Shown: positions 1 through 64,000 of the stretch, piece after piece
Layout of the letters: every line of letters begins with the position of its first letter
Numbering within the stretch: position 1 is the stretch's first letter
DNA from: an uncultured Muribaculaceae bacterium
GTDB lineage: Bacteria > Bacillota_I > Bacilli_A > RF39 > UBA660
Assembly (NCBI GenBank): GCA_964629735.1
Contig: CAZVQX010000001.1
Span: 86,984 to 150,983, forward strand
Direction of reading: 5' to 3'
DNA length: 64,000 nt
Program-made: the position numbers and the translations under genes
Notes under the pieces: generated by a model
The model's database searches: none
The model's input: the letters and a program-made list of their open reading frames with translations, nothing else
Told to the model about the DNA's origin: nothing

Positions 1-1
1 A

Positions 2-235
2 GTTAGTGTTGAACCGTCTGTTCCAGATTTTAATGTAGAACATGAAACCCAAAATGCTCAATCAATTACAGCTTTTGATATTAATCCGAAGCCGGTAACG
101 GCAACTGTTGAAAATGATGAAAATCATTTTCAAGAATTATATGAAGCAGAGAAAGAAAAAAATAATAAGTTGCTATTAGAAAATGAACAATTGAGGAATC
201 AATTAGAAAAAATAAAAAATATTTTAAATAAATAA
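2..235 (+). CDS. 3' end of a CDS that starts upstream of the window; coiled-coil-like C-terminus (...ENEQLRNQLEKIKNILNK*)
   Basis: Open frame from the window edge to TAA at 233-235. Truncated, so absent from the ORF track. Confidence 0.3.
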   Translation, partial: VSVEPSVPDFNVEHETQNAQSITAFDINPKPVTATVENDENHFQELYEAEKEKNNKLLLENEQLRNQLEKIKNILNK

Positions 236-267
236 AAGACAAGAATTTAATTACTTGTCTTTTTTTA
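236..267. terminator. Bidirectional rho-independent terminator between convergent genes
   Basis: Inverted repeat AAGACAAG / CTTGTCTT with a 10-nt loop, followed by a T-run on the + strand and A/T-rich on the other. Confidence 0.55.
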
Positions 268-279
268 TAATTAATATTA

Positions 280-759
280 TTATTTTCTGTTTTGATGTGC
301 TAATTTACTAGCGGCTGATGAAGCAATTGCACAAATTATGTCATCTAAAAAAGTGTGACATTCTTTTTTTTCATCTCCAAGCTTATCTAACTTACCAATA
401 ACACCAGGTTTGGTCTTGTCTAAATAACCAAAGTTAGTAAAAGCAATAGAACCATAAATATTAACGATACTAAGTGGTAATATTTCATCAATACCATATA
501 AAGGATCGTCATTTTTTATAATATCATTAATTTCTTGATCAAATAAATCTTTTTCTGTAGCCTCATCAATAGCAATGCCAGTTAAAATTGCATGAATAAC
601 CTCTCTTTTTTCAATTATACCATCAACAGTACTTATGCAATCTTGTAGTGTAAGTTTAGGAATATATTTTTTTTGTAAATCTAAAACAATCATCCCAATA
701 TCATCTAATCTAACTCCACGTTCTTCTAATTTTTTAATAGCTAATGTTTTTAATGTCAT
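280..759 (-). CDS. Hypothetical 159-aa protein; possibly YutG/PgpA-like by synteny with the adjacent yutH-like and nfu genes
   Basis: Complete ORF. The neighbourhood mirrors B. subtilis yutG-yutH...yutI. No diagnostic motif recognised with certainty. Confidence 0.3.
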   Translation of the reverse strand: MTLKTLAIKKLEERGVRLDDIGMIVLDLQKKYIPKLTLQDCISTVDGIIEKREVIHAILTGIAIDEATEKDLFDQEINDIIKNDDPLYGIDEILPLSIVNIYGSIAFTNFGYLDKTKPGVIGKLDKLGDEKKECHTFLDDIICAIASSAASKLAHQNRK

Positions 760-817
760 TTAATTTCCTCCTATCATAAAAAAGTAATAAAATCATAAAC
801 TTAGTTGAGGTGAATAT

Positions 818-1726
818 ATGAAAAATGCAATAAACTATTATTATAATTTAGAGCCAGGTAATATTCACCAATATAATAAGCAATTAAAATTCGTAATTAA
901 TAACATTACTTATATATTTATTCCATATTCTCGCCAAACTGATGAAATAAATGATTTATATAAACTAAGTTTATCTCTATTTCAAAACGGAATTTATTGT
1001 CACCAATTTATTCCAAATATTAATAATTCTTTAATTACAAATATTAATAACATTCCATATGTATTATTAAAAACATATATTATAAATAATCGTAAAATTA
1101 ATATAAGTGATTTAATATTTTTTTCTAATTCAACATTAATTAATGTTGAAAATAAATTACGTAGAGATAATTGGTATTTATTGTGGACTAATAAAATAGA
1201 TTACTTTGAATATCAAATTAGTCAATTTGGAAAAAAATATCCAATTATTAGAGAAAGTTTTAGTTATTTTGTAGGCATGGCTGAAACAAGTATAATATTA
1301 TTTAAAAACATTAATAATAATCATGGTAAAGTTTTAAGTGTAAATCATCAAAGAGTATCATCTGATGATACATTGTTAGATTTTTATAATCCACTTAATT
1401 TCATAATTGATTATAAAATAAGAAATATAGCAGAATATTTCAAAAAACAGTTTTTTGAAAATAATCTTAGTTATGATGACATAATTTATTATTTTGAAAG
1501 TGAATCACTTAATCAATACGATTGTGTAATGTTATTTATTCGTCTGCTGTTCCCAACATATTATTTTGATATTTATGAAAAAATTATTTTAGAAAATGAA
1601 GATGAAAAAAAACTTATCCCTATTATTATCAAAATAAAAGATTATGAGAATTTGTTAAAAAAATTATATAATTATTTAATTAATATTGCGGAAATACCAA
1701 ATATAGAATGGTTAATAATTAATTAA
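818..1726 (+). CDS. CotS/YutH-like spore-coat-associated protein (tentative)
   Basis: 302-aa ORF with an RBS (GAGGTG). Assignment rests on size, composition and synteny with yutG-like and nfu genes. Motif-level support is weak. Confidence 0.35.
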   Translation: MKNAINYYYNLEPGNIHQYNKQLKFVINNITYIFIPYSRQTDEINDLYKLSLSLFQNGIYCHQFIPNINNSLITNINNIPYVLLKTYIINNRKINISDLIFFSNSTLINVENKLRRDNWYLLWTNKIDYFEYQISQFGKKYPIIRESFSYFVGMAETSIILFKNINNNHGKVLSVNHQRVSSDDTLLDFYNPLNFIIDYKIRNIAEYFKKQFFENNLSYDDIIYYFESESLNQYDCVMLFIRLLFPTYYFDIYEKIILENEDEKKLIPIIIKIKDYENLLKKLYNYLINIAEIPNIEWLIIN

Positions 1727-1949
1727 TGTTAATAACTTCTTTAATTTCTGGTATTTCAGAAATGATAGCCTTTTCAATTAAATCTTTTAACGTAATTGTA
1801 GCCATTGGGCATCCAGAACAAGCACCTAATAATTTTATATAAACAATGTTATTCTCAACTTTAACGAATTCAATGTTACCCCCATCACTTATTAAAAATG
1901 GTCTTAATTGTTCAATTACCTCTTTAATTTTTTCTTCTTGATTAATCAT
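1719..1949 (-). CDS. nfuA: NifU-like Fe-S cluster assembly protein (Nfu, C-terminal NifU domain only)
   Basis: 76 aa with the hallmark GACSGCPMATITLKDLIE motif of Nfu/YutI proteins. Confidence 0.8.
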   Translation of the reverse strand: MINQEEKIKEVIEQLRPFLISDGGNIEFVKVENNIVYIKLLGACSGCPMATITLKDLIEKAIISEIPEIKEVININ

Positions 1950-2043
1950 AATATCCCTCCTAGTTCATTATATAATATAAAAAAAATATAGTAAATAGTT
2001 TTAAATAAAAATAAATGTGTTATAATCTTTATTGAGGTGTGTT

Positions 2044-2427
2044 ATGACAAAGTATAAAGTAGGTAAAGTGGTTAGAGGGACAGTTACTGGAATTGAATCA
2101 TATGGTATCTTTGTTTCGCTAGATGAATTTTATAGTGGACTCATTCATATTTCTGAAATATCAAACAATTATATTAAAAATATAAATGATTATGTAAATA
2201 TTGGAGATATTATATATGTTAAGGTAAAAGAAGTTGATGATGAACTATCCCAGTTAAAATTAAGTATAAAAAATATAAATTATAACGGAAAAAGAAAAGT
2301 AAATAGAACGCCAATAAAAGAAACAAGCCTTGGTTTTAGTACTCTAAAGTATAAATTACCTTTTTGGATAAAAGAAAATATAGAAAAAAACAAAAAAACA
2401 CAAAAAGATATTGACAAAAACATTTAA
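2044..2427 (+). CDS. S1 RNA-binding domain protein (YugI / general stress protein 13-like)
   Basis: KVGKVVRGTVTGIESYGIFVSLDE...GLIHISEIS matches the S1 domain. Start moved to the ATG at 2044, just after the GAGGTG RBS; the track start at 2032 is an upstream in-frame ATG. Confidence 0.7.
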   Translation: MTKYKVGKVVRGTVTGIESYGIFVSLDEFYSGLIHISEISNNYIKNINDYVNIGDIIYVKVKEVDDELSQLKLSIKNINYNGKRKVNRTPIKETSLGFSTLKYKLPFWIKENIEKNKKTQKDIDKNI

Positions 2428-2439
2428 TAATAGTATACT
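2411..2439 (+). promoter_or_regulatory. Sigma-A type promoter for the tRNA operon
   Basis: TTGACA (2411-2416), 17-nt spacer, TATACT (2434-2439), about 20 nt upstream of the first tRNA. Confidence 0.5.
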
Positions 2440-2460
2440 TAGTTACGTCTAGTGGTCATT

Positions 2461-2537
2461 GGGTGATTAGCTCAGTTGGTTAGAGCACCTGCCTTACAAG
2501 CAGGGGGTCGTAGGTTCGAGTCCTACATCGCCCACCA
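2461..2537 (+). tRNA. tRNA-Val (anticodon TAC)
   Basis: Cloverleaf folded by hand. Acceptor GGGTGAT/ATCGCCC, anticodon loop CTTACAA, encoded CCA. Confidence 0.85.
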
Positions 2538-2538
2538 T

Positions 2539-2614
<76 letters not shown>

Positions 2615-2616
2615 GT

Positions 2617-2700
2617 GGAGGGATAGCGAAGTGGTCAAACGCGGCAGACTGTAAATCTGTTCCTTCGGGTTCGATGGTTCAAATCCATCTCCCTCCACCA
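2617..2700 (+). tRNA. tRNA-Tyr (GTA), class II with long variable arm
   Basis: Acceptor GGAGGGA/TCCCTCC, anticodon loop ACTGTAAA, variable arm TTCCTTCGGGTTC, CCA. Confidence 0.85.
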
Positions 2701-2714
2701 TTAATATTTGACCT

Positions 2715-2789
2715 TGCCTCGTAGCCAAGCGGTAAGGCACCACACTTTGACTGTGGCATGCGCTAGTTCGAATCTAGCCGAGGCAGCCA
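2715..2789 (+). tRNA. tRNA-Gln (TTG)
   Basis: U1-A72 start typical of Gln, D-arm TAGCCAAGCGGTAAGGC, anticodon loop CTTTGAC, CCA. Confidence 0.85.
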
Positions 2790-2797
2790 TTTTATAT

Positions 2798-2873
2798 GTT
2801 CCGTTAGCTCAGTAGGTAGAGCATTTGACTTTTAATCAAAGGGTCACAGGTTCAAATCCTGTACGGGACACCA
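2798..2873 (+). tRNA. tRNA-Lys (TTT)
   Basis: Acceptor GTTCCGT/ACGGGAC, anticodon loop CTTTTAA, CCA. Confidence 0.85.
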
Positions 2874-2878
2874 CTTAT

Positions 2879-2968
2879 GCCTGAGTGGCGGAATAGGTAG
2901 ACGCACAGGACTTAAAATCCTGCGAGACGCAAAATCTCGTGCCGGTTCAATTCCGGCCTTAGGCACCA
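2879..2968 (+). tRNA. tRNA-Leu (TAA), class II
   Basis: Acceptor GCCTGAG/CTTAGGC, anticodon loop CTTAAAA, long variable arm, CCA. Confidence 0.85.
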
Positions 2969-2988
2969 TTTATAATTAATTTTTAGTT

Positions 2989-3079
2989 GGAGAAATACCC
3001 AAGTCTGGCTGAAGGGGTCGGTCTTGAAAACCGAGAGGTCGGAAACGACGCGGGGGTTCAAATCCCTCTTTCTCCGCCA
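2989..3079 (+). tRNA. tRNA-Ser (TGA), class II
   Basis: Acceptor GGAGAAA/TTTCTCC, anticodon loop CTTGAAA, long variable arm, CCA. Confidence 0.85.
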
Positions 3080-3093
3080 TAAAAATTTAACAT

Positions 3094-3170
<77 letters not shown>

Positions 3171-3173
3171 TAA

Positions 3174-3249
3174 GGTCCCGTGGTGTAGCGGTTAACATGT
3201 CTGCCTGTCACGCAGAAGATCGCGAGTTCAATTCTCGTCGGGACCGCCA
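3174..3249 (+). tRNA. tRNA-Asp (GTC)
   Basis: Acceptor GGTCCCG/CGGGACC, anticodon loop CTGTCAC, CCA. Confidence 0.85.
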
Positions 3250-3254
3250 TTGTT

Positions 3255-3330
<76 letters not shown>

Positions 3331-3345
3331 TTAATATTTGAATAT

Positions 3346-3422
3346 GCGCCCGTAGATCAATTGGATAGATCGTTTGACTACGGATCAAAAGGCTATGGGT
3401 TCGACTCCTATCGGGCGCGCCA
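3346..3422 (+). tRNA. tRNA-Arg (ACG)
   Basis: Acceptor GCGCCCG/CGGGCGC, anticodon loop CTACGGA, CCA. Confidence 0.85.
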
Positions 3423-3424
3423 TT

Positions 3425-3501
3425 CGGGAAATAGCACAACTTGGTAGTGCACTTGGTTTGGGACCAAGGGGTTGCAGGTTCAAATCCTGTTTTCCCGACC
3501 A
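3425..3501 (+). tRNA. tRNA-Pro (TGG)
   Basis: C1-G72, acceptor CGGGAAA/TTTCCCG, anticodon loop TTTGGGA, CCA. Confidence 0.85.
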
Positions 3502-3506
3502 TCTTT

Positions 3507-3583
3507 GGGGAATTAGCTCAGTTGGCTAGAGTACCTGTTTTGCACGCAGGGGGTCAAGGGTTCAAGTCCCTTATTCTCCACCA
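3507..3583 (+). tRNA. tRNA-Ala (TGC)
   Basis: G3:U70 identity pair, anticodon loop TTTGCAC, CCA. Confidence 0.85.
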
Positions 3584-3593
3584 TGATGTTATC

Positions 3594-3618
3594 AACCCTT
3601 GATTTACAAGGGTTTTAG
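3594..3618 (+). terminator. Rho-independent terminator ending the tRNA operon
   Basis: AACCCTT / AAGGGTT 7-bp stem with a 7-nt loop, followed by a T-run. Confidence 0.6.
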
Positions 3619-3647
3619 TTTCTATAAATATTGTATAGGGGGTAATT

Positions 3648-3929
3648 ATGAGTAACAATTCATTTTTAGCTAGTAAAATTCAGAGTTTGCAAATGACGAT
3701 TTCTGGATTAAGAGATAATATTAAAACTGTTAATAATACTTTGAAAGATAATACTAAAAATAGTAATGATATTCAACTTGTTTTATTAGAAGTTTTGAAA
3801 TCAAACAAGAGAATTGAAGAAGCCATCTTAGAACAAAATGAACTTATAAAAGTTCAATTAGGATTACCAAGTAAATATGATGGTAAATATGAATATAATA
3901 AAGTTTTAAGAAAAAAAGGTACTTTTTAA
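3648..3929 (+). CDS. Hypothetical 93-aa protein (cysteine-free, helical, Asn/Lys-rich)
   Basis: ORF with a GGGGG RBS just upstream. No recognisable family. Confidence 0.3.
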   Translation: MSNNSFLASKIQSLQMTISGLRDNIKTVNNTLKDNTKNSNDIQLVLLEVLKSNKRIEEAILEQNELIKVQLGLPSKYDGKYEYNKVLRKKGTF

Positions 3930-4032
3930 CAAACGGCACTCACATGATAGTTACTAACATAAAATGTTAAAATTATTATATGGGTGCTTTTTTTAAAATA
4001 ATTTATTTAGAATAAACCAAATGAGGTGTGTT

Positions 4033-4731
4033 ATGATTAACTTTATAGTTTGTGATGATAATGAGTTGATTCTTAAACAAGTAAATGAAATTATAGATAA
4101 TGTGATGATGAAAAATAAGTTATCATATAAAAAACATTTTTTTACCGATTATGATAATGATTTTTTGAAATTGATGAGGTCTAAAATGTCTTGTAAAGTA
4201 TATATACTTGATATTGAGACACCAACCTCTTCAGGCATCGACGTCGCGCGTATGATTCGAGAACGTGATTTTTCTAGTGTCATTATATTTTTAACCTCAC
4301 ATCATGAATTGGGTTATACTATTTTAAAGGGTGAATTTTTGTTTTTATCTTTTATAAATAAATATGATAATTATAAAGAAAAGTTAAAGTCTTCAATAGA
4401 AAAAAGTTTAGAAGTATTAAATAAGAGAGAAATAATTAGATTTGAGGATCGTGGAATTTTATATACAATTCCAATAAACGATATTTTATATATAACAAGA
4501 GATACAGTTGAAAGAAAATTAATAATTAAAACTGATAATGTGAAATATGTAATAAGTAAAACATTAACTGAAATGTTAGATATTTTGGGTAGTGATTTTA
4601 AACAGACACATCGTTCATGTATAATCAACACAAAAAGAGTGTCGGTTCTTAGTTATTCTAAAAAATTCATTTTATTTGATACTGGCCTTAAAATTGATTT
4701 AATAAGTTCAAAATACAGGGAAAGGGTCTAA
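4033..4731 (+). CDS. agrA: LytTR-family response regulator (AgrA/ComE-like)
   Basis: N-terminal receiver domain (ILDIETPTSSGIDVARMI, phospho-acceptor Asp) and C-terminal LytTR DNA-binding domain (FEDRGILYTIPINDILYI...QTHRSCIINTKRV). Start at the ATG at 4033 after the GAGGTG RBS. Confidence 0.8.
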   Translation: MINFIVCDDNELILKQVNEIIDNVMMKNKLSYKKHFFTDYDNDFLKLMRSKMSCKVYILDIETPTSSGIDVARMIRERDFSSVIIFLTSHHELGYTILKGEFLFLSFINKYDNYKEKLKSSIEKSLEVLNKREIIRFEDRGILYTIPINDILYITRDTVERKLIIKTDNVKYVISKTLTEMLDILGSDFKQTHRSCIINTKRVSVLSYSKKFILFDTGLKIDLISSKYRERV

Positions 4732-4735
4732 TGAT

Positions 4736-6025
4736 ATGGAGTTTGTAGTATCTGGAATAATAACAACTTTATCTTTTTTTTATGTTCAATCAAAATTAAT
4801 TAATGAGAAAATAAATTATAAGTCTATAATATTTTATATTGTTTTATTTTTTAGTACTGCTACCTTATTATTCACTTATGATTTAACTCAACATTATATT
4901 AAAATTTTATTAAATTTCACTATTTTAGTAATAAGTTGTTATATATTGTATAGAAAAAGCATTGTAAAAACATTTCTTGTGACTTTATTGACATTTATAT
5001 TATTATTTTTGGCTGAATTTTTATTTGTAATAGGTTTATCAATAACTTTAAATATAAGTATAGAACAACTTGATTTTAATTTAGGTAGTACAATTATTCC
5101 AAATATAATTATAAGTTTAATTTTAATATTAATTGTAAATATTAGAGGTGTGTTTTTAGCCTTGAAGAATATAATCAATAATTTTACAAACTATGAAAAT
5201 AAAACTTTTTTTTTAACGGGTATATATATTGTCTTTTTATATTCCCTTTTCTTTTATAGTCTTTATTTTAATGTGCACATGAAGATTTTTGTTTTGTTAT
5301 CTTTGTTTTTAATTATATTTTTAACAATATTATTATTAAAAATTTTTTTGGAAAAAAAGTATAACAAATCTTTAGAATCAGAATATAAAATGTTGATTGA
5401 TAATCTAAGTGAGTATGAAAAATTTTTGGAAGATTATCGACTGAAAAATCATGAAAATAACAATGATTTAATAATTTTACGAGAAATGGTCATCAATAAT
5501 AATGAAGCAGTAAAATATATAGATAATATATTAAATATTAAACCAAATGAAGATAAAGAATTATTATATAAGACCAAAAGAATTCCAACGGGCGGTTTGC
5601 AAGGATTATTTTACCAGAAATTATTAACTATAAAAACAAAATCGATACATTATCATTTGGAAGTTAGTAAAAAAATTCAACCCGAACAATTTAAAAAATT
5701 AGATAATTTTTCAAAACAAACTATTTGCAAAATTTCTGGTATATTGTTAGATAATGCAATTGAGGCAGTTGAAAATTTAGAACAAAAATATATAAGTTTA
5801 TATATTTATAATGAAAATGATTACTTTGTTATTTCAATTTCAAATAACTTCACTAACTGTATAGAAATAGACAAAATTGATAGCAAAACTTATTCTAGTA
5901 AAGGTAATAATCGTGGTTATGGTCTTAGTCTAGTTAAAAATATTGTTTCAAAGAATAGAAATATAAAACTTGAACGCGAATTTATTGGTGATATATTTAA
6001 ACAAAAAATAAAGTTAAAAATGTAG
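4736..6025 (+). CDS. agrC: AgrC/ComD-type (HPK10) membrane histidine kinase
   Basis: Six or seven N-terminal transmembrane helices. C-terminal GHKL ATPase with N-box (LLDNAIEA) and G-box (KGNNRGYGLSLVKNIV). Immediately downstream of the LytTR regulator. Confidence 0.75.
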   Translation: MEFVVSGIITTLSFFYVQSKLINEKINYKSIIFYIVLFFSTATLLFTYDLTQHYIKILLNFTILVISCYILYRKSIVKTFLVTLLTFILLFLAEFLFVIGLSITLNISIEQLDFNLGSTIIPNIIISLILILIVNIRGVFLALKNIINNFTNYENKTFFLTGIYIVFLYSLFFYSLYFNVHMKIFVLLSLFLIIFLTILLLKIFLEKKYNKSLESEYKMLIDNLSEYEKFLEDYRLKNHENNNDLIILREMVINNNEAVKYIDNILNIKPNEDKELLYKTKRIPTGGLQGLFYQKLLTIKTKSIHYHLEVSKKIQPEQFKKLDNFSKQTICKISGILLDNAIEAVENLEQKYISLYIYNENDYFVISISNNFTNCIEIDKIDSKTYSSKGNNRGYGLSLVKNIVSKNRNIKLEREFIGDIFKQKIKLKM

Positions 6026-6042
6026 ATTCCTCTACATTTTTT
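6021..6042. terminator. Bidirectional terminator shared by convergent agrC and agrD
   Basis: TGTAGA-TTCC-TCTACA hairpin flanked by T-runs on both strands. The agrC stop codon lies inside the stem. Confidence 0.55.
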
Positions 6043-6046
6043 AATA

Positions 6047-6169
6047 CTACTTTATTAAACTTTTTGGTGTTTTAGGTTCATCCATCCATAAAATTATACA
6101 AGCTGTACTAATTGAATTTGCAACTATTAATCCTAAATTAGCAATTAAGGCTGTTATAATTTTTTTCAT
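6047..6169 (-). CDS. agrD: AgrD-like autoinducing-peptide precursor (40 aa: MKKIITALIANLGLIVANSISTACIILWMDEPKTPKSLIK)
   Basis: Hand-translated small ORF absent from the ORF track. Perfect AGGAGG RBS 6 nt upstream. Amphipathic N-terminal leader, a single Cys in a hydrophobic core (ACIILWM), and an acidic/Pro tail (DEPKTPKSL) resembling the Listeria YEPKSP and S. aureus DEVEVPKEL recognition tails. Lies directly downstream of agrB. Confidence 0.6.
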   Translation of the reverse strand: MKKIITALIANLGLIVANSISTACIILWMDEPKTPKSLIK

Positions 6170-6782
6170 CTAATCCCTCCTTTTCTTTAATATATTTTTT
6201 ATAATTATTATAAGGTAGTTTAAAAAGGCTATAAACAAAAGGTGATATTAAAAGGCTTTGTATAAATAATGAGAAAATTATACAATTTGTAATAAAATTA
6301 TTTGTAATAAAAATAGTAGTAAAAGATAATATAATAACAATAATAGTTGAAGAGAATTTATATAATTTTCTTCTTTTTTTATTAATTATTGGTTTTTTAT
6401 ATGTATCTGCAGGTGAATTTTTAAAAAATAAAATAATAAATATTATATTCAAAAAAATTGTGCTAAAAATATCAAATACAATAAAGTTAGCAATGTATGA
6501 AAAGGTTAGAAAAACAAATGCAGATACAATAAGACAAATATGACTTTTGGTGGCATGTAGTCCAAATGAAAACATTCTAATAAAATTATAAAAAAGTAAT
6601 AAAATAATTAATTCTTCTAAAATACCTATAAAATAAGCAATACTAAAAATGATAAATGTTTTAGTAATTAATAAATAAATCCCCTCTAAACCATATTTTA
6701 TCTGTGATAATTTTTCATTATTATAATCTGGGTGATATGTTTTTATATATGAAATTAAAAAACTTAAAAACTTATCTTTCAT
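6138..6782 (-). CDS. agrB: AgrB-family membrane endopeptidase (AIP propeptide processing/export)
   Basis: Polytopic membrane protein containing FIRMFSFGLHATKSHICLIVSA, aligning to S. aureus AgrB [21 protein letters not shown] with the catalytic His and Cys conserved. Its 3' end overlaps the agrD start by 32 nt. Confidence 0.75.
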   Translation of the reverse strand: MKDKFLSFLISYIKTYHPDYNNEKLSQIKYGLEGIYLLITKTFIIFSIAYFIGILEELIILLLFYNFIRMFSFGLHATKSHICLIVSAFVFLTFSYIANFIVFDIFSTIFLNIIFIILFFKNSPADTYKKPIINKKRRKLYKFSSTIIVIILSFTTIFITNNFITNCIIFSLFIQSLLISPFVYSLFKLPYNNYKKYIKEKEGLDEKNYNSLNC

Positions 6783-6866
6783 GTGTACTCCTTTATACTA
6801 TATATATTATAAAATATTTAGGGACTATTTTATAATATAAGTTTAAAATTGGTGTTTTTGGTCTTA

Positions 6867-6900
6867 AGTAACAAATAATTACCTACCAGTTAACAAATAA
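6867..6900 (-). promoter_or_regulatory. Candidate LytTR (AgrA) binding site: two 12-bp direct repeats TTATTTGTTAAC / TTATTTGTTACT spaced 22 bp start-to-start, upstream of agrB
   Basis: Direct repeats seen on the minus-strand reading, about 85-118 nt upstream of the agrB start. LytTR regulators bind imperfect direct repeats spaced about 21-22 bp. Confidence 0.35.
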
Positions 6901-7077
6901 AGATTATTTAAACATCGTTAAACTTTATTAAGCTAAAATCAATAATATGTTTAAAAAATGGTGTAAAATTTTAGTTGTTGTATTATATTGTCGGATTTTA
7001 ATGGTCTGATTTTATTGAAAGTGAGATGTATAAGTTGTATATTAGAGATGTGATAAGAATAGAAGGGAGCGCTGTTT

Positions 7078-7290
7078 GTGAGAGGTAAGGTTAAATGGTT
7101 TAACAATGATAAAGGCTTTGGATTTATTGAATACAGAGATGGGGAAGATATTTTTGTTCATTATTCAGCTATTTTGTCACCAGGTTATAAAACCTTGGTA
7201 GAAGGACAGTATGTTGAATTTGAATTAATTCGTACCGATAAAGGTCTTCAAGCCAAAAATGTTATTGAAATAAAAACTGCTTTAGTATAG
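7078..7290 (+). CDS. cspA: Cold-shock protein, CspA family
   Basis: [15 protein letters not shown]...DIFVHYSAI contains the RNP1/RNP2 motifs. GTG start preceded by GAAGGGAG. Confidence 0.9.
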
Positions 7291-7300
7291 CAGTTTTTAT
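7273..7300 (+). terminator. Rho-independent terminator of csp
   Basis: AAAACTGC...GCAGTTTT hairpin followed by a T-run. The stop codon lies in the loop-proximal stem. Confidence 0.6.
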
Positions 7301-7349
7301 TTGTTTTATATTTGATATATGGTATAATTATAATAGGAGGATTGATAAT

Positions 7350-7877
7350 GTGAAGTTTAATATCAGAGGTGATAAGCTTACTGTAACTGAGCCAATAAGA
7401 GAATACATTTATGATAAAATTGGTCGTTTAGAAAAATATTTAGAGAATTCTGAAAACCTAACAGCCAATGTGTTAATAAAAGTTAGAGGTATAAATCAAA
7501 TTGTGGAAGTTACGATTCCTTTGAAAAAAATAATGTTAAGGGCGGAAGAAAGTCATAAGGATTTGTATGCCGCAATAGATCTAGTTAGTGAAAAATTAGA
7601 GCGTCAAATAAGAAAAAATAAAACGAAAATGAAAAAAATAAATAAAGAAGTTTTAAAAGAATTACAAACTAATTATGAAAATGATGAGGATACAAACGAT
7701 TATAAGGTTATAAGAAGAAAAGAGATTGAAATGAAACCGATGAGCGAAGAGGAAGCAATTTTACAAATGAACTTACTTGATCATGACTTTTTTATTTATA
7801 AAGATGCAGAAACCAGTAGTGTTTGTGTATTATATAAAAGAAAAGATAATAATTATGGTGTAATAAAAACTAATTAA
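7350..7877 (+). CDS. hpf: Ribosome hibernation-promoting factor, long form (HPF/YvyD)
   Basis: N-terminal S30AE domain and C-terminal dimerisation domain (AILQMNLLDHDFFIYKD). GTG start after an AGGAGG RBS. Lies upstream of secA as in B. subtilis. Confidence 0.85.
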   Translation: MKFNIRGDKLTVTEPIREYIYDKIGRLEKYLENSENLTANVLIKVRGINQIVEVTIPLKKIMLRAEESHKDLYAAIDLVSEKLERQIRKNKTKMKKINKEVLKELQTNYENDEDTNDYKVIRRKEIEMKPMSEEEAILQMNLLDHDFFIYKDAETSSVCVLYKRKDNNYGVIKTN

Positions 7878-7895
7878 AATCATTTTAATTATAAA

Positions 7896-7925
7896 ACAAA
7901 CCTAAAACGAAGGTTTGTTTTTAAA
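7896..7925 (+). terminator. Rho-independent terminator after hpf
   Basis: AAACAAACC / GGTTTGTTT stem followed by a T-run. Confidence 0.6.
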
Positions 7926-8011
7926 TATTTGAAAATTAATTTAGATTATTAATAATACTATTAATTTTAATTATTTTTTGATAAAATAGATATAACAGAA
8001 AGGAAGATAAT

Positions 8012-10504
8012 ATGAAGTTTTTAAGGCGGATATTTGATTATGAATATAAAGAAATGCAAAAATTTTATAAAATAGCCGATGAAATAGAAAAACTAGATAA
8101 TGTTATGAGTCGTCTTAGTGATGAAGAATTAAAAAATAAAACCTTTGAATTTAAAGAACGTTTAAATAATGGTGAAACTCTAGAGGATATAAAAGTAGAA
8201 GCTTTTGCGGTAGTTCGTGAAGCAGCATATCGAGTAATAGGTGAAAAACCTTATTATGTTCAAATCGTTGGTGGTTTAGCAATTCACTATGGAAATATAG
8301 CTGAAATGAAAACAGGTGAGGGTAAAACATTAACTTCAACTATGCCTGCTTATCTAAATGCTTTAACTGGAAAAGGAGTTCATATAATAACCGTTAATGA
8401 TTATTTGGCTAGCCGTGATGCTGATTGGATGGGAAATATATATCGCTTTTTAGGTTTGAAAGTAGGCGTTAATAATCGAGATTTAACATCACAAGAAAAA
8501 CAAGAGGCTTATAATGCTGATATTTTATATTCTACAAATAACGAAATTGGTTTTGATTATTTAAGAGATAATATGGTTGTTCGTAAAGAAGACCGAGTTC
8601 AACGTGAACTTAATTTTGTTATAATAGATGAAGTTGATTCAGTTTTAATTGATGAAGCACGTACACCTTTAATTATATCCGGTGGTTATTTACATTCGGC
8701 CAATTTATATAAACAAGCTGATCGATTTGTAAAAACATTAACAGAAGATAATGGTTATATTTATGATGAAAAAACAAAAGCAGTTGCTCTTGATACTAAA
8801 GGAATTGAATTAGCTGAAAAAAGTTTTGGTTTAAAAAATTTGTTTGACTTAAATAATACAACAATTGTTCATTATATTAATCAGGCCTTGCGTGCCAATT
8901 ACGCAATGAAAAGAGATTTTGATTATGTAGTCGAAAATGGAAAAGTTGTAATTGTTGATCAATTTACTGGAAGATTGATGCATGGACGAAATTATTCAGA
9001 TGGTTTACATCAAGCTATTGAAGCAAAAGAAAATGTTGAAATAGGTGAAGAAACTAAAACGTTGGCAACTATCACATTCCAAAATTTATTTAGAATGTAT
9101 AAAAAAATAGCTGGTATGACTGGTACTGCTAAAACTGAAGAAGAGGAATTTCGCGAAATATATAATATGTATGTTATAACTATTCCGACTAATAAAGAAG
9201 TAATTCGAGATGATTTAGTTGATTTAATGTTTGGTAATCAAAATGCTAAATACCGTGCTATTATTCAAGAAATAAAAAGAAGACATAATACTGGTCAACC
9301 AATTCTTGTTGGTACGATTGCTGTAGAGACTAGTGAATTAATTAGTTCAATGTTACGTAAAGAGGGAATACCCCATGAAGTTTTAAATGCTAAAAATCAT
9401 GCTCGCGAAGCTGAAATAATTGCAAAAGCAGGTCATAAAGGTTCAGTAACTATTGCAACTAATATGGCCGGCCGTGGAACTGATATAAAATTAACAGATG
9501 AAGTAAAAAAAATGGGTGGATTATGTGTTTTAGGGACAGAAAGACATGAATCTCGCCGAATTGATAATCAGTTAAGAGGTCGTTCTGGTCGTCAAGGAGA
9601 TCCCGGTATATCACAATTTTATGTATCATTTGAAGATGAATTAATGGTTCGGTTTGGTACTGAAAAAGCGCGTGATTTATTAGAAAAATTTGGTTTTGAT
9701 GAGGATGTTCCTATTCGTCATTCAATGTTTGGAAAAATGGTTGAAACAGCACAAAGAAGAGTTGAAGGTAATAACTTTGATATTAGAAAAACTCTATTAC
9801 AATATGATGATGTTGTTAATCAACAGAGAATGATAATTTATGAAAAACGAAATGAAATATTAGATAGCGATACTATTTATGATTCATTATTAAATAATTT
9901 TATAAATTATGTAGAAGATTTAGTTTTAAGCCATTTGGTTGATTCCAGCGAATTAACTGAAACTGATTTATCTGAAATATTAGAAGCAGTTAACACCAAA
10001 TTGTTAAAACAACCTATTAAAATCGAAGAAATAAGAAATAAAAAAGATGAAGAAATTATTGAATTGTTGTATGAGAAAATATCAAATGAATATGAAGATA
10101 AAGTTAATAATATTCCAAATGAAATAAGACAAGAGTTTGAAAAAGCAATATCACTTCGTGTCATTGATACATATTGGATGGAACATATTAATACAATGGA
10201 GCATTTAAAAGAAGGAATACACTTGAGAGGATATGCACAAGAGGATCCTTTAAGAGCTTATACAAAAGAAGGTTATGAAATTTTCGATAATCTTTTAAGC
10301 GTTATAGATAGGGAAACAACTGTTTATTTATTAAATGCAGAAATAAGACAAAATATCGAGAGAAAAAAAGTAGTTGATTCAGAAATTACAAATGAAGCTG
10401 ATAATACAGCTAAAAGAACCCCAAAAAAGGTAAATAAAGTTGGCCGAAATGAGCCTTGTCCTTGTGGAAGTGGACAAAAGTATAAAAATTGTTGTGGAAA
10501 GTAG
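8012..10504 (+). CDS. secA: Preprotein translocase ATPase SecA
   Basis: 830 aa. Walker A MKTGEGKTL, DEAD-like motor, and a C-terminal zinc finger CPCGSGQKYKNCCGK. Confidence 0.97.
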   Translation: MKFLRRIFDYEYKEMQKFYKIADEIEKLDNVMSRLSDEELKNKTFEFKERLNNGETLEDIKVEAFAVVREAAYRVIGEKPYYVQIVGGLAIHYGNIAEMKTGEGKTLTSTMPAYLNALTGKGVHIITVNDYLASRDADWMGNIYRFLGLKVGVNNRDLTSQEKQEAYNADILYSTNNEIGFDYLRDNMVVRKEDRVQRELNFVIIDEVDSVLIDEARTPLIISGGYLHSANLYKQADRFVKTLTEDNGYIYDEKTKAVALDTKGIELAEKSFGLKNLFDLNNTTIVHYINQALRANYAMKRDFDYVVENGKVVIVDQFTGRLMHGRNYSDGLHQAIEAKENVEIGEETKTLATITFQNLFRMYKKIAGMTGTAKTEEEEFREIYNMYVITIPTNKEVIRDDLVDLMFGNQNAKYRAIIQEIKRRHNTGQPILVGTIAVETSELISSMLRKEGIPHEVLNAKNHAREAEIIAKAGHKGSVTIATNMAGRGTDIKLTDEVKKMGGLCVLGTERHESRRIDNQLRGRSGRQGDPGISQFYVSFEDELMVRFGTEKARDLLEKFGFDEDVPIRHSMFGKMVETAQRRVEGNNFDIRKTLLQYDDVVNQQRMIIYEKRNEILDSDTIYDSLLNNFINYVEDLVLSHLVDSSELTETDLSEILEAVNTKLLKQPIKIEEIRNKKDEEIIELLYEKISNEYEDKVNNIPNEIRQEFEKAISLRVIDTYWMEHINTMEHLKEGIHLRGYAQEDPLRAYTKEGYEIFDNLLSVIDRETTVYLLNAEIRQNIERKKVVDSEITNEADNTAKRTPKKVNKVGRNEPCPCGSGQKYKNCCGK

Positions 10505-10512
10505 GGATTTTA

Positions 10513-11328
10513 ATGAATGAAATGAAAAAAATGAAAAGAGTATTATTGATTGTAATTGGAGTTATTGTATTTGTGCCTGTTGCAATGTATGCAAAATATT
10601 TAAAAGGTGAGAAAATTATTGAAGGAGTTAATGCTATTTTTGGTAATGATAAAATTAATTTAGTATATATAGGTAGTAGAAATTGTGGGCATTGTGAAAA
10701 TTTTAACCCAGTAATAGAATCAGCTTCCAAAGAATACGATTTTGAATATTATTATATTGATATAATGAATTTAACAGATGGTCAATTTGATAGATTAATG
10801 AAAAAATTTTCGATTGACCCTAGTAGTTTTGGAACCCCATATATTTCAGTAATTGAAAAAGGTAAAAAAGTTAATGAGAAAAAAGGCTATGTTGAAAGAG
10901 AAGATTTATTAGTATTTTTACAAGAAAATAAAATGGTTAGTGAAGATATAAAAATTGAAAGAAGTGATGATGCGTTAACTATAATAAATGTTGATAAATA
11001 TTTTGAATTATTAAAAAGCAATGTTAATACAGTTATAGTTTATGCTAGTTCTTCATGCCCAGCATGTATATATGCAAAACCAATAATAAATGAAGTAGCA
11101 AAAGAAACCGGTGCAGTGATTAATTATTTAGAATTAGATAAAATAGAAGACGAAGAAAAATATAAAGCTCTTATTAAATCTATAGAAGATTTGAATATTG
11201 ATGTTGAAGAGTTTGGGACCCCAACTCTAATTATTGTTAATGATAGTAAAAAAATTGATATACAAATTGGTGCTTTAACAAAAGAAGAATATGTAAAAGT
11301 TTTTAAACAACATAATATTATAAAATAG
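10513..11328 (+). CDS. Membrane-anchored protein with two thioredoxin-like domains (CGHC and CPAC)
   Basis: N-terminal transmembrane helix, then two paralogous Trx-fold modules (LVYIGSRNCGHCENF...FGTPYISVIEKG and VIVYASSSCPACIYA...FGTPTLIIVND). Start at the ATG at 10513. Confidence 0.55.
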   Translation: MNEMKKMKRVLLIVIGVIVFVPVAMYAKYLKGEKIIEGVNAIFGNDKINLVYIGSRNCGHCENFNPVIESASKEYDFEYYYIDIMNLTDGQFDRLMKKFSIDPSSFGTPYISVIEKGKKVNEKKGYVEREDLLVFLQENKMVSEDIKIERSDDALTIINVDKYFELLKSNVNTVIVYASSSCPACIYAKPIINEVAKETGAVINYLELDKIEDEEKYKALIKSIEDLNIDVEEFGTPTLIIVNDSKKIDIQIGALTKEEYVKVFKQHNIIK

Positions 11329-11340
11329 GGGGAAAATAAA

Positions 11341-11796
11341 ATGACAAGTGAAGTTTATAACAAGGTAAGAGAATTTAAAAATAAATATCCTTTTACAATT
11401 TCTTGGCGATTAAAAGCTCATTCCAAAATAATTGATAAACACTTAAATGAAGGTGAATATATTAAATATGCTTTTGCCGCCCAAAAAAATGATAATAATT
11501 TTGATATTATTTCAACTTATGTTATAGCACTTAGTAATAAAAGAATATTATTAGGACAGAAAAGGTTGTTTTTTGGCTATTTTTTTACAGCTATTACTCC
11601 TGATATGTTTAATGATCTAAAAGTTAGAATGGGGATTATATGGGGAAAAATAGAAATTGATACTATTAAAGAACAGTTTATTTTATCAAATATTCAAAAA
11701 AAAGCATTGGCGGAGATTGAAACAAATGTTACTGAGTATATGATGAGAGAAAAACGTCGCTTTTATCAAAGTAGGGATAACGAAAATCAAAAATAG
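11341..11796 (+). CDS. Hypothetical protein, bacterial PH-domain (bPH_2/YdbT-like) candidate
   Basis: 151-aa ORF. Weak resemblance only. Confidence 0.3.
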   Translation: MTSEVYNKVREFKNKYPFTISWRLKAHSKIIDKHLNEGEYIKYAFAAQKNDNNFDIISTYVIALSNKRILLGQKRLFFGYFFTAITPDMFNDLKVRMGIIWGKIEIDTIKEQFILSNIQKKALAEIETNVTEYMMREKRRFYQSRDNENQK

Positions 11797-11835
11797 ATAT
11801 TAAAAATTTTTTATATCTATATAAGGAGTGATTTT

Positions 11836-13113
11836 ATGAAAAGATTGTTTATGATGTTAGTAACTTTATTTGTTATTTATTTTATGATTCAAATTGGTTT
11901 TAATTATTTTGGAAAAGGTCATGATGTTAATTATAATATAAAATCCGATAATGTCTTTTTTGAAATAAATGAAAAATATATTAATAATACAAAAGGTGAA
12001 AAAGATAGTTACCATTTTAAAATAAAGTTTAAAGATAGTGAGATTGTCTTTCAAACTTACGAAAATTTTTCTAATAATGAAAAAATTATTCAAAAAATAG
12101 AATATTTTGAGGATGAAAAATATAAATGTATATTACCTGTATTTGTAACAAATAAAGTTATATTTGATATTTTATGTCTTGATAATGATAATCTTAGGTA
12201 TTATCACGATATAATAGGTGAATCACCAAAATTAGATGACTTTGCTAAAAAACTATCACATTATAATTTGGAATCATATTATATTGATAATAAAAATAAT
12301 AAAACAATAAATAATACAATTACTATTTTTGATGATAATATTTTGAATAATCACTTTATTTCTTTTACAAATTATAAAGGATTATCCACTATAAATAATT
12401 TAAATTTCAAAAAACTTCATAATATTAAGTTATTTAAAAATGATGTTTATAAAAGAGAGGTAGAAGCATTCTTAAATCAGTATTATATTGTTGCTGATTA
12501 TAATCAAGAGCATGAATATAACAATATATTTATTGTTAATATTATGGATAATAAGGTAATTAGTATTAAATCACATCAAAAGATTAGTTTTGAGTCTTAT
12601 ATTCAAGGTATAGTTGATAATAAAATATATTTAGTTGACACCAAAAACAAAAGACAATATAAAATTGATGTTAAAAAAGAAATAATTTTAGAAATTGGGA
12701 ATGAAGATACCGGTGCTTTAGTATACGTCGGTAATAAATTTAATCGTGTAAACATAAATGAAATAATATCAAAAAAATATTTATTTAACGATCAAATTGA
12801 AATAACTTCGGATGAAAAATATTTTAAAATTAACACAACAAATTATACTAATACTGGATACACTTATTTCTATCAAAAAAACAATAAACTAATTGATGTT
12901 TATAGAGCACCTAATATTAGCAAGAATAAAAAGACATATTTATTTTCGGTAGATAAAACTAATAATATTAACTATATTGACGATTATATATACTTCGAGG
13001 ATGGAAATTTGGTAAAATATTATCACGATAAAACAGGACTCAGAACTTTATTTAAAAATGATGAATATGATTTTAATAAAAATTTAAAATTTTGGGTATA
13101 TATAAAAAAATAA
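11836..13113 (+). CDS. Hypothetical membrane-anchored extracytoplasmic protein (425 aa; Asn/Lys/Tyr-rich)
   Basis: N-terminal signal/transmembrane segment (LFMMLVTLFVIYFMIQIGF). No recognisable domain. Confidence 0.3.
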   Translation: MKRLFMMLVTLFVIYFMIQIGFNYFGKGHDVNYNIKSDNVFFEINEKYINNTKGEKDSYHFKIKFKDSEIVFQTYENFSNNEKIIQKIEYFEDEKYKCILPVFVTNKVIFDILCLDNDNLRYYHDIIGESPKLDDFAKKLSHYNLESYYIDNKNNKTINNTITIFDDNILNNHFISFTNYKGLSTINNLNFKKLHNIKLFKNDVYKREVEAFLNQYYIVADYNQEHEYNNIFIVNIMDNKVISIKSHQKISFESYIQGIVDNKIYLVDTKNKRQYKIDVKKEIILEIGNEDTGALVYVGNKFNRVNINEIISKKYLFNDQIEITSDEKYFKINTTNYTNTGYTYFYQKNNKLIDVYRAPNISKNKKTYLFSVDKTNNINYIDDYIYFEDGNLVKYYHDKTGLRTLFKNDEYDFNKNLKFWVYIKK

Positions 13114-13147
13114 CAATAAAAGGTTTTTATACATATAATATACCGAG

Positions 13148-13624
13148 GTGAAATATATGTATAAAATATATACGGTTAAAAATTCAGATACAATAATTTC
13201 AATTGCAAATAAGTTACGAATTACCCCTGATGAACTGCGTAAAATAAATGGTTTCCCAAGAAGTTATGAAGTAAAAGTTGGAGAACAAATAATAATACCA
13301 TCAGTAAGGGTAGAGCCTTTTGATGTATATATTGTAAAAAAAGGTGATACGTTGTATGGAATTGCACAATTGTATAAGTTAAGAGTCGATGATTTAGCCA
13401 AGTTAAATGGGATAGAAAAAGATGATTATCTTTATCCTGGTCAAGAGTTAATAATTCCTAAAGAAAATATATCGTTTTATATAACAAAAGATGGTGATAC
13501 AATTCGTACAGTTGCTTTAGAATTGAAAGCAACACCAGCTGAATTGATAGTAGAGAATGAATTAATCTATTTATTACCAAACCAATTGATAATTTATTCA
13601 AAAACAACAACAAATAAGGAGTAA
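13148..13624 (+). CDS. Protein with three LysM peptidoglycan-binding repeats
   Basis: Three repeats of the LysM signature (YTVKNSDTIISIANKL..., YIVKKGDTLYGIAQLY..., YITKDGDTIRTVALEL...). Confidence 0.7.
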   Translation: MKYMYKIYTVKNSDTIISIANKLRITPDELRKINGFPRSYEVKVGEQIIIPSVRVEPFDVYIVKKGDTLYGIAQLYKLRVDDLAKLNGIEKDDYLYPGQELIIPKENISFYITKDGDTIRTVALELKATPAELIVENELIYLLPNQLIIYSKTTTNKE

Positions 13625-13709
13625 TATTTACTCTTTTTTTGATTAAATGTTTTTATGTCTTTTTTTTTTTTAATATATATTATATAATTAAATAGGAGGA
13701 TTGTATAAT

Positions 13710-14120
13710 ATGAAAAAATTAACAGTAATATTATTATTAATAATTTTAATGGTAGGTTGTTCTTATAAAAAACCTTATATAGAAATTAAATATGATGAAT
13801 TTACAAATAAATTGGAAAATAAAGAATCTTTTATTTTTTACATAGGATCATCAACTTGTTCTTTTTGTGATAGATATGATGTAGCTTTAAAAAAAGTTGT
13901 TGATAAATATGAAGTTGAAGTTTATTATATAGATACAAATCTTAAAAAAATAGGTAAGGATAATTATAAAAATTTATCAAATATAATTAATTTTAGTGGT
14001 ACGCCACATACTGTTTTTATTAAAGATGGTGAAATTAGTTCTAGTTATAATTCTATCGAGGGTGCCGTAAGTTCTGAAAAAATAATAGAAGCTTTTAAGA
14101 GAAATGGTTATATAAAATAG
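13710..14120 (+). CDS. Thioredoxin-like lipoprotein (CSFC active site)
   Basis: Lipobox LMVGC. FIFYIGSSTCSFCDRYD...FSGTPHTVFIKDG is paralogous to the two domains of the 10513 gene. ATG at 13710 lies 10 nt after AGGAGG; the track start at 13701 is TTG. Confidence 0.55.
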   Translation: MKKLTVILLLIILMVGCSYKKPYIEIKYDEFTNKLENKESFIFYIGSSTCSFCDRYDVALKKVVDKYEVEVYYIDTNLKKIGKDNYKNLSNIINFSGTPHTVFIKDGEISSSYNSIEGAVSSEKIIEAFKRNGYIK

Positions 14121-14144
14121 TAAAAGAGAGGAAATGTTAAATTA

Positions 14145-15149
14145 ATGGAAAGAATAGAAATTTTTAATGACGATATTTTTGAAGAAAATAACAACATTAC
14201 TAATAATATAAGCGTTATTAATACTTACGGTGAGGTTTTAACTGACAAAAAATATATTACTAATCCTGCTATCGCCCGTGATAGTGAAATAAAAAAATTA
14301 ATTATAATATTATTAACGCCTGAAAAATCTGGTTTATTAGTGGGAAAACCAGGTATTGGTAAAACTGCTATTGTAGAAGGTTTAGCATATTTAATTCAAA
14401 GAGGTGAAGTACCTGATGCCTTAAAAGGGTATAAAATAATAAAAATTAATTCCACATCATTAGTTGGCGTTGTTAATATTGATGGTAGAGAAGAATTATT
14501 AATGAATGTCTTTGTTGATGAAATTAAAAAGTTAGAAAAAACAATTATTTTTATTGATGAAGTTCATACTTTAATTGGTGCTCGTGGTTCTGGCCCAATG
14601 GATTTAGCCAATATGTTAAAACCTGCATTGGATCGAGGTGATGTCAAAGCAATAGGCGCAACTACTACAATTGAATATAATACATATATTATTCGAGATA
14701 GAGCTTTTTTAAGAAGGTTTGAAAAAATAGATGTTTTAGAACCGGACGAAGCAACAACAGTTGATATATTGATGGGGACTATTCCAAAAATTGAGAAACA
14801 GACTGATGTAAAATTTAAATATAATGATTATATTACAAAACAATTAGTTGAATCAATTGTCAGTGCGACTTCTGAGTTTAAAAGAATTTATGGTTTATCT
14901 GCAATGTATCCAGATGTTGCGTTTTCTGTATTAACTCAAGCTTTTTCTCAAGCATTATATCAAAACAAAAAGGAAGTTGATATTGTTGATGTATATAATG
15001 CTATAAAAACAAGTAAAAGGATTTATCCTGACAGTATAATTAAAGAACTAGATGCATTTCGTCAAAAATTTAAAAAATTTCTTGAAGAAGAAAAAATTGC
15101 TTTACCAATTGTAAAACTTGAAGATATAAAAATAGAGGAAATGATATAA
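14145..15149 (+). CDS. Stand-alone Clp/Hsp100 D1-type AAA+ ATPase domain protein
   Basis: LLVGKPGIGKTAIVEGLA (Walker A), IIFIDEVHTLIG (Walker B), sensor and arginine-finger region GATTTIEYNTYIIRDRAFLRRFEKIDVLEP. Collinear with ClpA/ClpB D1, but lacks the N-domain, D2 and the ClpP-binding loop. Confidence 0.6.
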   Translation: MERIEIFNDDIFEENNNITNNISVINTYGEVLTDKKYITNPAIARDSEIKKLIIILLTPEKSGLLVGKPGIGKTAIVEGLAYLIQRGEVPDALKGYKIIKINSTSLVGVVNIDGREELLMNVFVDEIKKLEKTIIFIDEVHTLIGARGSGPMDLANMLKPALDRGDVKAIGATTTIEYNTYIIRDRAFLRRFEKIDVLEPDEATTVDILMGTIPKIEKQTDVKFKYNDYITKQLVESIVSATSEFKRIYGLSAMYPDVAFSVLTQAFSQALYQNKKEVDIVDVYNAIKTSKRIYPDSIIKELDAFRQKFKKFLEEEKIALPIVKLEDIKIEEMI

Positions 15150-15201
15150 ATATAATTATTAAACATATAATTGTATTAATAAAAATGTATGGGGTGATAA
15201 A

Positions 15202-15729
15202 ATGGAAAAAAGAAAAGTTCCTTTTATAAATTATATAATTTTAGGCATAATTGTTATTGTAACAATGATGATTACTTTTAATTTTGCAAATAAGTATAAG
15301 AAAAAGATTGATTCTCTAGAACGGTACTCACCTCTGCATGATATATTATATTTTCTTAAAATAGAAGAATTAGATAATTATTTATTGGAAAATCCAAATA
15401 TCGTTATTTATTTAGTGAGTGATGATATTAATTTTGAAATTAATAATAACATTAAGGAATTAGTTATTAATAATAATTTAAAAGATGATATAATTGCTAT
15501 AGATATCACTAAATTTACTGATCAAGATTTTGATAAGTTAAATAAAAAAATGTCAACAAATTTAACAAAAGAAAACATTAAAATAGAAAATTATTCTAAT
15601 TTTATTATAATAAGGGATAGAAAAATATATGAATTATTATACAAAGATAAGGTAGATATAAGATATAATGATTTATTAGCAAATGATTTATTATGTTTTT
15701 TAAAAAAACATGAGGTAATTGAAGAGTGA
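15202..15729 (+). CDS. Membrane-anchored hypothetical protein; degenerate (Cys-less) paralogue of the neighbouring thioredoxin-like proteins
   Basis: N-terminal transmembrane helix. The IVIYLVSDD...NFIIIRDRKIYELL pattern aligns with the Trx-like modules but carries no CxxC. Confidence 0.3.
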   Translation: MEKRKVPFINYIILGIIVIVTMMITFNFANKYKKKIDSLERYSPLHDILYFLKIEELDNYLLENPNIVIYLVSDDINFEINNNIKELVINNNLKDDIIAIDITKFTDQDFDKLNKKMSTNLTKENIKIENYSNFIIIRDRKIYELLYKDKVDIRYNDLLANDLLCFLKKHEVIEE

Positions 15730-16232
15730 TAAATGTTGTTTTATATGCACCTGAAATTCCTGGTAATACTGGAAATATTATGAGGACATGTGCAGGTACT
15801 GGTGTTAATTTACATTTGATAAAACCATTTGGTTTTTCATTAAGTGAAAAAATGATTAAGCGAAGTGGTGTTAATTATATTGATAAATGTAACTATTACA
15901 TATATGATGATTTTGATGATTTTGTTAGTAAAAATAAAGGTGATTATTATTTTTTAACAAGATATGGTAAAAATAATTATTGTAAGTATAATTATAGTAA
16001 TAAAGAAAAAGATATTTATTTTATTTTTGGTAGCGAAAGTAGTGGTATTCCAAAAAAAATTTTGAAAGCTAATATTGATAAATGTATACGTATTCCCATA
16101 AACAATAATATTAGAGCATTAAATTTAGCTAATTCGGTCAGTGTTATGGTTTTTGAGGCTTTAAGGCAGCAAAATTTTGAACATTTATTAAATAGTGATC
16201 CTTTTAAGGGAGAAGATTATTTAGAAAAATAA
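15726..16232 (+). CDS. trmL: SpoU/TrmL-family tRNA (cytidine/uridine-2'-O)-methyltransferase
   Basis: VVLYAPEIPGNTGNIMRTC...IFGSESSGIP...RIPINNNIRALNLANSVSV, the SPOUT knot motifs. GTG start overlaps the upstream stop. Confidence 0.75.
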   Translation: MINVVLYAPEIPGNTGNIMRTCAGTGVNLHLIKPFGFSLSEKMIKRSGVNYIDKCNYYIYDDFDDFVSKNKGDYYFLTRYGKNNYCKYNYSNKEKDIYFIFGSESSGIPKKILKANIDKCIRIPINNNIRALNLANSVSVMVFEALRQQNFEHLLNSDPFKGEDYLEK

Positions 16233-16299
16233 TAATAAATATTGTCAAAAAAAAATTAAAATGTTATTATATTTATATAAGATAGAGGAGGTTTTAAAT

Positions 16300-16926
16300 G
16301 TGGATTTCATTATAGACAATTATGTTTGGTTTATTGTTGGTGGTGTGTTATTAATTATGGCTGTTATTGGTTATTTTGCAGAAAAAACTAATTTTGGCCG
16401 TAATGAGTTTGAACGAAAGGTAAAAAGGGTTCCAAAAGAAAAAAAAGTAAAGACAAAAAATAAAAAGAGAGAAACGTCAAAATCAAAAAAAGAATCTGAT
16501 ATGGCTATTCAGGAATTGGAAGGTGCCACAGGTGTTACAATAGATGATCAGGATTGGTTTGAACCAATTGAATCAATCGACAGTAATTCACTTAAACCTT
16601 CACTTGAAAAACAAGTAGATGATAATTTAACTAATGCCAGTACGGAAGAATTATTTGATTCGCTAGAAGAAGTTGAACCATTGGATACAGAAGAACTTGA
16701 ACCATTGGTTGCAGAAGAATTTACTATTTCTGATTTAGACAATTTAGAAGAATATAATTCACCATTGATTGAAGAAAAAAAAGAACCTGAGATTATTATC
16801 GAGGATGTTATTGTAGAGGATGACATCGCTGGCGATAATATTATTGATGATCTAAATTCTGAAAATCTACCAAAAATAGAAGATTTAAACAAAAATAACG
16901 AAACAGAAGATGTTTGGAAGTTTTAA
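16300..16926 (+). CDS. Hypothetical membrane-anchored protein with a Lys-rich linker and a highly acidic C-terminal region
   Basis: One transmembrane helix, then KKVKTKNKKRETSKSKK, then an E/D-rich tail. Probable GTG start at 16300, 8 nt after AGGAGG; the track start is 16261. Confidence 0.3.
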   Translation: MDFIIDNYVWFIVGGVLLIMAVIGYFAEKTNFGRNEFERKVKRVPKEKKVKTKNKKRETSKSKKESDMAIQELEGATGVTIDDQDWFEPIESIDSNSLKPSLEKQVDDNLTNASTEELFDSLEEVEPLDTEELEPLVAEEFTISDLDNLEEYNSPLIEEKKEPEIIIEDVIVEDDIAGDNIIDDLNSENLPKIEDLNKNNETEDVWKF

Positions 16927-17018
16927 ATGTATTACTTAAAAGAGGTTTCAAAAAGAACTTCTTTTTTTTATTATAAATCAAATTCATAAACATATAATTT
17001 ATTAGTGGGTGAATTATA

Positions 17019-17843
17019 TTGTTATTTATAAAAGGTTTGATTATTGGTATTGGTAAAATAATACCAGGTGTTAGCGGATCAGTTATTGCCATTAGCTTCG
17101 GCTTGTATGAAAAAGGGATTGATGCTATTAATAATTATTTCGGTAATGTGAAGGAAAATACTAAGTTTTTATTAGTTTTAGGTTCTGGAATATTATTATC
17201 GATAATATTAATGAGTAATTTAATAAAAATTTTATTAAATAAATATTATTTTTTAACAATACTATTATTTATTGGATTGATTAGTGGTGGAATACCTTCT
17301 TTATTTTCAAAAATAAAAGATAGTTACAATATTAAAAATTTACTTTTATTTTTGATAATAATTGCAATAATAGTTTTTGTCAATTTTTTAAAATCGCCAA
17401 ATAATATAAATATTTATTATGATTTAAACGGAATATTATTATTAATTTTGATAGGTATAGTTGATGCTGCTACAATGATAATCCCAGGTATTAGTGGTAC
17501 AGCAATACTTATATTAATGGGATGTTATGATATTATGTTAAATCTTTTTAGTAATTTAACTAACTTTACAGAAATAATAAAGAACATTAAATATTTAATA
17601 CCTTTTGTTATTGGATTATCTGTTGGTATTATTATTTTTGTAAAATTAATGGATTATTTTTTAAAAAATTATAAAGAAGAAACATATTGGGGAATAGCAG
17701 GATTAGCAATTTCATCAATTATATCAATGTTTATTACAACTTTATATGGTGTTTATCAATTAAAAGAGGTGTTCATAGGTATACTTTTATTTATATTAGG
17801 ATATATAATTTCTAAAACTTTAAGCACTAAAAGTGTGCCATAA
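17019..17843 (+). CDS. DUF368-family membrane protein (putative polyprenyl-phosphate transporter family)
   Basis: Duplicated IPGVSGS / IPGISGTA motifs and about eight transmembrane helices. TTG start. Confidence 0.6.
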   Translation: MLFIKGLIIGIGKIIPGVSGSVIAISFGLYEKGIDAINNYFGNVKENTKFLLVLGSGILLSIILMSNLIKILLNKYYFLTILLFIGLISGGIPSLFSKIKDSYNIKNLLLFLIIIAIIVFVNFLKSPNNINIYYDLNGILLLILIGIVDAATMIIPGISGTAILILMGCYDIMLNLFSNLTNFTEIIKNIKYLIPFVIGLSVGIIIFVKLMDYFLKNYKEETYWGIAGLAISSIISMFITTLYGVYQLKEVFIGILLFILGYIISKTLSTKSVP

Positions 17844-17884
17844 GTATATAATATAATAAAAATAAATTTTTTAGGAGGATTATT

Positions 17885-18214
17885 ATGAGTAAAAAGCTAC
17901 CCAAGGTTTTTGTTAATAAAATAGATAAAAAATTAGAGAATAACTCACTTGTTTATTATAGCTATCATGATAATAAACAAAATTTTAGGGAAATAGAAAA
18001 GGAAAAGGATCTTAAGTCTGATATGTCAATCGAGGAAAAAATAATGGCAATTTTTAATTCGCCAAATTATGTATATAAAGCAACAGTAAATATTAAGTTA
18101 GTAGATAAAACTATTACAAAACAAATTGTAGGTAGAAATTTGTTTAATATAATTACTATTGATAATGAATTAATAAAAATTAGTGATATAATTGATATTG
18201 AAATTTCAGAATAA
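17885..18214 (+). CDS. Hypothetical 109-aa protein
   Basis: ORF with AGGAGG RBS. Confidence 0.3.
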   Translation: MSKKLPKVFVNKIDKKLENNSLVYYSYHDNKQNFREIEKEKDLKSDMSIEEKIMAIFNSPNYVYKATVNIKLVDKTITKQIVGRNLFNIITIDNELIKISDIIDIEISE

Positions 18215-18235
18215 TGCCGTTTTATTAAAAAATAT

Positions 18236-18262
18236 CCCAGTCTAATATTATTAAACTGGGAT
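18236..18262 (-). terminator. Terminator for the minus-strand CotZ-like gene
   Basis: CCCAGT...ACTGGG hairpin. The T-run lies on the minus-strand side. Confidence 0.45.
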
Positions 18263-18281
18263 GTATGCCTATTTGTATAAA

Positions 18282-18716
18282 CTAATCGACATCAACATAT
18301 GTATCTCTTAAACATCTAATTGCGCATATACAATCTAAATTCATAGTGAATATAGAATTGGTAGGCTCATATTTTTTGCCGGGCTTATTGCATGAAACTA
18401 AGACTCTAAAAGTAGCACAGTTGTCACTTATTTTTTCAACCCTAAATACACATGATTTTGGTGATGTACTAGTACAAGAATCGCTTTCTTTAAAAACTGG
18501 CATAGCCCAAGGTGTCCCATTTCCGCAACAAGTATAAATCATTATAGGTCTAGTATTGAAAAAATGACAAGGTTCTAAATCACCAAGAAAAGCTTTATCG
18601 CAACTATCTAAGCATTTATCCGTTTTTTTGCTCTTGCTTTGTAGTAAGCATATAATGGTTAATATTTCTGCAATACAATTATTGTCTTTTGGTTTGTTTT
18701 GACACATAAAATCCAC
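18282..18716 (-). CDS. CotY/CotZ-family cysteine-rich spore coat/exosporium protein
   Basis: Cys-rich, 144 aa. CVFRVEKISDNCATFRVLV and NLDCICAIRCL align with B. subtilis CotZ FFRVERVHGSCATLSLL and VDLDCFCAINCL. Confidence 0.5.
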   Translation of the reverse strand: MDFMCQNKPKDNNCIAEILTIICLLQSKSKKTDKCLDSCDKAFLGDLEPCHFFNTRPIMIYTCCGNGTPWAMPVFKESDSCTSTSPKSCVFRVEKISDNCATFRVLVSCNKPGKKYEPTNSIFTMNLDCICAIRCLRDTYVDVD

Positions 18717-18845
18717 TCCTTACTGTTTTCATTAATAGCATATTCACTATAATATAATCAGTGTGAAAATTTTGCCTACAATTAGAAATTATTATGTATA
18801 TTTATTAACTTTTATTATGATATAATATATTGAGTAGGTGGATTT

Positions 18846-20804
18846 ATGTTGAAAAATAGAAATTATTATTTTACACAAATTTTTTTGATTTTATTTGTTA
18901 GTCTTTTGTATATTGAAGCATTTTTTAAAATTTTATCTTTTGGTAATTTATTTCAAATTGAATTTATTAGAATTGCTTTATTTACAGCAACAATCTGCTT
19001 AATAATTGCGTTTGTCTGTTCATTCTTCAAACCAAGAGTAAGTATTGTTATAATTTTTATCAGCATTTTTTTAAGTGCGACTTATTCTCTTATTCAATTA
19101 AATTTTCATAGTTTTATGGGAAATTATATGTCGTTTAATGCAGCAGGGGATGGTTTGGGACGGGTTGGTGAACAAGTTAAAGATTTTGTTATGTATATAA
19201 AACCAATATATTATTTGTTTTATTTACCTTTTGTTATATTAATTATTTTGTTTATAGCTATTAAAAATATTTTAATAAAAGATAAAATAAGTTTTAAATC
19301 AACTGTTTCTAAATTATTATTAATAGTTATTGTTCATATTTTGTCTTTATCAACTTTATATTTAAATACATTCCAAGATCCAAATCAAATTAAAAGTAAT
19401 AAAATTTTATATAAAGCACCATTCTTATTAGAATTGTCTTTGAAGCAGTTTGGTACAATGCGTTTTTTACATCGTGATTTAGTTTACATGTTTAGTTCAA
19501 AACAAATTGAAAATATTATTATTGAAGACATTCCAGTTGTTAATCAGCCGGTTATTGTTCCTAATTATGAAAGAATTATTGACGATAGTGAATGGCGTTC
19601 GTTAATTGATAATGAAAATAATGAGCAAATAAAAAAACTACATAATTTTTTTATTAATCAAAGTGTTACACCCCGAAATGATATGACCGGAATTTTTAAA
19701 GATAAAAATTTAATATTAATTATGGTGGAGGCTTTTGATATGATTGCAATTAACGAAAAGTTAACACCAACATTATATAAATTATCAACTGAGGGATTAA
19801 ACTTTGATAATTACTATACCCCCAAATATAGTTGTACTACTGGAGAGAGTGAATTTATTGCGTTGACATCAATAATACCTAGCTCAACTGTTTGTACGCC
19901 AAATGAGTATAAACATAATAATTATAAAACATCAATTTTTGAGTTGTTTAATAAAAGTGGATATTATAGCACTTCATATCATAACTATTCTGATAAATTC
20001 TATGCCAGAAAAATACTTCATAAAAATATGGGGTCAGTTAAATTTTATAATAATGAAGATTTAAATATTAAGAGAATTTGGGGTTGGCCGAGTGATTTAA
20101 ATTTAATGGAAGAAGCTGTTCCACATTTTATAGAAAAAGATAAATTTTTCAGTTTTGTTATAACCTCAACAACTCATTTTCCATATAATGAGGATGGCCA
20201 TGTTGGGGTTGTGCTTGATCATTGGGATAAGGTAAAAGACTTACCTTATAATATAAAAATAAAAAGATATATGGCTAAAGCTATTGAATTGGATTTGGCT
20301 CTTGAATATTTGTTAGATACATTGGAACAAAGAAAAATATTAGATGACACCGTTATTGTTTTATTTGGTGATCATCATCCTTTAAATATGGAATTTAAGT
20401 ATTTAAATGAAGCATCATCAATTGACCGCTTCCAAGATTTTAATATAGATAGATTACCTTTTATCATTTATAATTCAGCAATAGAACCGAAAAAAGTAAA
20501 TAAAACAGCTAGTACATTTGATATTTTACCAACAGTAGCAAATTTATTTGATTTAGATTATGATCCTAGATACTATATAGGTAAGGATGTGTTTTCAGAT
20601 GAGGAAACTATTGTTGTTTTTACAACTGGGAGCTGGATAACTGATAAAGCAATATACTTTTCGAGAAGTAATGAGGTAAAAAAATTGCAAGATGATATAG
20701 ATGATGATTATATATCTAGTATCAATAGTAAGGTTAATAATTATTTTAATGTGTCTAATGAAACTTTAAAGAGAGATTATTTTAAATATAGATTTTCAAA
20801 ATAA
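18846..20804 (+). CDS. LTA synthase (LtaS) family sulfatase-domain membrane protein
   Basis: Five N-terminal transmembrane helices plus an extracellular alkaline-phosphatase/sulfatase-like domain (MVEAFDMIA...TTHFPY...LFGDHHP). Confidence 0.75.
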   Translation: MLKNRNYYFTQIFLILFVSLLYIEAFFKILSFGNLFQIEFIRIALFTATICLIIAFVCSFFKPRVSIVIIFISIFLSATYSLIQLNFHSFMGNYMSFNAAGDGLGRVGEQVKDFVMYIKPIYYLFYLPFVILIILFIAIKNILIKDKISFKSTVSKLLLIVIVHILSLSTLYLNTFQDPNQIKSNKILYKAPFLLELSLKQFGTMRFLHRDLVYMFSSKQIENIIIEDIPVVNQPVIVPNYERIIDDSEWRSLIDNENNEQIKKLHNFFINQSVTPRNDMTGIFKDKNLILIMVEAFDMIAINEKLTPTLYKLSTEGLNFDNYYTPKYSCTTGESEFIALTSIIPSSTVCTPNEYKHNNYKTSIFELFNKSGYYSTSYHNYSDKFYARKILHKNMGSVKFYNNEDLNIKRIWGWPSDLNLMEEAVPHFIEKDKFFSFVITSTTHFPYNEDGHVGVVLDHWDKVKDLPYNIKIKRYMAKAIELDLALEYLLDTLEQRKILDDTVIVLFGDHHPLNMEFKYLNEASSIDRFQDFNIDRLPFIIYNSAIEPKKVNKTASTFDILPTVANLFDLDYDPRYYIGKDVFSDEETIVVFTTGSWITDKAIYFSRSNEVKKLQDDIDDDYISSINSKVNNYFNVSNETLKRDYFKYRFSK

Positions 20805-20808
20805 AAAG

Positions 20809-20840
20809 GTATATGTATTTATCATGTACCTTTTTATTGC
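20809..20840. terminator. Bidirectional terminator
   Basis: GGTATATG...CATGTACC stem (one mismatch) followed by a T-run, between convergent genes. Confidence 0.45.
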
Positions 20841-20872
20841 CTGTTTTAAACAAATCAGAGCTAAAGTTTTCG

Positions 20873-21397
20873 TTAAATTTGTTTAAAATAACCGTTTTGG
20901 ACATATTTAGTTTCTGTAACAACAATAAATGCTTTTTTATCAATTGATTTAACAAGGTTCTGTAGATGATTTAAATGTTTTTTATCTATCTCAATAAACA
21001 GCATATATTTTGCTGATTTTTCATCAATTCCGCTGACATCAACAGCAGATACTGCATAACCATTTTCCCTTAATTTTACTAACATTTTATTATTTTTATT
21101 GGTTATTATTTGAACACCGAAAGTACCTTTAATAAATTTATCGGATATAAATCCACCAATATATGTACCTGCAGCGAATCCACCGGCATAGGCAAATATA
21201 ATCCAAATATTTGAAGTGCTAGTATTTAGAGCTTCCCTAACAACGGAAAACCAAATTGAAATTTCAATAAAACCAACAATACTTGAAATTAGTCGTTTAC
21301 CTTTTACTAATAAAATCATTCTTACAGTTCCTAAAGAAACATCTAATATTCTTACTAAAAAAATTTTAATATAAAGTAATGCCATATTTACCTCCAT
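20873..21397 (-). CDS. DUF2179/UPF0316-family small membrane protein
   Basis: Three transmembrane helices plus a C-terminal DUF2179-like domain. Weak recall-based call. Confidence 0.4.
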   Translation of the reverse strand: MEVNMALLYIKIFLVRILDVSLGTVRMILLVKGKRLISSIVGFIEISIWFSVVREALNTSTSNIWIIFAYAGGFAAGTYIGGFISDKFIKGTFGVQIITNKNNKMLVKLRENGYAVSAVDVSGIDEKSAKYMLFIEIDKKHLNHLQNLVKSIDKKAFIVVTETKYVQNGYFKQI

Positions 21398-21458
21398 TAT
21401 GATTATATCATAAAATTGTCATTTTAATTAAAGAAAGGTTTATAATTTAATAGGTGAT

Positions 21459-21686
21459 ATGATGTTTGGGCGAATTTTCTTTTTTCTATTAGGTTTTGGA
21501 CTAACTATTATTGGATCGGTTTATATAATAAGTTATTTAAACTTATTAACTATAGGGTATAATTTTTTTGATTATGTCAAATTTATAAGTAAAAGGGTTG
21601 AATGTTATTATACGCTTATTGGTTTTATTATGTTGATATTAGCTATTTTTATACCTGGAGGAGATAAAAATGAACTATATATATGA
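21459..21686 (+). CDS. Small hypothetical membrane protein (75 aa)
   Basis: Two predicted transmembrane helices. Confidence 0.25.
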   Translation: MMFGRIFFFLLGFGLTIIGSVYIISYLNLLTIGYNFFDYVKFISKRVECYYTLIGFIMLILAIFIPGGDKNELYI

Positions 21687-22293
21687 TATATTATTAAATT
21701 TAAATCAGCATGCATATGAGTTTTTTGAATGGGAATTAAATGATAACATTGTTCATGTGAAAAAAACTCCTTTAATTAAAATAAAGAGTGAGGATCTAAT
21801 AAATTTTAAAAATAACAAAGTACAAGTAACTGATGCTTTTTTAGATATAATAAAATTTAAAACAAATTTTTTTGGTAAACTCAATTATGATTATTTGTGC
21901 CTATTTAGTGATGGTCGTATAGTTATGGGCGTTGTTTTTGATAATGATGGTAATAACGTATTGAAAAGTCACTTATTACTTGATGAAGAGATGGAAATAT
22001 TAGACATACTAGATATAATTGTTTATAAAGATATTGAATATCAAATAATTGAATATAGTGATACAACTCTTCTAACTAGAAATCAATTAGATATAAATAA
22101 TTATATAAAAAAAGAACTATATAATATTAACGAAATAGAAAAATTAAAATATATACATTATGAATGTTTTAATAATAATGAATGTAGTATTCATAAAATA
22201 AAAGATAAACTTTTCTTAGAATTAAAAGAAAATTGGGATAGCATAGCATATAGACTATATGATGTTTTAAAATTAACATCACCAAATAAGTAA
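21670..22293 (+). CDS. Hypothetical protein (207 aa)
   Basis: ORF with GGAGG RBS. Overlaps the previous ORF by 17 nt. Confidence 0.3.
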   Translation: MNYIYDILLNLNQHAYEFFEWELNDNIVHVKKTPLIKIKSEDLINFKNNKVQVTDAFLDIIKFKTNFFGKLNYDYLCLFSDGRIVMGVVFDNDGNNVLKSHLLLDEEMEILDILDIIVYKDIEYQIIEYSDTTLLTRNQLDINNYIKKELYNINEIEKLKYIHYECFNNNECSIHKIKDKLFLELKENWDSIAYRLYDVLKLTSPNK

Positions 22294-22391
22294 TTATAGG
22301 CAAGCGGAAAAATATCGTTTGCTTTTTTATTTATGAATTAATATTATCCCAAAAAAGTTAAAAATATAGTATAATATATAAAGGTGATTTT

Positions 22392-23336
22392 GTGAGAAAA
22401 AAGGTAGTAGTTTTAGGAGGGGGCACAGGTTTGTCAACTCTTTTAATGGGATTAAAAGAATTTCCTTTAGATATAAGTGCAGTTGTATCAGTTAGTGACG
22501 ATGGTAGTAGCACAGGACGACTTCGCAAGGAGTTTAATATACCTGCAGTTGGTGATATCAGAAAAGTATTAGTTTCTCTTTCGGAGACGGAACCGTTATT
22601 TGAAAAATTGTTGAATTATCGATTTAATACTTCGAGCGATTTAAATGGCCATACTGTTGGTAATTTACTATTAACTGCGGCTTCCGATATAACAGGTAAT
22701 ATGTCAGAAGGAATTAATGCTGTATCAAGAGTGTTGAACTTAAAAGGTGAGGTATTACCTTTAACTGAAGATAATGTTATTTTGATGGGAAAAATGGAAG
22801 ATGGTAGCATCGTTGAAGGAGAACATAATATTACTGATAGTAAATTAATAATTAAAGATGTTTTTTATAAAGAAAAACCACGTGTTAATCCTAGTGTTAT
22901 TAAGGCTGTTCGTGAGGCTGATTTAGTCATTTTAAGTATGGGTAGTGTATTTACTAGTATAATTCCAAATTTAATATGTAAAGAAGTTCAAGAAGCCTTA
23001 GAAAAGAGTTCGGCTTCAATAATGTATGTTTGTAACATGATGACCCAACCCGGTGAAACTGACAATTTTAGCGTGAGTCATCATATTAAATTATTAAATA
23101 AATATTTAGGTAAACGTCAAATTGATGTAGCAATTGTTAATAATGGGTCAATTTCTAAAGAATTATTAAAAAAATATGAAACGCTTGAGCAAAAAGATCC
23201 AGTTTATTATGATGAGGAAAAAGTTAAAAAATTAAACACACAAATAATTTCATCAGATTTTATTATGATAAGGGATGGAAATATTAGACATGATTATAAA
23301 AAGTTAGCTGCATATATTTTTATTTATTTGATATAG
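22392..23336 (+). CDS. yvcK: Gluconeogenesis factor YvcK (CofD-like, UPF0052)
   Basis: VVVLGGGTGLSTLLMGLK...SDDGSSTGRLR. Precedes whiA as in Bacilli. Confidence 0.85.
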   Translation: MRKKVVVLGGGTGLSTLLMGLKEFPLDISAVVSVSDDGSSTGRLRKEFNIPAVGDIRKVLVSLSETEPLFEKLLNYRFNTSSDLNGHTVGNLLLTAASDITGNMSEGINAVSRVLNLKGEVLPLTEDNVILMGKMEDGSIVEGEHNITDSKLIIKDVFYKEKPRVNPSVIKAVREADLVILSMGSVFTSIIPNLICKEVQEALEKSSASIMYVCNMMTQPGETDNFSVSHHIKLLNKYLGKRQIDVAIVNNGSISKELLKKYETLEQKDPVYYDEEKVKKLNTQIISSDFIMIRDGNIRHDYKKLAAYIFIYLI

Positions 23337-23346
23337 GGGTGATATA

Positions 23347-24270
23347 TTGTCTTTTACTAGTGTTATAAAGACTGAAATAAGTAAAATTGATGCAACAGAT
23401 ATTGAATATATAGCAGAACTTTCTGCTATATTTCGAAATGTTGCAATTATTAATAATGATATAAAAGTTATTAGCGAGAACGCAAGTGTATCGCGTCGTA
23501 TTTTTAATTTGATTAAAAATACATATCAAGTAACCCCTAAAATAATAGTTCGAAGGGGTTATAACTTTAATAAGGGTTATTTATATATATTAGAGATAAA
23601 TAAAAAAGTAGATGTTATTTTAAATGATTTGAGTCTAAATGAAGGAAGTGTTCCAAAGAACTATATTATTGATGACAGTGATTTAAAAAGAGCTTATTTA
23701 AGAGGTCTGTTTATGGCTGCTGGTAGTATCAACGATCCTAAAAAATCTCGTTATCACTTAGAATTTTTAGTAAGCGATCGTGAGTATGCTAATTTTATCA
23801 AAAAGTTATTAAATTATTATAATTTAAATAGTAAAATTATTGATCGCGATAATAAATTTATGGTGTATATAAAAGAAGCAGAAAAAATTGGGGATTTTTT
23901 AAGAATAATAAATGCTAGTAATGCAGTTTTATATTATGAGGATATAAGAATATATCGAGACCATAAAAATATGACAAATCGATTGAATAATTGTGAACAA
24001 GCTAATATTGATAAAATTATTTTCACTTCAACAAAACAAATTAATGACATTGAATTAATAAAAAACAAGGTAAGTTTAGATGTTTTGGATGATAAGTTGA
24101 AAGAAGTTGCAATTTATCGATCTAAATATCCAGATTCGTCATTAAGTGAATTGAGCAACATTATTAGTATTGAAACAGGCAATAAAATTACCAAATCAGG
24201 ATTATATCATCGATTAAAAAAAATAAGTATAATTGCCGATAAAATGAAAAGAAATCAAGAAAATAAATAA
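23347..24270 (+). CDS. whiA: Sporulation/cell-division regulator WhiA
   Basis: N-terminal MSFTS.IK.E match to WhiA, and a C-terminal HTH (LSELSNIISIETGNKITKSGLYHRLKKI). TTG start. Confidence 0.85.
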   Translation: MSFTSVIKTEISKIDATDIEYIAELSAIFRNVAIINNDIKVISENASVSRRIFNLIKNTYQVTPKIIVRRGYNFNKGYLYILEINKKVDVILNDLSLNEGSVPKNYIIDDSDLKRAYLRGLFMAAGSINDPKKSRYHLEFLVSDREYANFIKKLLNYYNLNSKIIDRDNKFMVYIKEAEKIGDFLRIINASNAVLYYEDIRIYRDHKNMTNRLNNCEQANIDKIIFTSTKQINDIELIKNKVSLDVLDDKLKEVAIYRSKYPDSSLSELSNIISIETGNKITKSGLYHRLKKISIIADKMKRNQENK

Positions 24271-24303
24271 AAAGTATAGTATAATATTAGTTGAGGTGAT
24301 ATT

Positions 24304-24750
24304 GTGAAAGTAATATTTATAAAAGATTTAAGAGGTCAAGGAAAAAAAGGGGAAATAAAAGAAGTAAAAGATGGTTATGGGAAAAACTTCTTAATAAAAA
24401 ATGGTTATGCTGTTTTAGCGACAGAAACTAGTTTAAAAAGATTAAAGCAAGATTTACAAGAACAGGATGAATTGGAATTGTCAGAAATTGTATCTGCTAA
24501 AAAAACAAAAGAACAAATAGAAAAAATAACGCTTCAATTTTTTGTGAAAACTGGCGATAAAGATCGAGTGTTTGGTAGTATTAGTGCTAAACAAATTTCT
24601 GATGAACTAAAAAATCATGGTATAAATGTTGATAAACGAAAAATAAATATTACAAATTCTTTATCAAGTCTAGGAATGCATACAGTTGATATTGATTTAC
24701 ATAAACAAGTTAATGCCTCGCTTAATGTAAATTTATTAAAAGAGAAATAG
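24304..24750 (+). CDS. rplI: 50S ribosomal protein L9
   Basis: [34 protein letters not shown] start. Confidence 0.9.
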
Positions 24751-24758
24751 GTGGTAAA

Positions 24759-26102
24759 ATGCAAGGAAAGGTAATGCCGCATAATTTAGAATCTGAACAA
24801 GCTGTGTTAGGCTCAATGTTTTTGAGTAAATATGCTATTCAGAAATGTGCTGAGGGTTTAAATAAGGATTTATTTTTTCTTGATGCTCATAGTAAAATTT
24901 TTACAGTTATTGTAGAATTAGCAGAAAACGGTTCAGTTGTTGATTTTACAACTGTAACTGCTGAATTGGATAAAAGAAACTGGCTAAAAGCCGTAGGTGA
25001 TGTTGAATATTTAGTTGAAATAACTAATAAAGTTGCTAGTGCAGCTAACGTTGATTCGTATATTAAAATAGTTGTGGAAAATGCAACCTTAAGGAGGTTA
25101 ATAGAGGAAGCAACAGAAATTATAACCTCGGCATATTCTCCAACTGATTCTTTAAATGAAATACTAGATAATGCAGAACGTAAAATATTAAATGTAGTAA
25201 AAACAAGAAAAGGTACAGAATTTCGCTCTATTCAAGAGGTTTTATTTAAAGCTCAAGCAGACTTAGAAAAATTATCGCAACAAAAAGGAGAAATAACTGG
25301 TCTTGCTACTGGGTTCTATGATATTGATAAATTAACTTCTGGACTACACGCTAATGAATTAATTATAATTGCAGCCCGTCCAGGTATGGGTAAAACAGCG
25401 TTTGCACTTAATTTAGCATGTAATGCTGCTATTAACTCAGATAAAGTTGTTGCTCTTTTTAATATGGAAATGGGTGCTGAACAATTGGCGATGAGGATGA
25501 TATCATCACTTGGGCAAATTGATGGTAATAAGATTCGAACTGGCCGATTAGAGCATAATGATTGGAAACGGGTAAATGAAGCTATTAGTCGTCTGGCTGA
25601 TACTAAAATGTTTGTAGATGATACACCAGGTATGACAATTGGTGAGATAAGGGCTAAGTGTCGTCGTTTAGCTAGCTCTAATGATGGTTTGGGTTTAATA
25701 GTTATTGACTATTTACAATTAATAAGTGGCTCAGCCCGTTATGCTGGAAATCGTCAAATGGAAATCTCAGAAATATCCCGTTCGTTAAAAACTTTAGCAA
25801 TGGAGTTAGAAGTTCCTGTCATTGCCCTTGCCCAATTATCGCGTTCTGTTGAATCAAGAGAAGATAAAAGACCGTTATTAAGTGATTTGCGCGAATCCGG
25901 TTCAATTGAGCAAGATGCTGATATAGTTGCGTTCTTATATCGTGATGATTATTATAAAAAAGAAGAATCAATTGATAAAAACACAAGTAAAAGTGAGTTT
26001 ATAATTGGTAAACATCGAAATGGTCCAACAGCGACAATTGAATTGATGTTTATAAAAAATACAAGTACTTTTAGAAATTATATAAATGAAGTAGAAATAT
26101 AG
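24759..26102 (+). CDS. dnaB: Replicative DNA helicase DnaB (DnaC of Bacilli)
   Basis: Walker A ARPGMGKTAF and RecA-like motifs. The rplI-dnaB order matches Bacilli. Confidence 0.95.
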   Translation: MQGKVMPHNLESEQAVLGSMFLSKYAIQKCAEGLNKDLFFLDAHSKIFTVIVELAENGSVVDFTTVTAELDKRNWLKAVGDVEYLVEITNKVASAANVDSYIKIVVENATLRRLIEEATEIITSAYSPTDSLNEILDNAERKILNVVKTRKGTEFRSIQEVLFKAQADLEKLSQQKGEITGLATGFYDIDKLTSGLHANELIIIAARPGMGKTAFALNLACNAAINSDKVVALFNMEMGAEQLAMRMISSLGQIDGNKIRTGRLEHNDWKRVNEAISRLADTKMFVDDTPGMTIGEIRAKCRRLASSNDGLGLIVIDYLQLISGSARYAGNRQMEISEISRSLKTLAMELEVPVIALAQLSRSVESREDKRPLLSDLRESGSIEQDADIVAFLYRDDYYKKEESIDKNTSKSEFIIGKHRNGPTATIELMFIKNTSTFRNYINEVEI

Positions 26103-26109
26103 GTGGAAT

Positions 26110-27564
26110 ATGAAGAAAATAGGTTATATATTAATTTTAATTATTATAAGCTTAAGCGTTTTATTATTAGGTTTTAATAATAATGAAAATCAACACCCTC
26201 ACGAACTTTATCAAGTTTATTTAGATGGCGAAGTAATAGGTGTCGTTAAAAATAAAAAAAGTTTAGAAAAATATATTGATAAACGAGGAAATTACATTAA
26301 GAAGAAATATAAAGTTGATAAAGTATATGGTCCTACTACATTAGAAATTAAAAAAATATTAACATATAATTCTAAAGTTAACTCAGAAGAGGAGATATAT
26401 AAAAAAATTAGTGAAATTAAACCTTTTACAGTTAAAGGATATCAATTTTCAATAAAAAATGAAGAAGAGAAACATAAAAAGATATATGTTTTAGATCATA
26501 AAGTGTTTGAAGAAAGTATAGAAAATACAATTAAAACATTTACTGGTAGTCAATCATATGGTTTATATAAAACTGATAATCAACCTAAAATTGAAACGGT
26601 AGGAAGTATCTTAGAAAATGTTTATCTAGAGGATAATATAACAGTTAAAGAGATGCGCATACCAGTTAATGAAAAAATATATTTAGACAGTAATGAATTA
26701 TCTCGATTTTTATTATTTGGAACAACAAATGAACAAAGAAAATATACGGTGGTGGTTGGTGACACTATTGAAACGGTAGCATTTAATAATAAAATTAGTA
26801 GTGAAGAGTTTTTAATATCGAATCCTTCTTTTACAAGTAAAAATAATCTTTTGTTTCCTGGGCAAGAAGTAGTTATTGGTGTTACTGACCCACAAGTAAA
26901 AGTAGTAGTGGTTGAACATTTGGTTCGTGATACAGTAAGTAAAGCAAAACCAGAAATTCGATACGATGCTGAAAAAACAATAGGAACAGAAGAAGTTATT
27001 CAAGAAGAAGAAGAAGGTCTGGATAGAATTACGCAAAAAATAAAAAAAGTAAATGGGACAATTGTTTTCGTTAAACCAGTTAGTACCGAAGAATTAAAAC
27101 CAGCTGTTCCTAAAATAATTTTAAAAGGTGAGAAAAAGCCAACTAATATAGGTGATCGTCGCTCTTGGACTTGGCCAACAGGTAAAGGTTGGGTAATATC
27201 CTCAAATTATGAGTATCGTATTCATCCATTTACAAATAAACGCGAATTACACGCAGCACTTGATATTGCAATTGGCTATGGTGCACATATTTATACAGCA
27301 AATAATGGGACTGTTATTTTTACAGGATATAATAGTAGTTATGGTAATCATATAATTGTTAACCATAGAAATGGCTATTATACTTTATATGCCCATTTAT
27401 CGCGTATTATTGTTAAAAGAGGTCAAGATGTAGCTAGTGGGACTTTAATTGGTTATATGGGAAGTACTGGTATTTCGACAGGACCACATCTTCATTTTGA
27501 GGTGTGGCGCGGCGAACCATTTGCCGGCGGTTATCGTATTAATCCTTGGGGTGTACTAAGATAA
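26110..27564 (+). CDS. Membrane-anchored LysM + M23-family peptidoglycan endopeptidase
   Basis: Transmembrane anchor, a LysM repeat (YTVVVGDTIETVAFNN), and M23 zinc motifs (HAALDIA...YGNHIIVNH...GSTGISTGPHLHFEV). Confidence 0.7.
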   Translation: MKKIGYILILIIISLSVLLLGFNNNENQHPHELYQVYLDGEVIGVVKNKKSLEKYIDKRGNYIKKKYKVDKVYGPTTLEIKKILTYNSKVNSEEEIYKKISEIKPFTVKGYQFSIKNEEEKHKKIYVLDHKVFEESIENTIKTFTGSQSYGLYKTDNQPKIETVGSILENVYLEDNITVKEMRIPVNEKIYLDSNELSRFLLFGTTNEQRKYTVVVGDTIETVAFNNKISSEEFLISNPSFTSKNNLLFPGQEVVIGVTDPQVKVVVVEHLVRDTVSKAKPEIRYDAEKTIGTEEVIQEEEEGLDRITQKIKKVNGTIVFVKPVSTEELKPAVPKIILKGEKKPTNIGDRRSWTWPTGKGWVISSNYEYRIHPFTNKRELHAALDIAIGYGAHIYTANNGTVIFTGYNSSYGNHIIVNHRNGYYTLYAHLSRIIVKRGQDVASGTLIGYMGSTGISTGPHLHFEVWRGEPFAGGYRINPWGVLR

Positions 27565-28325
27565 AAATAAGTGTTTTAGCAAGTGGTAGTCGTGGTAATA
27601 GTACTTTAATTGTGGCTAAAGAACAAAAAATTTTAGTTGATATAGGAACATCAAGTCTATATATTGAAAAAAATTTAAAGTCTCTCAATATTGATCCTGC
27701 TGAAATTAATGCGATTTTTATAACCCATACTCATGTTGACCATATTAATGGATTAAAAGTGTTTTGTAAAAAATATAATCCAACAATTTACCTAACTGAA
27801 ATTATGCATCAAGAAATAAAAAACAAAATTAATATAGATAATTATGTTTACATTAATGAGGAAGTAATACTAGATGATTTATATGTTCAAGTTATAAAAA
27901 CATCTCATGATACTGCCGATTCTAATGGTTATATATTTGAGAGTCATCAAAAAACAGTTGTTTATATTACTGACACCGGTTATATTAATAAAAAGCATTA
28001 TCCTTTATTGGAAAATAAAAATTTATATATAATGGAAAGCAATCATGATTTAAAAATGTTAATGGATACAAACCGCCCCCACCATCTTAAAATTAGGATT
28101 ATGGGGGATAAAGGTCACTTATCTAATAAAGATTCTTCTTATTATTTATCTAAATTGGTTGGTGATAATACAGAATATGTTGTATTAGCGCATTTAAGCG
28201 ATGAGGCAAATTTACCATCTTTAGCAAAGCAAACATTATTAAAAAAATTAGATAAATGCAATAAGAAAGTTAATGATATAATAATAGCTGAACAAAACAA
28301 AAGAACGGAATTGATTGAGATATGA
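27546..28325 (+). CDS. walJ: MBL-fold metallo-hydrolase WalJ/YycJ
   Basis: ISVLASGSRGNSTLI...HTHVDHINGL (beta-lactamase fold). Confidence 0.7.
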   Translation: MGCTKIKISVLASGSRGNSTLIVAKEQKILVDIGTSSLYIEKNLKSLNIDPAEINAIFITHTHVDHINGLKVFCKKYNPTIYLTEIMHQEIKNKINIDNYVYINEEVILDDLYVQVIKTSHDTADSNGYIFESHQKTVVYITDTGYINKKHYPLLENKNLYIMESNHDLKMLMDTNRPHHLKIRIMGDKGHLSNKDSSYYLSKLVGDNTEYVVLAHLSDEANLPSLAKQTLLKKLDKCNKKVNDIIIAEQNKRTELIEI

Positions 28326-28759
28326 TAAAAATATTATGTGTTGGTCGTGTTAAAAAAAATTATTTACGTGAAATGGTTAATGATTACGAAAAAAGATTAT
28401 TAAAATATACAAAATTACAAATTGTTGAAATAGAAGGTTTTGATAATATAGAGAAAGAGAGTTTTCAATTTTTAAAAATAATTAAGCCGAAAGATTTTGT
28501 AATTGTATTAGATGTAGAGGGTAATGAATTATCTTCATTAGAATTATCTCATTATATTGAAAAAAAACAAATAAATCATTCTAACCTCGTTTTTATTATA
28601 GGTAGCTCAAATGGGGTACATAATAGTGTGAAGGAAAGAAGTGATTATCAAATATCATTTTCAAAATTAACATTTCCAAATCAGTTGTTTCGTGCAATCT
28701 TATTAGAACAGCTATATCGTTCATTTAAAATAATAAATAATGAAACTTATCACAAATAA
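28322..28759 (+). CDS. rlmH: 23S rRNA (pseudouridine1915-N3)-methyltransferase RlmH
   Basis: MIKILCVGRVKKNY...IGSSNG...LLEQLYRS. SPOUT fold. ATGA overlap with walJ. Confidence 0.85.
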   Translation: MIKILCVGRVKKNYLREMVNDYEKRLLKYTKLQIVEIEGFDNIEKESFQFLKIIKPKDFVIVLDVEGNELSSLELSHYIEKKQINHSNLVFIIGSSNGVHNSVKERSDYQISFSKLTFPNQLFRAILLEQLYRSFKIINNETYHK

Positions 28760-28767
28760 TGTATAAA

Positions 28768-28806
28768 TCACCTATTTAATGTCCAATATTAAATAGGTGA
28801 TATTTT
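28768..28806 (+). terminator. Perfect 13-bp hairpin plus T-run after rlmH; also contains the spoIIR RBS
   Basis: TCACCTATTTAAT-gtccaat-ATTAAATAGGTGA then TATTTT. The spoIIR ATG at 28807 follows immediately. Confidence 0.6.
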
Positions 28807-29325
28807 ATGAAAAAATATATATTTATTATAATATTAATTATTGTTTCTTACTTTTTTTTAAATTTTGATAATAATATAAAGATACCAGATGAGGCTATTA
28901 GATTAAGAGTGATTGCTAATAGTAATTCTGAATATGATTTAAAAATAAAAGAAAAAGTAAAAAAAGAATTACAAAGTAATATTGTAACCATGTTAAGTAA
29001 TGTAAATGATATAAATGAGGCACGTATAATTATCAATAAAAATATATCTATGCTTGATAATAAAATAAGTAAATTATTAAAGAAAGAAAATTATTTATTA
29101 TCACATAGTTTAAATTATGGACTTAATTATTTTCCAGAAAAGCAATTTAAAGGTATAACTTATAAAGAAGGATATTACGAATCGATTAAAGTTACTCTTG
29201 GTGAAGCGTTAGGTGATAATTGGTGGTGTGTGTTGTTTCCACCCCTATGTTTATTAGAGGCTGAAGAATCAGATGAAATTGAATATAAATTCTTTATAAA
29301 AGAATTTATAAAAAAATATTTTTAG
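28807..29325 (+). CDS. spoIIR: Stage II sporulation protein R (SpoIIR)
   Basis: IRLRVIANSNSEYDLKIK and the hallmark GDNWWCVLFPPLC motif. Confidence 0.75.
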   Translation: MKKYIFIIILIIVSYFFLNFDNNIKIPDEAIRLRVIANSNSEYDLKIKEKVKKELQSNIVTMLSNVNDINEARIIINKNISMLDNKISKLLKKENYLLSHSLNYGLNYFPEKQFKGITYKEGYYESIKVTLGEALGDNWWCVLFPPLCLLEAEESDEIEYKFFIKEFIKKYF

Positions 29326-29358
29326 TATATTAAAAAACCATCTCATATTATATATTAG

Positions 29359-29907
29359 GTGGTTTTTATGTTGATATCAATTTTATTAATTGCAGTAGCA
29401 GTTAGTACTGATGCTTTTTCTCTTGCGTTAATATACGGGACTATAAGAGTTAATCAACATCAGTCCATTTTGTTATCATTAACAACTGGAATATTTCACT
29501 TTTTTTTACCATTGTTAGGCAGTTTATTAGGTAATAATCTAATTGCAATGTTTCATATAGAGATGAAGTTTGTCATAGCGTTCATTTTGTTTATTGTTGG
29601 AATTAGTATGATTAAATCAAAAAATGAGACCGATTGTTTACCTATATCACTATATTTCAGTGAAATGATATTATTTGCTTTAGCGGTTAGTTTTGACAGT
29701 TTATTTGTTGGTGCGGGACTTGATGCACTAAATTATAATAAATTGTTTATTTCTTTAATATTTTTTATTGTTAGTTTTATATTTACCATGTGTGGTATTA
29801 GTTTGGGTGGGAAGATTGAAAAAAGGATCGGCAGGATTGCAACTTTTATTGGTGGGATTATTTTGATACTATTGGGTTTGTACTGGTCTTTTTTTAAAAC
29901 TTTTTAA
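29359..29907 (+). CDS. DUF204/MntP-family membrane protein (YtaF-like)
   Basis: STDAFSLAL motif duplicated (VSFDSLFVGAGL), six transmembrane helices. Confidence 0.5.
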   Translation: MVFMLISILLIAVAVSTDAFSLALIYGTIRVNQHQSILLSLTTGIFHFFLPLLGSLLGNNLIAMFHIEMKFVIAFILFIVGISMIKSKNETDCLPISLYFSEMILFALAVSFDSLFVGAGLDALNYNKLFISLIFFIVSFIFTMCGISLGGKIEKRIGRIATFIGGIILILLGLYWSFFKTF

Positions 29908-30987
29908 TTTTATAATAATGGCTGTTATTAATGTAATTAAAAACATAGTTAATGATATTACATAAGGGAAAAAACTTTTTGCTAAGCTCATAGTTATAAC
30001 CGAACTAAAAAGAAAATAATCTCTAATTTTTAGTGTAATTATAGCTATAATTATAAGTAATGTTATATTGTATTTTTTAATTTTAAAATTTTGTTTGAAA
30101 TAAATTGATAAATAATAAAGATAAACACATATTGAAATATACATATTAAAAATCCAAAGGAGGGAGAAAATATTTTCAGAGTTTTCTAAAAAACCTGTTA
30201 TTTTAATTTTTTTCATAACATAGTACGATGGAAAACGATATATATCAGCTAGATCAGCTCCAATGATGTTAATAACTGTAAAGGTTACATATGTTAGTAA
30301 TAAAGTGGAACCAATATATCCAAATATAATATACTTGCTTAATTTTTCTTTGTTGATAATATTGTTTTTAGGTATTATTGTTAATAATAATAGTGCTGGA
30401 ACTGTATAAAATAAAAATTGTAACGACGATTTTAAAAGTGGGAATAGTCCGTCATTTAATAGAGGAAAAATATTACCTATTTTCATATATGATAAGAGAG
30501 ATATAGCAATAATAATATTAAAAATTATAGTTATATAAAATAAAATTTCTGAGCTTCTCGCAATAGTCTCAATGCCTTTATAAGTAGAATAAATGATTGG
30601 TATAAAGAATAGTATTCCCACAAAAAGTGGTGGCGTACCGATTAAATATTTTATTTCTGTAAAATTAGTTAATAGCCAAATTGTAAATATTAATAATATA
30701 AATGTACAAGTTGTTAAAAGTGCATTTATAATAGAACCCCCAATTTTTCCAAATAAATGATTAATTTTTTCAATAATATTTTTATCGGGCTCATAATTCA
30801 TAATATAAATTATTAATAATAGTGGTATAAGACCTATTAATGCACTAACTAATACAGCTAACCATGCATTTTGTTTAGCACTTTCATACAAAAACACTTC
30901 AGATACACCTTGAAATAAGCTACTGCTAATAAAAAAACAAATAAATGCGATTTGAAGGGCTGTGATTTTGTTGTTTTTAACAATCAT
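29869..30987 (-). CDS. gerAB: Spore germination protein, GerAB/amino-acid-permease family
   Basis: Ten-helix permease-like protein, downstream in the gerAA-gerAC-gerAB arrangement. Confidence 0.7.
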   Translation of the reverse strand: MIVKNNKITALQIAFICFFISSSLFQGVSEVFLYESAKQNAWLAVLVSALIGLIPLLLIIYIMNYEPDKNIIEKINHLFGKIGGSIINALLTTCTFILLIFTIWLLTNFTEIKYLIGTPPLFVGILFFIPIIYSTYKGIETIARSSEILFYITIIFNIIIAISLLSYMKIGNIFPLLNDGLFPLLKSSLQFLFYTVPALLLLTIIPKNNIINKEKLSKYIIFGYIGSTLLLTYVTFTVINIIGADLADIYRFPSYYVMKKIKITGFLENSENIFSLLWIFNMYISICVYLYYLSIYFKQNFKIKKYNITLLIIIAIITLKIRDYFLFSSVITMSLAKSFFPYVISLTMFLITLITAIIIKLKSFKKRPVQTQ

Positions 30988-30988
30988 T

Positions 30989-32185
30989 TTATTTCTCCTT
31001 TACCGATTTTAAAGCTGAACCTTTTTTTGTTAATCTATAATTAACTTTTACTTCATATTCAATATTTTTAAATAAATTATCCCATTGGCTTTTATGTTCT
31101 TTCCAATATTTATAATTAAAGCGGTATAGATACTGCCCAAAACCAAAAACATCACTGTTAAGCTCTTTTTTTGCTTTTTCAACAGTTTCTTTTACTATTT
31201 TTTTAATCTCGTTATTTATACCGATTTCCATTTTTTTTCTTTCTTCAACTGACTCCATATTTATGTCGCAATTCAATTCAGATTGAACTGCGTCACCGTT
31301 AATTTCGATTGTAACAAAAGGTTTATTGTTTTTAATTTTAACATTTATTTTACTTTTATTATTTAAAATTCCCATAGAGGCGTAATTTTCATTATCGCAT
31401 TTGAAGGATAGTTCACTTTTTTTTAAATTACCAGTTATCAGATTGTAGGCTAGAGTTTCTTTTTCATTTAAATAACCAACTAATTTATCTTTTTTAAAAA
31501 CTCCAACCCCGCCTATCTTTAACAGTACTTTTGGGATAGAGCTCATGGTATTTTCTTCAGTGCGTCCTTCTTCTATGTTACCATTAATAATAATTGTGGG
31601 AATGATCATTTCAATTCCATTAGCAATTTGACGTGCCAGCAATTCGTCGAAAGTAACGATATAACTTGTTCCATAATTATTAATAATATTTTCTGTACTA
31701 TCCATTATGTCCTGTGCAGGTTGCTCTTCAATAGGGGTTAGTATTGTTAAAATATCATCGGCATCATTTTTTTTTGACATCATAACGTTAAATTGCTTTC
31801 TAGATTCTGGACTTCTAACTAAAAAATCAATAAAATCATTAACGCCTTCTATACCAATGCTTTCATCTAATATAAATAAATTTGTATGGCCTATATAAAT
31901 TTGTTTTGGTGTTAGTTCGGTTAGTTTTTTTAAGGCTTCGTGAAAAGTTTTGCCTTTTGAAGTTAAAGTTGTAATTGGCATTTTAGATGTGGAACCTGTT
32001 GATGAACCATCGCTACTCTCCTTTTTGGTTGACATAATTTGAACCGTAATAATAAAATTGTCATTATCTTTGCTAATGGCAATTGCGGAAGCGAGAGATA
32101 TATCATTAAGTTCGCGATAATTCCAACAACCACTTATGAATAATGAAATAGTAAATAAGTATAAAATTTTTTTCATTATATTCAT
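30989..32185 (-). CDS. gerAC: Spore germination lipoprotein, Ger(x)C family
   Basis: Lipobox ISGC and a Ger(x)C-like domain. Its stop overlaps gerAB. Confidence 0.7.
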   Translation of the reverse strand: MNIMKKILYLFTISLFISGCWNYRELNDISLASAIAISKDNDNFIITVQIMSTKKESSDGSSTGSTSKMPITTLTSKGKTFHEALKKLTELTPKQIYIGHTNLFILDESIGIEGVNDFIDFLVRSPESRKQFNVMMSKKNDADDILTILTPIEEQPAQDIMDSTENIINNYGTSYIVTFDELLARQIANGIEMIIPTIIINGNIEEGRTEENTMSSIPKVLLKIGGVGVFKKDKLVGYLNEKETLAYNLITGNLKKSELSFKCDNENYASMGILNNKSKINVKIKNNKPFVTIEINGDAVQSELNCDINMESVEERKKMEIGINNEIKKIVKETVEKAKKELNSDVFGFGQYLYRFNYKYWKEHKSQWDNLFKNIEYEVKVNYRLTKKGSALKSVKEK

Positions 32186-33642
32186 TATATATCACCAACC
32201 TTTTGATTTGGTGCTTTTATCATCCTAGCGCCTTTTTTGTTGTATTTCCTCTTAAATGTTAGAAATATATTATTACCTATATTTTGAGTAACTAATGGAG
32301 CATACCCTGATAAAAAAGGCGTTCCAAATGAATTGATACTTGAAATGTTTGCAATAAATAAAAAGCCAACCGCCACAATTCCAACAAATCCAGAACTAGC
32401 AGCCCCGATTAAAAAAATTATTCTCCAAAATCTGGTTGCATAAGCTGCATCTAGATAGGTTAAAATTAACCCACTAATAGATGTCATGGCAATAACAATT
32501 ACCATTATTGGTGAGACAATGCCTGCTGTTACTGCTGCATCACCAAGCACTAGCGCACCAACAATTGATAATGAATTTCCAATTGTACTAGGAGCTCGTA
32601 TGTCCGTCTCCCTTAAAATTTCGAAAGTTAAAATCATTGATAAGGCTTCAAAAATTGCTGAAAAAGGCACACCGTCTCGCTGGGTTGAAAAATTTATTAA
32701 AAGTGCTGGCGGAATAGTTTCGTGATTATATGTTGTCATAGCAATGTAAATAGCTGGCAGAGTTAATGTTGTTAAAAAAGCGATTACTCTTATTATTCTA
32801 TTTACTGTAGCATTTAATGGCCGATTATAAAAATCTTCTGGTGAGTGAAAGAAGTCATTTGCAACAACTGGTATAATTGCTGCAAATGGTGTGTTTTCTA
32901 ATATAATTGCAATTCTACCATTTAAAAGATGTTGTGCAACAAAATCAGGCCTTTCGGTTGTTTGATAATTTGGAAATACATTTTTTTCATTAGCTGAAAT
33001 TAGTTCGATAATTTGTTGAACATCATAAACTGCTTCGATATTGATATTATTTATTTTATCTGTTATTGTGTCAACTATATTTTGGTCAGCTAAATCTTCA
33101 ATATATATAACCGCTGTCTTACTATTCCCTAGTGTTCCAACTGTGCTTTCTTTAATTTTTAATTTTGGTGTTTTTAGTCTTTTTCTAATTAATCCAATAT
33201 TTGTTTGATAATTTTCAATAAATGAATCTTTCGGTCCTTGAATAGTTCGTTCATTTGCGGATTCGACAATCGCGCTACTTAATTTTGATTTTGCTTCGAT
33301 ACCGATGCACTTTTGATTTTTGTCTACTAAAACAATAACAAACCCATTTAATAAATTTGAAATTATTTTACTTTTATCATCAATTATTGTACTTTTATGA
33401 GTAGGAGTGTTTGTATATAAAAAATCGATAAATTTTTTTGATTTTTTATAGTTGATTTCATATGATAAATATTCTAAAATAAAATCATTTATGAAACTGC
33501 TATCTATTAAAGTTTCTATAAAAACAACTGCGACATTGTTTGTGCCAACCATAAAATTTTTAATAATTAAATCTGGTACTTCGTTAAGCGAGTTCTTTAT
33601 TTCAGAAATATTTTGGTAAAGATTTTTACTTATATTATTCAT
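32185..33642 (-). CDS. gerAA: Spore germination protein, GerAA family
   Basis: Soluble N-terminal domain plus a C-terminal five-helix membrane domain typical of GerAA/KA. Confidence 0.8.
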   Translation of the reverse strand: MNNISKNLYQNISEIKNSLNEVPDLIIKNFMVGTNNVAVVFIETLIDSSFINDFILEYLSYEINYKKSKKFIDFLYTNTPTHKSTIIDDKSKIISNLLNGFVIVLVDKNQKCIGIEAKSKLSSAIVESANERTIQGPKDSFIENYQTNIGLIRKRLKTPKLKIKESTVGTLGNSKTAVIYIEDLADQNIVDTITDKINNINIEAVYDVQQIIELISANEKNVFPNYQTTERPDFVAQHLLNGRIAIILENTPFAAIIPVVANDFFHSPEDFYNRPLNATVNRIIRVIAFLTTLTLPAIYIAMTTYNHETIPPALLINFSTQRDGVPFSAIFEALSMILTFEILRETDIRAPSTIGNSLSIVGALVLGDAAVTAGIVSPIMVIVIAMTSISGLILTYLDAAYATRFWRIIFLIGAASSGFVGIVAVGFLFIANISSINSFGTPFLSGYAPLVTQNIGNNIFLTFKRKYNKKGARMIKAPNQKVGDI

Positions 33643-33733
33643 ATTTATCCCTCATTTTATATAATAACCAAAAAACAATAAAATATAAATATTTGAAATT
33701 ATGACAATTAGACATATGTTGTTAATTTTTTTA

Positions 33734-33762
33734 TTGACAATTAATTGACTTAGAGTTATGAT
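33734..33762 (+). promoter_or_regulatory. Sigma-A type promoter of the pilin-like gene
   Basis: TTGACA, 17-nt spacer, TATGAT, about 65 nt upstream of the ATG at 33827. Confidence 0.5.
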
Positions 33763-33826
33763 AGAAGTATATTATATAGGCCCTTGATTTATTTGAGTGT
33801 ATATTATTAAAAGTAGGAGAGATTAT

Positions 33827-35779
33827 ATGTTTAATAAAAAAAATGGTTTTACTTTAATTGAATTGTTAGGGGTTATTGTTGTTATATCATTGATTATGTT
33901 GATTATTACCCCGTTAGCAACAAGAGTGATTAAAGATACTGAGAAAAGGACTTTTGAAAGAAGTATTTATGGCCTTATGAGGGCAGCGGAAGTAGAAAAG
34001 AAAAATATTGAGTTTGATAATCCTAATATAGGAAAAATTATTTTTTCTTATAATAATGGTAATGAAATTTCTAGTTTTAGTGGTGCCAAATTAGATTATA
34101 GTGGTAAAAAACCACATAGTGGTAATTTAGTGATTAGACAAGATGGTAAAATAAATCTATCTTTTTATAAGAATGGTTGGTGCGCGAGTAAGGATTTTGA
34201 CAGCTCTGATGTTATGATTGTACAAGGTTTGGAAGAAGAATGCATATCGGGAATTGTTTTTGCGGTGATTGAATTAAATGGTGAAGAGTTAGTTAATGTT
34301 GAAATTAATTCTGAATATAACGATCCTGGTGTTATTGCTAAAACGAATAAAGGACATGCTATAGAAAATATAATCACAGAAATAACTTATAAAAAAAATA
34401 TTGTGTCTTCTGTAGATGCTTCTAAGTTAGGGACTTATAATATTAAATATTCGGTTGAGTATGAAGGCGTTTTGATAAGTACTGATAGGAAGGTTATTGT
34501 GAGAGATACAGTACCACCAGTTTTAAATGTACCTGCTGATATTGAAATACCAATTTCTTATGTTGATAGTTTTGATGTTTTAAAGGATGTTAGTGCATCG
34601 GATAATAGTTTGGAAATGGTCGATGTAATTGTTAGTGGTAATATAAGTAAATTACCTGGTGAATATATAATTACATATAGTGCAAAAGATTCCTCAGGTA
34701 ATGAGACAATAGTAAAAAGAAGAGTAAAAGTTGTTGATACATCAGCACCATTATTAACTCTATTAGGTCAGAATCCGCAAATAGTAAAAGTAAATGAAGC
34801 GTATATTGAATATGGTGCAACAGCGATTGATGATGTTGATGGTGATATAAGTTCTACAGTAATAAAAACAGGAACGGTTAATAATAAGGTTGTAGGGACA
34901 TATGAAATAACATACAAAGTAACTGATACATCAGGTAATACAACAACAAAAATAAGGACGGTAAAGGTCATTGATGATATAGCCCCAATATTAACCTTAT
35001 TAGGTCAAAATCCATATTCGATGAGGACTGGCCAAGTATATAATGATGCAGGTGCAACTGCGGTTGATAATGTTGATGGTGATATAAGTTCGAAAATTCA
35101 AACAACGGGTACCGTTAATGTTAATATTGAAGGAGTATATAAAATCACATATACTGTTAAGGATAATGCTGGTAATATAGCAACGGCGGTGAGAACTGTT
35201 AACGTAGATAGTACCTTACCGACGATAACTTTTAGTCTGGGTGGTAATGCTACTTATGCGAAAAGTCATAGTACTAAAGTTACAGTTAGCGATTCGATTA
35301 GTGGAATAAATTCTAATAGTTTAAAATATGTTTGGACTCAAAGTACGACTCAACCAAGTGAAGCTGATTTTAAAAATTCTTTTGGCAACGGTGGTACAGT
35401 TTATACTCCAAGTAAAACAACAGGTAGCTATTATCTTTGGGTAATTGCTAAAGATAATGCTGGTAATACTAAAATTCAAAGAAGTAATATCTTTAATATA
35501 GATAATACTCCACCTGTCATAACTTTAAATGGAGCATCGACCATATATTTGGATCTTGACGAATATTTTATTGATAGGGGTGCGACGGCGGTTGATAATA
35601 TAGATGGTGTAATTCCGGCAAATTTATCCCCTTTTAGTGAAGAGGTAAATACACACAAAGAAGGTATATATAAGTTACTTTATACTGCAACTGATAGTAG
35701 TGGGAATACGGCTGAGGCAGTAAGGACTGTATATGTTGGTTGTGTTAGGGATCCTAAAACAGGTTTATGGAATTGTTAA
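33827..35779 (+). CDS. Prepilin-type (type IV pilin-like N-terminal methylation domain) protein with six tandem Ig-like (DUF5011/HYR-like) domains
   Basis: Class-III signal peptide MFNKKNG|FTLIELLGVIVVISLIMLII (Gly-1, Phe+1, Glu+5). Tandem ~80-aa repeats follow, carrying the GATA.D.VDGDIS...G.Y.ITY...D.SGN signature. Start moved to the ATG at 33827 after AGGAGAG. Confidence 0.6.
   Translation: MFNKKNGFTLIELLGVIVVISLIMLIITPLATRVIKDTEKRTFERSIYGLMRAAEVEKKNIEFDNPNIGKIIFSYNNGNEISSFSGAKLDYSGKKPHSGNLVIRQDGKINLSFYKNGWCASKDFDSSDVMIVQGLEEECISGIVFAVIELNGEELVNVEINSEYNDPGVIAKTNKGHAIENIITEITYKKNIVSSVDASKLGTYNIKYSVEYEGVLISTDRKVIVRDTVPPVLNVPADIEIPISYVDSFDVLKDVSASDNSLEMVDVIVSGNISKLPGEYIITYSAKDSSGNETIVKRRVKVVDTSAPLLTLLGQNPQIVKVNEAYIEYGATAIDDVDGDISSTVIKTGTVNNKVVGTYEITYKVTDTSGNTTTKIRTVKVIDDIAPILTLLGQNPYSMRTGQVYNDAGATAVDNVDGDISSKIQTTGTVNVNIEGVYKITYTVKDNAGNIATAVRTVNVDSTLPTITFSLGGNATYAKSHSTKVTVSDSISGINSNSLKYVWTQSTTQPSEADFKNSFGNGGTVYTPSKTTGSYYLWVIAKDNAGNTKIQRSNIFNIDNTPPVITLNGASTIYLDLDEYFIDRGATAVDNIDGVIPANLSPFSEEVNTHKEGIYKLLYTATDSSGNTAEAVRTVYVGCVRDPKTGLWNC
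34304..35776 (+). repeat. Tandem ~240-bp intragenic repeats encoding the Ig-like domains
   Basis: For example, 34741-34980 and 34981-35220 are visibly similar at DNA level. Confidence 0.6.
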
Positions 35780-35796
35780 AATTTAAAAAAATAATA

Positions 35797-35830
35797 GAGG
35801 TTAGTCAAATAAACTAACTTCTTTTTTTGA
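35797..35830 (+). terminator. Rho-independent terminator after the pilin-like gene
   Basis: GAGGTTAGT...ACTAACTTC stem followed by a T-run. Confidence 0.55.
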
Positions 35831-35901
35831 CTTTTTAATTTAATAATTGATATTATTATTTTTTATGTTATAATACTAATGTTAAAAAAGGGGTGTTATT
35901 T

Positions 35902-36999
35902 ATGAGTTTAAAAGCTGGGATTGTTGGTTTGCCTAATGTTGGTAAATCAACTTTATTTAATGCGATTACAAAACAAAATATACTTTCAGCAAACTATCCA
36001 TTTGCCACAATATCGCCTAATATTGGGGTCGTAACAGTGCCGGATGTCCGTTTAAAATTTTTAACGGATTTATGCGATCCGGATAAGGAAGTTCCGACAA
36101 CTTTTGAATTTATAGATATTGCAGGTTTAGTTAAAGGTGCTTCAACTGGTGAAGGTTTGGGTAATCAATTTTTATCCAATATTCGAGAGGTTGATGCGAT
36201 TTGCGAAGTTGTTCGTTGTTTTGATGATTCTAATATTACTCATGTTGAAGGTGATATTGATCCCATTCGTGATATAGAAATTATAAATATTGAATTGATG
36301 TTGTCTGATTTGGAATTAATTATAAACAGAATTAATAGAATTGGTAAAAAGGGTATGATGAGTAAGGATCGTGAACTTTTAAAGGAAATGGCCATTTTAG
36401 AAAAAATAAAGGCTGGTTTAGAAAAAAATATACCTGTTCGTAATTTAAAATTTGAAGAGGAAGATTTGAAAATAATAAAGCATTTTAATTTATTAACATT
36501 TAAACCAATTATTTATATCGCCAATATAAATGAGGATGATTTAACTTTTGAAAACCAGTATGTAAAAACGGTTAAAGAATATGCTGATAAAGAGGGTTCG
36601 CTTGTTATTACATTATGTGCTAAAATCGAAGAAGAATTAAACAGTTTAGATGAAGCAGAACGAATGCAGTTTTTAAAAGAATTAGGAATTGAAGAAAGTG
36701 GCTTAAATAAAATGATAAGGGCAACTTATAATTTATTAGGACTTGCAACCTATTTTACTATCGGTAAGCAAGAAGTGCGTGCTTGGACTTTTAAAAAAGG
36801 AATGAGAGCGCCTGAGTGTGCCGGTATTATTCATTCTGACTTCGAAAAGGGATTTATTCGAGCAGAAGTAATTAGTTATGACGATTTGTTTTTACTTGGA
36901 AGTGAGAAAGCAGCTCGCGAGGCTGGGAAGATGCGTTTAGAAGGAAAGGACTATATTATGCAAGATGGGGATATATGTCATTTTCGCTTTAATGTATAA
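35902..36999 (+). CDS. ychF: Ribosome-binding ATPase YchF
   Basis: GIVGLPNVGKSTLFNAIT plus a TGS domain. Start at the ATG at 35902. Confidence 0.95.
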   Translation: MSLKAGIVGLPNVGKSTLFNAITKQNILSANYPFATISPNIGVVTVPDVRLKFLTDLCDPDKEVPTTFEFIDIAGLVKGASTGEGLGNQFLSNIREVDAICEVVRCFDDSNITHVEGDIDPIRDIEIINIELMLSDLELIINRINRIGKKGMMSKDRELLKEMAILEKIKAGLEKNIPVRNLKFEEEDLKIIKHFNLLTFKPIIYIANINEDDLTFENQYVKTVKEYADKEGSLVITLCAKIEEELNSLDEAERMQFLKELGIEESGLNKMIRATYNLLGLATYFTIGKQEVRAWTFKKGMRAPECAGIIHSDFEKGFIRAEVISYDDLFLLGSEKAAREAGKMRLEGKDYIMQDGDICHFRFNV

Positions 37000-37039
37000 A
37001 TTTAATAAAAGTCATTTACATATGGTAATATCTCTGTTA

Positions 37040-37107
37040 TAATTTAAACGCGAGTATTTATTTACTCCTTGCAAGAAATTGCCAAAAGACCATAAGGAGG
37101 TGGAATA
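37040..37107 (+). promoter_or_regulatory. rpsF promoter (TTACAT..TGTTATAAT) and 5' leader
   Basis: Extended -10 and a 60-nt leader before AGGAGG. Firmicute rpsF leaders carry an S6:S18-binding autoregulatory element. Confidence 0.35.
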
Positions 37108-37395
37108 ATGAAAAAATATGAAATTATGTTTATTGTAGTACCCACATTAGGAGAAGATGAAGTTAAGGAAGTTGTTAAAAACTTTGAAAATGTTATTACA
37201 ACTAATGGTGGTGTATTAGCTGGTTCGAAAGAAATAGGTAAAAGAGAATTAGCTTATGAAATCAAAAAATATAAGAGTGGTTATTATTATTTATTTGAAG
37301 TTGAAACAAATAATGATAATCCTGTTAAAGAATTTGATCGTTTAGCACTTATAAACAAAAATGTAATTAGACATTTGATAACAAAAATTAATTAA
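37108..37395 (+). CDS. rpsF: 30S ribosomal protein S6
   Basis: MKKYEIMFIV...ELAYEI. Confidence 0.95.
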   Translation: MKKYEIMFIVVPTLGEDEVKEVVKNFENVITTNGGVLAGSKEIGKRELAYEIKKYKSGYYYLFEVETNNDNPVKEFDRLALINKNVIRHLITKIN

Positions 37396-37412
37396 AAGAA
37401 GAGAGGGATTTT

Positions 37413-37895
37413 ATGAATCGCGTTTCACTTGTAGGAAGATTGACAGCTAAACCAGAATTACGAATGACTAATAATCAAATACCGTTTACAAGATTTAGTT
37501 TAGCGGTAAATCGTAATTTTTCTAATTCTCAAGGTGAGAGAGGTGCTGATTTTATTAATATCATTGCTTGGCGTAAACAAGCAGAAGTAATTTGTAATTA
37601 CTTAGATAAAGGAAGTTTAATTTCAGTAGGTGGACGAATTCAAACTGGTTCATATGATGATAAAGACGGTAAACGCGTTTATTCATATGATGTTGTTGTT
37701 GATGATTTTCAATTTTTAGAGACTAAAGCTCAAGCTCAAGCGAGAATGAATAATACTGACAATAATAATTTTGGGCCAAGCCCATATGACTATCAAACAA
37801 ACAATTATATGGGATATGATTTAAATAAGACTGAGGATCCATATAGTAGTATGGGTGATATTGTAACGTTGAATGATAATGACGATATAGATTAA
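37413..37895 (+). CDS. ssb: Single-stranded DNA-binding protein
   Basis: [13 protein letters not shown]-fold and an acidic C-terminal tail DDDIPF-like (NDNDDID). Confidence 0.95.
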
Positions 37896-37906
37896 GGAGG
37901 TATAAG

Positions 37907-38125
37907 ATGGCTGAATTTTATCGTAAAAAAAGAAAAGTATGTCAAATGTGTATTGGAAAAAATGTTGATTATAAAGACGTTGACATAATTAAAAAATATA
38001 TTAGCCTTGATAAAGGAAAGATATTACCAAGGAGAGTAACAGGTGCTTGCGCTAAGCATCAGAGACATATAGCTGGTGAAGTTAAGAAAGCTCGTTTTAT
38101 GGCTTTAATTCCGTTTGTTAAATAA
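37907..38125 (+). CDS. rpsR: 30S ribosomal protein S18
   Basis: [15 protein letters not shown]...ILPRRVTG. Confidence 0.95.
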
Positions 38126-38151
38126 AAATTGTTTAATAAACGGTTTTTTTT
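38111..38151 (+). terminator. Rho-independent terminator of the rpsF-ssb-rpsR operon
   Basis: CCGTTTGTTAAAT...GTTTAATAAACGG stem then TTTTTTTT. Confidence 0.6.
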
Positions 38152-38170
38152 AAAAAAATCATTAAAAGGC

Positions 38171-38199
38171 TTGCAAAACATATAATAAATGTGTATAAT
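38171..38199 (+). promoter_or_regulatory. S10 operon promoter
   Basis: TTGCAA, 17-nt spacer, TGTGTATAAT (extended -10). Followed by a ~130-nt GC-richer leader before rpsJ. Confidence 0.55.
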
Positions 38200-38330
38200 T
38201 AAAAAGTGTGTAGAGGCGTTGATGTGTAAGGTTGCTGAGACACCAGGTTGAGTTGTTAAAACAATAAAGGTGTGTCGGGTTTTTACATGGAGCAAGTCTG
38301 TACTAGATATAGGCGAAGGGAGGAATAGAG

Positions 38331-38639
38331 ATGTCGAAAACAAAAGTTCGAATCAAATTGAAAGCATTTGAGCATAAAAGTTTGGATAATGCTTGTGCAA
38401 AAATTATTGAAACTGTTAAGCGAACTGGTGGTGAAATAAGTGGACCAATTCCATTACCAACAGAAATAGAAAAAATTACTATTTTGCGAGCAGTTCACAA
38501 ATATAAGGATTCACAAGAACAATTTGAAAAAAGAACACATAAAAGACTGATCGAAATTAATAACCCAAGTAAGGAAACTATTGAGGCATTAACTCATTTA
38601 GATATTCCAAGCGGTGTTGATATCAAAATTAAATTATAA
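38331..38639 (+). CDS. rpsJ: 30S ribosomal protein S10
   Basis: Conserved sequence. First gene of the S10 cluster. Confidence 0.97.
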
Positions 38640-38658
38640 TATATAGGAGGAAGAAAAT

Positions 38659-39408
38659 ATGAAAGGAATCTTAGGTCGAAAAGTTGGGATGACGCAAGTT
38701 TTTACTAAATCTGGGAAATTAATTCCGGTAACAGTTATCGAAGTTGAACCCAACATTGTGACACAGATTAAAACAGTTGAAAATGATGGCTATAATGCGA
38801 TTCAATTGGGTTTTAGTACTAAACGTGAAAAGTTAGCAAACAAACCTTCAATTGGTCATACTAGTAAAGCCAACACAACACCTAAGCGCTTCTTTAAAGA
38901 AATTAAAGGTGTTGATATCAATAATTACACTTTAGGTCAAGAAGTTAAAGCTGACATTTTTACTGAAGGTGAAGTTGTTGATGTAACAGGAACTTCAAAA
39001 GGCAAGGGGTTCCAAGGCGTTATTAAGCGCCACAATCAAGCTCGTGGGCCAATGAGCCATGGTTCTAGATTTCATAGAAGACCAGGTTCAATGGGACCAA
39101 TTAGACCACTACGTGTTTTGAAAGGTAAAAAACTACCAGGCCGTATGGGTGGAAATGTTATTACTATTCAAAATCTTGAAATTGTAATGGTTGATGTTGA
39201 AAACAATGCGTTGTTAATTAAAGGAAATGTGCCAGGTGCTAAAAAATCATTAGTGGTTATTAAAAGTGCTATTAAAAATTTAGGAGTTGTTAAAGAAACA
39301 GAAGAACTTAATTTTTACGAAGTTAAAGAATCTACAACTTCAAATAATGAAGAGGCACCTAAAACTGAAACTATAGTTGAGGAAACTTCAACTGAAGTCT
39401 CAGAATAA
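38659..39408 (+). CDS. rplC: 50S ribosomal protein L3 (with ~40-aa acidic C-terminal extension)
   Basis: [15 protein letters not shown]... Operon position. Confidence 0.95.
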
Positions 39409-39424
39409 TAGGAGGTAATATAAT

Positions 39425-40051
39425 ATGAGTAAAACATCGGTATTAAATATCAATGGTAATAAAGTAAAAGATATTACGCTAAAGACTGAACTTTGGGATA
39501 TTGTTCCTAATGATACAGTTTTATATGATGCAATAAGATTAACGCGCAATTCACAAAGACAAGGGACGCATGATACTAAAACACGCGACGAAGTTCGTGG
39601 CGGCGGAAGAAAACCATGGCGTCAAAAAGGTACAGGTCGTGCTCGTCACGGGAGTACTAGATCCCCAATTTGGGTAGGTGGTGGAGTTGTATTCGGCCCA
39701 GCACCAAGAAAATATGATGTTAAAATGAACCGTAAAGAAAGACGTTTAGCCCTTAAATCGGCATTAGCCTATAAAAAACAAAGTGGCGAATTAGTTATTG
39801 TTGATAATTTAAATTTTGACAATAATAAAACAGCGACAGCGGTTAAAATTTTGACTGATTTAGGTATGAAAGACGAAAAAACTTTAATTGTTGTTAAAGA
39901 ATTAAATGATAATTTAATTTTAGCAACACGAAATTTAAAAAATATTATGTTATTACAAACTGATGAAATTAATGTTTTAGATATTGTTAATGCAAATAAA
40001 ATGTTAATTACTGAAGAGGCTGTAAAAGTTATAGAGGAGGTGCTTGTCTAA
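39425..40051 (+). CDS. rplD: 50S ribosomal protein L4
   Basis: Conserved sequence and operon position. Confidence 0.95.
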
Positions 40052-40332
40052 TGATGAGTAATTATAGAGATATTATTAAAGCACCAATTATTACTGAAAA
40101 AAGTAATGACTTATTACAAAACAACAACACTGTTACTTTTAGTGTTGATGTTCGCGCTAATAAGGTTCAAATAAAACAAGCTGTCGAGAAATTATTTAAT
40201 GTTAAAGTTGAAAGTGTTAACATTGTTAATGTGAAACCAAAGAAAAAAAGAGTTGGAAGATACTATGGCAAAACAAATAAAGTTAAAAAGGCTATGGTTA
40301 AATTAAGTGAAGGAAGTTCAATCGAACTTTAA
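40051..40332 (+). CDS. rplW: 50S ribosomal protein L23
   Basis: [12 protein letters not shown]. Operon position. Confidence 0.95.
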
Positions 40333-40351
40333 AATTTAAGGAGGAAATAGT

Positions 40352-41182
40352 ATGGCGATAAAAAAATACAAACCGACAACTAATGCAAGACGAAACATGA
40401 CAAGCGTATCTAACGCACATATTACCAAAACAACTCCAGAAAAAACATTGGTTGTAACATTGAAAAAATCTGGTGGTCGTAATAATCAAGGTCGAACAAC
40501 TGTTAGACATCGTGGTGGCGGTGCAAAAAGAAAATATCGTTTAATTGATTTTAAAAGAAATAAAGACGGTGTTATTGGAACAGTTTCTGCGATTGAATAC
40601 GATCCAAATCGTACAGCAAACATAGCTTTAATAAATTATATTGATGGTGAAAAAAGATATATCATCGCTCCAAACAATTTAAAAGTTGGAGATAAAATTG
40701 AGAGTGGAGAAAATGTTGATATTAGAATTGGTAACAGTTTACCACTAGCAAATATTCCTGAAGGTACAATGGTTCATAATATTGAATTAAAGCCGGGAAA
40801 AGGTGGCCAATTGGCACGTTCAGCTGGCTCTTCAGTACAAATTTTGAGTCATGAAGGAAAGTATACATTACTTCGCTTAAGAAGTGGTGAAGTAAGAAAA
40901 GTATTAGGTACTTGCCGAGCTACAATCGGTGAAGTAGGAAATAAAGATCACGAATTAGTTAATTATGGTAAAGCGGGTCGAAGAAGACATTTAGGAATTA
41001 GACCTACAGTTCGCGGGTCAGTCATGAATCCAAATGATCACCCACACGGCGGGGGCGAAGGTAAGGCTCCAATTGGTAGAAAAGCACCAGTTACACCATG
41101 GGGTAAACCAGCACTTGGAGTTAAGACACGTAAAAACAAAAAATCTTCAAACAACTTAATTGTACGCCGTCGTAAAAAATAG
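40352..41182 (+). CDS. rplB: 50S ribosomal protein L2
   Basis: Conserved sequence and operon position. Confidence 0.97.
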
Positions 41183-41198
41183 TGAAAGGATGGTTTAA

Positions 41199-41471
41199 AT
41201 GGCAAGAAGTTTAAAAAAAGGACCGTTTATTGATCAACATTTAATGGATAAGGTTAATAAGGTTAATGCATCAGGTAAAAAAGAGGTAATTAAGACATGG
41301 TCACGTCGCTCAACAATATACCCACAATTTATTGGTCACACATTTGCAGTTCATAATGGTAAAGAATTTATTCCAGTTTATGTAACTGAGGATATGGTTG
41401 GTCATAAATTAGGTGAATTTGCACCAACGCGCAAATTCGGTGGTCACGGCGACGAAAAAAATAAAAAGTAA
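41199..41471 (+). CDS. rpsS: 30S ribosomal protein S19
   Basis: [12 protein letters not shown]. Confidence 0.97.
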
Positions 41472-41497
41472 TTAAATAAACTGGGAGGAGGACTAAA

Positions 41498-41833
41498 ATG
41501 GAAGCAAAAGCGATTGCAAAAACAGTTAGAATAGCACCCCGCAAAGCTCGTTTAGTTATAGATTTAATACGCGGTAAGAGTGTTGATGAAGCTTCAAATG
41601 TTTTAAATGGTTTAAATAAAGAAGCCGCTCGTCTTACGCATAAAGTATTAGTTTCAGCGGTAGCTAATGCTGAAAACAATTTAGGTTTGAATAAAGCAGA
41701 TTTATATGTTAAAGAAGCATATGTTGACGAAGGCGTAACGATGAAAAGACATCGTTTCGGTGGTCGTGGACACGTTAAACCAATTAGAAGAAGAACAAGT
41801 CATATTACAGTAATTGTAAGTGATGAAAAATAG
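41498..41833 (+). CDS. rplV: 50S ribosomal protein L22
   Basis: Conserved sequence and operon position. Confidence 0.95.
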   Translation: MEAKAIAKTVRIAPRKARLVIDLIRGKSVDEASNVLNGLNKEAARLTHKVLVSAVANAENNLGLNKADLYVKEAYVDEGVTMKRHRFGGRGHVKPIRRRTSHITVIVSDEK

Positions 41834-41849
41834 GTGAAGGAGGTAACTG

Positions 41850-42530
41850 ATGGGTCAAAAGGTTAGTCCAATTGGACTTAGAATCGGAATTAATAAAACA
41901 TGGCAATCAAAATGGTATGCGAATAATAAGGATTTTGCTGACTTTTTACTGAAGGATATTAAAATTCGAGAATTTTTAGAAAAAAAATTAAAAGATGCAT
42001 CTGTTTCTAGTATTCTTATTGAAAGAACACCAAAGAAAACCGAAGTAATTATTAATACAGCTAAACCAGGTGTAATAATTGGACATGGTGGTGAAGAAAT
42101 CGATAAAACAAGAAAACAGTTGGAAAAATTAGTTAATGAAAATATCCAAATTTCAATTATGGAAATTAAAAATCCTAATTTAGATGCAGCTCTTGTAGCT
42201 GAAGATATTGCCAAACAAATTGAAAATCGTGTATCTTTTCGTGTTGCACAAAAAAGAGCAATTAGAAATACAATGAGGTCTGGAGCAAAAGGAATTAAAA
42301 CGTCTGTGTCTGGTCGTTTAGGTGGTGCAGATATGGCACGTACAGAAGGATACACTGAAGGAATGATTCCACTACATACTTTAAGAGCTAATGTTGATTA
42401 TGCTCATAAAGAAGCTGATACACAATTTGGAAAAATCGGTGTTAAAGTATGGATTTATAAAGGAGAAATCCTTCCTGCAAAAAAGAACAAGGGAGGTAAT
42501 AAAGATGGCAGTAATACCAAAGAAAACTAA
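41850..42530 (+). CDS. rpsC: 30S ribosomal protein S3
   Basis: [24 protein letters not shown]. Confidence 0.97.
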
Positions 42531-42936
42531 ATATCGTAAACCACATCGTGTTAGTTATGAAGGTAATGCAAAAGGTAATACCGAATTACACTTTGGTAAA
42601 TATGGTTTACAAGCAACTGAAGGTGCTTGGGTTACACAACAACAAATAGAAGCTGCCCGTATTGCTATGACACGTTATATGAAACGTGGCGGTAAAGTAT
42701 GGATCAATATTTTTCCACATTTATCGTTGACAAGTATACCTTTAGAAACACGTATGGGTAAAGGTAAAGGTCAACCTGACCGTTGGGTAGCAGTTGTTAA
42801 AAAAGGTAAAATTATGTTTGAAATAGATGGTGTAAGTGAAGCGGTCGCGCGTGAAGCTCTGCGATTAGCTATGCACAAATTACCAATGAAATGTAAGTTT
42901 GTAAAAAAAGAAAGTGGTGAAGCTAATGAAAATTAA
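42505..42936 (+). CDS. rplP: 50S ribosomal protein L16
   Basis: [15 protein letters not shown]. Start at the ATG at 42505 after GGGAGG; the track start at 42391 is an upstream in-frame extension. Overlaps the rpsC 3' end by 26 nt. Confidence 0.93.
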
Positions 42937-43123
42937 TGACATAAGAAAACTTTCAAATGAAGAAATAATTAAAAAAATAGAAGAATATAAAGAAGAGTTA
43001 TTTAATTTGCGTTTTAGCCAAGCTACTGGTAATCTTGAGAAGCCTTCGAGAATTAAAGAATTAAGAAAAGAAGTTGCTCGTATGAAAACAGTTTTGCGAG
43101 AACGTGAATTAGAAAATGATTAG
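42926..43123 (+). CDS. rpmC: 50S ribosomal protein L29
   Basis: [14 protein letters not shown]... Start at the ATG at 42926. Confidence 0.93.
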
Positions 43124-43132
43124 GAGGGCATT

Positions 43133-43393
43133 ATGAAAGATAAAAAAACTCATGAATTAATTGGAACAGTTGTAAGTGATAAAAGTGATAAAACAATTAG
43201 TGTTTTGGTTGAAACTTATAAAACTGATAAATTATACGGTAAGCGTGTTAAGTATTCTCGTAAATACTTAGTTCACGATCCTAAAAACGAGGCTAAAGTT
43301 GGCGATCGCGTTAAAATTTCAAGTACAAGACCTTTATCGAAATCAAAGCATTATCGCCTAGTTAAAATAGTAGAAAAAGCAATTATTATATAA
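43133..43393 (+). CDS. rpsQ: 30S ribosomal protein S17
   Basis: Conserved sequence and operon position. Confidence 0.95.
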
Positions 43394-43419
43394 TTGCAAA
43401 CGGATAAGGAGGATTAAAT

Positions 43420-43788
43420 ATGATTCAACAAGAAAGCCGTTTAAAAGTAGCCGATAATTCTGGTGCACGTGAAATCGGAGTTATTCGTGTATTAGGCAAT
43501 AGTGTTGTTAAATCGGCTAATATTGGTGATATAGTTATCGGGAGTGTAAAAAAAGCAGTTCCTAACGGTACGGTTAAAAAAGGTCAAATTGTTAAAGCCG
43601 TTATTGTTAGAAGTAAATATGGTTTAAGTCGTGAGGATGGTTCTTATATCAAATTTGATGATAATGCGTGCGTTATTATTAAAGATGATAAGAGCCCAGT
43701 AGGTACGCGAATTTTCGGACCAGTAGCTAGAGAACTTCGTGATAAAAAATATATGAAAATTATATCACTTGCTAAAGAAGTGTTATAG
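43420..43788 (+). CDS. rplN: 50S ribosomal protein L14
   Basis: [16 protein letters not shown]. Confidence 0.97.
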
Positions 43789-43798
43789 GAGGTAGAAC

Positions 43799-44107
43799 AT
43801 GAACTTTAAAACTGGAGATAAAGTTGTTGTTATTACTGGTAAAGATAAAGGAAAAGAAGGAAGAATAACAAAAATATTACGTGACGATAAAAAAGTTATT
43901 GTTGAAAATGTAAATATGATTAAAAGACATCAAAAATCTGACGGACAAAATCCGGGTAGTATTATGGAAATGGAAGCTCCAATTCATGCTTCTAATGTTA
44001 TGCTTCTGGATCCTAAAACAAAAAAAAGAACCAGAATAGGACACACATTCGATAAAAATAATAAAAAAATAAGAGTAAGTAAAAAATCAAATGAGAACAT
44101 TGATTAA
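43799..44107 (+). CDS. rplX: 50S ribosomal protein L24
   Basis: [18 protein letters not shown]. Confidence 0.95.
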
Positions 44108-44127
44108 TTGGAAGGAGGGTATTACAA

Positions 44128-44673
44128 GTGAACCGCCTAAAAGAAAAATATAATAAAGAAATTATACCAAGTTTAAAGGAAAAATATAATTATAAATCTG
44201 TTATGGAAGTACCTAAACTAGAAAAAGTTGTGGTTAATATTGGTGCTGGAGATGCAACACATAATTCAAAATTAATTGAAGGTGCTATGAATGATCTAGA
44301 ATTAATTACTGGACAAAAACCTGTTATAACAAGGGCTAAAAAAGCTATTGCAGGATTTAAATTAAGAGAAGGTCAACCAGTAGGATGTAAAGTGACATTA
44401 CGAGGAGACAACATGTATAACTTTTTAGATAAATTAATTAGTATTGCACTACCTCGTGTTAGAGACTTTAGAGGTGTTTCTCCAAAGGCTTTTGATGGCC
44501 GTGGCAATTATACATTAGGTATTACAGAGCAATTAATTTTTTCTGAAATAGAATATGATAATGTTGTTAAGGTACGTGGTATGGATATTGTTTTTGTTAC
44601 AACAGCAAAAACAAACGAAGAAGCGTATGAACTCTTAAAAGGATTAGGTATGCCGTTTAAGAAACAACTCTAA
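44128..44673 (+). CDS. rplE: 50S ribosomal protein L5
   Basis: [19 protein letters not shown] start. Confidence 0.95.
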
Positions 44674-44686
44674 AAAGGAGGGTATT

Positions 44687-44872
44687 ATGGCTAAAAAAAG
44701 TAAAATTATACAAGCTAGTCGCAAACCAAAATTTAAAGTACGTCAATATTCACGTTGTCAAAAATGTGGAAGACCACATGCTGTTTTAAAAAAATATGGA
44801 ATTTGCCGTATTTGTTTTAGAGAACTAGCATATAAAGGACAAATACCAGGCGTTAAAAAATCAAGCTGGTAA
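44687..44872 (+). CDS. rpsZ: 30S ribosomal protein S14 type Z (zinc-binding, 61 aa)
   Basis: [20 protein letters not shown]. Confidence 0.95.
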
Positions 44873-44890
44873 ATTGAAGGGAGGATATTT

Positions 44891-45289
44891 ATGGTAGTTA
44901 ATGATCCAATTGCAGATATGCTTACAAGAATTCGTAATGCAAATCAAATGCGTTATAAAGAAGTAGAAGTACCCGCTTCAAAAATTAAAGTTGAAATCGC
45001 TAGAATATTAAAAGAAGAAGGATTTATTCACGATTACAAAATAAAAGAAAATAATGTTCAAAATGTAATTGTCCTAAATTTAAAGTATGGACAAAATAAA
45101 GAACGTGTTATTACTGGTCTTAAAAGAATTTCAAAACCAGGTTTACGCGTTTATGCAAAAGCAACTGATGTCCCTAGAGTTTTAAATGGTCTTGGTATTG
45201 CAATTATTTCAACATCATCTGGTGTTATGACTGATAAACAAGCCCGTGAACAATCACTTGGTGGCGAAGTGCTAGCTTATATTTGGTAG
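44891..45289 (+). CDS. rpsH: 30S ribosomal protein S8
   Basis: [13 protein letters not shown]. Confidence 0.97.
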
Positions 45290-45307
45290 AAAGTAAGGAG
45301 GATTATT

Positions 45308-45841
45308 ATGAGTCGTATTGGAAAAAGAAAAATAACTATACCAGCCGATGTTACCGTATCAGTTAATGATAATGTTGTAAGTGTAAAAGGTCCTAAAGGT
45401 GAACTTTCTACTGCAATAAATCAAAATATTGAAGTTGTTATTAATGAAAACGAATTAAACTTAGTCGCTAAAGATGAAAAAGTAAAAAGTTTTCATGGAA
45501 CTAATAACTCCCATATCGTTAATATGATTATTGGGGTAACAGATGGTTTCACAAAAGTTTTAGAAACCGTTGGTGTTGGTTATCGTTTTACTTTAAAAGA
45601 TAATAAAGTCTTGGTTGCAGCTGGTTTTTCTCATCCAGTTGAAGTTGTTATTCCGGAAGGGATAACAGTTGAAGCACCAAGTAATACTCAATTAATTATT
45701 AAAGGAATAGATAAACAATTAGTTGGTGAATTTGCAGCCAACATTCGTAAAATTAGAAAACCTGAACCATATAAAGGTAAAGGAATTCGTTATAAAGATG
45801 AATACGTGATTCGTAAAGCAGGTAAGAAAGCTGCTAAGTAA
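45308..45841 (+). CDS. rplF: 50S ribosomal protein L6
   Basis: MSRIGKRKITIP. Confidence 0.97.
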   Translation: MSRIGKRKITIPADVTVSVNDNVVSVKGPKGELSTAINQNIEVVINENELNLVAKDEKVKSFHGTNNSHIVNMIIGVTDGFTKVLETVGVGYRFTLKDNKVLVAAGFSHPVEVVIPEGITVEAPSNTQLIIKGIDKQLVGEFAANIRKIRKPEPYKGKGIRYKDEYVIRKAGKKAAK

Positions 45842-45863
45842 TTAAACAAAGGAGAGATTTACT

Positions 45864-46226
45864 ATGATAAAAAAAGTATCTCGTAATGAAATACGAAAGT
45901 CTAGACATAAAAGAGTAAGAAAAACTTTAAGTGGTACACAAAGTATTCCACGTCTTAATGTGTTTAGATCAAATAAAAATATTTTTGCCCAAATCATTGA
46001 TGATGAAACAAAAACAACCTTAGTAAGTGCATCTTCTATTGATAAAGAGTTAAAACTAACCAATGGAGGAAATAAAGAAGCAGCTACTAAAGTTGGAGAA
46101 TTACTTGCAAAAAGAGCTAAAGAGGCAAAAATAAACGAAGTTAAATTTGATAGAGGTGGTTACCTATATCATGGTCGTGTAAAAGTTTTAGCTGAAACTG
46201 CAAAACAAAATGGATTAAAATTCTAA
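45864..46226 (+). CDS. rplR: 50S ribosomal protein L18
   Basis: Conserved sequence and operon position. Confidence 0.95.
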
Positions 46227-46238
46227 GGAGGTTAATTA

Positions 46239-46745
46239 ATGGAATATAAAAGAAGAGAACCACGTCCAAAACAATTCGAAGAAGAAGTAATTGAAATTAA
46301 ACGAGTTGCTAAGGTTACAAAAGGTGGTCGTAATTTCCGTTTTACAGCTCTAGTAGTTGTTGGGGACAAAAAAGGCCAAGTCGGCTTAGGAGTCGGTAAA
46401 GCTAATGAAGTTCCTGACGCAATCAAAAAAGCTGTTCAATCAGCAACAAAAAATGTTGTTAAAGTTGCTATTGTTGATGAGAGAACTATACCACATGAAA
46501 TTATCGGAACACAAGGAGCTAGTAAAGTTTTATTAAAGCCAGCCCTTAAAGGTACAGGAGTAAAAGCTGGTGGTGCTGTGCGTTCGGTAGTTGAGATGGC
46601 TGGTATTAAAGATATTTTATCAAAATCCCTAGGTTCAAAAACAAAAATAAATGTCGCTTATGCAACCCTAAATGCACTTAAAGCTCAAAAAACTGTCGAA
46701 GAAGTTGCAAAACTACGTGGTAAAACAGTAGAGGAGATTGTATAA
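46239..46745 (+). CDS. rpsE: 30S ribosomal protein S5
   Basis: [27 protein letters not shown]. Confidence 0.97.
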
Positions 46746-46746
46746 T

Positions 46747-47190
46747 ATGAAATTACATAATTTAAAACCAAATGAAGGTTCGGTAAAATCTCGTAAAAGA
46801 TTAGGACGTGGACCTAGTAGTGGTTATGGTAAAACAAGTGGAAAAGGGCATAAAGGTCAAAACGCAAGAAGTGGCGGTGGCGTTAGAATAGGATTTGAAG
46901 GTGGTCAAACACCATTATTTAGAAGACTTCCTAAGAGAGGTTTTAGTAATGCGCCATTTAAAAAGACATATGCAGTTATTAATTTGAGCGATTTAAATAA
47001 ATTTGAAGATGGGGCAGTTATTACCCCAGAACTATTAAAGGAAATGGGATTGATTAAACAACAATTAGACGGAATTAAAGTATTAGGAAGTGGTGCTTTA
47101 GATAAAAAAATACATGTTAAAGCACATAAATTTTCAGAAACAGCTCAAGCAAAAATAGAAAAATTAGGTGGAAAAGCTGAGGTGATCTAA
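46747..47190 (+). CDS. rplO: 50S ribosomal protein L15
   Basis: [15 protein letters not shown] 1 nt after the rpsE stop. No rpmD lies between rpsE and rplO. Confidence 0.95.
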
Positions 47191-47191
47191 A

Positions 47192-48454
47192 ATGTTTGCA
47201 AACTTTAAGCAGATATTTAATCCCAAAAACAAGGATATTCAAAAGAAAATAATTTTTACTTTTGTAGCCTTGTTTATATATAAAGTAGGAATGACTATAA
47301 TTGTACCCGGCGTTGAACAAATTAATTTAGAAATAAGTCAATTAGGCTTTTTAGAGTTAGTTAACGTTATGGGTGGTGGTGCGATGGCCCGCTTTTCTAT
47401 TTTCGGGCTAGGTGTGATGCCGTATATTTCTGCCTCAATTATTATGCAACTGGCAGAAATGGATATTGTCCCTTATATAGCGGATTTAGCAAAAGAAGGG
47501 CATACAGGTAGAGTAAAAATAAACCAAATTACTAGAGTTTTTGGTATTATTCTTGCCTTTATTCAAGGTTATATGATGTCATTTACATTTATTAAGGGTG
47601 GTTCAGTTATGCAATATATGCAATTTGCAATTGTTTTAACTGCTGGAACATCATTCTTATTATGGTTAGGTGATCAAATAACAGCTAAAGGAATTGGAAA
47701 TGGTGTCTCCCTTATTATAATGACTGGTATTATCGCTAGTTTACCTGCAATGTTTGTAGAAGCATGGAAAAGTTTTCAAAATTATGGGCATATACAAGGA
47801 AATATATTATTTACAATATTTACCCTTATTTATTTAGGAATTGTTATTGGTGTTATTTTCGAACAATCAGCCGAGAGAAGAGTTCCAATACAATACGCAA
47901 ATAAATCAACTAGTTTTTTAGGTAAACAAAATTATATACCTTTTAAATTAAACTCAGCAGGTGTTGTTCCTGTTATATTTGCCTCATCATTATTATCAAT
48001 TCCAGCTATCATTGCCGGTTTTGTAAAAAGTGATAGTTTTAGTAATTTTGTTACAAATTATTTATCAATGACTAGCGCAGTTGGTTTTGTATTATATGTT
48101 TTATTAATTATTGGCTTTTCATATTTTTATACATTTATTCAATTAAAACCAACAGAGATGGCCGAGAATTTACAAAAAAATGGTGGCTTTATTCCAGGTA
48201 TTAGGCCTGGTGAAGAAACGGTTAATTATATTAATAGTATTTTATATCGTTTGACAATTGTTGGTGCATTAGCACTAGCATTTATAGCTGGATTGCCTAT
48301 AGTATTTGGTATAGTTTCAAAATTACCACCGACAGTTTCGATTGGTGGTACAGGAATATTAATTGTCGTCGGTGTTGCTTTAGAAACATATAAAAGCTTA
48401 GATAGTCAATTATCAAGTAGAATTTATGTTCGTAAAAGAGGACGTCGTCGATGA
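47192..48454 (+). CDS. secY: Preprotein translocase subunit SecY
   Basis: Ten-helix translocon. Operon position. Confidence 0.97.
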   Translation: MFANFKQIFNPKNKDIQKKIIFTFVALFIYKVGMTIIVPGVEQINLEISQLGFLELVNVMGGGAMARFSIFGLGVMPYISASIIMQLAEMDIVPYIADLAKEGHTGRVKINQITRVFGIILAFIQGYMMSFTFIKGGSVMQYMQFAIVLTAGTSFLLWLGDQITAKGIGNGVSLIIMTGIIASLPAMFVEAWKSFQNYGHIQGNILFTIFTLIYLGIVIGVIFEQSAERRVPIQYANKSTSFLGKQNYIPFKLNSAGVVPVIFASSLLSIPAIIAGFVKSDSFSNFVTNYLSMTSAVGFVLYVLLIIGFSYFYTFIQLKPTEMAENLQKNGGFIPGIRPGEETVNYINSILYRLTIVGALALAFIAGLPIVFGIVSKLPPTVSIGGTGILIVVGVALETYKSLDSQLSSRIYVRKRGRRR

Positions 48455-49116
48455 AAAACATTGTTTTTATTGCCCCACCAGCAGCAGGTAAAGGAACGCA
48501 AGCCAAAATGGTTCGAGAAAAATATAATATACCTCATATTTCAACTGGTCAATTGCTTCGTGATGAAGTAATAAAACAGAGTGAAATTGGTAAAAAAATA
48601 GAGAACGATATGTTGTTTGGTAACTTAATTGCTGATGAGATTATTTTCTCGTTATTAATAGAGAGATTAATGCATGAAGATTGTAAAAATGGTTATATAT
48701 TAGATGGTTTTCCCCGAAATATAAATCAAGCCAAAAAATATGATGAAATTTTAAAAATTCAAAACAAAGAAATTACTTATGTTTTTTATCTTAAATTGGA
48801 TAGAGAAATATCATTAAAAAGAACAATTGGCCGTTTAACATGCAATCAATGCTCAGATATTTATAATGAGAATTTTATAGAAACAAAGCCTAAATTAGAA
48901 GGTGTTTGTGATAAATGTGGTGGTTTATTAATTAAACGAAATGATGATAATGAAAATGTGTTTGATAATCGTTATCAGACATATTTAACTGATACAGCGC
49001 CTATCATTAAGTATTATGATGATTTAAATAAACTCTATATAATAGATAGTTCAATTAGTAAAGAGCATACTTTCACACAAATTACTAATATATTAGATGG
49101 GGATAATTTTTTATGA
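48451..49116 (+). CDS. adk: Adenylate kinase (zinc-lid form)
   Basis: FIAPPAAGKGTQA. Lid CNQC...CDKC. Confidence 0.95.
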   Translation: MKNIVFIAPPAAGKGTQAKMVREKYNIPHISTGQLLRDEVIKQSEIGKKIENDMLFGNLIADEIIFSLLIERLMHEDCKNGYILDGFPRNINQAKKYDEILKIQNKEITYVFYLKLDREISLKRTIGRLTCNQCSDIYNENFIETKPKLEGVCDKCGGLLIKRNDDNENVFDNRYQTYLTDTAPIIKYYDDLNKLYIIDSSISKEHTFTQITNILDGDNFL

Positions 49117-49859
49117 TAAAAATAAAAACAAAAGAAGAAATTGAATTAATGACCAAGGCTGGTCAAATAGTTGGTGCTACGCATCAATATTTAAAGAAAT
49201 ATATTAAACCTGGAATCACAACTAAAGAATTAGATAGTTTAGCGCATGACTTTATTATAAAAAATGGTGCTATTCCATCGTTTAAAGACTATGAAGGTTT
49301 TCCTGCTTCTATATGTACATCAATTAACGATGAGGTGGTTCACGGTATTCCGAGTAATCGGGTATTAAAAGATGGTGATATAATTTCAATTGATATTGGT
49401 GCTTGTTATAAAGGATATCATGGTGATTCAGCTTGGACTTACCCAGTTGGAAATACAAGTCCTGAAATTCAATTTTTATTAAAACACACGGAACTTTCTT
49501 TATATGAAGGATTAAAAGTAATTAAAGATGGTGCACGAGTTGGTGATGTTGGTTATGCAATATCTAAGTATATAAAAAAATATAAATTAGGTGTTGTTAA
49601 GGAGTTAGTAGGTCACGGTGTTGGTAAAGATTTACACGAACAACCCGATGTACCTAATTATGGCAAGAGAAATACTGGTCCAATTTTAAAAACTGGTATG
49701 GTAATAGCTGTTGAACCAATGATTAATCTTGGAACAGCACAAGTATATATAAAAGAGGATGGTTGGACAATTATAACAGGTGATGGCCATCCATCAGCCC
49801 ATTTTGAGCATACTGTTTTAGTAACTAGAGATGGTGCTAAAATATTAACAAAGGGGTGA
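49113..49859 (+). CDS. map: Methionine aminopeptidase type I
   Basis: Conserved metal ligands and operon position. Confidence 0.95.
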
Positions 49860-49863
49860 TATT

Positions 49864-50082
49864 ATGGCAAAAGAAGATACAATTGAAGTAGAAGGTAAAG
49901 TAATTGAAATCTTGCCTGGTGGGACCTTTAAGGTTGAGCTAGAAAACAAACATATAGTAACAGCCCACGTTTCTGGTAAAATCCGAATGAATCACATTCG
50001 CATTTCAGCAGGTGATAGAGTTACTATTGAGCTCTCAACATACGATTTAACACGTGGGCGAATAACCTATAGAAAAAATTAG
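49864..50082 (+). CDS. infA: Translation initiation factor IF-1
   Basis: [15 protein letters not shown]... Confidence 0.97.
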
Positions 50083-50093
50083 GAGGGGATATA

Positions 50094-50207
50094 ATGAAGA
50101 TAAAACCATCAGTAAAAAAAATTTGTGAAAAATGTAAAATTATTAGACGTAATGGAAGGGTTTATGTAATATGCCCTAATCCAAAGCATAAACAAAGACA
50201 AGGTTAA
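50094..50207 (+). CDS. rpmJ: 50S ribosomal protein L36 (37 aa: [37 protein letters not shown])
   Basis: Hand-translated. Not in the ORF track because it is under 60 aa. AGGAGGGG RBS. Zinc ribbon C..C...C..H. Confidence 0.9.
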
Positions 50208-50220
50208 TAGGAGGTGTTTT

Positions 50221-50586
50221 ATGGCACGAATAATTGGTGTAGATATACCAGATAATAAAAGAGTTGAAATTTCATTAACTTATATCTATGGTATTGGAAG
50301 AAGTTTGTCACAAAAAATATTACAAGATGCAAATGTTGATCAGAATAAAACAGTGAGTGAATTGTCTAATGAAGAATTAGATAGGATTCGTGAAGAGGTT
50401 AGTAAATATACTACCGAAGGTGAACTTAGACGTGAAGTTAGTATGAACATTAAAACAAAAATGGAAATAAATTCATATGAAGGAAGTCGTCATCGCCGTG
50501 GTTTACCAGTAAGAGGACAAAGAACTAATCGAAATGCTAGAACTCGTAAAGGGCGTGGCAAAGTAGTAGCTAATAAGAAAAAATAG
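50221..50586 (+). CDS. rpsM: 30S ribosomal protein S13
   Basis: [26 protein letters not shown]. Confidence 0.97.
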
Positions 50587-50611
50587 TTTTTAAATAAAGG
50601 AGGTTAACTAA

Positions 50612-50995
50612 ATGGCTTATAAACCAAGAAAAAGAAAAGTTAAAAAAAATATTCCAGAAGGTAATGCTTATATTCATTCAACCTTTAACAACACGATTGT
50701 AACAATTAGTGATAAAGAAGGAAATGCAATCAGTTGGGCATCAGCTGGAACACTAGGTTTTAAAGGAAGTAAAAAGTCAACACCGTTTGCAGCTGGTATG
50801 TCAGCTGAAGCTGCTGGTAAAGCTGCCGCTGAGATGGGAATGAAAAAGATAGATGTGTTTGTAAGAGGACTTGGTTCAGGAAGAGATACTGCAGTTCGTT
50901 CATTACAAACTGCAGGTTTAGAAATTACTTCAATTACAGACGTAACACCTATACCACATAATGGATGTCGTCCGCCAAAACGACCAAGAGGATAA
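50612..50995 (+). CDS. rpsK: 30S ribosomal protein S11
   Basis: Conserved sequence and operon position. Confidence 0.97.
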
Positions 50996-51017
50996 ATTAG
51001 AAAAGGAGTGTGTTAGA

Positions 51018-51968
51018 GTGTTAAATTTTGAAAAACCAGTATTTAAAATTACAGAATATGTTGAAAATAATAATTATGGTAAATTTGAGTTAGAGCCTTT
51101 AGAAAGAGGTTTTGGAACAACAATTGGTAATGCACTTAGACGAGTTATGTTATCTAGTTTACCTGGTAGTGCAATAGTTGCTGTTAAAATAGATGGCGTT
51201 ATGCATGAATTTCAAACGATTGAAGGCGTTGTTGAAGATGTGACATCAATCATATTGAATTTAAAGAATATTGTTATTAAAAATCATTCAAAAGAAATCA
51301 AAACAATAAAATTATCGGTTGCTAATGAGCAAGTAGTAACAGCCGCTGATATTGAGGTTGATTCTGATATTGAAATTATTAATAAAGATCAAGTAATTGC
51401 CACAATATCAAAAGGTGGTAAATTAGATATGGAAATGATTGTTGCTAATGGCCGCGGTTATGTACAATCGAATGAAAATAAAAAATTTATCGAAAATGAT
51501 AAATTAGGTTTTATATCAATTGATGCCCTTTATTCTCCTATTGAGAGAGTAAGTTATGAGGTTGAGGATGCGCGTGTTGGTCAAGATGACTCTTTTGACA
51601 AACTAACTTTTCATGTTTATACAAATGGTGGATTAAGGCCGGAGGAGGCTTTAGCACTTTCATCTAAAATTTTAATTGAACACTTAAAAATAATAACTGA
51701 CTTAAGTGAAATAACAGATCTAACAGGTGTTATGACAGCTAAAAAAGAGGATACAAAACAAAAGAAGCTGGAAACATCAATTGATGAATTAGAGTTTTCA
51801 GTAAGAGCATATAACTGTTTAAAGAGGGCAGGAATAAATACTTTAGGTGAATTAACTGAGAAAACTGAACTAGAGATGATGAAAATAAGAAATCTAGGAA
51901 AAAAATCATTAAAAGAAGTTGTTGATAAACTTAAAGAATTAGGACTAAAATTCCGGGATGAAGAATAG
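51018..51968 (+). CDS. rpoA: DNA-directed RNA polymerase alpha subunit
   Basis: VLNFEKPVFKITEY... N-terminal dimerisation domain and alpha-CTD. Probable GTG start at about 51018, 9 nt after AGGAG; the ORF track opens at 50961 and overlaps rpsK. Confidence 0.9.
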   Translation: MLNFEKPVFKITEYVENNNYGKFELEPLERGFGTTIGNALRRVMLSSLPGSAIVAVKIDGVMHEFQTIEGVVEDVTSIILNLKNIVIKNHSKEIKTIKLSVANEQVVTAADIEVDSDIEIINKDQVIATISKGGKLDMEMIVANGRGYVQSNENKKFIENDKLGFISIDALYSPIERVSYEVEDARVGQDDSFDKLTFHVYTNGGLRPEEALALSSKILIEHLKIITDLSEITDLTGVMTAKKEDTKQKKLETSIDELEFSVRAYNCLKRAGINTLGELTEKTELEMMKIRNLGKKSLKEVVDKLKELGLKFRDEE

Positions 51969-51983
51969 GTTAGGAGGAATATT

Positions 51984-52331
51984 ATGTATAGAAAACTAGG
52001 CCGAGATAATAAACACCGAAGAAGTATGTTGGCTAATTTAACTAAAGATTTAATTATGAATGAAGAAATTAAAACAACAGAAACAAGAGCTAAAGAAGTT
52101 CGTAAATTTTTAGATAAAATGGTTACATATGGTAAAAAGGGTACTTTAGTATCAAGAAGAAAAGTATTAGCTTTTTTACATAATGATAATGTTGCCACCC
52201 AAAAAGTATTTGACGATTTAGCTGTAAGATATGCTAACCGTAATGGTGGTTATACAAAAATTTTAAAATTAGATGAACGTCGTGGTGACGATGCATTAAT
52301 GGTTATTTTAAAATTAGTAGAAGAAGAGTAA
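51984..52331 (+). CDS. rplQ: 50S ribosomal protein L17
   Basis: [19 protein letters not shown]. Confidence 0.97.
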
Positions 52332-52347
52332 TAAACTCTTTTTTTTT
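52324..52347 (+). terminator. Rho-independent terminator ending the alpha operon
   Basis: AAGAGT-aataa-ACTCTT then TTTTTTT. The stop codon lies in the stem. Confidence 0.55.
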
Positions 52348-52493
52348 GGTTCTTTGTCAAATAGTTGGGTAAAATAAAGAAATATTAAAACTTTACTTAA
52401 TACCTATAATAGTATTTTGTTGTCTTTTTTTTTGGATAACAGCTGAAAGTATAAATTATTCAAAATACTACAGCAATCATCGAAATAGGTATA

Positions 52494-53277
52494 ATGAATT
52501 CAAACAATACTGCGAAGAAACCCCTCTTTTTTCATTGATGAATATGTTCAAGAAGCATGTAAAAACCTAAAAGAATATGAACCCTATCAAACAGATGTAA
52601 GTAACGCTTTTTTTCAAAATAAAATATCTAGTATATTAAGAATGTTAGATTTGTTTACACCGTTTTTAATAATCATAATGAATATTTGGGTAATTCGCTC
52701 TAAATTTAAAAGTGGCTATTTTAAAAATTTATTATTAAGAGAAAAATATTCAAAAGTAGTTTTTAAAGAGATTTTATAAAGTTACGGATTTGTTTTTGTT
52801 ATTCCTATTTCATTGATAATGGGTTTCCTCATTTTATATATTATTACTGGAACATTTGATCCTTCATATGCAATAAAACACGATACAACCTATGTTGTTG
52901 ATCATTTTTTAGAAATACTAATTCTTTTTCTAACATTTTATACAATTAGTTTATTTTTATATAATTTATTCATTGCCAATATTGCTTTATTTTTTGCCGA
53001 TAAAGGTATTAATAAAATTTTAGTAATCTTTGCTTCTTTTATTACTTTCTTTATATTAGGGCTAGCTTTTGAAGTTATAATATTTACAATAATTACACTT
53101 ACATTTAGAAATATTATGATCCCAGAATTATTATTTTATAGTTTTTGAAATTATGAACCAGCAGCAACTATTTTTTTTGAATTTGGTTATAGTTTATCCC
53201 TTTTCGTTTCGAGTTTAATAGTTGTTCTAATATTCTATAGTAATAAAGAGAAGGTGATTACCCAAAATGAAAAGTGA
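52494..53277 (+). pseudogene. Disrupted ABC-2-type permease-like membrane gene (one frameshift and two in-frame stops)
   Basis: Start MNSNNTAKKPLFF, then a +1 shift in a T6 run. The frame continues through the 52813-53148 ORF and beyond, interrupted by in-frame TAA (52777) and TGA (53146). Confidence 0.5.
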
Positions 53278-54001
53278 TTTTATTTATAAATTTTCAATGA
53301 AAATTGTTAATTGGTTATTATTTAAGTTACTAGTGGGATTAGTTTTAATCCTCTCAATTTATATGTTTTTTTCTAGTAATGTAGATATGAGCTATATAAA
53401 TCTACTTATTAGAGGTTATACATCTTCATGGTATATATTAGCAACAAACATTTTTATTCCTCTGATATTAATTATAAACTTATATTATGATTTCAACAAA
53501 AATTACCCATACTTTAATCGTTTAAAAAAGCATAAGCAATATTTATCTAGTTATTTTAAATCAGTCATCATTACTTACAGTTTTATCTTTTTGATTGCAT
53601 TAATAATAAATATGATTTTAATGAATTTGAGTAGTTATCGTCTGAAAATAGAAGTTTTTTTTAATGATAACTTTCCTAATATAATTCGTTTAATAATAGT
53701 TTTTATTAAAGTGTATTCTATTACTTTAATGATTTGTTTAATTAATTCATCATTAATCCAGTTGCTAAAAACACCATTTTTAACAATAGTAAACATTACT
53801 CTTTATTATTGGTATTTAAATCCCACTATATCAATAACAGAGATAGGTAAGATTTTTCCGATCTTTTTAAATCCTAGAAAATATATTATTCACTTAAATT
53901 ATAGTTCAGTTATTACAAAATTATTTATGTTTGGATTTTATCTGATTATATTACTATCAATTTTCAAAATATTTAATTCACTTATCTTAAAAAAAATTTA
54001 A
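53267..54001 (+). CDS. Polytopic membrane protein (ABC-2 permease-like, apparently intact)
   Basis: 244 aa with six predicted transmembrane helices. Confidence 0.4.
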   Translation: MKSDFIYKFSMKIVNWLLFKLLVGLVLILSIYMFFSSNVDMSYINLLIRGYTSSWYILATNIFIPLILIINLYYDFNKNYPYFNRLKKHKQYLSSYFKSVIITYSFIFLIALIINMILMNLSSYRLKIEVFFNDNFPNIIRLIIVFIKVYSITLMICLINSSLIQLLKTPFLTIVNITLYYWYLNPTISITEIGKIFPIFLNPRKYIIHLNYSSVITKLFMFGFYLIILLSIFKIFNSLILKKI

Positions 54002-54019
54002 ATTAAAAGGAGTAATTTC

Positions 54020-54665
54020 ATGATTTTTCGAAATGAACTCAATATTCCGAAAAGTAAAATATTCAGATTATTTTTAATTCAATTAATAGTATTAATAGCA
54101 GTGATGGTTATTTTTAACCTCACAAACAATCAAAGTTTAACACCGGAAGCTATCTTGGGGCTTACTCATGATAAAAACTCATTACCCATTGAATTATTCT
54201 TATATGGTTTAAATTGGGTTTCTACCATTATTTCATCTTATAGAAAGTTTTAAATTAGGTATTCAAAATTTATTTTTAAGAGGCTCTTTAAAAAAATGGA
54301 TAATAGTTAAAACTATATTAATTATAGGGTATGTATTAATATATAAGTTTATATTATATTTTATGATATCTTTTATCGGTAATATTAATTATCTAAATTT
54401 TCAAATGTTTTTATATTATCCAACCGATATTTTACTTTCTTTAATATTTATTTTTATAAGTTTACTAGTGTTAATTTTTTTTAAGGGTTATACAGTGAGT
54501 ATTATTATAATTTTTATACTTTTTTTAGGGATATTGACATTTCCTATTACAGTTGTAAATGTAAAAACTTATCAATATGTTTTATTATCCATTCTTTTAA
54601 TTTTAGTTGGTCTTTTTTATAAAATATTTAAAAAAAGATATTATAATATTTATGAAAAAATTTAG
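54020..54665 (+). pseudogene. Frameshifted membrane-protein gene (track ORFs 54020-54253 and 54363-54665 are one gene split by a -1/+1 shift near 54213-54253)
   Basis: The downstream ORF's frame is open back to 54213 and overlaps the upstream ORF's 3' end in another frame. Confidence 0.45.
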
Positions 54666-54673
54666 GAGGAATT

Positions 54674-55318
54674 ATGAAAATAGAAGTTAAAAATGTATCA
54701 AAAAGTTTTAAGAAAGTACCTATTCTTGAGGATATTAATATTAATTTTGAACCTGGCAACATCTATGCTTTAGTAGGTATAAATGGTAGTGATAAAAGTG
54801 TTTTTTTTAAAACTATTATGTGGTTTTTATAAACCGGACACAGGTGAAATACTAATAGATGGTATTGATATAATAAAAAATGGTGACTTTTCGCCATCAA
54901 CTCGTGCATTACTTGATTCACCATTCTTTTTGTCCGAATTATCTGGGTTAGAAAATTTAAGTCTTTTAGCCAAAGTCAATCTAACTTAACTAAAGAGGAT
55001 ATCAAAACAGCATTAGAAATGGTTAATCTAACAGAAGAAATGAATAAAAACTATATGTTTTACTCTTATGGAATGAAACAAAAACTTGGCATTGTACAAG
55101 TATTAATGGAAAATCCTGATTTAATGATATTTGATGAACCATTTAATGGAATAGAAGAAAAAACAGTTGTTAAATTAAGAAAAATATTTTTGAAGTTGAA
55201 AAAGGAGAAGAAAATAATAATTATTTCTACTCATATTAAAGACGATGTTAAGCTTTTGGCAGATTATATATACCAGTTTGATGATAAAAAGATAACTCTA
55301 ATAGAGAATGTTGAATAG
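54674..55318 (+). pseudogene. ABC transporter ATP-binding protein gene broken by two frameshifts
   Basis: Walker A GINGSxKS at the T8 run (54803-54810), then LLKLLCGFYKPDTGEILIDG in the +1 frame, then the signature-like YSYGMKQKLGI, Walker B LMIFDEP and H-loop STHI in a third frame (track ORFs 54783-54989 and 55019-55318). Confidence 0.55.
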
Positions 55319-55329
55319 ATAATAACTAT

Positions 55330-55349
55330 TAAAAGCCTAAGGCTTTTTT
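55330..55349 (+). terminator. Rho-independent terminator
   Basis: AAAAGCC-taa-GGCTTTT then TTT. Confidence 0.5.
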
Positions 55350-55775
55350 TAAAAAAATCTGTCAATAACTTTCAAAAAATCAAATAAAGTAGGTATGAAT
55401 TTAAAATATAAAGGGATTCCACCGGGAAATGATAATCACTGTTCTTATAAAGTGCTTAATAATTGAATAATAAACATGATAAGGTTATTTAAAAATCATC
55501 GTAATTTTGTAAGTCAGATATAATCAACAAAATTAATAGTAGTAACCAAAAAGGTATTTTTAATTTTAAAAAAGAATAAATTATGTAATTATAGTTTTCG
55601 TTTAAAATAATTTTGATGTTTGTTAATTTAATTAATAAAAAATAAAGACTGGATCTGTATTAATAGAAAGAATATGTTTTTGACTTAATCAATGAATACT
55701 TTGTCTAATTTAAATATAAAGTTGTTTTATGAATCGATATGCTATATAATTATAGTAGTGGAAGGTGTTGATAAT

Positions 55776-56528
55776 ATGAAAGTTTTAATAACAGGTGCGA
55801 GTTCTGGAATAGGTGCTGATATGGCAAGAATTTTTAGTAATCGTGGTTATGATTTGATTTTAGTAGCAAGGAATAAAGAAAAATTAGAATTATTAAAAAA
55901 AGAATTAAAAACAGATGTTAAAATAATTACAATGGATTTATCAAGTACTTTTAATTGTATGAAATTATATAATCGTGTTAAAAAAGAAAATGTTGATATT
56001 CTTATTAATAATGCTGGTTTTGGTGTTTTTGGTGAATTTACAGATACTAATTTAGATCGTGAATTAGATATGATTGACTTAAATATTAAAGCGGTTCACA
56101 CTTTAACTAAAGTTTTTTTGAAAGATTTTAAAGAAAAAAATAGTGGCTATATTTTAAATGTCGCTTCGTCTGCAGCCTTTACTTCAGGTCCTTTAATGGC
56201 CACTTATTATGCAACCAAAGGTTATGTTTTAAAATTAACTGAAGCAATATATGAAGAATTAAGAAAAACAAATAGTAATGTATATATTGGAGCTTTATGT
56301 CCAGGACCGGTTAATACAAATTTTAATAATGTTGCAGGAGTTCAATTTGGTGTAAAAGCTTTAGAGAGTTATGATGTTAGTGAATATGCAATAAAACAAA
56401 TGTTTAAAAGGAAATTAATTATCATACCTGGTTTCTCTAATAAGTTTGCTGCATTTATTATTAGATTATTACCAAGAAAATTAATGCTAAGAATAACTTA
56501 TCGTATTCAAAAAATGAAAGAAATATAA
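55776..56528 (+). CDS. SDR-family short-chain dehydrogenase/reductase
   Basis: TGASSGIG cofactor motif, and the catalytic YxxxK motif (YYATKGY). Start at the ATG at 55776. Confidence 0.8.
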   Translation: MKVLITGASSGIGADMARIFSNRGYDLILVARNKEKLELLKKELKTDVKIITMDLSSTFNCMKLYNRVKKENVDILINNAGFGVFGEFTDTNLDRELDMIDLNIKAVHTLTKVFLKDFKEKNSGYILNVASSAAFTSGPLMATYYATKGYVLKLTEAIYEELRKTNSNVYIGALCPGPVNTNFNNVAGVQFGVKALESYDVSEYAIKQMFKRKLIIIPGFSNKFAAFIIRLLPRKLMLRITYRIQKMKEI

Positions 56529-56636
56529 TATTAAAATTACATTTTGGGAAAACAATATAAAAATATTGTTTTTTTTGTCGAATAATTAATGTCTTATTAA
56601 TTAATGTCACCTAATATTATTTTATAGGTGATTAAT

Positions 56637-59240
56637 ATGGAAATTGGTAAAATTGGCTTAACTAATAAACAAGTAACTGAATCAAGATTAAAGTATGGTA
56701 GTAATCAAATCAGTGTGAAAAAAACTCATACTTTTTTTCAACTATTTATCGAGAGCCTTGGTGAGCCGATGACTAAAATATTATTAATCGCTTTAGCTGT
56801 GAAAACCTTATTTTTACTAAGTAATTTTGATTGGTATGAAACTGTTGGTATTGCAATCGTTATATTCATCGCTTCTTTAATATCGACTGTTTCAGAATAT
56901 GGGAGCGAAGAATCATTTAAAAAGTTACAAGATGAAGCATCTAAAATTAATTGTCGTGTTTATCGGAATGGTGAACTAAAAGAAATATCAATAGATGAAG
57001 TTGTTAAAAATGACATTGTTTCTCTTCAGTTTGGTGATAAAATACCTGCTGATGGAATTGTTATTAAAGGTTCGGTTGAAGTTGATGAATCTTTAATAAA
57101 TGGCGAATCAAAAGAAGTTACAAAAGATATAAATAATAATAAATTATTTAGAGGTAGTGTTATTTGTGCCAATGCTTGTTTGATGTTAGTTACTTCTGTT
57201 GGTGATAAAACAGTATATGGTAGCATAGGTCTTGAACTTCAAGAAGAAAAAAGGGAAGGACCATTAAAATATCGTCTTCGAATGTTAGCAAGATTAATTA
57301 GTAAATTAGGATACATAGGGGCTTTTTTAGTTGCCTTTTCTTATTTGTTTGATATGATTATAATAAAAAATAATTTTAATATAGATGCTATTAATCAAAC
57401 TATATATAATACGCCCTTATTAATTGGTTATATTCTCCATGCAATAACATTAGCAATTACAGTAATTGTAGTAGCTGTCCCTGAGGGATTGCCTATGATG
57501 ATAACTCTAGTACTTTCTAAAAATATGAAAAAAATGTTAAATGACAATATTCTGGTAAGAAAACTATTAGGTATAGAAACTTTTGGAAGTATGAATATAT
57601 TGTTTACTGATAAAACAGGCACTCTTACTAAAGGGAAGTTAGAAGTTGTTAATTTTATTGATGCTAATGGGTTTGATTATGGTAACATAGTTCATAAAAA
57701 TAAATTATTTGATTTATTAAATATATCATTAAAGTATAATAATTTATCAACTTATGATAAAGAAAAAAGACAAGCAATTGGTGGTAATGCAACAGATCGA
57801 GCATTATTAGAGTATGCTGTTACTTATCAAAACAATAGTCAAATATTGATGGGACGTCAAACACCTTTTAATAGCCAATCGAAAATCTCATCGACTAAAA
57901 TTACTGGTGATTATAATTTGACCTTGATTAAAGGAGTTCCCGAAAAAATTATAAAAGCGTGTAATTATTATTATGATAATAATGGCCGCCAGCAGAGGTT
58001 TGAAAATAAAAATAATTTAATTACTAAGATGGAAAAATTATCTGAACAAAGCTTTCGTTTTATTGCCGTTGCAACATCATCATTAGATATAAAAAGTAAT
58101 GATATTTTAAATAATTTAACGTTAGTAGGTTTAGTAGGAATTAGGGATGATATTCGCGATAATGTTAAGGAGTCAGTTATAAAAGTTCAAAATGCGGGTA
58201 TTAAAGTTGTTATGATGACTGGTGATTCAAAAAAAACAGCAGTAGCTATAGCTAAAGAGGTAGGATTATTAACAAATAATTCTTATATTATAACAAGCGA
58301 TGAATTAGCTAAAATGTCAGATCAAGAAATATCAGAAAAAATAATGAATATTAGTGTTATTGCCCGTGCACTACCAAGTGATAAAAGTAGATTAGTGAGA
58401 ATCGCTCAGAAGTTAAACTTAGTAGTAGGTATGACTGGTGATGGGGTTAACGATGCTCCAGCAATAAAAAAAGCAGATGTTGGTATTGCAATGGGAAGTG
58501 GTACAGAGGTTGCCAAAGAGGCCGCTGATGTAGTTATTTTAGATGATAATTTTGAATCAATATCTAAAGCAATATTATATGGTCGAACAATTTTCAAAAA
58601 TATTCGTAAATTTATTATTTTACAATTAACAATAAACATGTGTGCTGTTGGTATTTCCGTTATTGGTCCATTTATTGGTATAGACAACCCAATAACTGTG
58701 ATACAAATGTTATGGGTTAACATGGTAATGGATACCCTTGCCGCTTTAGCCTTTGCTGGTGAACCAGCTCTAGATGAGTATATGAATGAATTGCCTAAAA
58801 AAAGAGATGAAAACATTGTCAATAATTATATGAAATATCAAATAATTTTTACTGGTTTGTATTCATTTCTTTTATGTTTATTGTTTTTAAAATTACCAAT
58901 TTTCAAAACAATTTACATGGATGGTTCAAATGAAATATATTTAATGACTGCATTTTTTGGTTTGTTTATTTTTATAGGGATATTTAATTGTTTTAATGCC
59001 AGAACTCATCGTTTAAATATATTAGCTAATATTTTACAAAATAAAGGTTTTATTATTATAATAATTCTTATTTCAGTTATTCAAGTTTATATTATTTACT
59101 TTGGAGGTTCATTATTTAGAGTTTCAAGTCTTAGTTTTTTAGAGCTTACTATAATAATTATTTTGGCTTTATCAGTAGTTCCTGTTGATTGGATCCGTAA
59201 GTTATGGTTACGTTATAAAGGTGAAAATACTGGCGTTTAA
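56637..59240 (+). CDS. Cation-transporting P-type ATPase, Ca2+-type (PMCA/YloB-like)
   Basis: DKTGTLT phosphorylation site, TGDGVNDAPA hinge, ten transmembrane helices. Confidence 0.85.
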   Translation: MEIGKIGLTNKQVTESRLKYGSNQISVKKTHTFFQLFIESLGEPMTKILLIALAVKTLFLLSNFDWYETVGIAIVIFIASLISTVSEYGSEESFKKLQDEASKINCRVYRNGELKEISIDEVVKNDIVSLQFGDKIPADGIVIKGSVEVDESLINGESKEVTKDINNNKLFRGSVICANACLMLVTSVGDKTVYGSIGLELQEEKREGPLKYRLRMLARLISKLGYIGAFLVAFSYLFDMIIIKNNFNIDAINQTIYNTPLLIGYILHAITLAITVIVVAVPEGLPMMITLVLSKNMKKMLNDNILVRKLLGIETFGSMNILFTDKTGTLTKGKLEVVNFIDANGFDYGNIVHKNKLFDLLNISLKYNNLSTYDKEKRQAIGGNATDRALLEYAVTYQNNSQILMGRQTPFNSQSKISSTKITGDYNLTLIKGVPEKIIKACNYYYDNNGRQQRFENKNNLITKMEKLSEQSFRFIAVATSSLDIKSNDILNNLTLVGLVGIRDDIRDNVKESVIKVQNAGIKVVMMTGDSKKTAVAIAKEVGLLTNNSYIITSDELAKMSDQEISEKIMNISVIARALPSDKSRLVRIAQKLNLVVGMTGDGVNDAPAIKKADVGIAMGSGTEVAKEAADVVILDDNFESISKAILYGRTIFKNIRKFIILQLTINMCAVGISVIGPFIGIDNPITVIQMLWVNMVMDTLAALAFAGEPALDEYMNELPKKRDENIVNNYMKYQIIFTGLYSFLLCLLFLKLPIFKTIYMDGSNEIYLMTAFFGLFIFIGIFNCFNARTHRLNILANILQNKGFIIIIILISVIQVYIIYFGGSLFRVSSLSFLELTIIIILALSVVPVDWIRKLWLRYKGENTGV

Positions 59241-59291
59241 ATTGATTTTTAAATTAATTATGATATAATGAATATATGATAGGAGGTATAT

Positions 59292-59666
59292 ATGAAATTA
59301 TTTAAATGTGAAATCTGTGGTAATATTGTAGAATTACTGAATGATGGTGGTGGTACTCTTGTTTGCTGCGGTCAAGAAATGAATGAAATTTTAATTAATG
59401 AAGAAGAAAACAATTATGAAAAGCATCTTCCATATTTAAAAAGAGATGGAAACAAAGTAATTGTTGAGGTTGGTGAGGCTCATCATCCAATGATAGAAGA
59501 ACATTATATTGAGTGGGTTGCGTTAGTAGAAGGGAATAAAGTTAATAAAATAAACTTAAATCCAGGTGACGAACCAATAGTTGAATTTAATGTTGAAACT
59601 GATAACTTTATAGTTTATGCATATTGTAATATTCATGGATTTTATCAGACAAAAAGCACTAAATAG
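59292..59666 (+). CDS. dfx: Desulfoferrodoxin (2Fe superoxide reductase)
   Basis: N-terminal desulforedoxin CxxC...CC. C-terminal neelaredoxin site HHPM...H...CNIHG. Confidence 0.85.
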   Translation: MKLFKCEICGNIVELLNDGGGTLVCCGQEMNEILINEEENNYEKHLPYLKRDGNKVIVEVGEAHHPMIEEHYIEWVALVEGNKVNKINLNPGDEPIVEFNVETDNFIVYAYCNIHGFYQTKSTK

Positions 59667-59678
59667 TGCTTTTTTTAA

Positions 59679-60566
59679 TTATTTATTTGTTAATCTATAA
59701 AGGTTAATTGAAGGTTTATTAAATAAACGAACATCTAAGTTTGAAGTTCCTAAACCGCTTGATATAAATAAATCGGTATTATTTAATTTGTAAAATTCTT
59801 TATAATATTTTTTGGCACCTGGTGGTAAAATGATTGCACCAATACCTGGTATTTTAACTTGACCGTTATGCGAGTGACCGGCTAATATTAAATCAAAATT
59901 ACTATATTTAAAATTATCAATGTAATCAGGTTCGTGCATTATTAAAATTTTATACTTTGGCATTTCAATATCAAGATTGTTATTTGGTAAGGTTATATCT
60001 TTAATGAAATCATTCATAGGTTTTAGTTTTTCATTTAATGTTAAACTCCCATGAAGGTTGCTACTTATACCATTTATTAAAATAGGTTCAATTCCATTAT
60101 AATATATTAAATCGTAATTATCATCTAAATTAATAAAACCGCTTTTTTTAATTATTTCGTCCCAATCATTATGTGCAAAATCATGATTTCCTCGAATGGC
60201 ATATTTATTGATAGTTACCTTTATTTTTTTTAAGTTAATAATTATATTTTTTTTATCATCACTAGTTAATTCAATATCTCGATCTAATAAATCACCGGAT
60301 ATAATAACTAAATCAGCTTTAATTGTATTTATTTTATCTACAACCTTCTTCAATTCTTTATTATTGATTGTCCTTCCGTAATGGATATCTGTTAAATGTA
60401 CTACTTTTAATCCATGTAAATTAGTAGGAATTTTAGAGTTGGTTATTTTATATTCTTTAACAACTAATCCTTTAACCCCAATGTATCTAGCATATAAAAA
60501 AATAAAGGTTATTAAAATAACCAAGGTAATTAGTATAATAAATATTTTTCTCTTCATCATAACCAC
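59679..60566 (-). CDS. Membrane-anchored calcineurin-like metallophosphoesterase (YkuE-like)
   Basis: VHLTDIHYG...GDLLDRD...GNHDF...GHSHNG motifs. Probable start at 60557. Confidence 0.75.
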   Translation of the reverse strand: MVMMKRKIFIILITLVILITFIFLYARYIGVKGLVVKEYKITNSKIPTNLHGLKVVHLTDIHYGRTINNKELKKVVDKINTIKADLVIISGDLLDRDIELTSDDKKNIIINLKKIKVTINKYAIRGNHDFAHNDWDEIIKKSGFINLDDNYDLIYYNGIEPILINGISSNLHGSLTLNEKLKPMNDFIKDITLPNNNLDIEMPKYKILIMHEPDYIDNFKYSNFDLILAGHSHNGQVKIPGIGAIILPPGAKKYYKEFYKLNNTDLFISSGLGTSNLDVRLFNKPSINLYRLTNK

Positions 60567-61256
60567 CTAACTAAAAAGTAATAATAATACTTGTAATGAC
60601 ATTAAAATACCATTATGCATAAAATGAAGTCCAATCGGGACTAAAATGTTATCATCCTCAGCTAAAGTAAGCGAAAAAGCAATGCCTGGAATTGAGTAAG
60701 GGATAATAAAAAGCAAGTCTGAAAAATTGTCAACAGTTCCCAAAACATGAAATGACCCAAATGTGAAAGCTGAAAAAAGTATAAAACTTATATTGTCGCT
60801 GAACATGTATCTAAAACTTTGACGGAATACTAATTCTTCTAAAATAGGTGCTACTAAAACCGCAGATATAAAAATAATAAACGGATTAATTTTAAACATT
60901 TCCTTAATTAATTCTTCATTATTTGGAAGCGAACTTTTAGTGAAAAACAAAATAGTGAAATTACTTAATGCCATAAAAATGAGAGATATTAACCAATATT
61001 TGAAATATTTTTTAAAATATATTCTGTGATTTTTTTTAATATCTAAATAGTCATTTTTAAGTTTTTTTCGTAGTAAGTACATAATAATAAAGGTTAAAAT
61101 TATAGAAACAGTCAATGAGTAAATCATTGCAAAATTTTCTGATATATTATTAATATTTAATAATAGTAGAGGTATATGTTTTAAATATGAAACGGCTGTG
61201 TAAAGTAAAAAAATTCCAATCCCCAACCATCCATCTTTTGTTTTATTTTTATCCAT
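60567..61256 (-). CDS. CPBP-family intramembrane metalloprotease (CAAX protease/Abi)
   Basis: EELVFRQ...FGSFH...HFMHN motifs. Confidence 0.7.
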   Translation of the reverse strand: MDKNKTKDGWLGIGIFLLYTAVSYLKHIPLLLLNINNISENFAMIYSLTVSIILTFIIMYLLRKKLKNDYLDIKKNHRIYFKKYFKYWLISLIFMALSNFTILFFTKSSLPNNEELIKEMFKINPFIIFISAVLVAPILEELVFRQSFRYMFSDNISFILFSAFTFGSFHVLGTVDNFSDLLFIIPYSIPGIAFSLTLAEDDNILVPIGLHFMHNGILMSLQVLLLLFS

Positions 61257-61385
61257 TTTATCATCTCCATATTAATTATATCAAAAAAAATACATATATT
61301 ATATATATAATAGTTATTTTTTAATTAAAATAACTTTAAAAAACTTTTTTCCCTTGTAAAAACTATACCAAATTTAAAATAGTTA

Positions 61386-61430
61386 TGATATAATGTAAAA
61401 GAGAAAGGAAAGTGGGTAGCCCCACTTTTT
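61386..61430 (+). promoter_or_regulatory. Extended -10 promoter (TGATATAAT) followed at about +10 by a leader intrinsic terminator/attenuator (AAGTGGG-tagc-CCCACTT-TTTTT) upstream of rimP-nusA
   Basis: The hairpin plus U-run sits between the promoter and the rimP RBS (AGGTGA). Confidence 0.45.
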
Positions 61431-61445
61431 CAAATAGGTGATGTT

Positions 61446-61700
61446 ATGGATATTGAAAAAAAAGTAAGAAATATGATTGAGCCAATTATAACTGAAAACA
61501 ATTATATTTTAGATGATGTACAATATTTAAAAGAAGAGGGTATCCAATTTTTAAGAATAATTATAGATAAAGATGGCGTTATTGATGTTGATGATTGTGT
61601 TAATGTTAATAATTTAATTGATCCAATTTTAGATGAGCATGATCCAATTGTTGATTCATACATTTTAGATGTTTGTTCAAAAGAAAAAGGGGGGAATTAA
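61446..61700 (+). CDS. rimP: Ribosome maturation factor RimP, short form (N-terminal domain only, 84 aa)
   Basis: FLRIIIDKDGVIDVDDCVNVNNLIDPILDEHDPIVDSYILDV aligns to the RimP N-domain. No room for a C-terminal domain before nusA. Confidence 0.6.
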   Translation: MDIEKKVRNMIEPIITENNYILDDVQYLKEEGIQFLRIIIDKDGVIDVDDCVNVNNLIDPILDEHDPIVDSYILDVCSKEKGGN

Positions 61701-61701
61701 G

Positions 61702-62835
61702 ATGAATCCTAAAAAATTTAAAGAAGCGGTAAATTTGTTAGTTAAAGAAAAGGCGATTTCTGAAGATGTTATTTATGAAGCTTTAGAATTAGCGCTTACA
61801 TCAGCCTATAAACGAAATTATAAATCATTGTCTAATGTTAGAGTTGATATAAACCGCGATAGTGGTCAAATAAAAGTTTTTTCTTTTAAAACTGTAGTTG
61901 ATCCAGAAAGTGAAGTTGAAATTGTTGTTGATGAAACATTTGATGGTGAAGAAATATTAGAAACTGTTAAATTTCCATTTGATCCAAGAATTCATTTAAC
62001 ATTGGAAGAAGGACAAAAAATTATTCCAACCATTCAATTAGGTGAAACTATCGAGGAAGAAGTTACACCAAAGGATTTCGGAAGGGTAGCAGCAGCAACA
62101 GCAAAACAAGTTGTTATTCAAAAAATTAGAGAAGCTGAACGAAATAATATTATTGAAGAGTTTGGTGATAAAGAAGGGGATATGGTTAGTGGCATTGTTT
62201 TAATGGAAGATATTAGAAATTACTATATTGATTTAGGAAAAATTCAAGGTATTTTACCTAAAAGTGAATTAATTCCAGGTGAAACAATTAGGATGGGATC
62301 AAATATTAAGGTATATGTGTCTAAAGTAGATATTCAATCTAAGGGTACTGTGATTTTCTTATCAAGAAATCATTATGGGTTTGTTAAAAGATTATTAGAG
62401 TTAGAAATACCTGAAATAGAAGATGGGATTGTTTTAGTTTATAGTGTTGCTCGTGAGGCGGGAAACAGAACAAAAGTTTCGGTTTATTCAGAAAACCCTA
62501 ATGTTGATGCTATTGGTGCTTGTATTGGTGAAGGCGGAAGTAGAATTAATCGTATTATTAATGAGTTAAACCATGAAAAAATAGATGTTGTATTATATGA
62601 TAAAGATCCAGCTAATTTTATTGCTAACGCATTAAGCCCAGCGCGTGATGTCCGTGTTTTTATAACTGATGAGACAAAGAGAGAAGCAATGGTTATTGTA
62701 AATGATGAAAATTTTCCTCTAGCAATCGGTCGTGGTGGTATTAATGTTCGTTTAGCGTCTAAGTTAACCCGTTTTAAAATAGATATTAAAACCCAAAAAC
62801 AAGCACAAGAAGAGGGTATTAATATTATAGATTAG
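61702..62835 (+). CDS. nusA: Transcription termination/antitermination factor NusA
   Basis: S1 and KH domains (GRVAAATAKQVV...AIGRGGINVRLASKLT). Start at the ATG at 61702. Confidence 0.9.
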   Translation: MNPKKFKEAVNLLVKEKAISEDVIYEALELALTSAYKRNYKSLSNVRVDINRDSGQIKVFSFKTVVDPESEVEIVVDETFDGEEILETVKFPFDPRIHLTLEEGQKIIPTIQLGETIEEEVTPKDFGRVAAATAKQVVIQKIREAERNNIIEEFGDKEGDMVSGIVLMEDIRNYYIDLGKIQGILPKSELIPGETIRMGSNIKVYVSKVDIQSKGTVIFLSRNHYGFVKRLLELEIPEIEDGIVLVYSVAREAGNRTKVSVYSENPNVDAIGACIGEGGSRINRIINELNHEKIDVVLYDKDPANFIANALSPARDVRVFITDETKREAMVIVNDENFPLAIGRGGINVRLASKLTRFKIDIKTQKQAQEEGINIID

Positions 62836-62845
62836 GAGTGATGAT

Positions 62846-63106
62846 ATGAAGGTAAGAAAAACTCCGATGCGTAGCTGTGTAGTTACAAAGGAAAAATGTC
62901 CAAAATTTGAACTAATAAGAATTGTTAGGACACCAATTAATGAGGTTATAATTGATTTAAATGGAAAAGCTAATGGTCGGGGTGCTTATTTAAAAAAAGA
63001 TTTAGAAGTTATTGAAAAAGCTCATAAAAGTAAAATTTTAAATAAACACTTAGAGATTCAGGTGTCTGATGATGTTTTTGAAGAATTAAGAAAATTATTA
63101 AAATAA
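62846..63106 (+). CDS. ylxR: YlxR/RnpM (DUF448) RNA-binding protein
   Basis: [20 protein letters not shown]...GRGAYL. Confidence 0.8.
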
Positions 63107-63122
63107 GAAAGAGGTGACAGAT

Positions 63123-64000
63123 ATGATGAGTGTAAGAGAATATGCTGATGATATGGGGAGAGCGGTTGATGAAATATTAAGTTATTGTGATGAGATTGGT
63201 ATTAATGTCTTTGGTGCTGATGATGAATTATCAGAATCTGAAATTATTGAGTTAGATAATCGAATTGCTATGGAAGTGGATGAGGAATTGATTGAAAAGT
63301 TAGTTGAAACTCAAGATATTGTTGAAGAAGAAGATAAAAACATTAAGAAAAAAGTCAAAGGTACTTTTAAAGAACGTAAAAAAGCAATATATAAAAATCG
63401 TGAAAAGCTAACTGATCATACTAATCAAAGTGATAATATTCTTCTGTATAAAGAGAATATGACAGTAAGAGATTTATCTGATGCCGTTGGTGTACCAGCT
63501 GCCGAAATAATTAAATGTTTATTTAATTTAGGGATTATTGCAAATGTTAATAGTAATCTTGATTTTGAAACGGTTGAGATTATTGCCGTTGATTATAACA
63601 AAGAATTAAAAAAAGAAGAAACAATGGATATTTGCAATTTTGAAGAATTTGAATTTATTGATAACCCAGAAGATTTAATGTCAAGACCACCAATTGTAAC
63701 AATTATGGGACATGTTGATCATGGGAAAACAACATTATTAGACACTATTAGGAAAGCTAATATTGCAGCCGGGGAGGCTGGTGGAATTACTCAAACTGTT
63801 GGTGCTTATCAAACAAAATGTAATGATAAATTGATTACTTTTATAGATACTCCAGGGCATGCAGCTTTTACACAAATGCGTGCTCGTGGTGCAAGTATTA
63901 CTGATATTGTTATTATTATTGTTGCGGCAGATGATGGTGTTATGCCACAAACTAAAGAGGCAATTGATCATGCATTAGCTGCAAATGTACCAATTATTGT
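63123..64000 (+). CDS. infB: Translation initiation factor IF-2 (5' part; continues beyond the window)
   Basis: GTPase G1 [12 protein letters not shown] and G3 DTPGH motifs. No stop within the window. Confidence 0.9.

Follow-up and report, generated by a model that had tools for sequence, protein, structure and literature searches.

In Staphylococcus aureus a single agrBDCA operon encodes the His/Cys peptidase AgrB, an AgrD precursor made up of a leader, a Cys-containing core and an acidic, Pro-containing tail, a polytopic HPK10-type kinase AgrC and a REC-LytTR regulator AgrA. AgrA binds direct repeats arranged in tandem ahead of the promoters it controls, and two pairs of these repeats are placed back-to-back before divergent promoters, P2 and P3, of which P3 makes RNAIII (PMC4227749). 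The ring of the S. aureus signal has five residues and ends directly before the DE of AgrD (PMC12312760). Splitting of agr into agrBD and agrCA units, as well as rings of six residues, has already been described for clostridia (PMC12312760, PMC10301443). In C. acetobutylicum the agrBD genes are separated from the two-component unit, there is no RNAIII (PMC10301443, PMC12312760), the autoinducing peptide (AIP) is listed as [CVLVTL], a six-residue ring (PMC10301443 supplement; PMC12312760), and the agrCA operon is followed immediately 3' by the LanM-like effector gene CA_C0082. The Rc-AIP1 of Ruminiclostridium cellulolyticum is likewise a six-residue product starting with Cys, C-WFWSY (PMC8251862).

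The locus analysed here lies in a 64,000-nucleotide stretch of DNA (the window). It shares with S. aureus the four kinds of gene product and, as candidate elements, two back-to-back pairs of direct repeats before putative divergent promoters, and with C. acetobutylicum the separation of agrBD from the two-component genes. It differs from S. aureus in having two convergent units, agrB-agrD and agrA-agrC, in a predicted ring of six residues and in a cspA-family gene that stands opposite agrB where S. aureus has RNAIII; it differs from C. acetobutylicum in that agrA-agrC converges on agrBD, and no homologue of the LanM-like gene was found among the ten neighbouring ORFs scanned. Judged from sequence comparison, the locus is best explained, with a probability of roughly 0.88, as a functional agr-type peptide quorum-sensing system, in the version that is standard for a large clade of uncultured gut bacteria with small genomes.

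A complete agr gene set in two convergent units

Reading and translation of the window confirmed agrA and agrC on the + strand and agrD and agrB on the − strand, and profile searches with Pfam and NCBIfam models matched all four products to their families. The gene set is complete and genuine and includes a real 40-codon signal-peptide gene; this agrees with the preliminary description of the locus, which had claimed a complete system, and the catalytic residues were also found to be conserved. AgrB (6138–6782, − strand, 214 aa) is a membrane cysteine endopeptidase/cyclase that processes AgrD and matched PF04647 with E = 4.6e-30 (104.8 bits, gathering score 23). We found 747 AgrB homologues, and His76 and Cys83 of the FGLHATKS...C motif were invariant in the 24 that were aligned. 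The C-terminal extension of this AgrB, which makes agrB overlap agrD by 32 nt, is atypical.

AgrA (4033–4731, + strand, 232 aa) is a response regulator with receiver (PF00072) and LytTR DNA-binding (PF04397) domains. The mechanically called ORF begins at 4021; the start at 4033 has a GAGGTG ribosome-binding site (RBS), and its 232-aa product is the one on record. Each of the residues D9, D60, T88 and K110 and of the LytTR residues H193/R194 was retained in 95% or more of 60 homologues. The agrC gene (4736–6025, + strand) starts 4 nt downstream of agrA, giving the operon order agrA-agrC, and encodes a polytopic sensor histidine kinase of 429 aa with six TM-like segments in residues 30–203 and a match to PF14501 (HATPase_c_5, E = 1.6e-14). 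The same level of conservation (at least 95%, about 60 homologues) was seen for its H-box (H239, E240, N243), N340 and G394/G396. The homology of AgrA and AgrC was thereby upheld, with one qualification as to score: AgrA aligned lengthwise to the NCBIfam AgrA model but far under its equivalog cut-off, and AgrC aligned weakly over the full length of the S. aureus AgrC model (50 bits, equivalog cut-off 500). Scores so far under the staphylococcal cut-offs are expected of distant orthologues.

The peptide would be sensed by AgrC, leading through His239 to phosphorylation of AgrA at Asp60. The sensor half of AgrC was the most divergent part of the locus, with a conservation of 0.17–0.25 compared with 0.36–0.44 for the kinase half, and the median identity of homologues to the window proteins was 31% for AgrC and 49–50% for AgrB and AgrA. 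This divergence of the sensor fits a receptor and a peptide that may be diversifying together.

The convergent arrangement was observed in 67 of 80 related loci, 12 of the other 13 being contigs that end too soon, and in none of the 80 was agrC on the same strand as agrBD. The clade layout can be written cspA< >agrB>agrD> <agrC<agrA and is the rule across hundreds of gut MAG species. The preliminary description had been right about this layout and about its departure from the S. aureus agrBDCA order; the split itself is not peculiar, since it is known in clostridia and is the rule in this clade. Both units would end at one shared terminator, as had also been proposed. A hairpin, AAAAATGTAGA-TTCC-TCTACATTTTT (6016–6041), is located between the agrC stop (6023–6025) and the agrD stop (6047–6049), with a minimum free energy of −10.9 and −12.0 kcal/mol and z-scores of −4.67 and −4.16 on the two strands. 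Of 61 related loci, 60 had an equivalent A-run/stem/T-run hairpin (z < −2) built on differing stem sequences, and we regard the hairpin as a probable bidirectional intrinsic terminator. It has fewer than three G-C pairs and was therefore missed by a simple terminator scan.

A scan with Rfam at the gathering threshold found tRNAs only in the window, and neither RNAIII nor another regulatory RNA. The surroundings of the locus consist of a tRNA array, a 93-aa ORF without a family, cspA, hpf and secA (ten neighbouring ORFs scanned). Since the same gene set occurs in hundreds of RF39-related bacteria and is recognised by standard models, the find is solid but largely ordinary; a few details of its wiring are unusual.

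Paired boxes in the cspA-agrB spacer

What is new here is the spacer between cspA and agrB, which contains two back-to-back pairs of boxes with a spacing of 21 bp, each pair about 25 nt from a candidate −10 element. By analogy, the pairs resemble P2 and P3 of S. aureus, and cspA would then replace RNAIII. The cspA gene (7078–7290, + strand) belongs to the cold-shock protein family (PF00313, E = 2.2e-26) and is divergent from agrB; 77 of the 80 related loci had a CspA homologue, and in 69 it was directly divergent from agrB.

Box pair 2, CTTAAGACCAAA ... TTTTAAACTTAT (6837–6868, − strand, 20 nt start-to-start), faces agrB and is a candidate for the place where AgrA would bind to autoinduce agrBD. 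Its dimer score with the position weight matrix was 12.5 at −87 from the agrB ATG, and 21 of the 29 relatives scoring above 11 had their pair in the same 20-nt bin. Across the clade the pair on the agrB side occupies a conserved position (−97 to −62), its boxes repeat with a period of 21 bp, and a −10 element follows after about 25 nt; 63% of loci exceeded the zone-limited 95th percentile of shuffled sequences. In the window, TATAAT at 6806–6811 (− strand), 25 nt downstream of the proximal box, would be the −10 element of the agrBD promoter; a −10-like element occurs at the same distance in relatives. Box pair 1, TTTAAACATCG ... TTAAGCTAAAA (6905–6938, + strand), faces cspA. At its position relatives carry a strongly conserved pair, TTTCAGACAAA-N10-TTTCAGACAAA, and 63 of the 70 compared have it within one 40-nt zone. 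A candidate −10, TG-TAAAAT (6964–6969, + strand), follows pair 1 after 25 nt and may belong to a box-dependent promoter directed towards cspA; relatives share an extended −10-like 'tGnTAAAAT' equally far from their boxes. The proximal box centre is about 40–45 nt from the inferred transcription start, compared with about −60 in S. aureus. Between the two pairs we also observed a perfect 10-nt direct repeat, TAACAAATAA (two copies, 6869–6900, spacing 22), which was the sole match in the window; 36 of 100 shuffles gave at least one match when three mismatches were allowed, and the repeat was not conserved in relatives.

Both pairs are degenerate in this genome. Pair 1 scored 7–8, under the 95th percentile of shuffles (11.0), and the 12.5 of pair 2 compares with a clade median of 16.6. 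Support for autoinduction is for this reason weaker in this genome than in its relatives. Phosphorylated AgrA would bind tandem boxes 20–21 bp apart in the spacer and activate agrBD, a positive feedback that would act on signal synthesis only. In most relatives the agrA-agrC unit has no boxes; because few agrA upstream regions contain them, AgrC and AgrA probably stand outside the feedback loop.

We infer that AgrA is the box-binding protein and that the circuit has this logic. A different regulator, for example one dedicated to cspA, could bind the boxes instead and leave cspA outside the agr regulon, and we consider this a real, if lesser, possibility. The better-conserved pair does face cspA, a gene with a sigma-70-like promoter of its own (TTGAAA-17-TATATT, 7015–7043, downstream of box pair 1), and the box TTTCAGACAAA is only loosely like the staphylococcal ACAGTTAAG. 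However, the same motif, with the same 21-bp periodicity and about 25 nt to the −10 element, precedes agrBD on the opposite strand, and the back-to-back arrangement before divergent promoters is exactly the P2/P3 geometry of S. aureus (PMC4227749). The locus, moreover, encodes no LytTR regulator besides AgrA, and cspA adjoins agr in the great majority of loci. With AgrA as the regulator, cspA is a candidate agr-controlled target. Somewhat short of even odds, we suggest a clade-wide P2/P3-like bidirectional region in which the 'P3' side would yield no RNAIII and would instead drive cspA, a gene for a cold-shock-domain RNA chaperone, possibly together with hpf and secA, which lie behind cspA in the same orientation, so that CspA would be a direct output of quorum sensing by AIPs with hypervariable cores.

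The AgrD precursor and its predicted product

The agrD gene (6047–6169, − strand) encodes a 40-aa autoinducing-peptide precursor, MKKIITALIANLGLIVANSISTACIILWMDEPKTPKSLIK. Its RBS, AGGAGGG (6175–6181, − strand), was read from the sequence; it lies 5 nt before the ATG, still inside the 3' end of agrB, and equivalent GGAGG motifs precede agrD in related loci. The precursor consists of a hydrophobic/amphipathic leader (residues 1–23), Cys24, a variable core IILWM (25–29) and an acidic recognition tail DEPKTPKSLIK (30–40); the three-part architecture that had been proposed agrees with the family alignment, in which D30, E31, P35, L38 and K40 were invariant and C24 nearly so. All 75 AgrDs compared fit the pattern G-S-Q-A / C / five hydrophobic residues / D-E-P-E-C-P-K-S-L-I-K-stop. 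They contained 73 distinct cores between nearly invariant flanks; the window AgrD differs from the consensus of the clade in the residues immediately preceding the Cys (ISTA vs GSQA). Among 1479 AgrD clusters in the database, the best 120 all had Cys, five residues and DE, with 104 distinct cores.

Of the two profile models, NCBIfam TIGR04223 recognised the peptide (E = 1.7e-6, 28 bits, cut-off 19) and Pfam PF05931, which was built on staphylococcal sequences, did not reach its gathering score (17.5 bits, gathering score 22.7). Similarly, TIGR04223 matched 74 of 74 distinct AgrD copies from related loci, and PF05931 matched just 18 of the 74 at E ≤ 0.01. Of 80 related loci, 72 had a homologous small ORF directly 3' of agrB, and in the remaining eight the contig ends within about 260 nt of agrB. 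This conservation far exceeds chance. The preliminary description had regarded agrD as unannotated and liable to be missed by standard gene callers, which proved to be wrong: besides passing TIGR04223, the exact 40-aa protein is present in a public protein collection (NCBI and Logan sources), two independent contigs carry it as a called gene of 40 aa, and its relatives carry the NCBI name "cyclic lactone autoinducer peptide".

AgrB (His76/Cys83) would cut the invariant C-terminal tail DEPKTPKSLIK off AgrD and then join the newly formed C-terminus to Cys24 as a thiolactone. A ring of five or six residues had been considered; the family alignment favours six, and the most likely signal is the six-residue ring [CIILWM]. 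The spacing of Cys plus five residues followed by [D/Y]EP is that of the C. acetobutylicum AgrD, GKCVLVTLYEPKMPEEL, with which the AgrD here also shares [Y/D]EPxxP after these residues, and Cys, five residues and DEP were found in 75/75 relatives and in 120/120 of the best clusters of the 1479. Because the rings of S. aureus and C. acetobutylicum end directly before [D/Y]E(P/V), the ring here is expected to comprise Cys and five residues. The C. acetobutylicum type of precursor has 53–59 aa, whereas those here have 37–41 aa and a much shorter leader.

The same system could instead make a ring of the usual size, [CIILW], if AgrB cut between W28 and M29 and Met29 went with the discarded tail. 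Five-residue rings are by far the commonest among characterised agr systems (table in PMC12312760), and ring size cannot be read from a sequence with certainty. Yet each of the five residues that follow the Cys is hypervariable and hydrophobic, and the invariant part starts exactly at D30; a variable first tail residue beside an invariant recognition motif would be unusual, and the described rings end directly before [D/Y]E(P/V) (PMC12312760, PMC10301443). We therefore consider the smaller ring unlikely. The computed [M+H]+ values are 760.39 for cyclic CIILWM and 629.35 for cyclic CIILW.

The leader would be removed by a second, putative protease. The residues on the N-terminal side of the Cys are conserved, (G)S(Q)A-C, so that the mature peptide is probably tail-less or keeps a very short, invariant tail, and the xxA-C junction fits a predicted product with no tail or a one-residue tail, like Rc-AIP1 and the Listeria AIP. 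AIPs without an N-terminal extension undergo an S-to-N acyl shift (PMC8251862, PMC11297923), and Rc-AIP1 and the Listeria monocytogenes AIP are tail-less thiolactones that rearrange to homodetic cyclopeptides; a tail-less [CIILWM] thiolactone would be expected to rearrange likewise to a head-to-tail lactam.

Two further readings question the locus itself. It could be decaying or rewired in this genome, with intact proteins and an autoinduction circuit that is dead through degeneration of the AgrA boxes; the box pairs do score much lower than those of relatives, and the ISTA flank and the AgrB extension with its 32-nt overlap are atypical. We hold this to be quite improbable, since the four ORFs are intact with all catalytic residues present, identical proteins occur on contigs of independent samples and on either side the −10 element keeps the 25-nt distance to the boxes that is seen across the clade; the DNA specificity of AgrA may also have drifted jointly with its sites. 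That the 40-codon ORF is a chance open frame beside an orphan agrB deserves almost no credence and is for practical purposes refuted by the comparative data: short ORFs are frequent in DNA of about 20% G+C (62 of at least 30 aa were listed in the first 12 kb), but the E-value with TIGR04223, the strong RBS, the retention of position, length, Cys and tail in 72/80 loci and the 1479 clusters all speak against it.

Distribution in the RF39-related clade

The same compact agr system is near-universal in a clade of uncultured gut bacteria with genomes of roughly 1.2 Mb. The literature searched contained no account of agr signalling in these bacteria. The value added by the find lies in this context, as the identification itself was correct but ordinary and the peptide gene is known to NCBI models. 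If the proposed reading of the spacer and the signals is true, this single gut lineage would provide a natural collection, very large in size, of signals that are mutually specific and perhaps inhibit one another. The 104 or more distinct six-residue cores among the best 120 of 1479 clusters offer diverse predicted AIPs for studies of receptor–peptide specificity. The conserved layout suggests feedback on signal synthesis and not on the receptor, and CspA is a candidate, open to testing, for a protein that acts as the effector where S. aureus uses RNAIII. The signalling peptides could also serve as handles to cultivate or manipulate these so far uncultured organisms.

The clade as collected comprises 254 genome loci from MAGs of uncultured gut "Bacilli/Tenericutes", of which some have been assigned to RF39. 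The organism from which the window derives is apparently itself uncultured. Its relatives include Ca. Faecisoma and 'Acholeplasma sp. CAG:878' (RF39 / Mycoplasmatota incertae sedis).

Gene content, neighbourhood and family membership

The four open reading frames (ORFs) that the preliminary description had read as an agr system were all present, each at exactly the coordinates it had been assigned. The agrA (4033–4731) and agrC (4736–6025, starting 4 nt past agrA) genes lie on the + strand, and agrD (6047–6169) and agrB (6138–6782), which overlap by 32 nt, lie on the − strand. The ribosome-binding site of agrD, AGGAGGG (6175–6181), is located 5 nt from its ATG. The G+C content around the locus is 20–23%, with a local rise to 37–40% that is due to an array of 13 tRNA genes (2461–3580, + strand) directly upstream of the agr region. 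The opposite flank consists of cspA-hpf-secA, and the neighbourhood of the locus is core chromosomal. No second agr locus and no further AgrD-like ORF was found in the 64-kb window. Between the tRNA array and agrA, immediately upstream of the latter, there is a 93-codon ORF (3648–3929) that was also found in two same-species contigs (L081 and L082); it matched no Pfam family and gave no tblastn match in 80 related loci. Downstream of this ORF, some 45 nt ahead of the agrA start codon, we observed a possible stem (GCACTCA...TGGGTGC) with a run of seven T.

AgrB matched PF04647 (E = 4.6e-30), and its residues H76 and C83 were unchanged in 24 homologues. AgrA contains a receiver and a LytTR domain; across about 60 homologues, D9/D60/T88/K110 of the former and H193/R194 of the latter were conserved at a level of at least 95%. 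The same level of conservation was observed for H239/E240/N243, N340 and G394/G396 of AgrC, a protein with an HATPase_c_5 GHKL domain, six TM-like segments within its first 203 residues and a weak but end-to-end alignment to the staphylococcal AgrC model. The sensor half of AgrC was the least conserved portion of the locus, as would be expected from joint diversification of receptor and peptide. The 40-aa AgrD scored 28 bits against NCBIfam TIGR04223 (cut-off 19) and only 17.5 bits against Pfam PF05931 (gathering score 22.7). In its four genes and their products, as far as sequence can tell, the locus has every feature expected of an agr system.

It had also been proposed that agrD would be missed by standard gene callers. 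This was wrong, since the exact 40-aa protein is already in the public protein collection (NCBI and Logan sources), the gene has been called beside agrB on the two independent assembly contigs L081 and L082, and relatives carry the NCBI name 'cyclic lactone autoinducer peptide' (P0148 from Ca. Faecisoma merdavium and P0154 from a Bacilli MAG).

Distribution and convergent layout

We found 747 AgrB homologues, the best at 50–56% identity, and those with names all came from MAGs labelled Bacilli or Firmicutes. A genome scan detected 254 loci, of which 80 were kept for the comparisons. The MAGs with these loci, among them circular genomes of 1.20 and 1.26 Mb, were labelled Bacilli, Tenericutes, Mollicutes, 'Acholeplasma sp. 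CAG:878', Ca. Faecisoma or Ca. Pelethosoma. Ca. Faecisoma corresponds to the GTDB genus CAG-878 in the order RF39 (PMC8035907), and NCBI places it in Mycoplasmatota incertae sedis. SecA of the window showed 72–76% identity to SecA of these genomes, which suggests that the window organism is a member of this lineage. Contigs of the same species as the window are contained in the samples SRR20818732 and SRR8925797. In 67 of the 80 loci, agrD was followed closely by agrC on the other strand; 12 of the 13 others were contigs ending within 800 nt, and agrC on the same strand was never observed (0/80). The literature searched contained nothing on agr in connection with RF39, Tenericutes, Mollicutes or Acholeplasma, and nothing on 'convergently' arranged agr genes.

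The distance between the stop codons of agrD and agrC had a median of 35 nt across loci, and in 60 of 61 loci this gap held a hairpin between an A-run and a T-run (z < −2), with stem sequences that differed. In the window the hairpin lies at 6016–6041 and folds on both strands (z −4.7 and −4.2). Its G-C pairs are too few for a simple terminator scan, which missed it; it was detected by folding and comparative folding. The preliminary description had placed one bidirectional terminator here; the shared hairpin is well supported as a structure, and it is from this structure that we infer termination.

Compared with staphylococcal agr, the window locus differs in layout and in predicted ring size, and an RNA-family scan of the window detected no RNAIII, unlike in the staphylococcal system. 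With the C. acetobutylicum type it has in common the division into two units and the spacing of the six-residue class, but no LanM-like effector gene was found among the ten neighbouring ORFs scanned, and it differs in its gene order agrA-agrC and its convergent arrangement.

Several relatives, L011, L020, L022, L062 and L080 among them, have a doubled agrD or two tandem agrC genes. L020 (4658–4780 and 4997–5119, with the cores CVIIFL and CWIWYM) and L029 (4576–4698 and 5042–5164) each contain two agrD genes with differing cores. Such doubling suggests a diversification of signal and receptor within genomes.

The AgrD precursor and its predicted ring

The 75 AgrDs compared, from the loci and the window, follow one pattern consisting of a leader, G-S-Q-A, Cys, five hydrophobic residues and D-E-P-E-C-P-K-S-L-I-K-stop. 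The ring position is Cys in all of them except for a single Ser, and 73 distinct cores were observed. When the 40-aa AgrD alone was the query, the one hit in the protein collection was the query itself, owing to a limit of the word index. A profile of 74 sequences was used to gather 1479 database clusters, and the best 120 of these showed the same pattern with 104 distinct cores.

The preliminary description had left open a ring of five or of six residues. The invariant stretch of the family has the Asp as its first residue. In S. aureus AgrD the ring ends directly before DE (PMC12312760), and in C. acetobutylicum AgrD (…GKCVLVTLYEPKMPEEL…) the Cys and five residues are followed by YEP (PMC10301443 supplement), the AIP being given as [CVLVTL] (PMC12312760). 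Judged from the family alignment and these known AIPs, six residues are favoured, and the AIP of the window is most likely the ring [CIILWM]. The calculated [M+H]+ is 760.388 for cyclic CIILWM, 831.426 and 932.473 for its forms with an Ala and a Thr-Ala tail, and 629.348 for cyclic CIILW. Rings of six residues, though uncommon, have precedents: they were predicted for the C. acetobutylicum group (PMC10301443), and in R. cellulolyticum a six-residue product, C-WFWSY, was detected as Rc-AIP1 (PMC8251862). The conserved N-terminal flank argues that an exocyclic tail, if there is one, would not vary. If the thiolactone has no tail, its rearrangement to the lactam would be expected by analogy with Rc-AIP1, for which this rearrangement was demonstrated (PMC8251862).

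A second Cys occurs in the tail of 55 of the 75 AgrDs (DEPECP, position 4 after DE), in the portion cut off by AgrB; the window has Thr there (DEPKTP). Of the pair of relatives L019 (4626–4745) and L066 (4584–4706), one is a likely pseudogene, its AgrD core being interrupted by a stop codon in frame (CFT*WW), and in the other the ring Cys is replaced by Ser (ASLVVIF), which would result in a lactone or an inactive peptide.

The cspA–agrB spacer, a probable control region

A CspA homologue was present in 77 of the 80 loci, and cspA was divergent from agrB in 69. The spacers between the two genes (195–380 nt; 6783–7077 in the window) hold two back-to-back pairs of an 11-nt box, consensus TTTCAGACAAA when read toward the adjacent gene, with 21-bp periodicity. 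Pair 1, which faces cspA, is the better conserved: 63 of 70 loci had it within one and the same 40-nt zone, 89% of loci were above the 95th percentile of shuffles, and an extended −10 was conserved about 24–25 nt past the pair. Pair 2, facing agrB, is weaker (the zone-limited 95th percentile was passed in 63% of loci) and precedes a −10 element by about 25 nt, then an RBS and the ATG. In the window both pairs are degenerate. Pair 1 (6905–6938) scored 7–8 and pair 2 (6837–6868) 12.5, and the respective −10 hexamers, TAAAAT (6964–6969) and TATAAT (6811–6806), each lie 25 nt away; transcription would be predicted to start near 6976 (+ strand) and 6799 (− strand), respectively. Boxes were found upstream of agrA in only 3–4 of 57 loci.

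Two other assignments were considered and rejected. A perfect 10-nt direct repeat, TAACAAATAA x2 (6869–6900, spacing 22), had been a candidate for the AgrA box and is similar to the box apart from a missing base, but it is not conserved in relatives and sits between the conserved pairs. A model in which pair 1 belonged to the agrBD promoter, with a long 5' UTR, was abandoned after alignment in the opposite direction, because the conserved extended −10 lies on the cspA side and the cspA start codon is just 51–67 nt from the boxes in 12 loci.

In S. aureus, P2 and P3 have back-to-back direct-repeat pairs before divergent promoters (PMC4227749), a geometry like that of the box pairs here, with a cold-shock protein gene where RNAIII sits. 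By this analogy, our reading is that AgrA~P would activate agrBD and may, divergently, activate cspA as an output of agr signalling, and that agrAC would be expressed independently. Scanning all of the window with the clade PWM for additional box pairs gave weak, unconvincing matches only (best 16.9 at 37768–37801), and since this PWM assigns low scores to the sites of the window itself, such a scan cannot define a regulon here. One relative, L046, has agrBD with no agrC within 2.9 kb; among related loci with sufficient flank, no other has agrBD without agrCA. Its pair 1 is among the weakest (score ~7).

The cspA leader of the window also contains a tandem 14-nt repeat, ATTGTCGGATTTTA / ATGGTCTGATTTTA (6987–7014), and just downstream of it a sigma-70-like promoter, TTGAAA-17-TATATT (7015–7043). 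A similar doubled motif, 'TGTCGAA...TGTCGAAtTTTTG', was observed at equivalent positions in seven relatives (L007, L010, L020, L026, L027, L035 and L079). A second regulator could bind the repeat, or it could function in the leader as an RNA element.

Follow-up and report, generated by a model that had tools for sequence, protein, structure and literature searches.

Extracytoplasmic disulfide handling is poorly understood in Gram-positive anaerobes, and especially so in the uncultured, small-genome relatives of the Mycoplasmatales designated RF39, RFN20 and ML615J-28 (PMC10868615). Among the described proteins of the thioredoxin fold, PedC, which raises the potency of disulfide-dependent pediocin, is recognised as a thiol-disulfide oxidoreductase (PMC4919988), and its relatives Tlp of S. 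mutans (SMU_1788c) and Bta of the pneumococcus are involved in thiol stress and S-glutathionylation (PMC7410335). In Bacillus, the membrane-anchored thioredoxin-fold protein StoA is required for cortex synthesis (PMC2665060).

Here we describe a locus of PedC/BrcD-like modules in a 64-kb stretch of bacterial DNA, hereafter the window. The source organism is an endospore former, with SpoIIR, a Ger permease and CotZ (18282-18716, minus strand; Pfam E-value 3.7e-17) all encoded in the window. A desulfoferrodoxin is also encoded, so that the organism resembles a strict anaerobe. The three thioredoxin-type ORFs, all on the plus strand, lie where the initial annotation had put them, and its description of the context also stands: secA upstream, a three-LysM protein whose last repeat is degenerate, an AAA+ gene standing alone, and CotZ downstream. 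Gene A (10513-11328; 271 aa) begins 8 nt after secA and encodes two thioredoxin modules of PedC-like type behind an N-terminal signal anchor, or a cleavable signal peptide: A1 (approximately residues 31-145; CGHC, C58/C61, nt 10684-10695) and A2 (approximately residues 146-271; CPAC, C182/C185, nt 11056-11067). Gene E (13710-14120; 136 aa) encodes a lipoprotein (lipobox LMVG-C17) with one such module, its active site CSFC (C50/C53, nt 13857-13868) accompanied by an SGTP loop. Gene G (15202-15729; 175 aa) encodes an N-in TM anchor and a thioredoxin-fold domain devoid of both CxxC and cis-Pro. The start codons of A and E (ATG at 10513 and 13710) are backed by the N-termini of their orthologues (MNE[ST]KK... 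and MKK...). An agr-like locus (AgrB, LytTR regulator, kinase) is found 4-6 kb upstream.

Profile searches bore out the thioredoxin fold proposed for these modules. Gene A scored 52.5 bits against Pfam Thioredoxin PF00085 (E-value 5.5e-14; cut-off 23.5) in two stretches, and gene E exceeded the cut-offs of both Thioredoxin_2 PF13098 (29.0 bits against 27; 1.4e-6) and PF00085 (25.3 bits against 23.5). G alone gave zero Pfam or NCBIfam matches in the profile search and was placed through its family profile and hhalign. The modules have the beta-alpha-beta-alpha-beta-alpha-beta-beta-alpha fold of the superfamily, and a CxxC at the N-terminus of helix alpha-2 together with a cis-Pro loop is found in A1 (CGHC/GTP), A2 (CPAC/GTP) and E (CSFC/GTP). 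Both CxxC motifs and both GTP loops of A are unchanged across orthologues, as are the lipobox Cys17 and the CxxC of E in 10 of 10; the variants among A and E orthologues are CX[Y/H/F/A]C.

The four modules are related, although not as closely as had been supposed. Pairwise blastp with composition correction off gave 1e-10 for A1-A2, 6e-10 for A1-E, 6e-6 for A2-G, 6e-5 for A1-G and 0.18 for E-G. Alignment of family profiles by hhalign gave probabilities of 99.6% (A1-A2), 99.3% (E-A2) and 99.1% (E-A1), and joined G to E at 97.7% (P 2.5e-12), to A1 at 94.9% and to A2 at 91.7%. Furthermore, the G-family HMM, run against the six-frame ORFs of the window, matched E at 2.6e-11 and no other ORF. Identity between paralogues is just 20-26%, and the family called tight by the initial annotation is thus an old one. 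The motif said to be common to all four modules is exact for A1 and E, but A2 reads VYASSSC...NYLELD...FGTP and G retains only the hydrophobic beta-strands. That one member is Cys-less proved correct, as there is no CxxC in G or in its 10 orthologues.

By sequence comparison, the modules are assigned to the PedC/BrcD-like branch ("bacteriocin transport accessory protein"; PF20207 'PedC-like', formerly DUF6568; PDB 1ZMA) and not to the TlpA/ResA/StoA type. PedC/BrcD, TIGR01295, was the top curated family for A (58.9 bits, 5.1e-16) and E (43.7 bits, 2.5e-11), both below the equivalog cut-off of 120 bits; G had no match to it, and among the G relatives, for some of which it was likewise the top curated family, P0116 and P0159 scored 30.0 and 22.9 bits. 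The closest solved relative is PDB 1ZMA (matched by gene E at 9.3e-5). As in PedC/BrcD, G and E consist of an N-terminal anchor and a single thioredoxin domain (about 170 aa), and A1 and E show the pattern [FY][IV]G..C..C ... Y[IL]D ... GTP. However, A is a tandem two-module protein, G lacks the CxxC, and the bacteriocin operon context is absent. Also, Bta (PDB 1ZMA) and Tlp are proteins of 118 aa with CPYC and no visible anchor, whereas A, E and G are membrane-tethered. The ResA/StoA motif is CxPC. StoA (SpoIVH) and ResA of the spore former B. subtilis, TlpA-like reductants to which the modules had been compared, are likewise membrane-anchored extracytoplasmic thioredoxin-fold proteins; the comparison goes no further, as A, E and G matched neither Redoxin/AhpC-TSA nor the NCBIfam StoA model at E<=1 and their motifs are CX[H/Y/F]C or CxAC. 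For the DsbA/BdbD oxidases, PF01323 reached 21.1 bits with A only, under the cut-off of 25.6, and modules of about 115 aa have no room for the DsbA helical insertion domain.

The remaining genes of the locus are also on the plus strand. Gene B (11341-11796; 151 aa) encodes a bacterial PH domain (bPH_3, 9.1e-10) without a TM segment and is tightly coupled to A, the gap ranging from -18 to +12 nt in all loci. Gene C (11836-13113; 425 aa) encodes a protein anchored by an N-terminal TM segment, with an extracytoplasmic region rich in beta structure; it belongs to no Pfam or NCBIfam family by profile search, and its single-sequence AF2 model was unusable (pLDDT 39). Exactly two of its cysteines, C98 and C114, are invariant in 5/5 orthologues, and this pair makes C a candidate disulfide substrate or client of A and E. 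Gene D (13157-13624; 155 aa) encodes three LysM repeats (Pfam LysM, 5.2e-31) without a signal peptide, and its orthologues begin MYKIY... directly in LysM1. At the 3' end of D, between D and E, is a terminator-like hairpin (13616-13640, plus strand) with a 9-bp stem and a U-run (-12.7 kcal/mol, z -2.95). A T-run followed by T.TTATATAAT upstream of E is conserved in 10/10 loci. Gene F (14145-15149; 334 aa), translationally coupled to E in all loci, encodes an AAA+ module that stands alone and corresponds to NBD1 of ClpB/ClpA/ClpC. Gene H (15726-16232), overlapping the G stop codon by 4 nt, encodes the tRNA 2'-O-methyltransferase TrmL (TIGR00185, 1.1e-53; 181.2 bits, just under the equivalog cut-off of 190.6). 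The order A-bPH-C-LysM-E-AAA-G-TrmL is kept in 10 MAG loci from related uncultured Bacilli/"Mollicutes", and the LysM-E-AAA-G-TrmL block also in more distant loci. What had been described as a single cluster is better viewed as two conserved blocks, A-B-C and D-E-F-G-TrmL, which lie side by side here and apart in more distant relatives.

A, E and G all have an N-terminal membrane anchor or lipobox, and with the positive-inside statistics (G family N-flank net +2.5, C-flank +0.6) these place the modules outside the membrane, in agreement with the initial annotation. The signal anchor of A and the lipid anchor of E would hold both proteins on the outside of the cytoplasmic membrane. CGHC is the motif of PDI and is similar to the CPHC of DsbA. 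Since their motifs are CX[H/Y/F]C and not CxPC, A and E would be expected to oxidise or isomerise, rather than reduce, disulfides of Sec-exported proteins, and the three Cys-bearing modules probably make or shuffle disulfide bonds. Taken together, we favor, at somewhat better than even confidence, a reading in which A and E serve exported proteins as extracytoplasmic thiol-disulfide oxidoreductases or isomerases of the PedC/BrcD-like branch, with G as their non-catalytic paralogue. Within this branch, the soluble and apparently cytoplasmic Tlp and Bta function in thiol stress, so that membership of the family does not settle which way the chemistry runs. The ORFs scanned, a subset of those in the window, yielded no redox partner of the DsbB/BdbC/VKOR or CcdA kind and no CcdA/DsbD-type electron donor. 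It also counts against the favored reading that a strict anaerobe has no obvious oxidant for a Dsb-like pathway.

An envelope or spore-cortex function had been proposed for the modules, and the endospore-forming character of the organism is borne out. A reductive pathway of StoA/ResA type, specific to sporulation, located in the forespore intermembrane space and needed for cortex or coat assembly, would follow the StoA precedent of a membrane-anchored thioredoxin fold needed for cortex (PMC2665060); it would fit the presence of SpoIIR, the Ger receptor permease and CotZ in the window, the occurrence of CotZ within 2-3 kb of G in four distant loci, and the CATA-type (mother-cell-like; sigma-E/K-like) -10 element of D, a gene set between the thioredoxin genes, where CATA[TA]A.T[AG] is present 4-9 nt before the RBS (approximately 13129-13137) in 9/9 loci. 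However, such elements were found only at the signal-less D and at cotZ, and upstream of A, E and G the orthologous loci conserve extended -10 promoters of sigma-A type, promoter calls being weak evidence in DNA of 22-25% GC. Because of this distribution, a sporulation-specific role for the modules lacks direct support. G, moreover, is co-transcribed with the housekeeping trmL, A lies downstream of secA, and no CcdA gene was seen nearby; together with the CxxC dipeptides and the unmatched StoA and Redoxin/AhpC-TSA models, this makes such a pathway improbable, and the case for a spore-cortex role of the modules is circumstantial. The sigma-A-type promoters suggest vegetative, housekeeping expression.

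PedC function in the strict sense, in which the proteins would assist a secreted bacteriocin or signalling peptide as disulfide isomerases, would accord with the top-scoring curated family and with the agr-like locus, but we regard it as very improbable: the scores are far under the equivalog cut-off; no bacteriocin precursor, immunity gene or C39-ABC transporter is beside A, E or G, nor was a precursor with a dedicated ABC exporter found among neighbours within about 10 kb or in related loci; E was absent by tblastn from 72,556 plasmids; and secA, trmL, LysM and AAA+ are conserved chromosomal housekeeping or envelope neighbours across many MAGs, unlike mobile bacteriocin loci. A more serious competitor, still unlikely in our judgment, is that there is no common system, and that ancient paralogues with unrelated jobs are merely syntenic in a slowly rearranging region near ribosomal-protein operons. 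A, E and G may not form one system, because they have separate transcription units, with their own promoters and the hairpin after D, and because the blocks come apart in distant relatives: A-B occurs without the remaining cluster, including E-G, in locus L004, and D-E-F-G without A-B-C in L012, L018 and L020-L022. The low paralogue identity points the same way. Against it, the full order A-B-C-D-E-F-G-TrmL-I survives where identity is only 33-53% (A) or 25-45% (G), and the translational coupling of E and F is kept everywhere.

The initial annotation had G as a degenerate member of the group; it is, instead, a stable and widespread family of at least 751 sequence clusters (cluster representatives), nearly all Cys-less, and not a decaying or recent degenerate copy. 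At the cis-Pro position, Pro is present in about 66% of the family and Ser in the window G, while P0116 still carries CQTC at the aligned site. Against PF20207 (164 positions; cut-off 27.1 bits), P0007, P0009, P0116 and P0159 scored 78-87 bits over positions 1-163 and P0005 30.7 bits; the window G, P0002 and P0003 were unmatched, so that membership of the window G is by way of its family alignment. G would keep the PedC architecture of anchor and thioredoxin domain minus both cysteines, and redox chemistry is therefore impossible for it. By analogy with the PDI b/b', ERp29 or TMX2-type domains, G is most likely a non-catalytic binding or scaffold module; PDI b/b', ERp29/Wind, calsequestrin and TMX2 are, however, eukaryotic and have no detectable sequence relationship to G, and PDI carries its modules within a single chain, in contrast to the separate genes found here. 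The G family is large and uncharacterised. The locus described here gives the Pfam DUF6568/PedC-like proteins a concrete context with testable clients and partners; nothing established is overturned. A genome of about 1.2 Mb (a related MAG contig is circular, 1.2-Mb) retains three catalytic PedC-like modules and one Cys-less module, and the locking of this very widespread Cys-less form beside an exceptionally conserved single-ring AAA+ protein points to an important, unstudied envelope function.

That AAA+ protein, F, scored 178 bits against ClpA TIGR02639 (2.1e-52), far under the cut-off of 993, and can be aligned to ClpB residues 177-447. The similarity to NBD1 of the ClpB/ClpA/ClpC Hsp100 proteins includes the small subdomain, Walker A/B, sensor-1 and the RR fingers; the N-domain, M-domain, NBD2 and aromatic pore loop are lacking, and the full Hsp100/Clp architecture is thus not present. 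The pore-loop KYR is replaced by NID, and by motif counts an aromatic residue at this site is absent throughout the F family. Across the 120 best clusters, identity is at least 66% and in most of them exceeds 70%. The tight, ancient linkage of G to the pore-loop-less F and to trmL suggests that G and the A/E pair have diverged in role. A speculative and quite improbable extension is that F and G form a transmembrane module, in which ATP hydrolysis by F in the cytoplasm would be linked, across the membrane, to the chaperoning or assembly of proteins of the envelope or the spore surface. F would dock on the cytoplasmic tail of G, R-x-I-P-x-K-N-Y, and the catalytic lipoprotein E, co-translated with F, would work alongside; if true, spore-forming Bacilli with reduced genomes would possess an energised device of a new kind for folding proteins outside the cytoplasm. 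The conserved motifs of G are IPxKNY in the cytoplasmic tail and EELDNYLLENP in helix alpha-1. The G gene is nearly always located between the stand-alone ClpB-NBD1-like AAA+ gene and trmL, which adjoins G in 15 of the 16 loci holding G, the exception being L009.

The region has a G+C content of about 25% and opens with hpf (7350-7877) and secA (8012-10504), downstream of which nine genes, designated A to I, are all encoded on the + strand with short gaps between them. Gene A (10513-11328, 271 aa) encodes an anchor and two thioredoxin-fold (Trx) modules, A1 and A2; B (11341-11796, 151 aa), a bPH_3 domain; C (11836-13113, 425 aa), a protein of no known family with an N-terminal TM segment; D (13157-13624, 155 aa), three LysM repeats; E (13710-14120, 136 aa), a lipoprotein with one Trx module; F (14145-15149, 334 aa), an AAA+ protein; G (15202-15729, 175 aa), a TM anchor and a Cys-less module; and H (15726-16232, 168 aa), TrmL. 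Gene I (16261-16926, 221 aa), which follows trmL immediately in most of the related loci, encodes a protein with a single TM segment, a stretch rich in lysine and an acidic tail that is long and of low complexity; it could not be assigned to a family. Beyond I lie a gene for a VCA0040-like membrane protein, a small ORF (17885-18214) with a weak CotO-like match under the cut-off (E 5.5e-4) and, on the opposite strand, a CotZ-like Cys-rich coat gene (18282-18716).

The proposal in the initial annotation that A, E and G carry four related Trx modules was borne out by Pfam matches, pairwise blastp, hhalign, a family HMM and a structural model. A matched the Pfam Thioredoxin model over two separate stretches (E 5.5e-14) and E scored above the cut-offs of both Thioredoxin_2 and Thioredoxin; G alone had no Pfam match. 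Pairwise blastp connected A1 with A2 (1e-10), A1 with E (6e-10), A2 with G (6e-6) and A1 with G (6e-5), leaving E-G as the one pair without significance. Because these searches were run without composition correction on proteins rich in K, N and I, they were not relied on alone. Alignment of the family alignments by hhalign gave 99.6% for A1-A2, 99.3% for E-A2 and 99.1% for E-A1, and with G, 97.7% for E (P 2.5e-12), 94.9% for A1 and 91.7% for A2. Furthermore, an HMM built on 152 G-family sequences found E at 2.6e-11. In an AlphaFold2 model of G, computed from a nine-sequence alignment (pLDDT 82), a long TM helix leads into a domain of the order beta-alpha-beta-alpha-beta-alpha-beta-beta-alpha. 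The sequence motif said to be shared by all four modules is exact in A1 and E, but loose in A2 and essentially gone in G. No further modules were detected when the four family HMMs were run against the ORFs in all six frames of the 64 kb.

The comparison originally made with TlpA/ResA/StoA-type oxidoreductases had to be abandoned, since A and E both lacked matches at E<=1 to Redoxin/AhpC-TSA and to the StoA model of NCBIfam. Instead, the best curated family for both is TIGR01295, the PedC/BrcD bacteriocin-maturation disulfide isomerases, with scores (A, 5e-16 and 58.9 bits; E, 2.5e-11 and 43.7 bits) far under the 120-bit equivalog cut-off, and among solved structures 1ZMA, a pneumococcal "bacteriocin transport accessory protein", is nearest to them in sequence. 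A and E are unremarkable additions to a known kind of protein. A DsbA-type identity was also considered and rejected, the DSBA match of A being sub-threshold and the insertion domain absent. Relatives of G match PF20207 over the full length of that model, TM segment included, at about 1e-22, and two of them match TIGR01295 weakly; G therefore represents the PedC architecture without the active site. PF20207 does not detect the G of the window or its two closest relatives. This model is named DUF6568 in the Pfam release used and "PedC-like" in newer ones; with it, Pfam already covers the Cys-less, membrane-anchored PedC-like family. No papers mentioning DUF6568 were found in the searchable literature.

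G had first been read as a degenerate member of the set, a view that the size and composition of its family contradict. A nine-sequence G profile searched against 1.84 billion representatives retrieved 751 proteins at E<=1e-3, 488 of them at E<=1e-10, and among the 150 matches listed almost all are 150-185 aa long and nearly all are matched full length. Cysteines are absent altogether from 87 of the 155 sequences examined, and a single one of the 155 (P0116) has a CxxC, CQTC, at the catalytic-site position; every G orthologue examined lacks the motif. From this abundance and the scarcity of Cys, G belongs to a stable, ancient Cys-less family derived from a catalytic PedC-like ancestor, and is no decaying copy. 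Conservation in the family is strongest in the short cytoplasmic tail (IPxKNY) and helix alpha-1 (EL.NY..ENP); the cis-Pro is kept in about two-thirds of members and is Ser in the window copy. The net charge, +2.5 in the ten residues before the TM segment and +0.6 in the fifteen after it, favours an N-in, domain-out orientation.

In the orthologues of A, both CxxC motifs and both GTP loops are invariant, as are the CxxC and the lipobox cysteine in those of E, all ten of which have a canonical lipobox. The N-terminus of A reads MNE[ST]KK followed by a hydrophobic stretch, and an AxA site in some orthologues could allow cleavage of a signal peptide; whether this segment serves as anchor or as cleaved signal, the modules are predicted to be exported. 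The active-site dipeptide varies among orthologues: CGHC, CGYC, CSFC, CTYC or CSYC in A1; CPAC, CGYC, CGAC, CAYC or CMYC in A2; and CSFC, CKYC, CQYC, CSHC or CTHC in E. An aromatic side chain or His just ahead of the second Cys, as in PDI (CGHC) and DsbA (CPHC), is associated with oxidising or isomerising enzymes; Pro in this position, as in Trx (CGPC), ResA (CEPC) and StoA (CPPC), is associated with reductants. By this dipeptide chemistry, A and E would most likely form or rearrange disulfide bonds in proteins as these leave the Sec channel. PedC has an accepted role as a thiol-disulfide oxidoreductase that secures the correct disulfides of pediocin (PMC4919988).

C stands out as a candidate client, being membrane-anchored, encoded between A and E, and endowed with exactly two invariant cysteines, C98 and C114, in a sequence kept within the clade at 37-45% identity. 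The protein is beta-rich, and its single-sequence model (pLDDT 39) was unusable, so the sole hint to the C98-C114 geometry is the predicted hairpin register. What looks like a C-LysM fusion in one related locus (L008) is due to a stretch of N in the scaffold. The window ORFs scanned included no redox partner, and the oxidant is in doubt because the organism is anaerobic; a desulfoferrodoxin (superoxide reductase) gene at 59292-59666 (+) indicates this lifestyle and bears on the re-oxidation of any extracytoplasmic disulfide oxidase. A, E and G may also not form one system. Soluble members of the PedC-like branch act in thiol stress (PMC7410335).

Scanning species-representative genomes with the G alignment placed the cluster in ten loci, from MAGs labelled Bacilli bacterium, Mollicutes bacterium, Candidatus Pelethosoma merdigallinarum and uncultured Muribaculaceae bacterium (two loci); one related MAG contig (JBAMOY010000001.1) is circular, at 1.2 Mb. 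An eleventh, weak match in an Acidobacteriota genome (L017, E 3e-4) has no cluster around it, and tblastn of E against plasmids gave no match. Wherever the contig extends far enough (e.g. L007, L015, L016), the genes run in the order A-B-C-D-E-F-G-TrmL-I. More distant G-family contexts retain a core of LysM, PedC-like lipoprotein, AAA, G and TrmL (L022, L020) or reduced forms, AAA-G-TrmL (L018, L021) and G-TrmL (L019), with CotZ 2-3 kb or less away in L018, L020 and L021, as in the window. The A-B pair, in turn, stands alone in L004, with the rest absent. Thus the adjacency noted at the outset is real, but the "cluster" consists of two conserved blocks, found apart in L004 and the more distant loci and adjacent in this sub-clade. 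In relatives, mobile-looking genes (RhuM, amidase) sit between secA and A. These insertions (8790-9800 in L004, 2692-4772 in L015 and 1350-5244 in L016) encode unrelated RhuM-like, amidase-like and HTH proteins, and the position following secA resembles a hot spot for insertion.

The AAA+ protein F may be the most interesting product of the region. It is the counterpart of NBD1 only of ClpB/ClpA/ClpC. Its own conservation is extraordinary: the 120 best clusters are all at least 66% identical to it, most of them more than 70%, and 110 of these keep Walker A, 109 Walker B and 112 the RR fingers. Pore loop 1 has no aromatic residue, NID replacing KYR. The gene is translationally coupled to E and is the partner gene of G. 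A SpoVK-type identity was discarded, as there was no NCBIfam SpoVK match. In spore-forming Bacilli with small genomes, the Cys-less PedC-like family is in fixed association with trmL and with a pore-loop-less, single-ring AAA+ protein, an arrangement that is undescribed as far as could be found; a survey of these orders (PMC10868615) does not mention thioredoxins.

A generic promoter scan is uninformative at 25% GC (108 sites against 98 expected), and promoter elements were judged by conservation across orthologous loci. An extended -10, TGnTA(T/A)AAT, is conserved 5' of A (L004, L007, L015) and of G (L014-L016, L018, L019), accompanied at G by TTGAAA at 17 nt, and a T-run followed by T.TTATATAAT lies just 5' of E in 10/10 loci. 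A terminator-like hairpin with a 9-bp stem and U-run (13616-13640, z -2.95) marks the 3' end of D; there is no G+C-rich terminator inside the cluster. The element CATA[TA]A.T[AG] precedes the RBS of D by 4-9 nt in 9/9 loci (about 13129-13137 in the window), the likely start being ATG 13157 and not GTG 13148; the matching pattern, CATAnnnTA, has a frequency in the window of just about 0.5 per kb per strand. Upstream of cotZ (18717-18800), TTCACAC-N17-ATATGCTA or CATATATTA is found, and TTCACAC-N17-(A/C)ATAnnnTA, which resembles a sigma-K promoter, is kept in the window, L020 and L021. CATA-type -10 elements are typical of the Bacillus subtilis mother-cell factors sigma-E and sigma-K, and the conserved element at D suggests mother-cell expression of this type. 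D is without any signal peptide, like the mother-cell LysM proteins SafA and SpoVID. Judged by these promoter footprints, which all lie in AT-rich DNA, and by the missing signal peptide of D, D and cotZ are probably sporulation genes, and A, E-F and G-trmL are probably under housekeeping promoters.

Also in the window are genes for SpoIIR (28807-29325) and, on the minus strand, for a spore germination permease of Ger type (29869-30987), after which come two more ORFs on that strand, to 33642. Together with CotZ, SpoIIR and the permease show an endospore former, though relatives are labelled "Mollicutes bacterium"; with the desulfoferrodoxin, they identify an anaerobic one. Elsewhere, three ORFs without a Pfam family (111, 244 and 100 aa; 52813-54665, G+C 0.23) lie just past the ribosomal-protein operons, and a truncated ABC-ATPase fragment lies at 55019-55318. 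An agr-like quorum-sensing locus occupies 4021-6782, with a LytTR response regulator (4021-4731), a GHKL histidine kinase (4736-6025) and, on the opposite strand, AgrB (6138-6782), and an array of 13 tRNA genes at 2461-3580 (+) accounts for a local rise in G+C to 0.39.

Follow-up and report, generated by a model that had tools for sequence, protein, structure and literature searches.

A widespread family of Clp/Hsp100-type AAA+ ATPases made of a single D1 module in uncultured gut and digester Bacilli

The stretch of DNA analysed here (the window, 64 kb at its full length) carries at 14145..15149, on the + strand, a complete gene that begins with ATG and encodes a 334-aa D1-only Clp-type AAA+ ATPase; it belongs to the set of proteins defined below as group A, and its homologues of 315-345 aa align with it end to end. 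Two genes precede it on the same strand, one (13148..13624) for a 158-aa triple-LysM protein (Pfam LysM) without signal peptide, and the other (13701..14120) for a thioredoxin-like lipoprotein with a CSFC motif, PedC/BrcD-like by Pfam/NCBIfam. It is followed, again on the + strand, by genes for a 175-aa single-pass membrane protein without a Pfam match (15202..15729) and a SpoU/TrmL-type RNA methyltransferase (15726..16232). The gaps to the immediate neighbours are short (24 nt to the lipoprotein gene and 52 nt to the membrane protein gene), and no terminator-like site was found between 13000 and 17100; promoter-like sites are no commoner than in shuffled versions of the same AT-rich sequence, and are thus uninformative. 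There are no CtsR or CIRCE operators near the ATPase gene, their counts in the window being at chance level, and no clp, clpP, mecA or mcsB genes in the window or in any locus compared with it. Neighbours, regulator sites and named homologues gave no clue to a substrate.

The sole Pfam match of the product is the AAA core PF00004, at residues 64-184, with no match to Clp_N, AAA_2, ClpB_D2-small or AAA_lid_9. The NCBIfam models for ClpA, ClpB and ClpV align to it by their D1 part alone (model positions ~150-440), with scores of 178, 168 and 167 bits against cut-offs of 993, 1232 and 885, and the top matches of a phmmer search of the PDB are the D1 of ClpB (1e-42), ClpE, ClpA and ClpC. An AlphaFold2 model (pLDDT 81, pTM 0.78) superposes in Foldseek on the D1 of ClpC, ClpB and ClpA (E ~1e-19, TM 0.63-0.72). 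The protein is exactly one Clp/Hsp100 D1 module, with a large and a small AAA+ subdomain. This is what the first-pass annotation of the open reading frame had proposed, and all the motifs it quoted are present (ORF list, PDB, NCBIfam).

Before the module lies an acidic, Asn-rich, disordered tail (residues 1-22, 14145..14210; pLDDT 35-36), the least conserved block of the protein (0.58-0.61); this tail is variable across the family, and some relatives (P0121-P0144) have low-complexity extensions of 300-700 aa instead. The N-D1 linker motif (YGE.LT...NPAI.RD) and the large alpha/beta subdomain follow (residues 23-200, 14211..14744), as placed by alignment to ClpB 177-340, by the model and by Foldseek. 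The small, alpha-helical lid subdomain (residues 201-316, 14745..15092) is well conserved (0.82-0.96), with model helices at 202-315 of pLDDT 81-96, and aligns to ClpB 340-447 and to ClpA up to 443. It has a YPD motif, with P256 invariant, where Clp proteins have LPDKAID, and its last helix lines up with the one that opens the ClpB M-domain. A short, acidic, family-variable C-terminal tail (residues 317-334 and the stop codon, 15093..15149) completes the product, with pLDDT down to 40 and conservation of 0.64-0.70.

The nucleotide-handling motifs are all in place. Walker A is GKPGIGKT (residues 67-74, 14343..14366), with G67, G72, K73 and T74 invariant in the family alignment (A1) and K73 aligned with ClpB K212; Walker B is IIFIDE (residues 134-139, 14544..14561; residues 134-141, IIFIDEVH, in the form first quoted), with D138 and E139 invariant and aligned with ClpB D278/E279. 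Sensor-1 is GATTT (residues 171-175, 14655..14669), with T173 and T174 invariant. The stretch RDRAFLRRF (residues 184-192) includes the tandem trans-acting arginines R190/R191 (14712..14717), equivalent to ClpB R331/R332 and near-invariant in the alignment (at least 90% conserved); in ClpB the arginine pair of NBD1 is essential to oligomerisation and activity (PMC4239642). Judged by its motifs, the protein should be a catalytically competent AAA+ ATPase.

The pore loops are another matter. In the pore-loop-1 equivalent (VGVVNIDGREE, residues 107-117, 14463..14495, by ClpB alignment; pLDDT below 50 at 108-111), the position of the Clp D1 tyrosine (ClpB Y251) is taken by Ile112, while the loop glycine, Gly114, is retained and invariant. 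All but one of the 184 sequences of group A are free of aromatic residues in this loop, the KYRG of Clp D1 having become E/N-I/V-N/D-G, and the flanking Lys/Arg and FEER motif are lost (motif table). At the tyrosine position one group-A sub-clade has I/V, and the other has V/T together with a two-residue deletion. Nowhere in the AAA core is conservation lower than in pore-loop 1 (0.72-0.81, against 0.84-0.99 elsewhere). The pore-loop-2 equivalent (GARGSGP, residues 145-151, 14577..14597, by motif table and clade logos; pLDDT below 50 at 146-150) is two residues shorter than in Clp D1 and in the related group B (GAGxxx). Since the D1 pore-loop tyrosines are critical for substrate engagement in ClpA (PMC8666677), their loss in group A weakens the label of unfoldase that the protein had been given.

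What is missing from the protein is as well defined as what is present. There is no Clp_N domain, the linker being preceded by no more than 22 disordered residues (Pfam, model); one AAA module and no D2 was found (NCBIfam, and tblastn of full-length ClpB over the whole window); the protein stops ~20 residues into the region aligned to the first M-domain helix (ClpB ~430-447), the terminal helix of the model being short (295-315), and the M-domain is absent; and no ClpP-docking tripeptide [ILMV]G[FL] can be read in the 334-aa sequence, nor is there a signal peptide. No canonical D2 occurs in the ~0.53 Mb of compared loci, which are loci and not whole genomes. The suggestion that the protein is not a protease partner therefore holds, both D2 and the ClpP loop being absent. 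The truncated architecture is the one point in favour of a full-length clp gene that has become a pseudogene, been cut to a fragment or been misassembled, and the first-pass annotation had named a frameshift or assembly error as a finding that would overturn its reading. The chance of this is negligible. Full-length ClpB aligns by tblastn to the window only through its residues 177-443 (D1), at 14247-15068, with no remnant of an N-domain, M-domain or D2 in any frame of the whole window; the identical protein is called on five independent contigs, which excludes an assembly or frameshift artefact; there are hundreds of homologues of the same length under strong purifying selection; and the catalytic residues are all intact.

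We define group A by a core of ~315-345 aa, the motif GKPG[IV]GKT, a short non-aromatic pore-loop 1, the absence of an N-domain, a two-residue deletion after Walker B and the motif LLTPxKS, all of which are found in the 334-aa ATPase (motif table, clade logos). Its members are far from the uncommon orphans that the sequence alone had suggested. Homologues of 315-345 aa number in the hundreds; the sub-clade of the 334-aa ATPase contains more than 120 clusters at 90% identity, and a sister form of 315-316 aa occurs on several hundred contigs, of which P0360 by itself accounts for 232 (424 index blocks). About 130 of the 150 top representatives at 50% identity are single-D1 proteins, and the longer, seemingly canonical homologues are mostly tandem D1-D1 proteins. 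The hosts are uncultured low-GC Bacilli/"Mollicutes" known from gut and digester MAGs. Group B (e.g. P0151, P0159) comprises proteins of ~500-530 aa with a D1 and a Clp_N domain that is diverged in sequence and clear in structure, and most of its members retain a pore-loop Y/F.

A simple NJ tree recovers group A as monophyletic in 30 of 30 bootstraps and nested among group B; groups A and B together split from the canonical D1s in 15 of 30. A parent among ClpA, ClpB, ClpC and ClpE could not be named, and assignment to any one subfamily was rejected as the scores for ClpA, ClpB, ClpC, ClpE and ClpV are too close. The 334-aa ATPase has only ~33% identity to canonical D1s, with a range of 30-37% over its whole length. 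Across 33 orthologous loci (L005-L037) the identity of the ATPase is 62-82%, compared with 77-79% for SecA, 57-68% for the SpoU methyltransferase, 27-64% for the thioredoxin-like lipoprotein and 24-49% for the membrane protein; the ATPase is under purifying selection and matches SecA in its conservation between species. The genes glmS and mgsA occur near the gene in group-A and group-B lineages alike, which suggests positional orthology. An affiliation with defence systems or phages was considered and rejected, the matches being to AAA proteins in general: PADLOC gave nothing beyond generic P-loop-level matches (TRIP13, IetA; E 1e-8 to 1e-4), and in PHROG 4871, a Clp-type profile of 764 positions, it is the D1 part that matches. 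No description of a D1-only Clp protein was found in literature searches.

The position of the gene had led to the idea that its product might serve the two flanking proteins, the thioredoxin-like lipoprotein and the thioredoxin-like membrane protein, as their own chaperone or unfoldase. Both do flank it on the same strand, here as in about half of the orthologous loci. In the survey of 33 loci, however, the lipoprotein was not detected beside the ATPase gene in 12 (L019, L023-L029, L031-L036) and the membrane protein was not detected in 14; with these loci and the contexts of seven more distant relatives, a thioredoxin-cluster operon was rejected. From the contexts of other group-A lineages the pair is entirely absent, the gene lying there between CDF/GlmS, YitT/Tex, DUF285/IF3 or Mbeg1/CotJ genes. 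Both flanking proteins evolve much faster than the ATPase, and their lipobox or TM anchor implies that they act outside the membrane, unlike the cytoplasmic ATPase. With the pore-loop tyrosine lost as well, this idea is largely refuted by the synteny data, and we consider it very improbable. An apparent association with the signal peptidase LepB, seen near two group-B genes, did not recur in further contexts and was discarded. The most constant upstream neighbour within the sub-clade is instead the LysM gene, found in 30 of the 33 loci and directly adjacent where the thioredoxin-like gene is missing, as the SpoU gene is the constant neighbour downstream. It could be imagined that in this sub-clade the ATPase helps the cytoplasmic triple-LysM protein to assemble the endospore envelope: the intergenic gaps are very short and free of terminator-like sites, a CotZ-like gene is close by in many loci, the window has a GerA/GerB/GerC operon, and relatives have CotJB/CotJC and Coat_F genes in their vicinity. 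Such a sporulation-linked role seems improbable to us, if less so than the chaperone idea, since the 315-316-aa sister clade and the other group-A and group-B lineages examined have no LysM or coat neighbour, one long co-directional array runs from SecA onwards and makes adjacency weak evidence, and no sigma-E/K/F/G promoter was identified.

Two further possibilities concern the protein itself. It might act on a canonical Clp ATPase or adaptor from another part of the genome, whether as partner, regulator or decoy, co-assembling with or capping ClpC, ClpB or ClpE rings, in analogy to ClpC2 of mycobacteria or ClpT of plants; regulatory or protective partial Clp homologues are documented (PMC10030653), and the conserved inter-subunit Arg pair of D1 type would permit mixed interfaces. 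The low identity to canonical D1s, the absence of clp, clpP, mecA and mcsB genes from the window and the compared loci, and the lack of CtsR and CIRCE operators in its vicinity all speak against this, and we think it unlikely. A somewhat better case, though still a doubtful one, can be made for a conventional hexameric threading unfoldase or disaggregase in which the Ile/Val-Asn/Asp-Gly loop stands in for Tyr-Arg-Gly. Every ATPase motif is intact, Gly114 is invariant, and each sub-clade shows semi-conservation of a beta-branched hydrophobic residue where the tyrosine would be. Members of the classical AAA clade, to which D1 belongs, work as single rings, one ring being sufficient for motors such as Vps4, katanin and FtsH, and in the D1 ring of p97/Cdc48 a Leu/Met-Ala-Gly pore loop takes the same part. 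Against this stand the differences in pore-loop 1 between the sub-clades, its low conservation within an otherwise constrained core, the loss of the flanking basic residues and FEER, the shortened pore-loop 2, and the need of ClpA for its D1 tyrosines in engagement (PMC8666677).

The reading we prefer, and hold to be probable, is that the group-A protein is a D1-derived, ClpP-independent oligomeric ring ATPase with an unconventional, low-grip substrate interface and a role independent of the thioredoxin-like genes. Group A would trace back to the class-I Clp/Hsp100 D1 ring by way of an ancestor like group B, with Clp_N and D1 (~500 aa), no D2 and, as in most of that group, a pore-loop Tyr/Phe; on the way the N-domain would have been lost, the tyrosine of pore-loop 1 replaced by Ile, Val or Thr, and pore-loop 2 shortened. 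ATP would be bound and hydrolysed between the subunits of an oligomeric ring, probably a hexamer, the conserved arginines being the sole indication of ring formation; isolated ClpB D1 oligomerises poorly. Docking to ClpP would be impossible in the absence of D2 and the IGF loop, as is ClpB-style cooperation with DnaK in the absence of an M-domain. Without an aromatic paddle, a low-grip or non-processive remodeller or switch is most likely, and not a processive threading unfoldase, although the invariant Gly114 and the semi-conserved Ile/Val at the tyrosine position leave room for weak threading; the aliphatic pore loops of p97/Cdc48 D1 are still able to contact substrate. Targets would be recognised via the lid domain or the terminal tails, and the gene would be a stand-alone chromosomal one whose function does not involve the adjacent thioredoxin-like genes.

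The D1-only Clp family is a widespread, unstudied and uncharacterised clade in uncultured gut and digester Bacilli. Hsp100/Clp motors are textbook two-ring threading machines, and to our knowledge the D2-type module is the source of every known single-ring relative (ClpX, HslU, Skd3); group A is a natural, abundant and strongly conserved D1-only version of the motor. The graded series from Clp_N plus D1 with tyrosine to D1 alone without it, together with the tandem D1-D1 forms, amounts to a natural experiment: what is a lone D1 ring capable of, and is the pore-loop tyrosine dispensable for some AAA+ functions? There is also a practical side, as members of the family are frequent in metagenomes from digesters and from human and animal guts, where they are currently labelled ClpA, ClpB or simply AAA family ATPase; pathway reconstructions are probably in error where they count these mis-annotated proteins as a disaggregase or a subunit of the Clp protease. 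More speculatively, and with little confidence, groups A and B may together be a new Hsp100-derived class: a single D1 ring acting as a non-threading, ATP-driven clamp or switch without ClpP, M-domain/Hsp70 link or aromatic loops, with a core housekeeping role throughout a large radiation of uncultured, partly spore-forming gut and digester Bacilli, where it might even replace a canonical Clp ATPase.

With the D1 of class-I Clp/Hsp100 proteins (ClpB, ClpA, ClpC, ClpE, Hsp104) the 334-aa ATPase shares the fold of large and small subdomains, the N-D1 linker motif, Walker A and B, sensor-1 and the tandem trans-arginines, and it is roughly equidistant from the D1s of ClpA, ClpB, ClpC and ClpE. It differs in lacking Clp_N, M-domain, D2 and ClpP loop, in having LLTPxKS for RRxKNNP and YPD for LPDKAID, and in the changed pore loops. 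The double-repeat N-domain Clp_N is a class-I Clp trait that is absent in ClpL. By homology of its D1 in sequence and fold the protein is linked to class I, but it has neither the D1+D2 tandem, nor the tyrosine of KYRG, nor Clp_N, and scores far below every NCBIfam Clp cut-off; the IGF/LGF loop of protease-coupled unfoldases and the M-domain of ClpB/Hsp104 disaggregases are likewise lacking. ClpX, HslU and human CLPB/Skd3 are single-AAA+ descendants or relatives of Hsp100 that work as one ring, but theirs is a D2-type module of the HCLR clade with an aromatic GYVG-type loop, whereas the 334-aa ATPase has a D1 module, of the classical-AAA clade, with a non-aromatic loop. The D1 of p97/Cdc48 is likewise non-aromatic at the pore-loop-1 position, but is stacked on an aromatic D2 ring, while here there is no second ring. 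Torsins, Clp-related AAA+ proteins without aromatic pore loops that are considered unlikely to thread substrates, are similar in this position and in an otherwise intact AAA+ fold (PMC5425593); they have no arginine finger of their own and need cofactors, whereas the 334-aa ATPase keeps its own Arg pair. Mycobacterial ClpC2, an N-domain-only homologue of ClpC1, and plant ClpT1/2 are, like the present protein, single parts of a class-I Clp ATPase kept as genes in their own right, each with its own function (PMC10030653; structures 8b9o, 4y0b), but in the opposite sense: they are N-domains without an ATPase, and this is an ATPase without an N-domain. The closest relatives are the proteins of group B, at 37-47% identity, which share with group A the D1-only motor, LLTPxKS, the range of Bacilli/Tenericutes MAGs and, in part, the glmS and mgsA neighbours.

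The gene at 14145..15149 (+), an ORF of 334 aa with an ATG start, lies in a long co-directional array headed by secA (8012..10504). Its product contains all of the Clp D1 motifs quoted in the first-pass annotation. The sole Pfam match is the generic AAA core (PF00004, residues 64-184), with none to Clp_N, AAA_2, ClpB_D2-small or AAA_lid_9. The NCBIfam equivalogs for ClpA, ClpB and ClpV match at E-values of 1e-49 to 1e-52, but only across their D1 portions (model positions ~150-440) and at 167-178 bits, below cut-offs of 885-1232. The top PDB sequence matches are to D1 of ClpB (1e-42), ClpE, ClpA, ClpC and Hsp104, and these alignments begin at the N-D1 linker and extend through the D1 small subdomain or as far as the first M-domain helix (residues 39-316 with ClpB 177-447; 40-301 with ClpA 186-443). 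Fifty aligned sequences gave a confident AlphaFold2 model (mean pLDDT 81.4, pTM 0.78), which in Foldseek superposes on D1 of ClpC, ClpB and ClpA (E ~1e-19, TM 0.63-0.72). In a tblastn search of the window with a complete 866-aa ClpB from locus L038, residues 177-443 alone matched, at 14247-15068, with nothing above chance for the N-domain, M-domain or D2; the ATPase sequence contains no ClpP-docking tripeptide ([ILMV]G[FL]), and five independent contigs carry gene calls for the identical protein. The domain, fold, tblastn and contig results therefore confirm the earlier observation of a stand-alone Clp D1 module without N-domain, D2 or ClpP-docking loop, rather than the 5' part of a full-length clp gene broken by a frameshift. 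The protein has an intact D1 fold, a complete catalytic set and a non-aromatic pore loop; the M-domain, too, is absent.

The module had been regarded as an uncommon orphan, which does not hold: a word-indexed search found more than 120 related 90%-identity clusters (316-359 aa, 66-86% identity), from “Mollicutes/Bacilli bacterium” MAGs and labelled, if at all, “AAA family ATPase” or automatically “ClpA/ClpB”. Searching 1.84 billion representatives exhaustively yielded 18,439 matches, mostly true Clp proteins, but nearly all of the top ~150 matches are single-D1 proteins, and their motifs divide them into two groups. Group A (at least ~48% identity to the query) has the Walker A motif GKPG[IV]GKT, a short non-aromatic loop in place of the Clp D1 “AGAKYRGEFEER”, a pore-loop 2 (the “GAGxxxG” stretch that follows Walker B) shorter by two residues, and no N-domain. 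It also includes a very abundant 315-316-aa form (P0360, on 232 contigs of up to 1.3 Mb; P0316, on 218). Group B (35-47% identity, ~500-530 aa) has an additional N-terminal domain of ~190 aa and, in most members, the pore loop “GCxY/FxGxFEER”.

In a neighbor-joining tree of 144 D1 regions (30 bootstraps), group A is monophyletic in 30/30 replicates and falls inside a paraphyletic group B; the split of both from canonical D1s has only moderate support (15/30). Mean D1 identities are 0.63 within group A, 0.37 between A and B, and 0.33 between A and canonical sequences. Group B is Clp_N plus D1, and group A a further reduced derivative of it. The gene adjoins or is near glmS in one group-A and two group-B lineages (among L040-L042 and L049-L051), and near mgsA/rarA in two lineages (mgsA in one lineage of each group); this residual synteny hints that the groups are positional orthologues in different lineages. 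Among longer relatives, seven proteins of 770-1020 aa (P0182, P0212, P0174, P0221, P0234, P0245, P0254) match Clp D1 models twice and lack D2, a tandem D1-D1 arrangement that is another unusual Hsp100 derivative; thus the D1 module has been repeatedly rearranged in the superfamily. In P0121-P0144, a group-A D1 is fused, N- or C-terminally, to Asn/Gln/Pro/Tyr-rich low-complexity regions of 300-700 aa; gene calls on contigs (L046, L049) confirm that the fusions are single genes.

Across 50 aligned sequences from both groups, K73 (Walker A), D138 and E139 (Walker B), T173 and T174 (sensor-1) and the loop glycine G114 are invariant, and the tandem R190/R191 is at least 90% conserved; the corresponding ClpB NBD1 pair, R331/R332, is essential for oligomerization and activity (PMC4239642). 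At 33 orthologous loci in species-representative genomes (L005-L037), cross-species identity is 62-82% for the ATPase, 77-79% for SecA, 57-68% for the SpoU methylase, 27-64% for the Trx lipoprotein and 24-49% for the 175-aa membrane protein. The ATPase is about as conserved as SecA and clearly more so than the other three, and its gene is clearly under strong purifying selection. Pore-loop 1 is where the AAA core is conserved least: of 184 group-A sequences, a single one has an aromatic residue in this segment. At the position of the tyrosine, the window's sub-clade has Ile/Val and the 316-aa sub-clade Val/Thr, the latter with a two-residue deletion in the loop as well. The two pore loops are the sole low-confidence internal stretches of the model. 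In the Torsins, which are related to Clp and lack aromatic pore loops, substrate threading is considered unlikely (PMC5425593).

The ATPase gene is flanked by genes for a PedC/BrcD-like Trx lipoprotein with a CSFC motif (13701..14120, +) and a 175-aa TM protein (15202..15729, +) with no CxxC motif or Pfam match. Upstream is a 158-aa triple-LysM protein without signal peptide (13148..13624, +), and downstream a SpoU-type methyltransferase (15726..16232). The LysM gene, the most constant upstream neighbor in the sub-clade, was detected at 30 of the 33 loci, and SpoU at 31. The Trx lipoprotein was undetected beside the ATPase gene at 12 and the membrane protein at 14. Distant group-A genes lie between CDF transporter/GlmS, YitT/Tex, DUF285/IF3 or Mbeg1/CotJ genes, and group-B surroundings differ again, so that no neighbor is family-wide across these contexts. 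Anchored by a lipobox or TM segment, the Trx proteins work on the outer side of the membrane, and the ATPase in the cytoplasm. The suggestion that it is a dedicated chaperone of the Trx cluster is therefore not supported. No CtsR or CIRCE operators were found near the gene and no terminator-like sites in 13000-17100; promoter-like matches around it are at chance level, and it has no specific defense-system or phage affiliation. A TM-anchored protein with two Trx domains (CGHC, CPAC) is encoded at 10489..11328 (+); with the lipoprotein and membrane protein genes, within 5 kb, it suggests an extracytoplasmic disulfide-handling set beside secA.

Elsewhere in the window, Spore_permease/GerAB (29869..30987), GerAC (30989..32185) and GerA (32185..33642), all (-), form a complete spore-germination receptor operon (29869..33642), and a Cys-rich CotZ-like spore-coat protein (PF10612) is encoded at 18282..18716 (-). 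The ~25% GC host appears to be an endospore former, though lineage MAGs are labelled “Mollicutes/Mycoplasmatota bacterium”. A CotZ-like gene is also near the AAA gene at L012, L013, L015, L018, L020, L023 and L032-L036, and relatives are near CotJB/CotJC (L049) and Coat_F (L050). A 13-tRNA cluster (2461..3583, +; Val, Thr, Tyr, Gln, Lys, Leu, Ser, Met, Asp, Phe, Arg, Pro, Ala) accounts for a local GC spike. A pilin-like or pseudopilin surface protein of unusual size (660 aa) is encoded at 33797..35779 (+); its N-terminal prepilin-type methylation motif precedes five bacterial Ig-like surface domains. Five loci (L009, L012, L019, L024, L037), with ATPase genes 66-77% identical, come from MAGs labelled Muribaculaceae, Ignavibacteriales or Candidatus Saccharibacteria; all but L024 have the low-GC Bacilli LysM/SpoU synteny, and these contigs are probably mis-binned or mislabelled.

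Because the trans-arginines are conserved, the protein would be expected to hydrolyze ATP between neighboring subunits of a ring-shaped oligomer, probably a hexamer. Lack of D2 and the IGF loop would exclude protease coupling, and lack of the M-domain ClpB-type Hsp70 coupling. Since the Tyr paddle is lost and the loop is sub-clade-specific, it is probably a low-grip or non-processive remodeler or switch rather than a processive unfoldase. The main competing possibility is that it still threads substrates, using aliphatic loops in the manner of p97/Cdc48 D1: Gly114 is invariant, and a hydrophobic residue is retained at the tyrosine position. Lesser possibilities are that it partners a canonical Clp ATPase encoded elsewhere in the genome, or has a lineage-specific tie to the LysM protein and sporulation; LysM proteins located in the cytoplasm are typically spore envelope proteins made by the mother cell, and GerA/GerB/GerC and the CotZ-like protein are encoded in the window.

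No description of a D1-only Clp family was found in the literature searched; it is a real, widespread and uncharacterized family whose component parts are already familiar. The ATPase shares the D1 ring chassis with class-I Clp proteins, but not their two modules, pore tyrosine or N-domain, nor does it reach their family cut-offs; it belongs neither with the ClpP-coupled unfoldases nor with the ClpB-type disaggregases. The single-ring Hsp100 relatives known so far (ClpX, HslU, Skd3) have a D2-type module rather than D1, and the known partial Clp paralogues ClpC2 and ClpT consist of the N-domain only, whereas the protein described here is a motor module without one.

Follow-up and report, generated by a model that had tools for sequence, protein, structure and literature searches.

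The window analysed here, a 64-kb stretch of DNA, contains on its plus strand an open reading frame ending at 35779, whose product begins with a prepilin-type N-terminus and continues into a series of Ig-like domains (Table 1). The mechanical ORF starts at GTG 33797 and encodes 660 aa; translation from ATG 33827 gives a protein of 650 aa with the N-terminus MFNKKNG/FTLIELL (slash, predicted cleavage site). Upstream lie the divergent genes gerAA, gerAC and gerAB, with 184 bp of intergenic DNA between gerAA and the pilin gene, and downstream lies ychF. The promoter-like site of the pilin gene is a consensus match only: it ties for best within 33400–36100 with another 11/12 site upstream of ychF, and the region is AT-rich, with 36 sites of at least 9/12 found against 16.7 expected. 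Homologues of T2SSE, T2SSF and A24 are all absent from the 64-kb window, as are prepilin motifs other than the gene's own. The locus thus matches the initial annotation, which gave the gene its own promoter (again, as a consensus match) and terminator, a divergent gerA operon upstream, ychF as the next gene and no pilus machinery nearby.

Table 1. Features of the modular pilin gene, in window positions
Feature	Position	Strand	Basis
CDS, modular type IV pilin, 650 aa + stop	33827..35779	+	ORF, profile matches
Promoter-like site, sigma-70/SigA type, TTGACA-17-TATGAT	33734..33762	+	11/12 consensus matches
Ribosome-binding site AGGAG, 7 nt 5' of ATG	33815..33819	+	Direct sequence reading
Leader peptide MFNKKNG, residues 1–7, predicted cleavage after Gly7	33827..33847	+	N_methyl, TIGR02532, family profile
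Alpha-1 helix, residues 8–60; hydrophobic alpha-1N FTLIELLGVIVVISLIMLIITP with Glu+5, Pro+22	33848..34006	+	AF2, homology
Globular beta-sheet of pilin module, residues 61–144, conserved pair Cys119/Cys139	34007..34258	+	
D1, divergent DUF5011-like beta-sandwich, residues 145–228	34259..34510	+	Weak match to D3/D4/D6 profile, E 5e-6
D2, DUF5011/HYR-like, residues 229–305	34511..34741	+	Domain scan, model, domain alignment
D3, DUF5011, residues 306–383	34742..34975	+	Domain scan, model (pLDDT ~90)
D4, DUF5011, residues 384–462, closest paralogue D3	34976..35212	+	54% aa, 68% nt
D5, Big_13-like beta-sandwich, residues 463–560, motif SLKYVW...YYLWVIAKDNAGN	35213..35506	+	Big_13, 39.8 bits
D6, distal DUF5011, residues 561–640	35507..35746	+	Domain scan, model, domain alignment
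C-terminal Cys639...Cys650 segment (CVRDPKTGLWNC)	35741..35776	+	Cysteine positions
Intrinsic-terminator-like hairpin + T-run	35796..35829	+	10 base pairs including 3 G-C, followed by TTTTTTT

Pilin carrier and Ig-like cargo

A complete pilin module occupies the N-terminal 145 residues and consists of a class III signal peptide, alpha-1, a small beta-sheet and a conserved Cys pair. The leader is short and basic, with Gly at -1 and Phe at +1, and is followed by Glu+5 within about 21 hydrophobic residues of alpha-1N (FTLIELLGVIVVISLIMLIITP). Pfam N_methyl (26.7 bits; cut-off, 21.2) and TIGR02532 (21.2; cut-off, 16.3) both match the 650-aa protein above their cut-offs, which upholds the prepilin signal that had been read from the sequence and settles the N_methyl domain check proposed with it. 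In the AF2 model, alpha-1 spans residues 10 to 58/60, and the module has the pilin fold, in which alpha-1 (about 50 residues) packs against an antiparallel beta-sheet. Across the family there is little or no variation at G-1 (sometimes A), F+1, T+2 and E+5: E12 (that is, Glu+5) is invariant in the family alignments, P29 (mature position 22) in alignments A1, A2 and A3, and F+1, T+2, E+5 and P+22 among 20–25 family members, and the cleavage site reads G/A-F in 143 of the 150 best family representatives. The family profile matches Streptococcus sanguinis PilE1 (E 2e-11) as well as the Geobacter, Thermus and PAK pilins and GspG, and solved pilins align to it from mature residue 1 onward, at the predicted cleavage point. 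This homology covers about 80 residues and so extends beyond the motif.

The C-terminal ~500 residues are cargo, a rod of six Ig-like beta-sandwiches. PF16403 (Bact_surface_Ig-like, formerly DUF5011) matches in five stretches at 249.2 bits against a gathering score of 27 (E 2e-75); HYR matches overlap these stretches, and there is one Big_13-like domain besides. A structure model of the full-length protein contains six beta-sandwich domains, with pLDDT ~90 for D3–D6, in agreement with the earlier count of at least six DUF5011/HYR-like domains. D1 is modelled with low confidence and has an A8 tract inside it at 34391–34398. D5 is also matched by Big_3_4 and Big_3_3, is modelled at pLDDT >90 and reappears in the family consensus. 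The modelled cargo resembles cadherin ectodomains, the Sap S-layer protein, RTX-adhesin extender repeats and chitinase Ig domains. The two cysteines of the C-terminal segment may form a disulphide loop. No LPXTG-like motif was found in the 650-aa protein, which ends in ...GCVRDPKTGLWNC, and it thus lacks the C-terminal signal of sortase-assembled Gram-positive pilins. We take IPR032179 to be the InterPro entry for PF16403/DUF5011.

A scattered family of modular pilins and its assembly core

At E≤1e-10 the same pilin module is found in 747 representative clusters, which conserve not only the transmembrane helix but also the beta-sheet, the Cys pair and G99. The best 150 all have the module at the N-terminus, their lengths range from 114 to 1296 aa, and most bear a C-terminal cargo; 26 are shorter than 200 aa and represent module-only versions of the same subtype. 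A Pfam scan of the best 100 identified DUF5011 (11), DUF285 (8), Fib_succ_major (7), BspA-LRR (5) and ConA-like lectin (3) as cargo. Several cargo-bearing pilin genes are present per genome, and in one relative five pilin-BspA genes form a tandem array. A diversity-generating retroelement (DGR) in the syntenic relative L031 targets the C-terminal domain of a pilin with the same carrier module for hypermutation; the VR lies at 11514–11629 of L031.

Scanning contigs with the family N-terminus yielded 80 related loci, a set from which the window's own genome is absent. Assembly genes lie within 10 kb of the pilin gene at only 2 of these 80 loci (3 of 82 when L001 and L002 are counted), so distance from the machinery is normal and does not single out the gene as the orphan it had been called. 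Nor is it unusual, as had also been suggested: 65 of the 126 prepilin-motif ORFs in the related loci are at least 300 aa long, and modular pilins were catalogued in 2021. The gene encodes a genuine modular type IV pilin, though not a unique one; its family is large and uncharacterised and belongs to uncultured, spore-forming Bacilli of the gut.

The machinery itself is found in clade relatives. In L002, a 1096-aa pilin-DUF5011 homologue lies 3–7 kb from T2SSF, Peptidase_A24, T2SSE and two small pilins. L002 and the P0214, P0217 and P0220 contigs have the complete core dnaG-rpoD-yqfQ-pilC-pilD-pilB-pilins-lonC-mutS, and L110 has most of it. The P0233 loci (L096–L104), beside holA, have only pilB, two small pilins, Gate and LonC, and pilC and pilD were not found within 10 kb of them. 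A24 peptidases are present in clade relatives, and the ATPase and platform proteins of the clade score nearer to GspE/PilB and GspF/PilC than to ComGA/ComGB. Of the T2SSE clusters retrieved with a relative's T2SSE as query (P0217, P0233, P0214, P0220 and P0155), none came from the samples holding this strain (SRR8925797, SRR8925798, SRR25722605 and SRR20818732).

The concept of modular pilins and the model of their tip location come from Raynaud et al. 2021 (PMC8179133), and the window protein fits their definition, with N_methyl and a pilin fold followed by five PF16403 domains and one Big_13-like domain. Dataset S1 of that study lists three proteins with the architecture IPR012902-IPR032179 and one with IPR012902-IPR032179x2; provided that IPR032179 corresponds to PF16403, the N_methyl-DUF5011 architecture was already in the 2021 survey. 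Our literature search found no paper pairing DUF5011 with a pilin.

The closest known counterparts are PilB (pilin plus vWA) and PilC (pilin plus lectin) of S. sanguinis, which share with the window protein the IPR012902/N_methyl signal, a small pilin module with a non-pilus-specific module after it, a monoderm (Bacillota) host, and a proposed role in tip display and adhesion. They differ in carrying a single globular vWA or lectin domain rather than a six-domain Ig-like rod, and their genes lie inside the pil operon, whereas the window gene is solitary. The pilin module in the window is also of another subtype, with the match to PilE1 confined to alpha-1. The large minor pilins of type IVb pili and T2SS, namely CofB of ETEC, TcpB of Vibrio cholerae and GspK, belong to diderm systems, have extra domains without a Pfam signature and, unlike the window gene, are encoded within the pilus operon; CofB and TcpB act as trimeric initiators, and beyond the pilin fold none of the three has a sequence relationship with the window protein. 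The Com-pilus pilins ComGC, ComGD, ComGE and ComGF of Bacillota have the same class III signal and include the best NCBIfam pilin matches (ComGD, E 6e-6; ComGC, 1e-5), but these pilins are 80–140 aa long and cargo-free, and the window protein scores well below their equivalog cut-offs (ComGD, 26.7 against 70; ComGC, 25.6 against 75; ComGE, 22.4 against 49; ComGF, 19.1 against 80), as it does for the T2SS pseudopilins GspG (20.3 against 88.85) and GspH (13.8 against 80). The cargo domains belong to the same family as DUF5011 arrays outside pilins, namely those of surface proteins, of chitinase 60 from Moritella marina (4mb3/4hmc; 25% identity over ~200 columns, profile E-value 1.7e-13) and the Cry22Aa-type Ig domains. 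Those arrays have Sec signals, or enzymatic or S-layer contexts, and it is the pilin carrier that distinguishes the window protein.

Proposed filament display of the Ig-like rod and competing explanations

We propose that the protein is a modular type IV pilin in which a carrier of ~145 residues displays a six-domain Ig-like rod from a filament as an adhesin, a reading to which we assign a probability of about 0.65. Transcription would start at the gene's own SigA-type promoter (a consensus match), the product would enter the membrane through alpha-1N, and a PilD-type prepilin peptidase would cut after Gly7 and N-methylate Phe8. A PilB/PilC machine encoded elsewhere, as judged from relatives, would then extract the pilin and add it, by way of alpha-1, to a type IV filament. 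The bulk of the cargo makes a position at the tip or a role as a rare subunit most likely, in line with proposals for other modular pilins, and by analogy the protein would be a low-abundance or tip pilin presenting an Ig-domain stalk for adhesion. We estimate the length of this stalk at ~20–25 nm from typical Ig-domain sizes. Its distal domain or domains may be offered to a ligand, whether on host mucus, on food particles or on other microbes, and the protein would therefore act as an adhesin. The fibre-displayed adhesin put forward at the outset thus stands as the best reading, with tip location and adhesion argued by analogy with modular pilins. What counts against it is that prepilin peptidase, ATPase and platform genes are all absent from the 64-kb window, and that one assembly has a frameshifted copy of the gene.

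More broadly, and tentatively, a minimal conserved type IV pilus core (pilC-pilD-pilB and two small pilins) in these small-genome, spore-forming, uncultured gut Bacilli could be a general scaffold for the display of cargo-bearing pilins, a set that would be large, scattered and quick to evolve and would include the window protein as its DUF5011-rod member; a complete small genome of the clade measures about 1.5 Mb (L009). Varied cargo on one module, several genes per genome, the five-gene pilin-BspA array, the substitutions in D6 described below and the DGR-targeted pilin are consistent with such a scaffold. If it exists, it would be to type IV pili what the DGR-diversified adhesins recently reported from Bacteroides are to type V pili; our literature search found no paper linking 'diversity-generating retroelement' and 'type IV pilin'. 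Taken alone, the gene is an uncharacterised member of the modular-pilin class and therefore leaves existing knowledge unchanged; what it offers is a starting point. Human and animal guts commonly harbour these uncultured Bacilli, and hundreds of cargo-bearing pilins on one carrier, a minimal conserved core and at least one DGR-targeted case make a testable hypothesis of attachment and adaptation, for which the pilin module and the separate Ig domains are defined recombinant targets in binding studies.

An unlikely alternative is that the protein is processed by PilD and never polymerises, its pilin-like N-terminus serving as an anchor or export signal for a rod that spans the wall. Six Ig-like domains are estimated to be long enough to cross a Gram-positive wall, ~500 aa of cargo would be difficult to pack inside a filament body, and the gene stands alone between a promoter and a terminator of its own, in a family whose large pilins are nearly all unlinked to machinery. 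An anchor, however, would not account well for the retention over 747 clusters of the whole module (beta-sheet, Cys pair and G99) beyond the transmembrane helix. Glu+5 and Pro+22 are important in pilins for filament assembly, not for anchoring, and both are invariant here; the module-only proteins under 200 aa among the best 150 are as expected of polymerising subunits.

It is very improbable that the prepilin motif is fortuitous and the protein an ordinary Sec-exported or signal-anchored Ig-repeat surface protein, even though DUF5011 arrays are frequent in non-pilin surface proteins and most protein-search matches lack N_methyl. The passing of two curated models, the profile homology to solved pilins over ~80 residues and the family-wide invariance around the G/A-F site all argue against it.

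We give still less credence to a component of the spore surface or of a spore appendage functionally coupled to the gerA germinant-receptor operon, an idea raised by the initial annotation. The organism is a spore-former and the two divergent transcription units share one short intergenic region, but the lack of conservation of this neighbourhood leads us to reject the link: a modular pilin follows rpsR, with no gerA adjacent, in the syntenic relatives L019 and L031, and one follows rplQ in L053. Moreover, the best promoter match is of the SigA type and not of a sporulation sigma type, Pfam and NCBIfam scans gave no match to spore-coat or appendage families, and the pilin family is widespread at loci without sporulation genes nearby.

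That the gene is an artefact of collapsed or expanded repeats can be practically discounted: although the gene contains repeats, its genome was assembled from a metagenome and the SRR20818732 contig terminates within it, its repeats are at most 68% identical in DNA, identical 650-aa products come from independent NCBI and ENA assemblies and three Logan runs, and the window is colinear with L003 over 8,229 nt at 99.9% identity without gaps.

Repeat divergence and strain variation

The domains had been described as tandem DNA repeats of ~240 bp. The pair given as an example, 34741–34980 and 34981–35220, is out of register and has 31% ungapped identity, which is chance level, and Tandem Repeats Finder reported no array within the gene, so it does not qualify as a contingency or VNTR-type locus. 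What remains of that description is a series of diverged domain-coding units with a true register of 234–237 nt. D3 and D4 are the sole pair to stand out, and the remaining pairs share 25–42% of amino acids and 54–66% of nucleotides, the latter taken to be about background for gapped alignment of AT-rich DNA. Because the repeats are this diverged, collapse or expansion during assembly, named earlier as a possible flaw, is no concern.

NCBI has an identical protein (P0121), and copies with 99% identity occur in Logan and ENA assemblies. In the SRR8925798 copy, A7 replaces A8 at 34391–34398 and the resulting frameshift splits the gene. We considered phase variation through such poly-A tracts and rejected it: A8 tracts are common (21 across the 64 kb, two of them in the pilin gene), so we claim no enrichment there. 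The sister strain SRR8925797 differs from the window by eight SNPs over 8.2 kb, and six of the eight fall in the distal domain D6, where four codon changes are non-synonymous (A570E, I573M, E605L and E606A) and one is synonymous.

Pilin module and Ig-like cargo

The initial annotation described a prepilin-type protein, and profile searches support this assignment. The 650-aa product, whose N-terminal sequence is MFNKKNGFTLIELLGVIVVISLIMLIITP, matches Pfam N_methyl at 26.7 bits (cut-off, 21.2) and NCBIfam TIGR02532 (IV_pilin_GFxxxE) at 21.2 (cut-off, 16.3). Across an alignment of 20 family N-termini, F+1, T+2, E+5 and P+22 are invariant and position −1 is G or A. The profile of this alignment matches S. 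sanguinis PilE1 at E 2e-11 and also finds a Geobacter pilin, Thermus PilA5 and PilA4, the P. aeruginosa PAK pilin and GspG; its alignment to solved filament pilins begins at their mature residue 1. An AlphaFold model of residues 1–147 (pLDDT 81.5) comprises a helix (residues 10–58) followed by a small antiparallel sheet; Foldseek returned no significant match (top hit, C. difficile PilW, E 0.17). Cys119 and Cys139 are conserved at ≥90% in 150 relatives, a pair that we take to resemble the D-region-bounding disulphide of pilins. The N-terminus is a complete pilin module, not a chance motif.

The proposed pilin-anchored Ig-like array is likewise supported. PF16403 (Bact_surface_Ig-like, formerly DUF5011; presumably InterPro IPR032179) matches five stretches (E 2e-75), which HYR, DUF4625 and InlK_D3 matches overlap, and residues ~480–560 give a Big_13/Big_3-type match. 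The full-length model (pLDDT 77; about 90 for D3–D6) places six beta-sandwich domains, D1–D6, past the pilin module. The protein ends in a C-x10-C tail and contains no LPXTG motif. Among solved structures it comes nearest to ectodomains built like beads on a string (protocadherins, the Sap S-layer protein and RTX-adhesin extender repeats) and to Moritella chitinase Ig domains at 25% identity.

Sequences resembling the annotated promoter and terminator were found, as were the neighbours, with gerAA, gerAC and gerAB divergent upstream and ychF, rpsF, ssb, rpsR and rpsJ downstream; a second promoter-like site of 11/12 matches, upstream of ychF, ties with that of the pilin gene. Pilus machinery is absent nearby, as had been noted: a six-frame search of the window with a relative's PilB, PilC and PilD gave no match, and a prepilin regular expression found no further motif in the window.

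Features of the pilin gene (nucleotide positions in the window) and domains of its product (residues)
Feature	Position	Strand	Remark
Mechanical ORF	33797-35779	+	GTG start, 660 aa
Chosen ATG start	33827	+	seven bases past AGGAG (33815-33819); 650-aa product
Promoter-like TTGACA-17-TATGAT	33734-33762		joint best of scanned region
Hairpin and T-run	35796-35822		downstream of gene
D1	residues 145-228		divergent DUF5011-like
D2	residues 229-305		DUF5011/HYR-like
D3	residues 306-383		DUF5011
D4	residues 384-462		DUF5011
D5	residues 463-560		Big_13-like
D6	residues 561-640		DUF5011

Modular pilins and assembly machinery in the clade

The protein belongs to an already known kind, the modular pilins defined by Raynaud et al. 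2021 (PMC8179133), who describe more than 1,200 members in 264 architectures, propose tip display and list IPR012902–IPR032179 architectures in their Dataset S1. Our literature search found no paper linking DUF5011 with pilins, and the clade-wide pattern is of more interest than the single protein. Among the best 120 whole-protein homologues, at least two dozen share its architecture (600–1100 aa); their sources are MAGs of uncultured 'Bacilli', 'Mollicutes' or 'Tenericutes'. A search with the pilin module alone gives 747 representative clusters (E≤1e-10). The module is always N-terminal in the best 150 of these, on proteins of 114–1296 aa (26 below 200 aa, 103 of at least 300 aa). Cargo in the best 100 includes DUF5011 (11), DUF285 (8), Fib_succ_major (7) and BspA-LRR (5), as well as Gly-rich, GLUG, ConA-like lectin, RCC1 and beta-helix domains.

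Scanning species-representative genomes yielded 80 related loci. Nearly all carry titles of uncultured Bacilli, Tenericutes or Bacillales MAGs, and a few those of Muribaculaceae, Vescimonas or Clostridium; the named samples are gut or rumen, and several genomes give more than one locus. Of 126 prepilin-motif ORFs in these loci, 65 encode at least 300 aa. Only L041 and L037 among them, and additionally L002, have assembly genes within 10 kb, so that distance from the machinery is the norm for this family. The protein is therefore neither the orphan nor the unusual case it had been taken for, whereas its reading as a pilin-borne adhesin array stands. One Hadza gut Bacilli MAG (L077:1276-12034, CAKPHH010000006.1) carries a tandem array of five paralogous pilin genes (about 680–690 aa each), two of which were scanned and show an N_methyl signal and BspA-type LRR_5 repeats.

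In the spore-former L002 (GCA_964587565.1), a 1096-aa pilin-DUF5011 homologue lies 3–7 kb from T2SSF, Peptidase_A24, T2SSE and two small pilins. This core, dnaG-rpoD-yqfQ-pilC-pilD-(sigma)-pilB-two pilins-Gate-lonC-mutS, recurs on contigs of three T2SSE clusters (P0214, P0217 and P0220), and most of the L002-type pilus core is present in L110; loci of a fourth cluster (P0233) hold only pilB and two small pilins, beside holA. The clade's ATPase and platform proteins score nearest GspE/PilB and GspF/PilC, below equivalog cut-offs and above ComGA/ComGB. None of the clusters looked up came from samples of the window organism, and no copy of its own was found among them; judging from these relatives, comparable machinery would serve its pilin. 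Two further features of the clade's pilus core were noted in L088, L105 and L108 (about 7.2–9.7 kb in each) and at L002:2763-4559: several species have an extra 400-aa sigma-70-family gene between pilD and pilB, and the T2SSF platform protein is unusually long (598–732 aa). In L002 a Lys-rich N-terminal extension of this protein precedes the GspF/PilC homology, which begins at about residue 190.

We consider it probable (roughly 0.65) that the window protein is a modular type IV pilin, of low abundance or at the tip, which presents an Ig-domain stalk. The main rival, a wall-spanning anchor that is processed by prepilin peptidase and does not polymerise, appears unlikely.

Domain duplication and sequence variation

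The one detail of the initial observation that failed was a ~240-bp DNA repeat: the two stretches given for it, 34741-34980 and 34981-35220, share 31% identity, as expected by chance. The true register is 237 nt, and Tandem Repeats Finder reports no array inside the gene. When the structure model sets the boundaries, the D3/D4 pair alone is conspicuous (54% aa, 68% nt), all other pairs sharing 25–42% aa; hence the repeats are old, diverged domain duplications rather than a DNA tandem array. Repeat-driven misassembly was rejected, as the 650-aa protein is identical in independent assemblies.

Eight SNPs separate the window from the near-identical strain assembly SRR8925797 across 8,229 colinear nt (99.9% identity). 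The pilin gene has six of them (binomial probability of 6/8 or more, 0.003), all within 109 nt of D6 (35535-35643), producing A570E, I573M, E605L, E606A and one synonymous change. Diversifying selection or a small patch of recombination may lie behind this cluster; since a single recombination event could produce it, we see in it no more than a hint that the protein varies, and meets its ligand, at the distal domain. An A8 tract in D1 (34391-34398), A8 also in SRR8925797, is A7 in its sister run SRR8925798, splitting the gene into ORFs of 195 and 458 aa; phase variation or homopolymer error could account for this difference. The gene has 2 of the 21 A8 tracts in 64 kb, which is no enrichment.

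In a Bacilli MAG syntenic with the window (BRZ_FQ__bin7, L031:9986-13959, CALVIX010000006.1), a diversity-generating retroelement (DGR) targets a modular type IV pilin. The carrier module of this pilin (548 aa; N_methyl, 31 bits) is of one subtype with that of the window protein. After the pilin come a template repeat, a bAvd-like gene (70 bits) and a reverse transcriptase; the template and variable repeats differ at 16 positions of a 116-nt alignment, each of them a template adenine. GspG-type pilin targets are only rare oddities in a 2024 DGR survey (PMC11661182), and in Bacteroides DGRs are known to diversify type V pilus adhesins.

Genomic neighbourhood

Two close relatives, L019 and L031 (ribosomal proteins 75–88% and YchF 68–71% identical), likewise have a modular pilin in this neighbourhood, placed after rpsR, with different cargo and no adjacent gerA; a third locus, L053, has another after rplQ. 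Adjacency to gerA is therefore species-specific, and we read no function into it; the suggested spore link does not hold. The L053 pilin (347 aa) lies between rplQ and an SDR gene; at the equivalent window site (54674-55318), which lies among small membrane-protein ORFs at low GC (23%), an ABC-transporter ATPase appears to be broken up. Its Walker A, Q-loop and signature/Walker B regions are spread over three short ORFs of 52, 68 and 99 aa in different frames, which suggests a pseudogene or homopolymer errors. Thirteen tRNA genes at 2461-3580 (+) account for a local GC peak (39%). GC skew stays positive nearly throughout the window, as would fit a leading-strand region near the origin.
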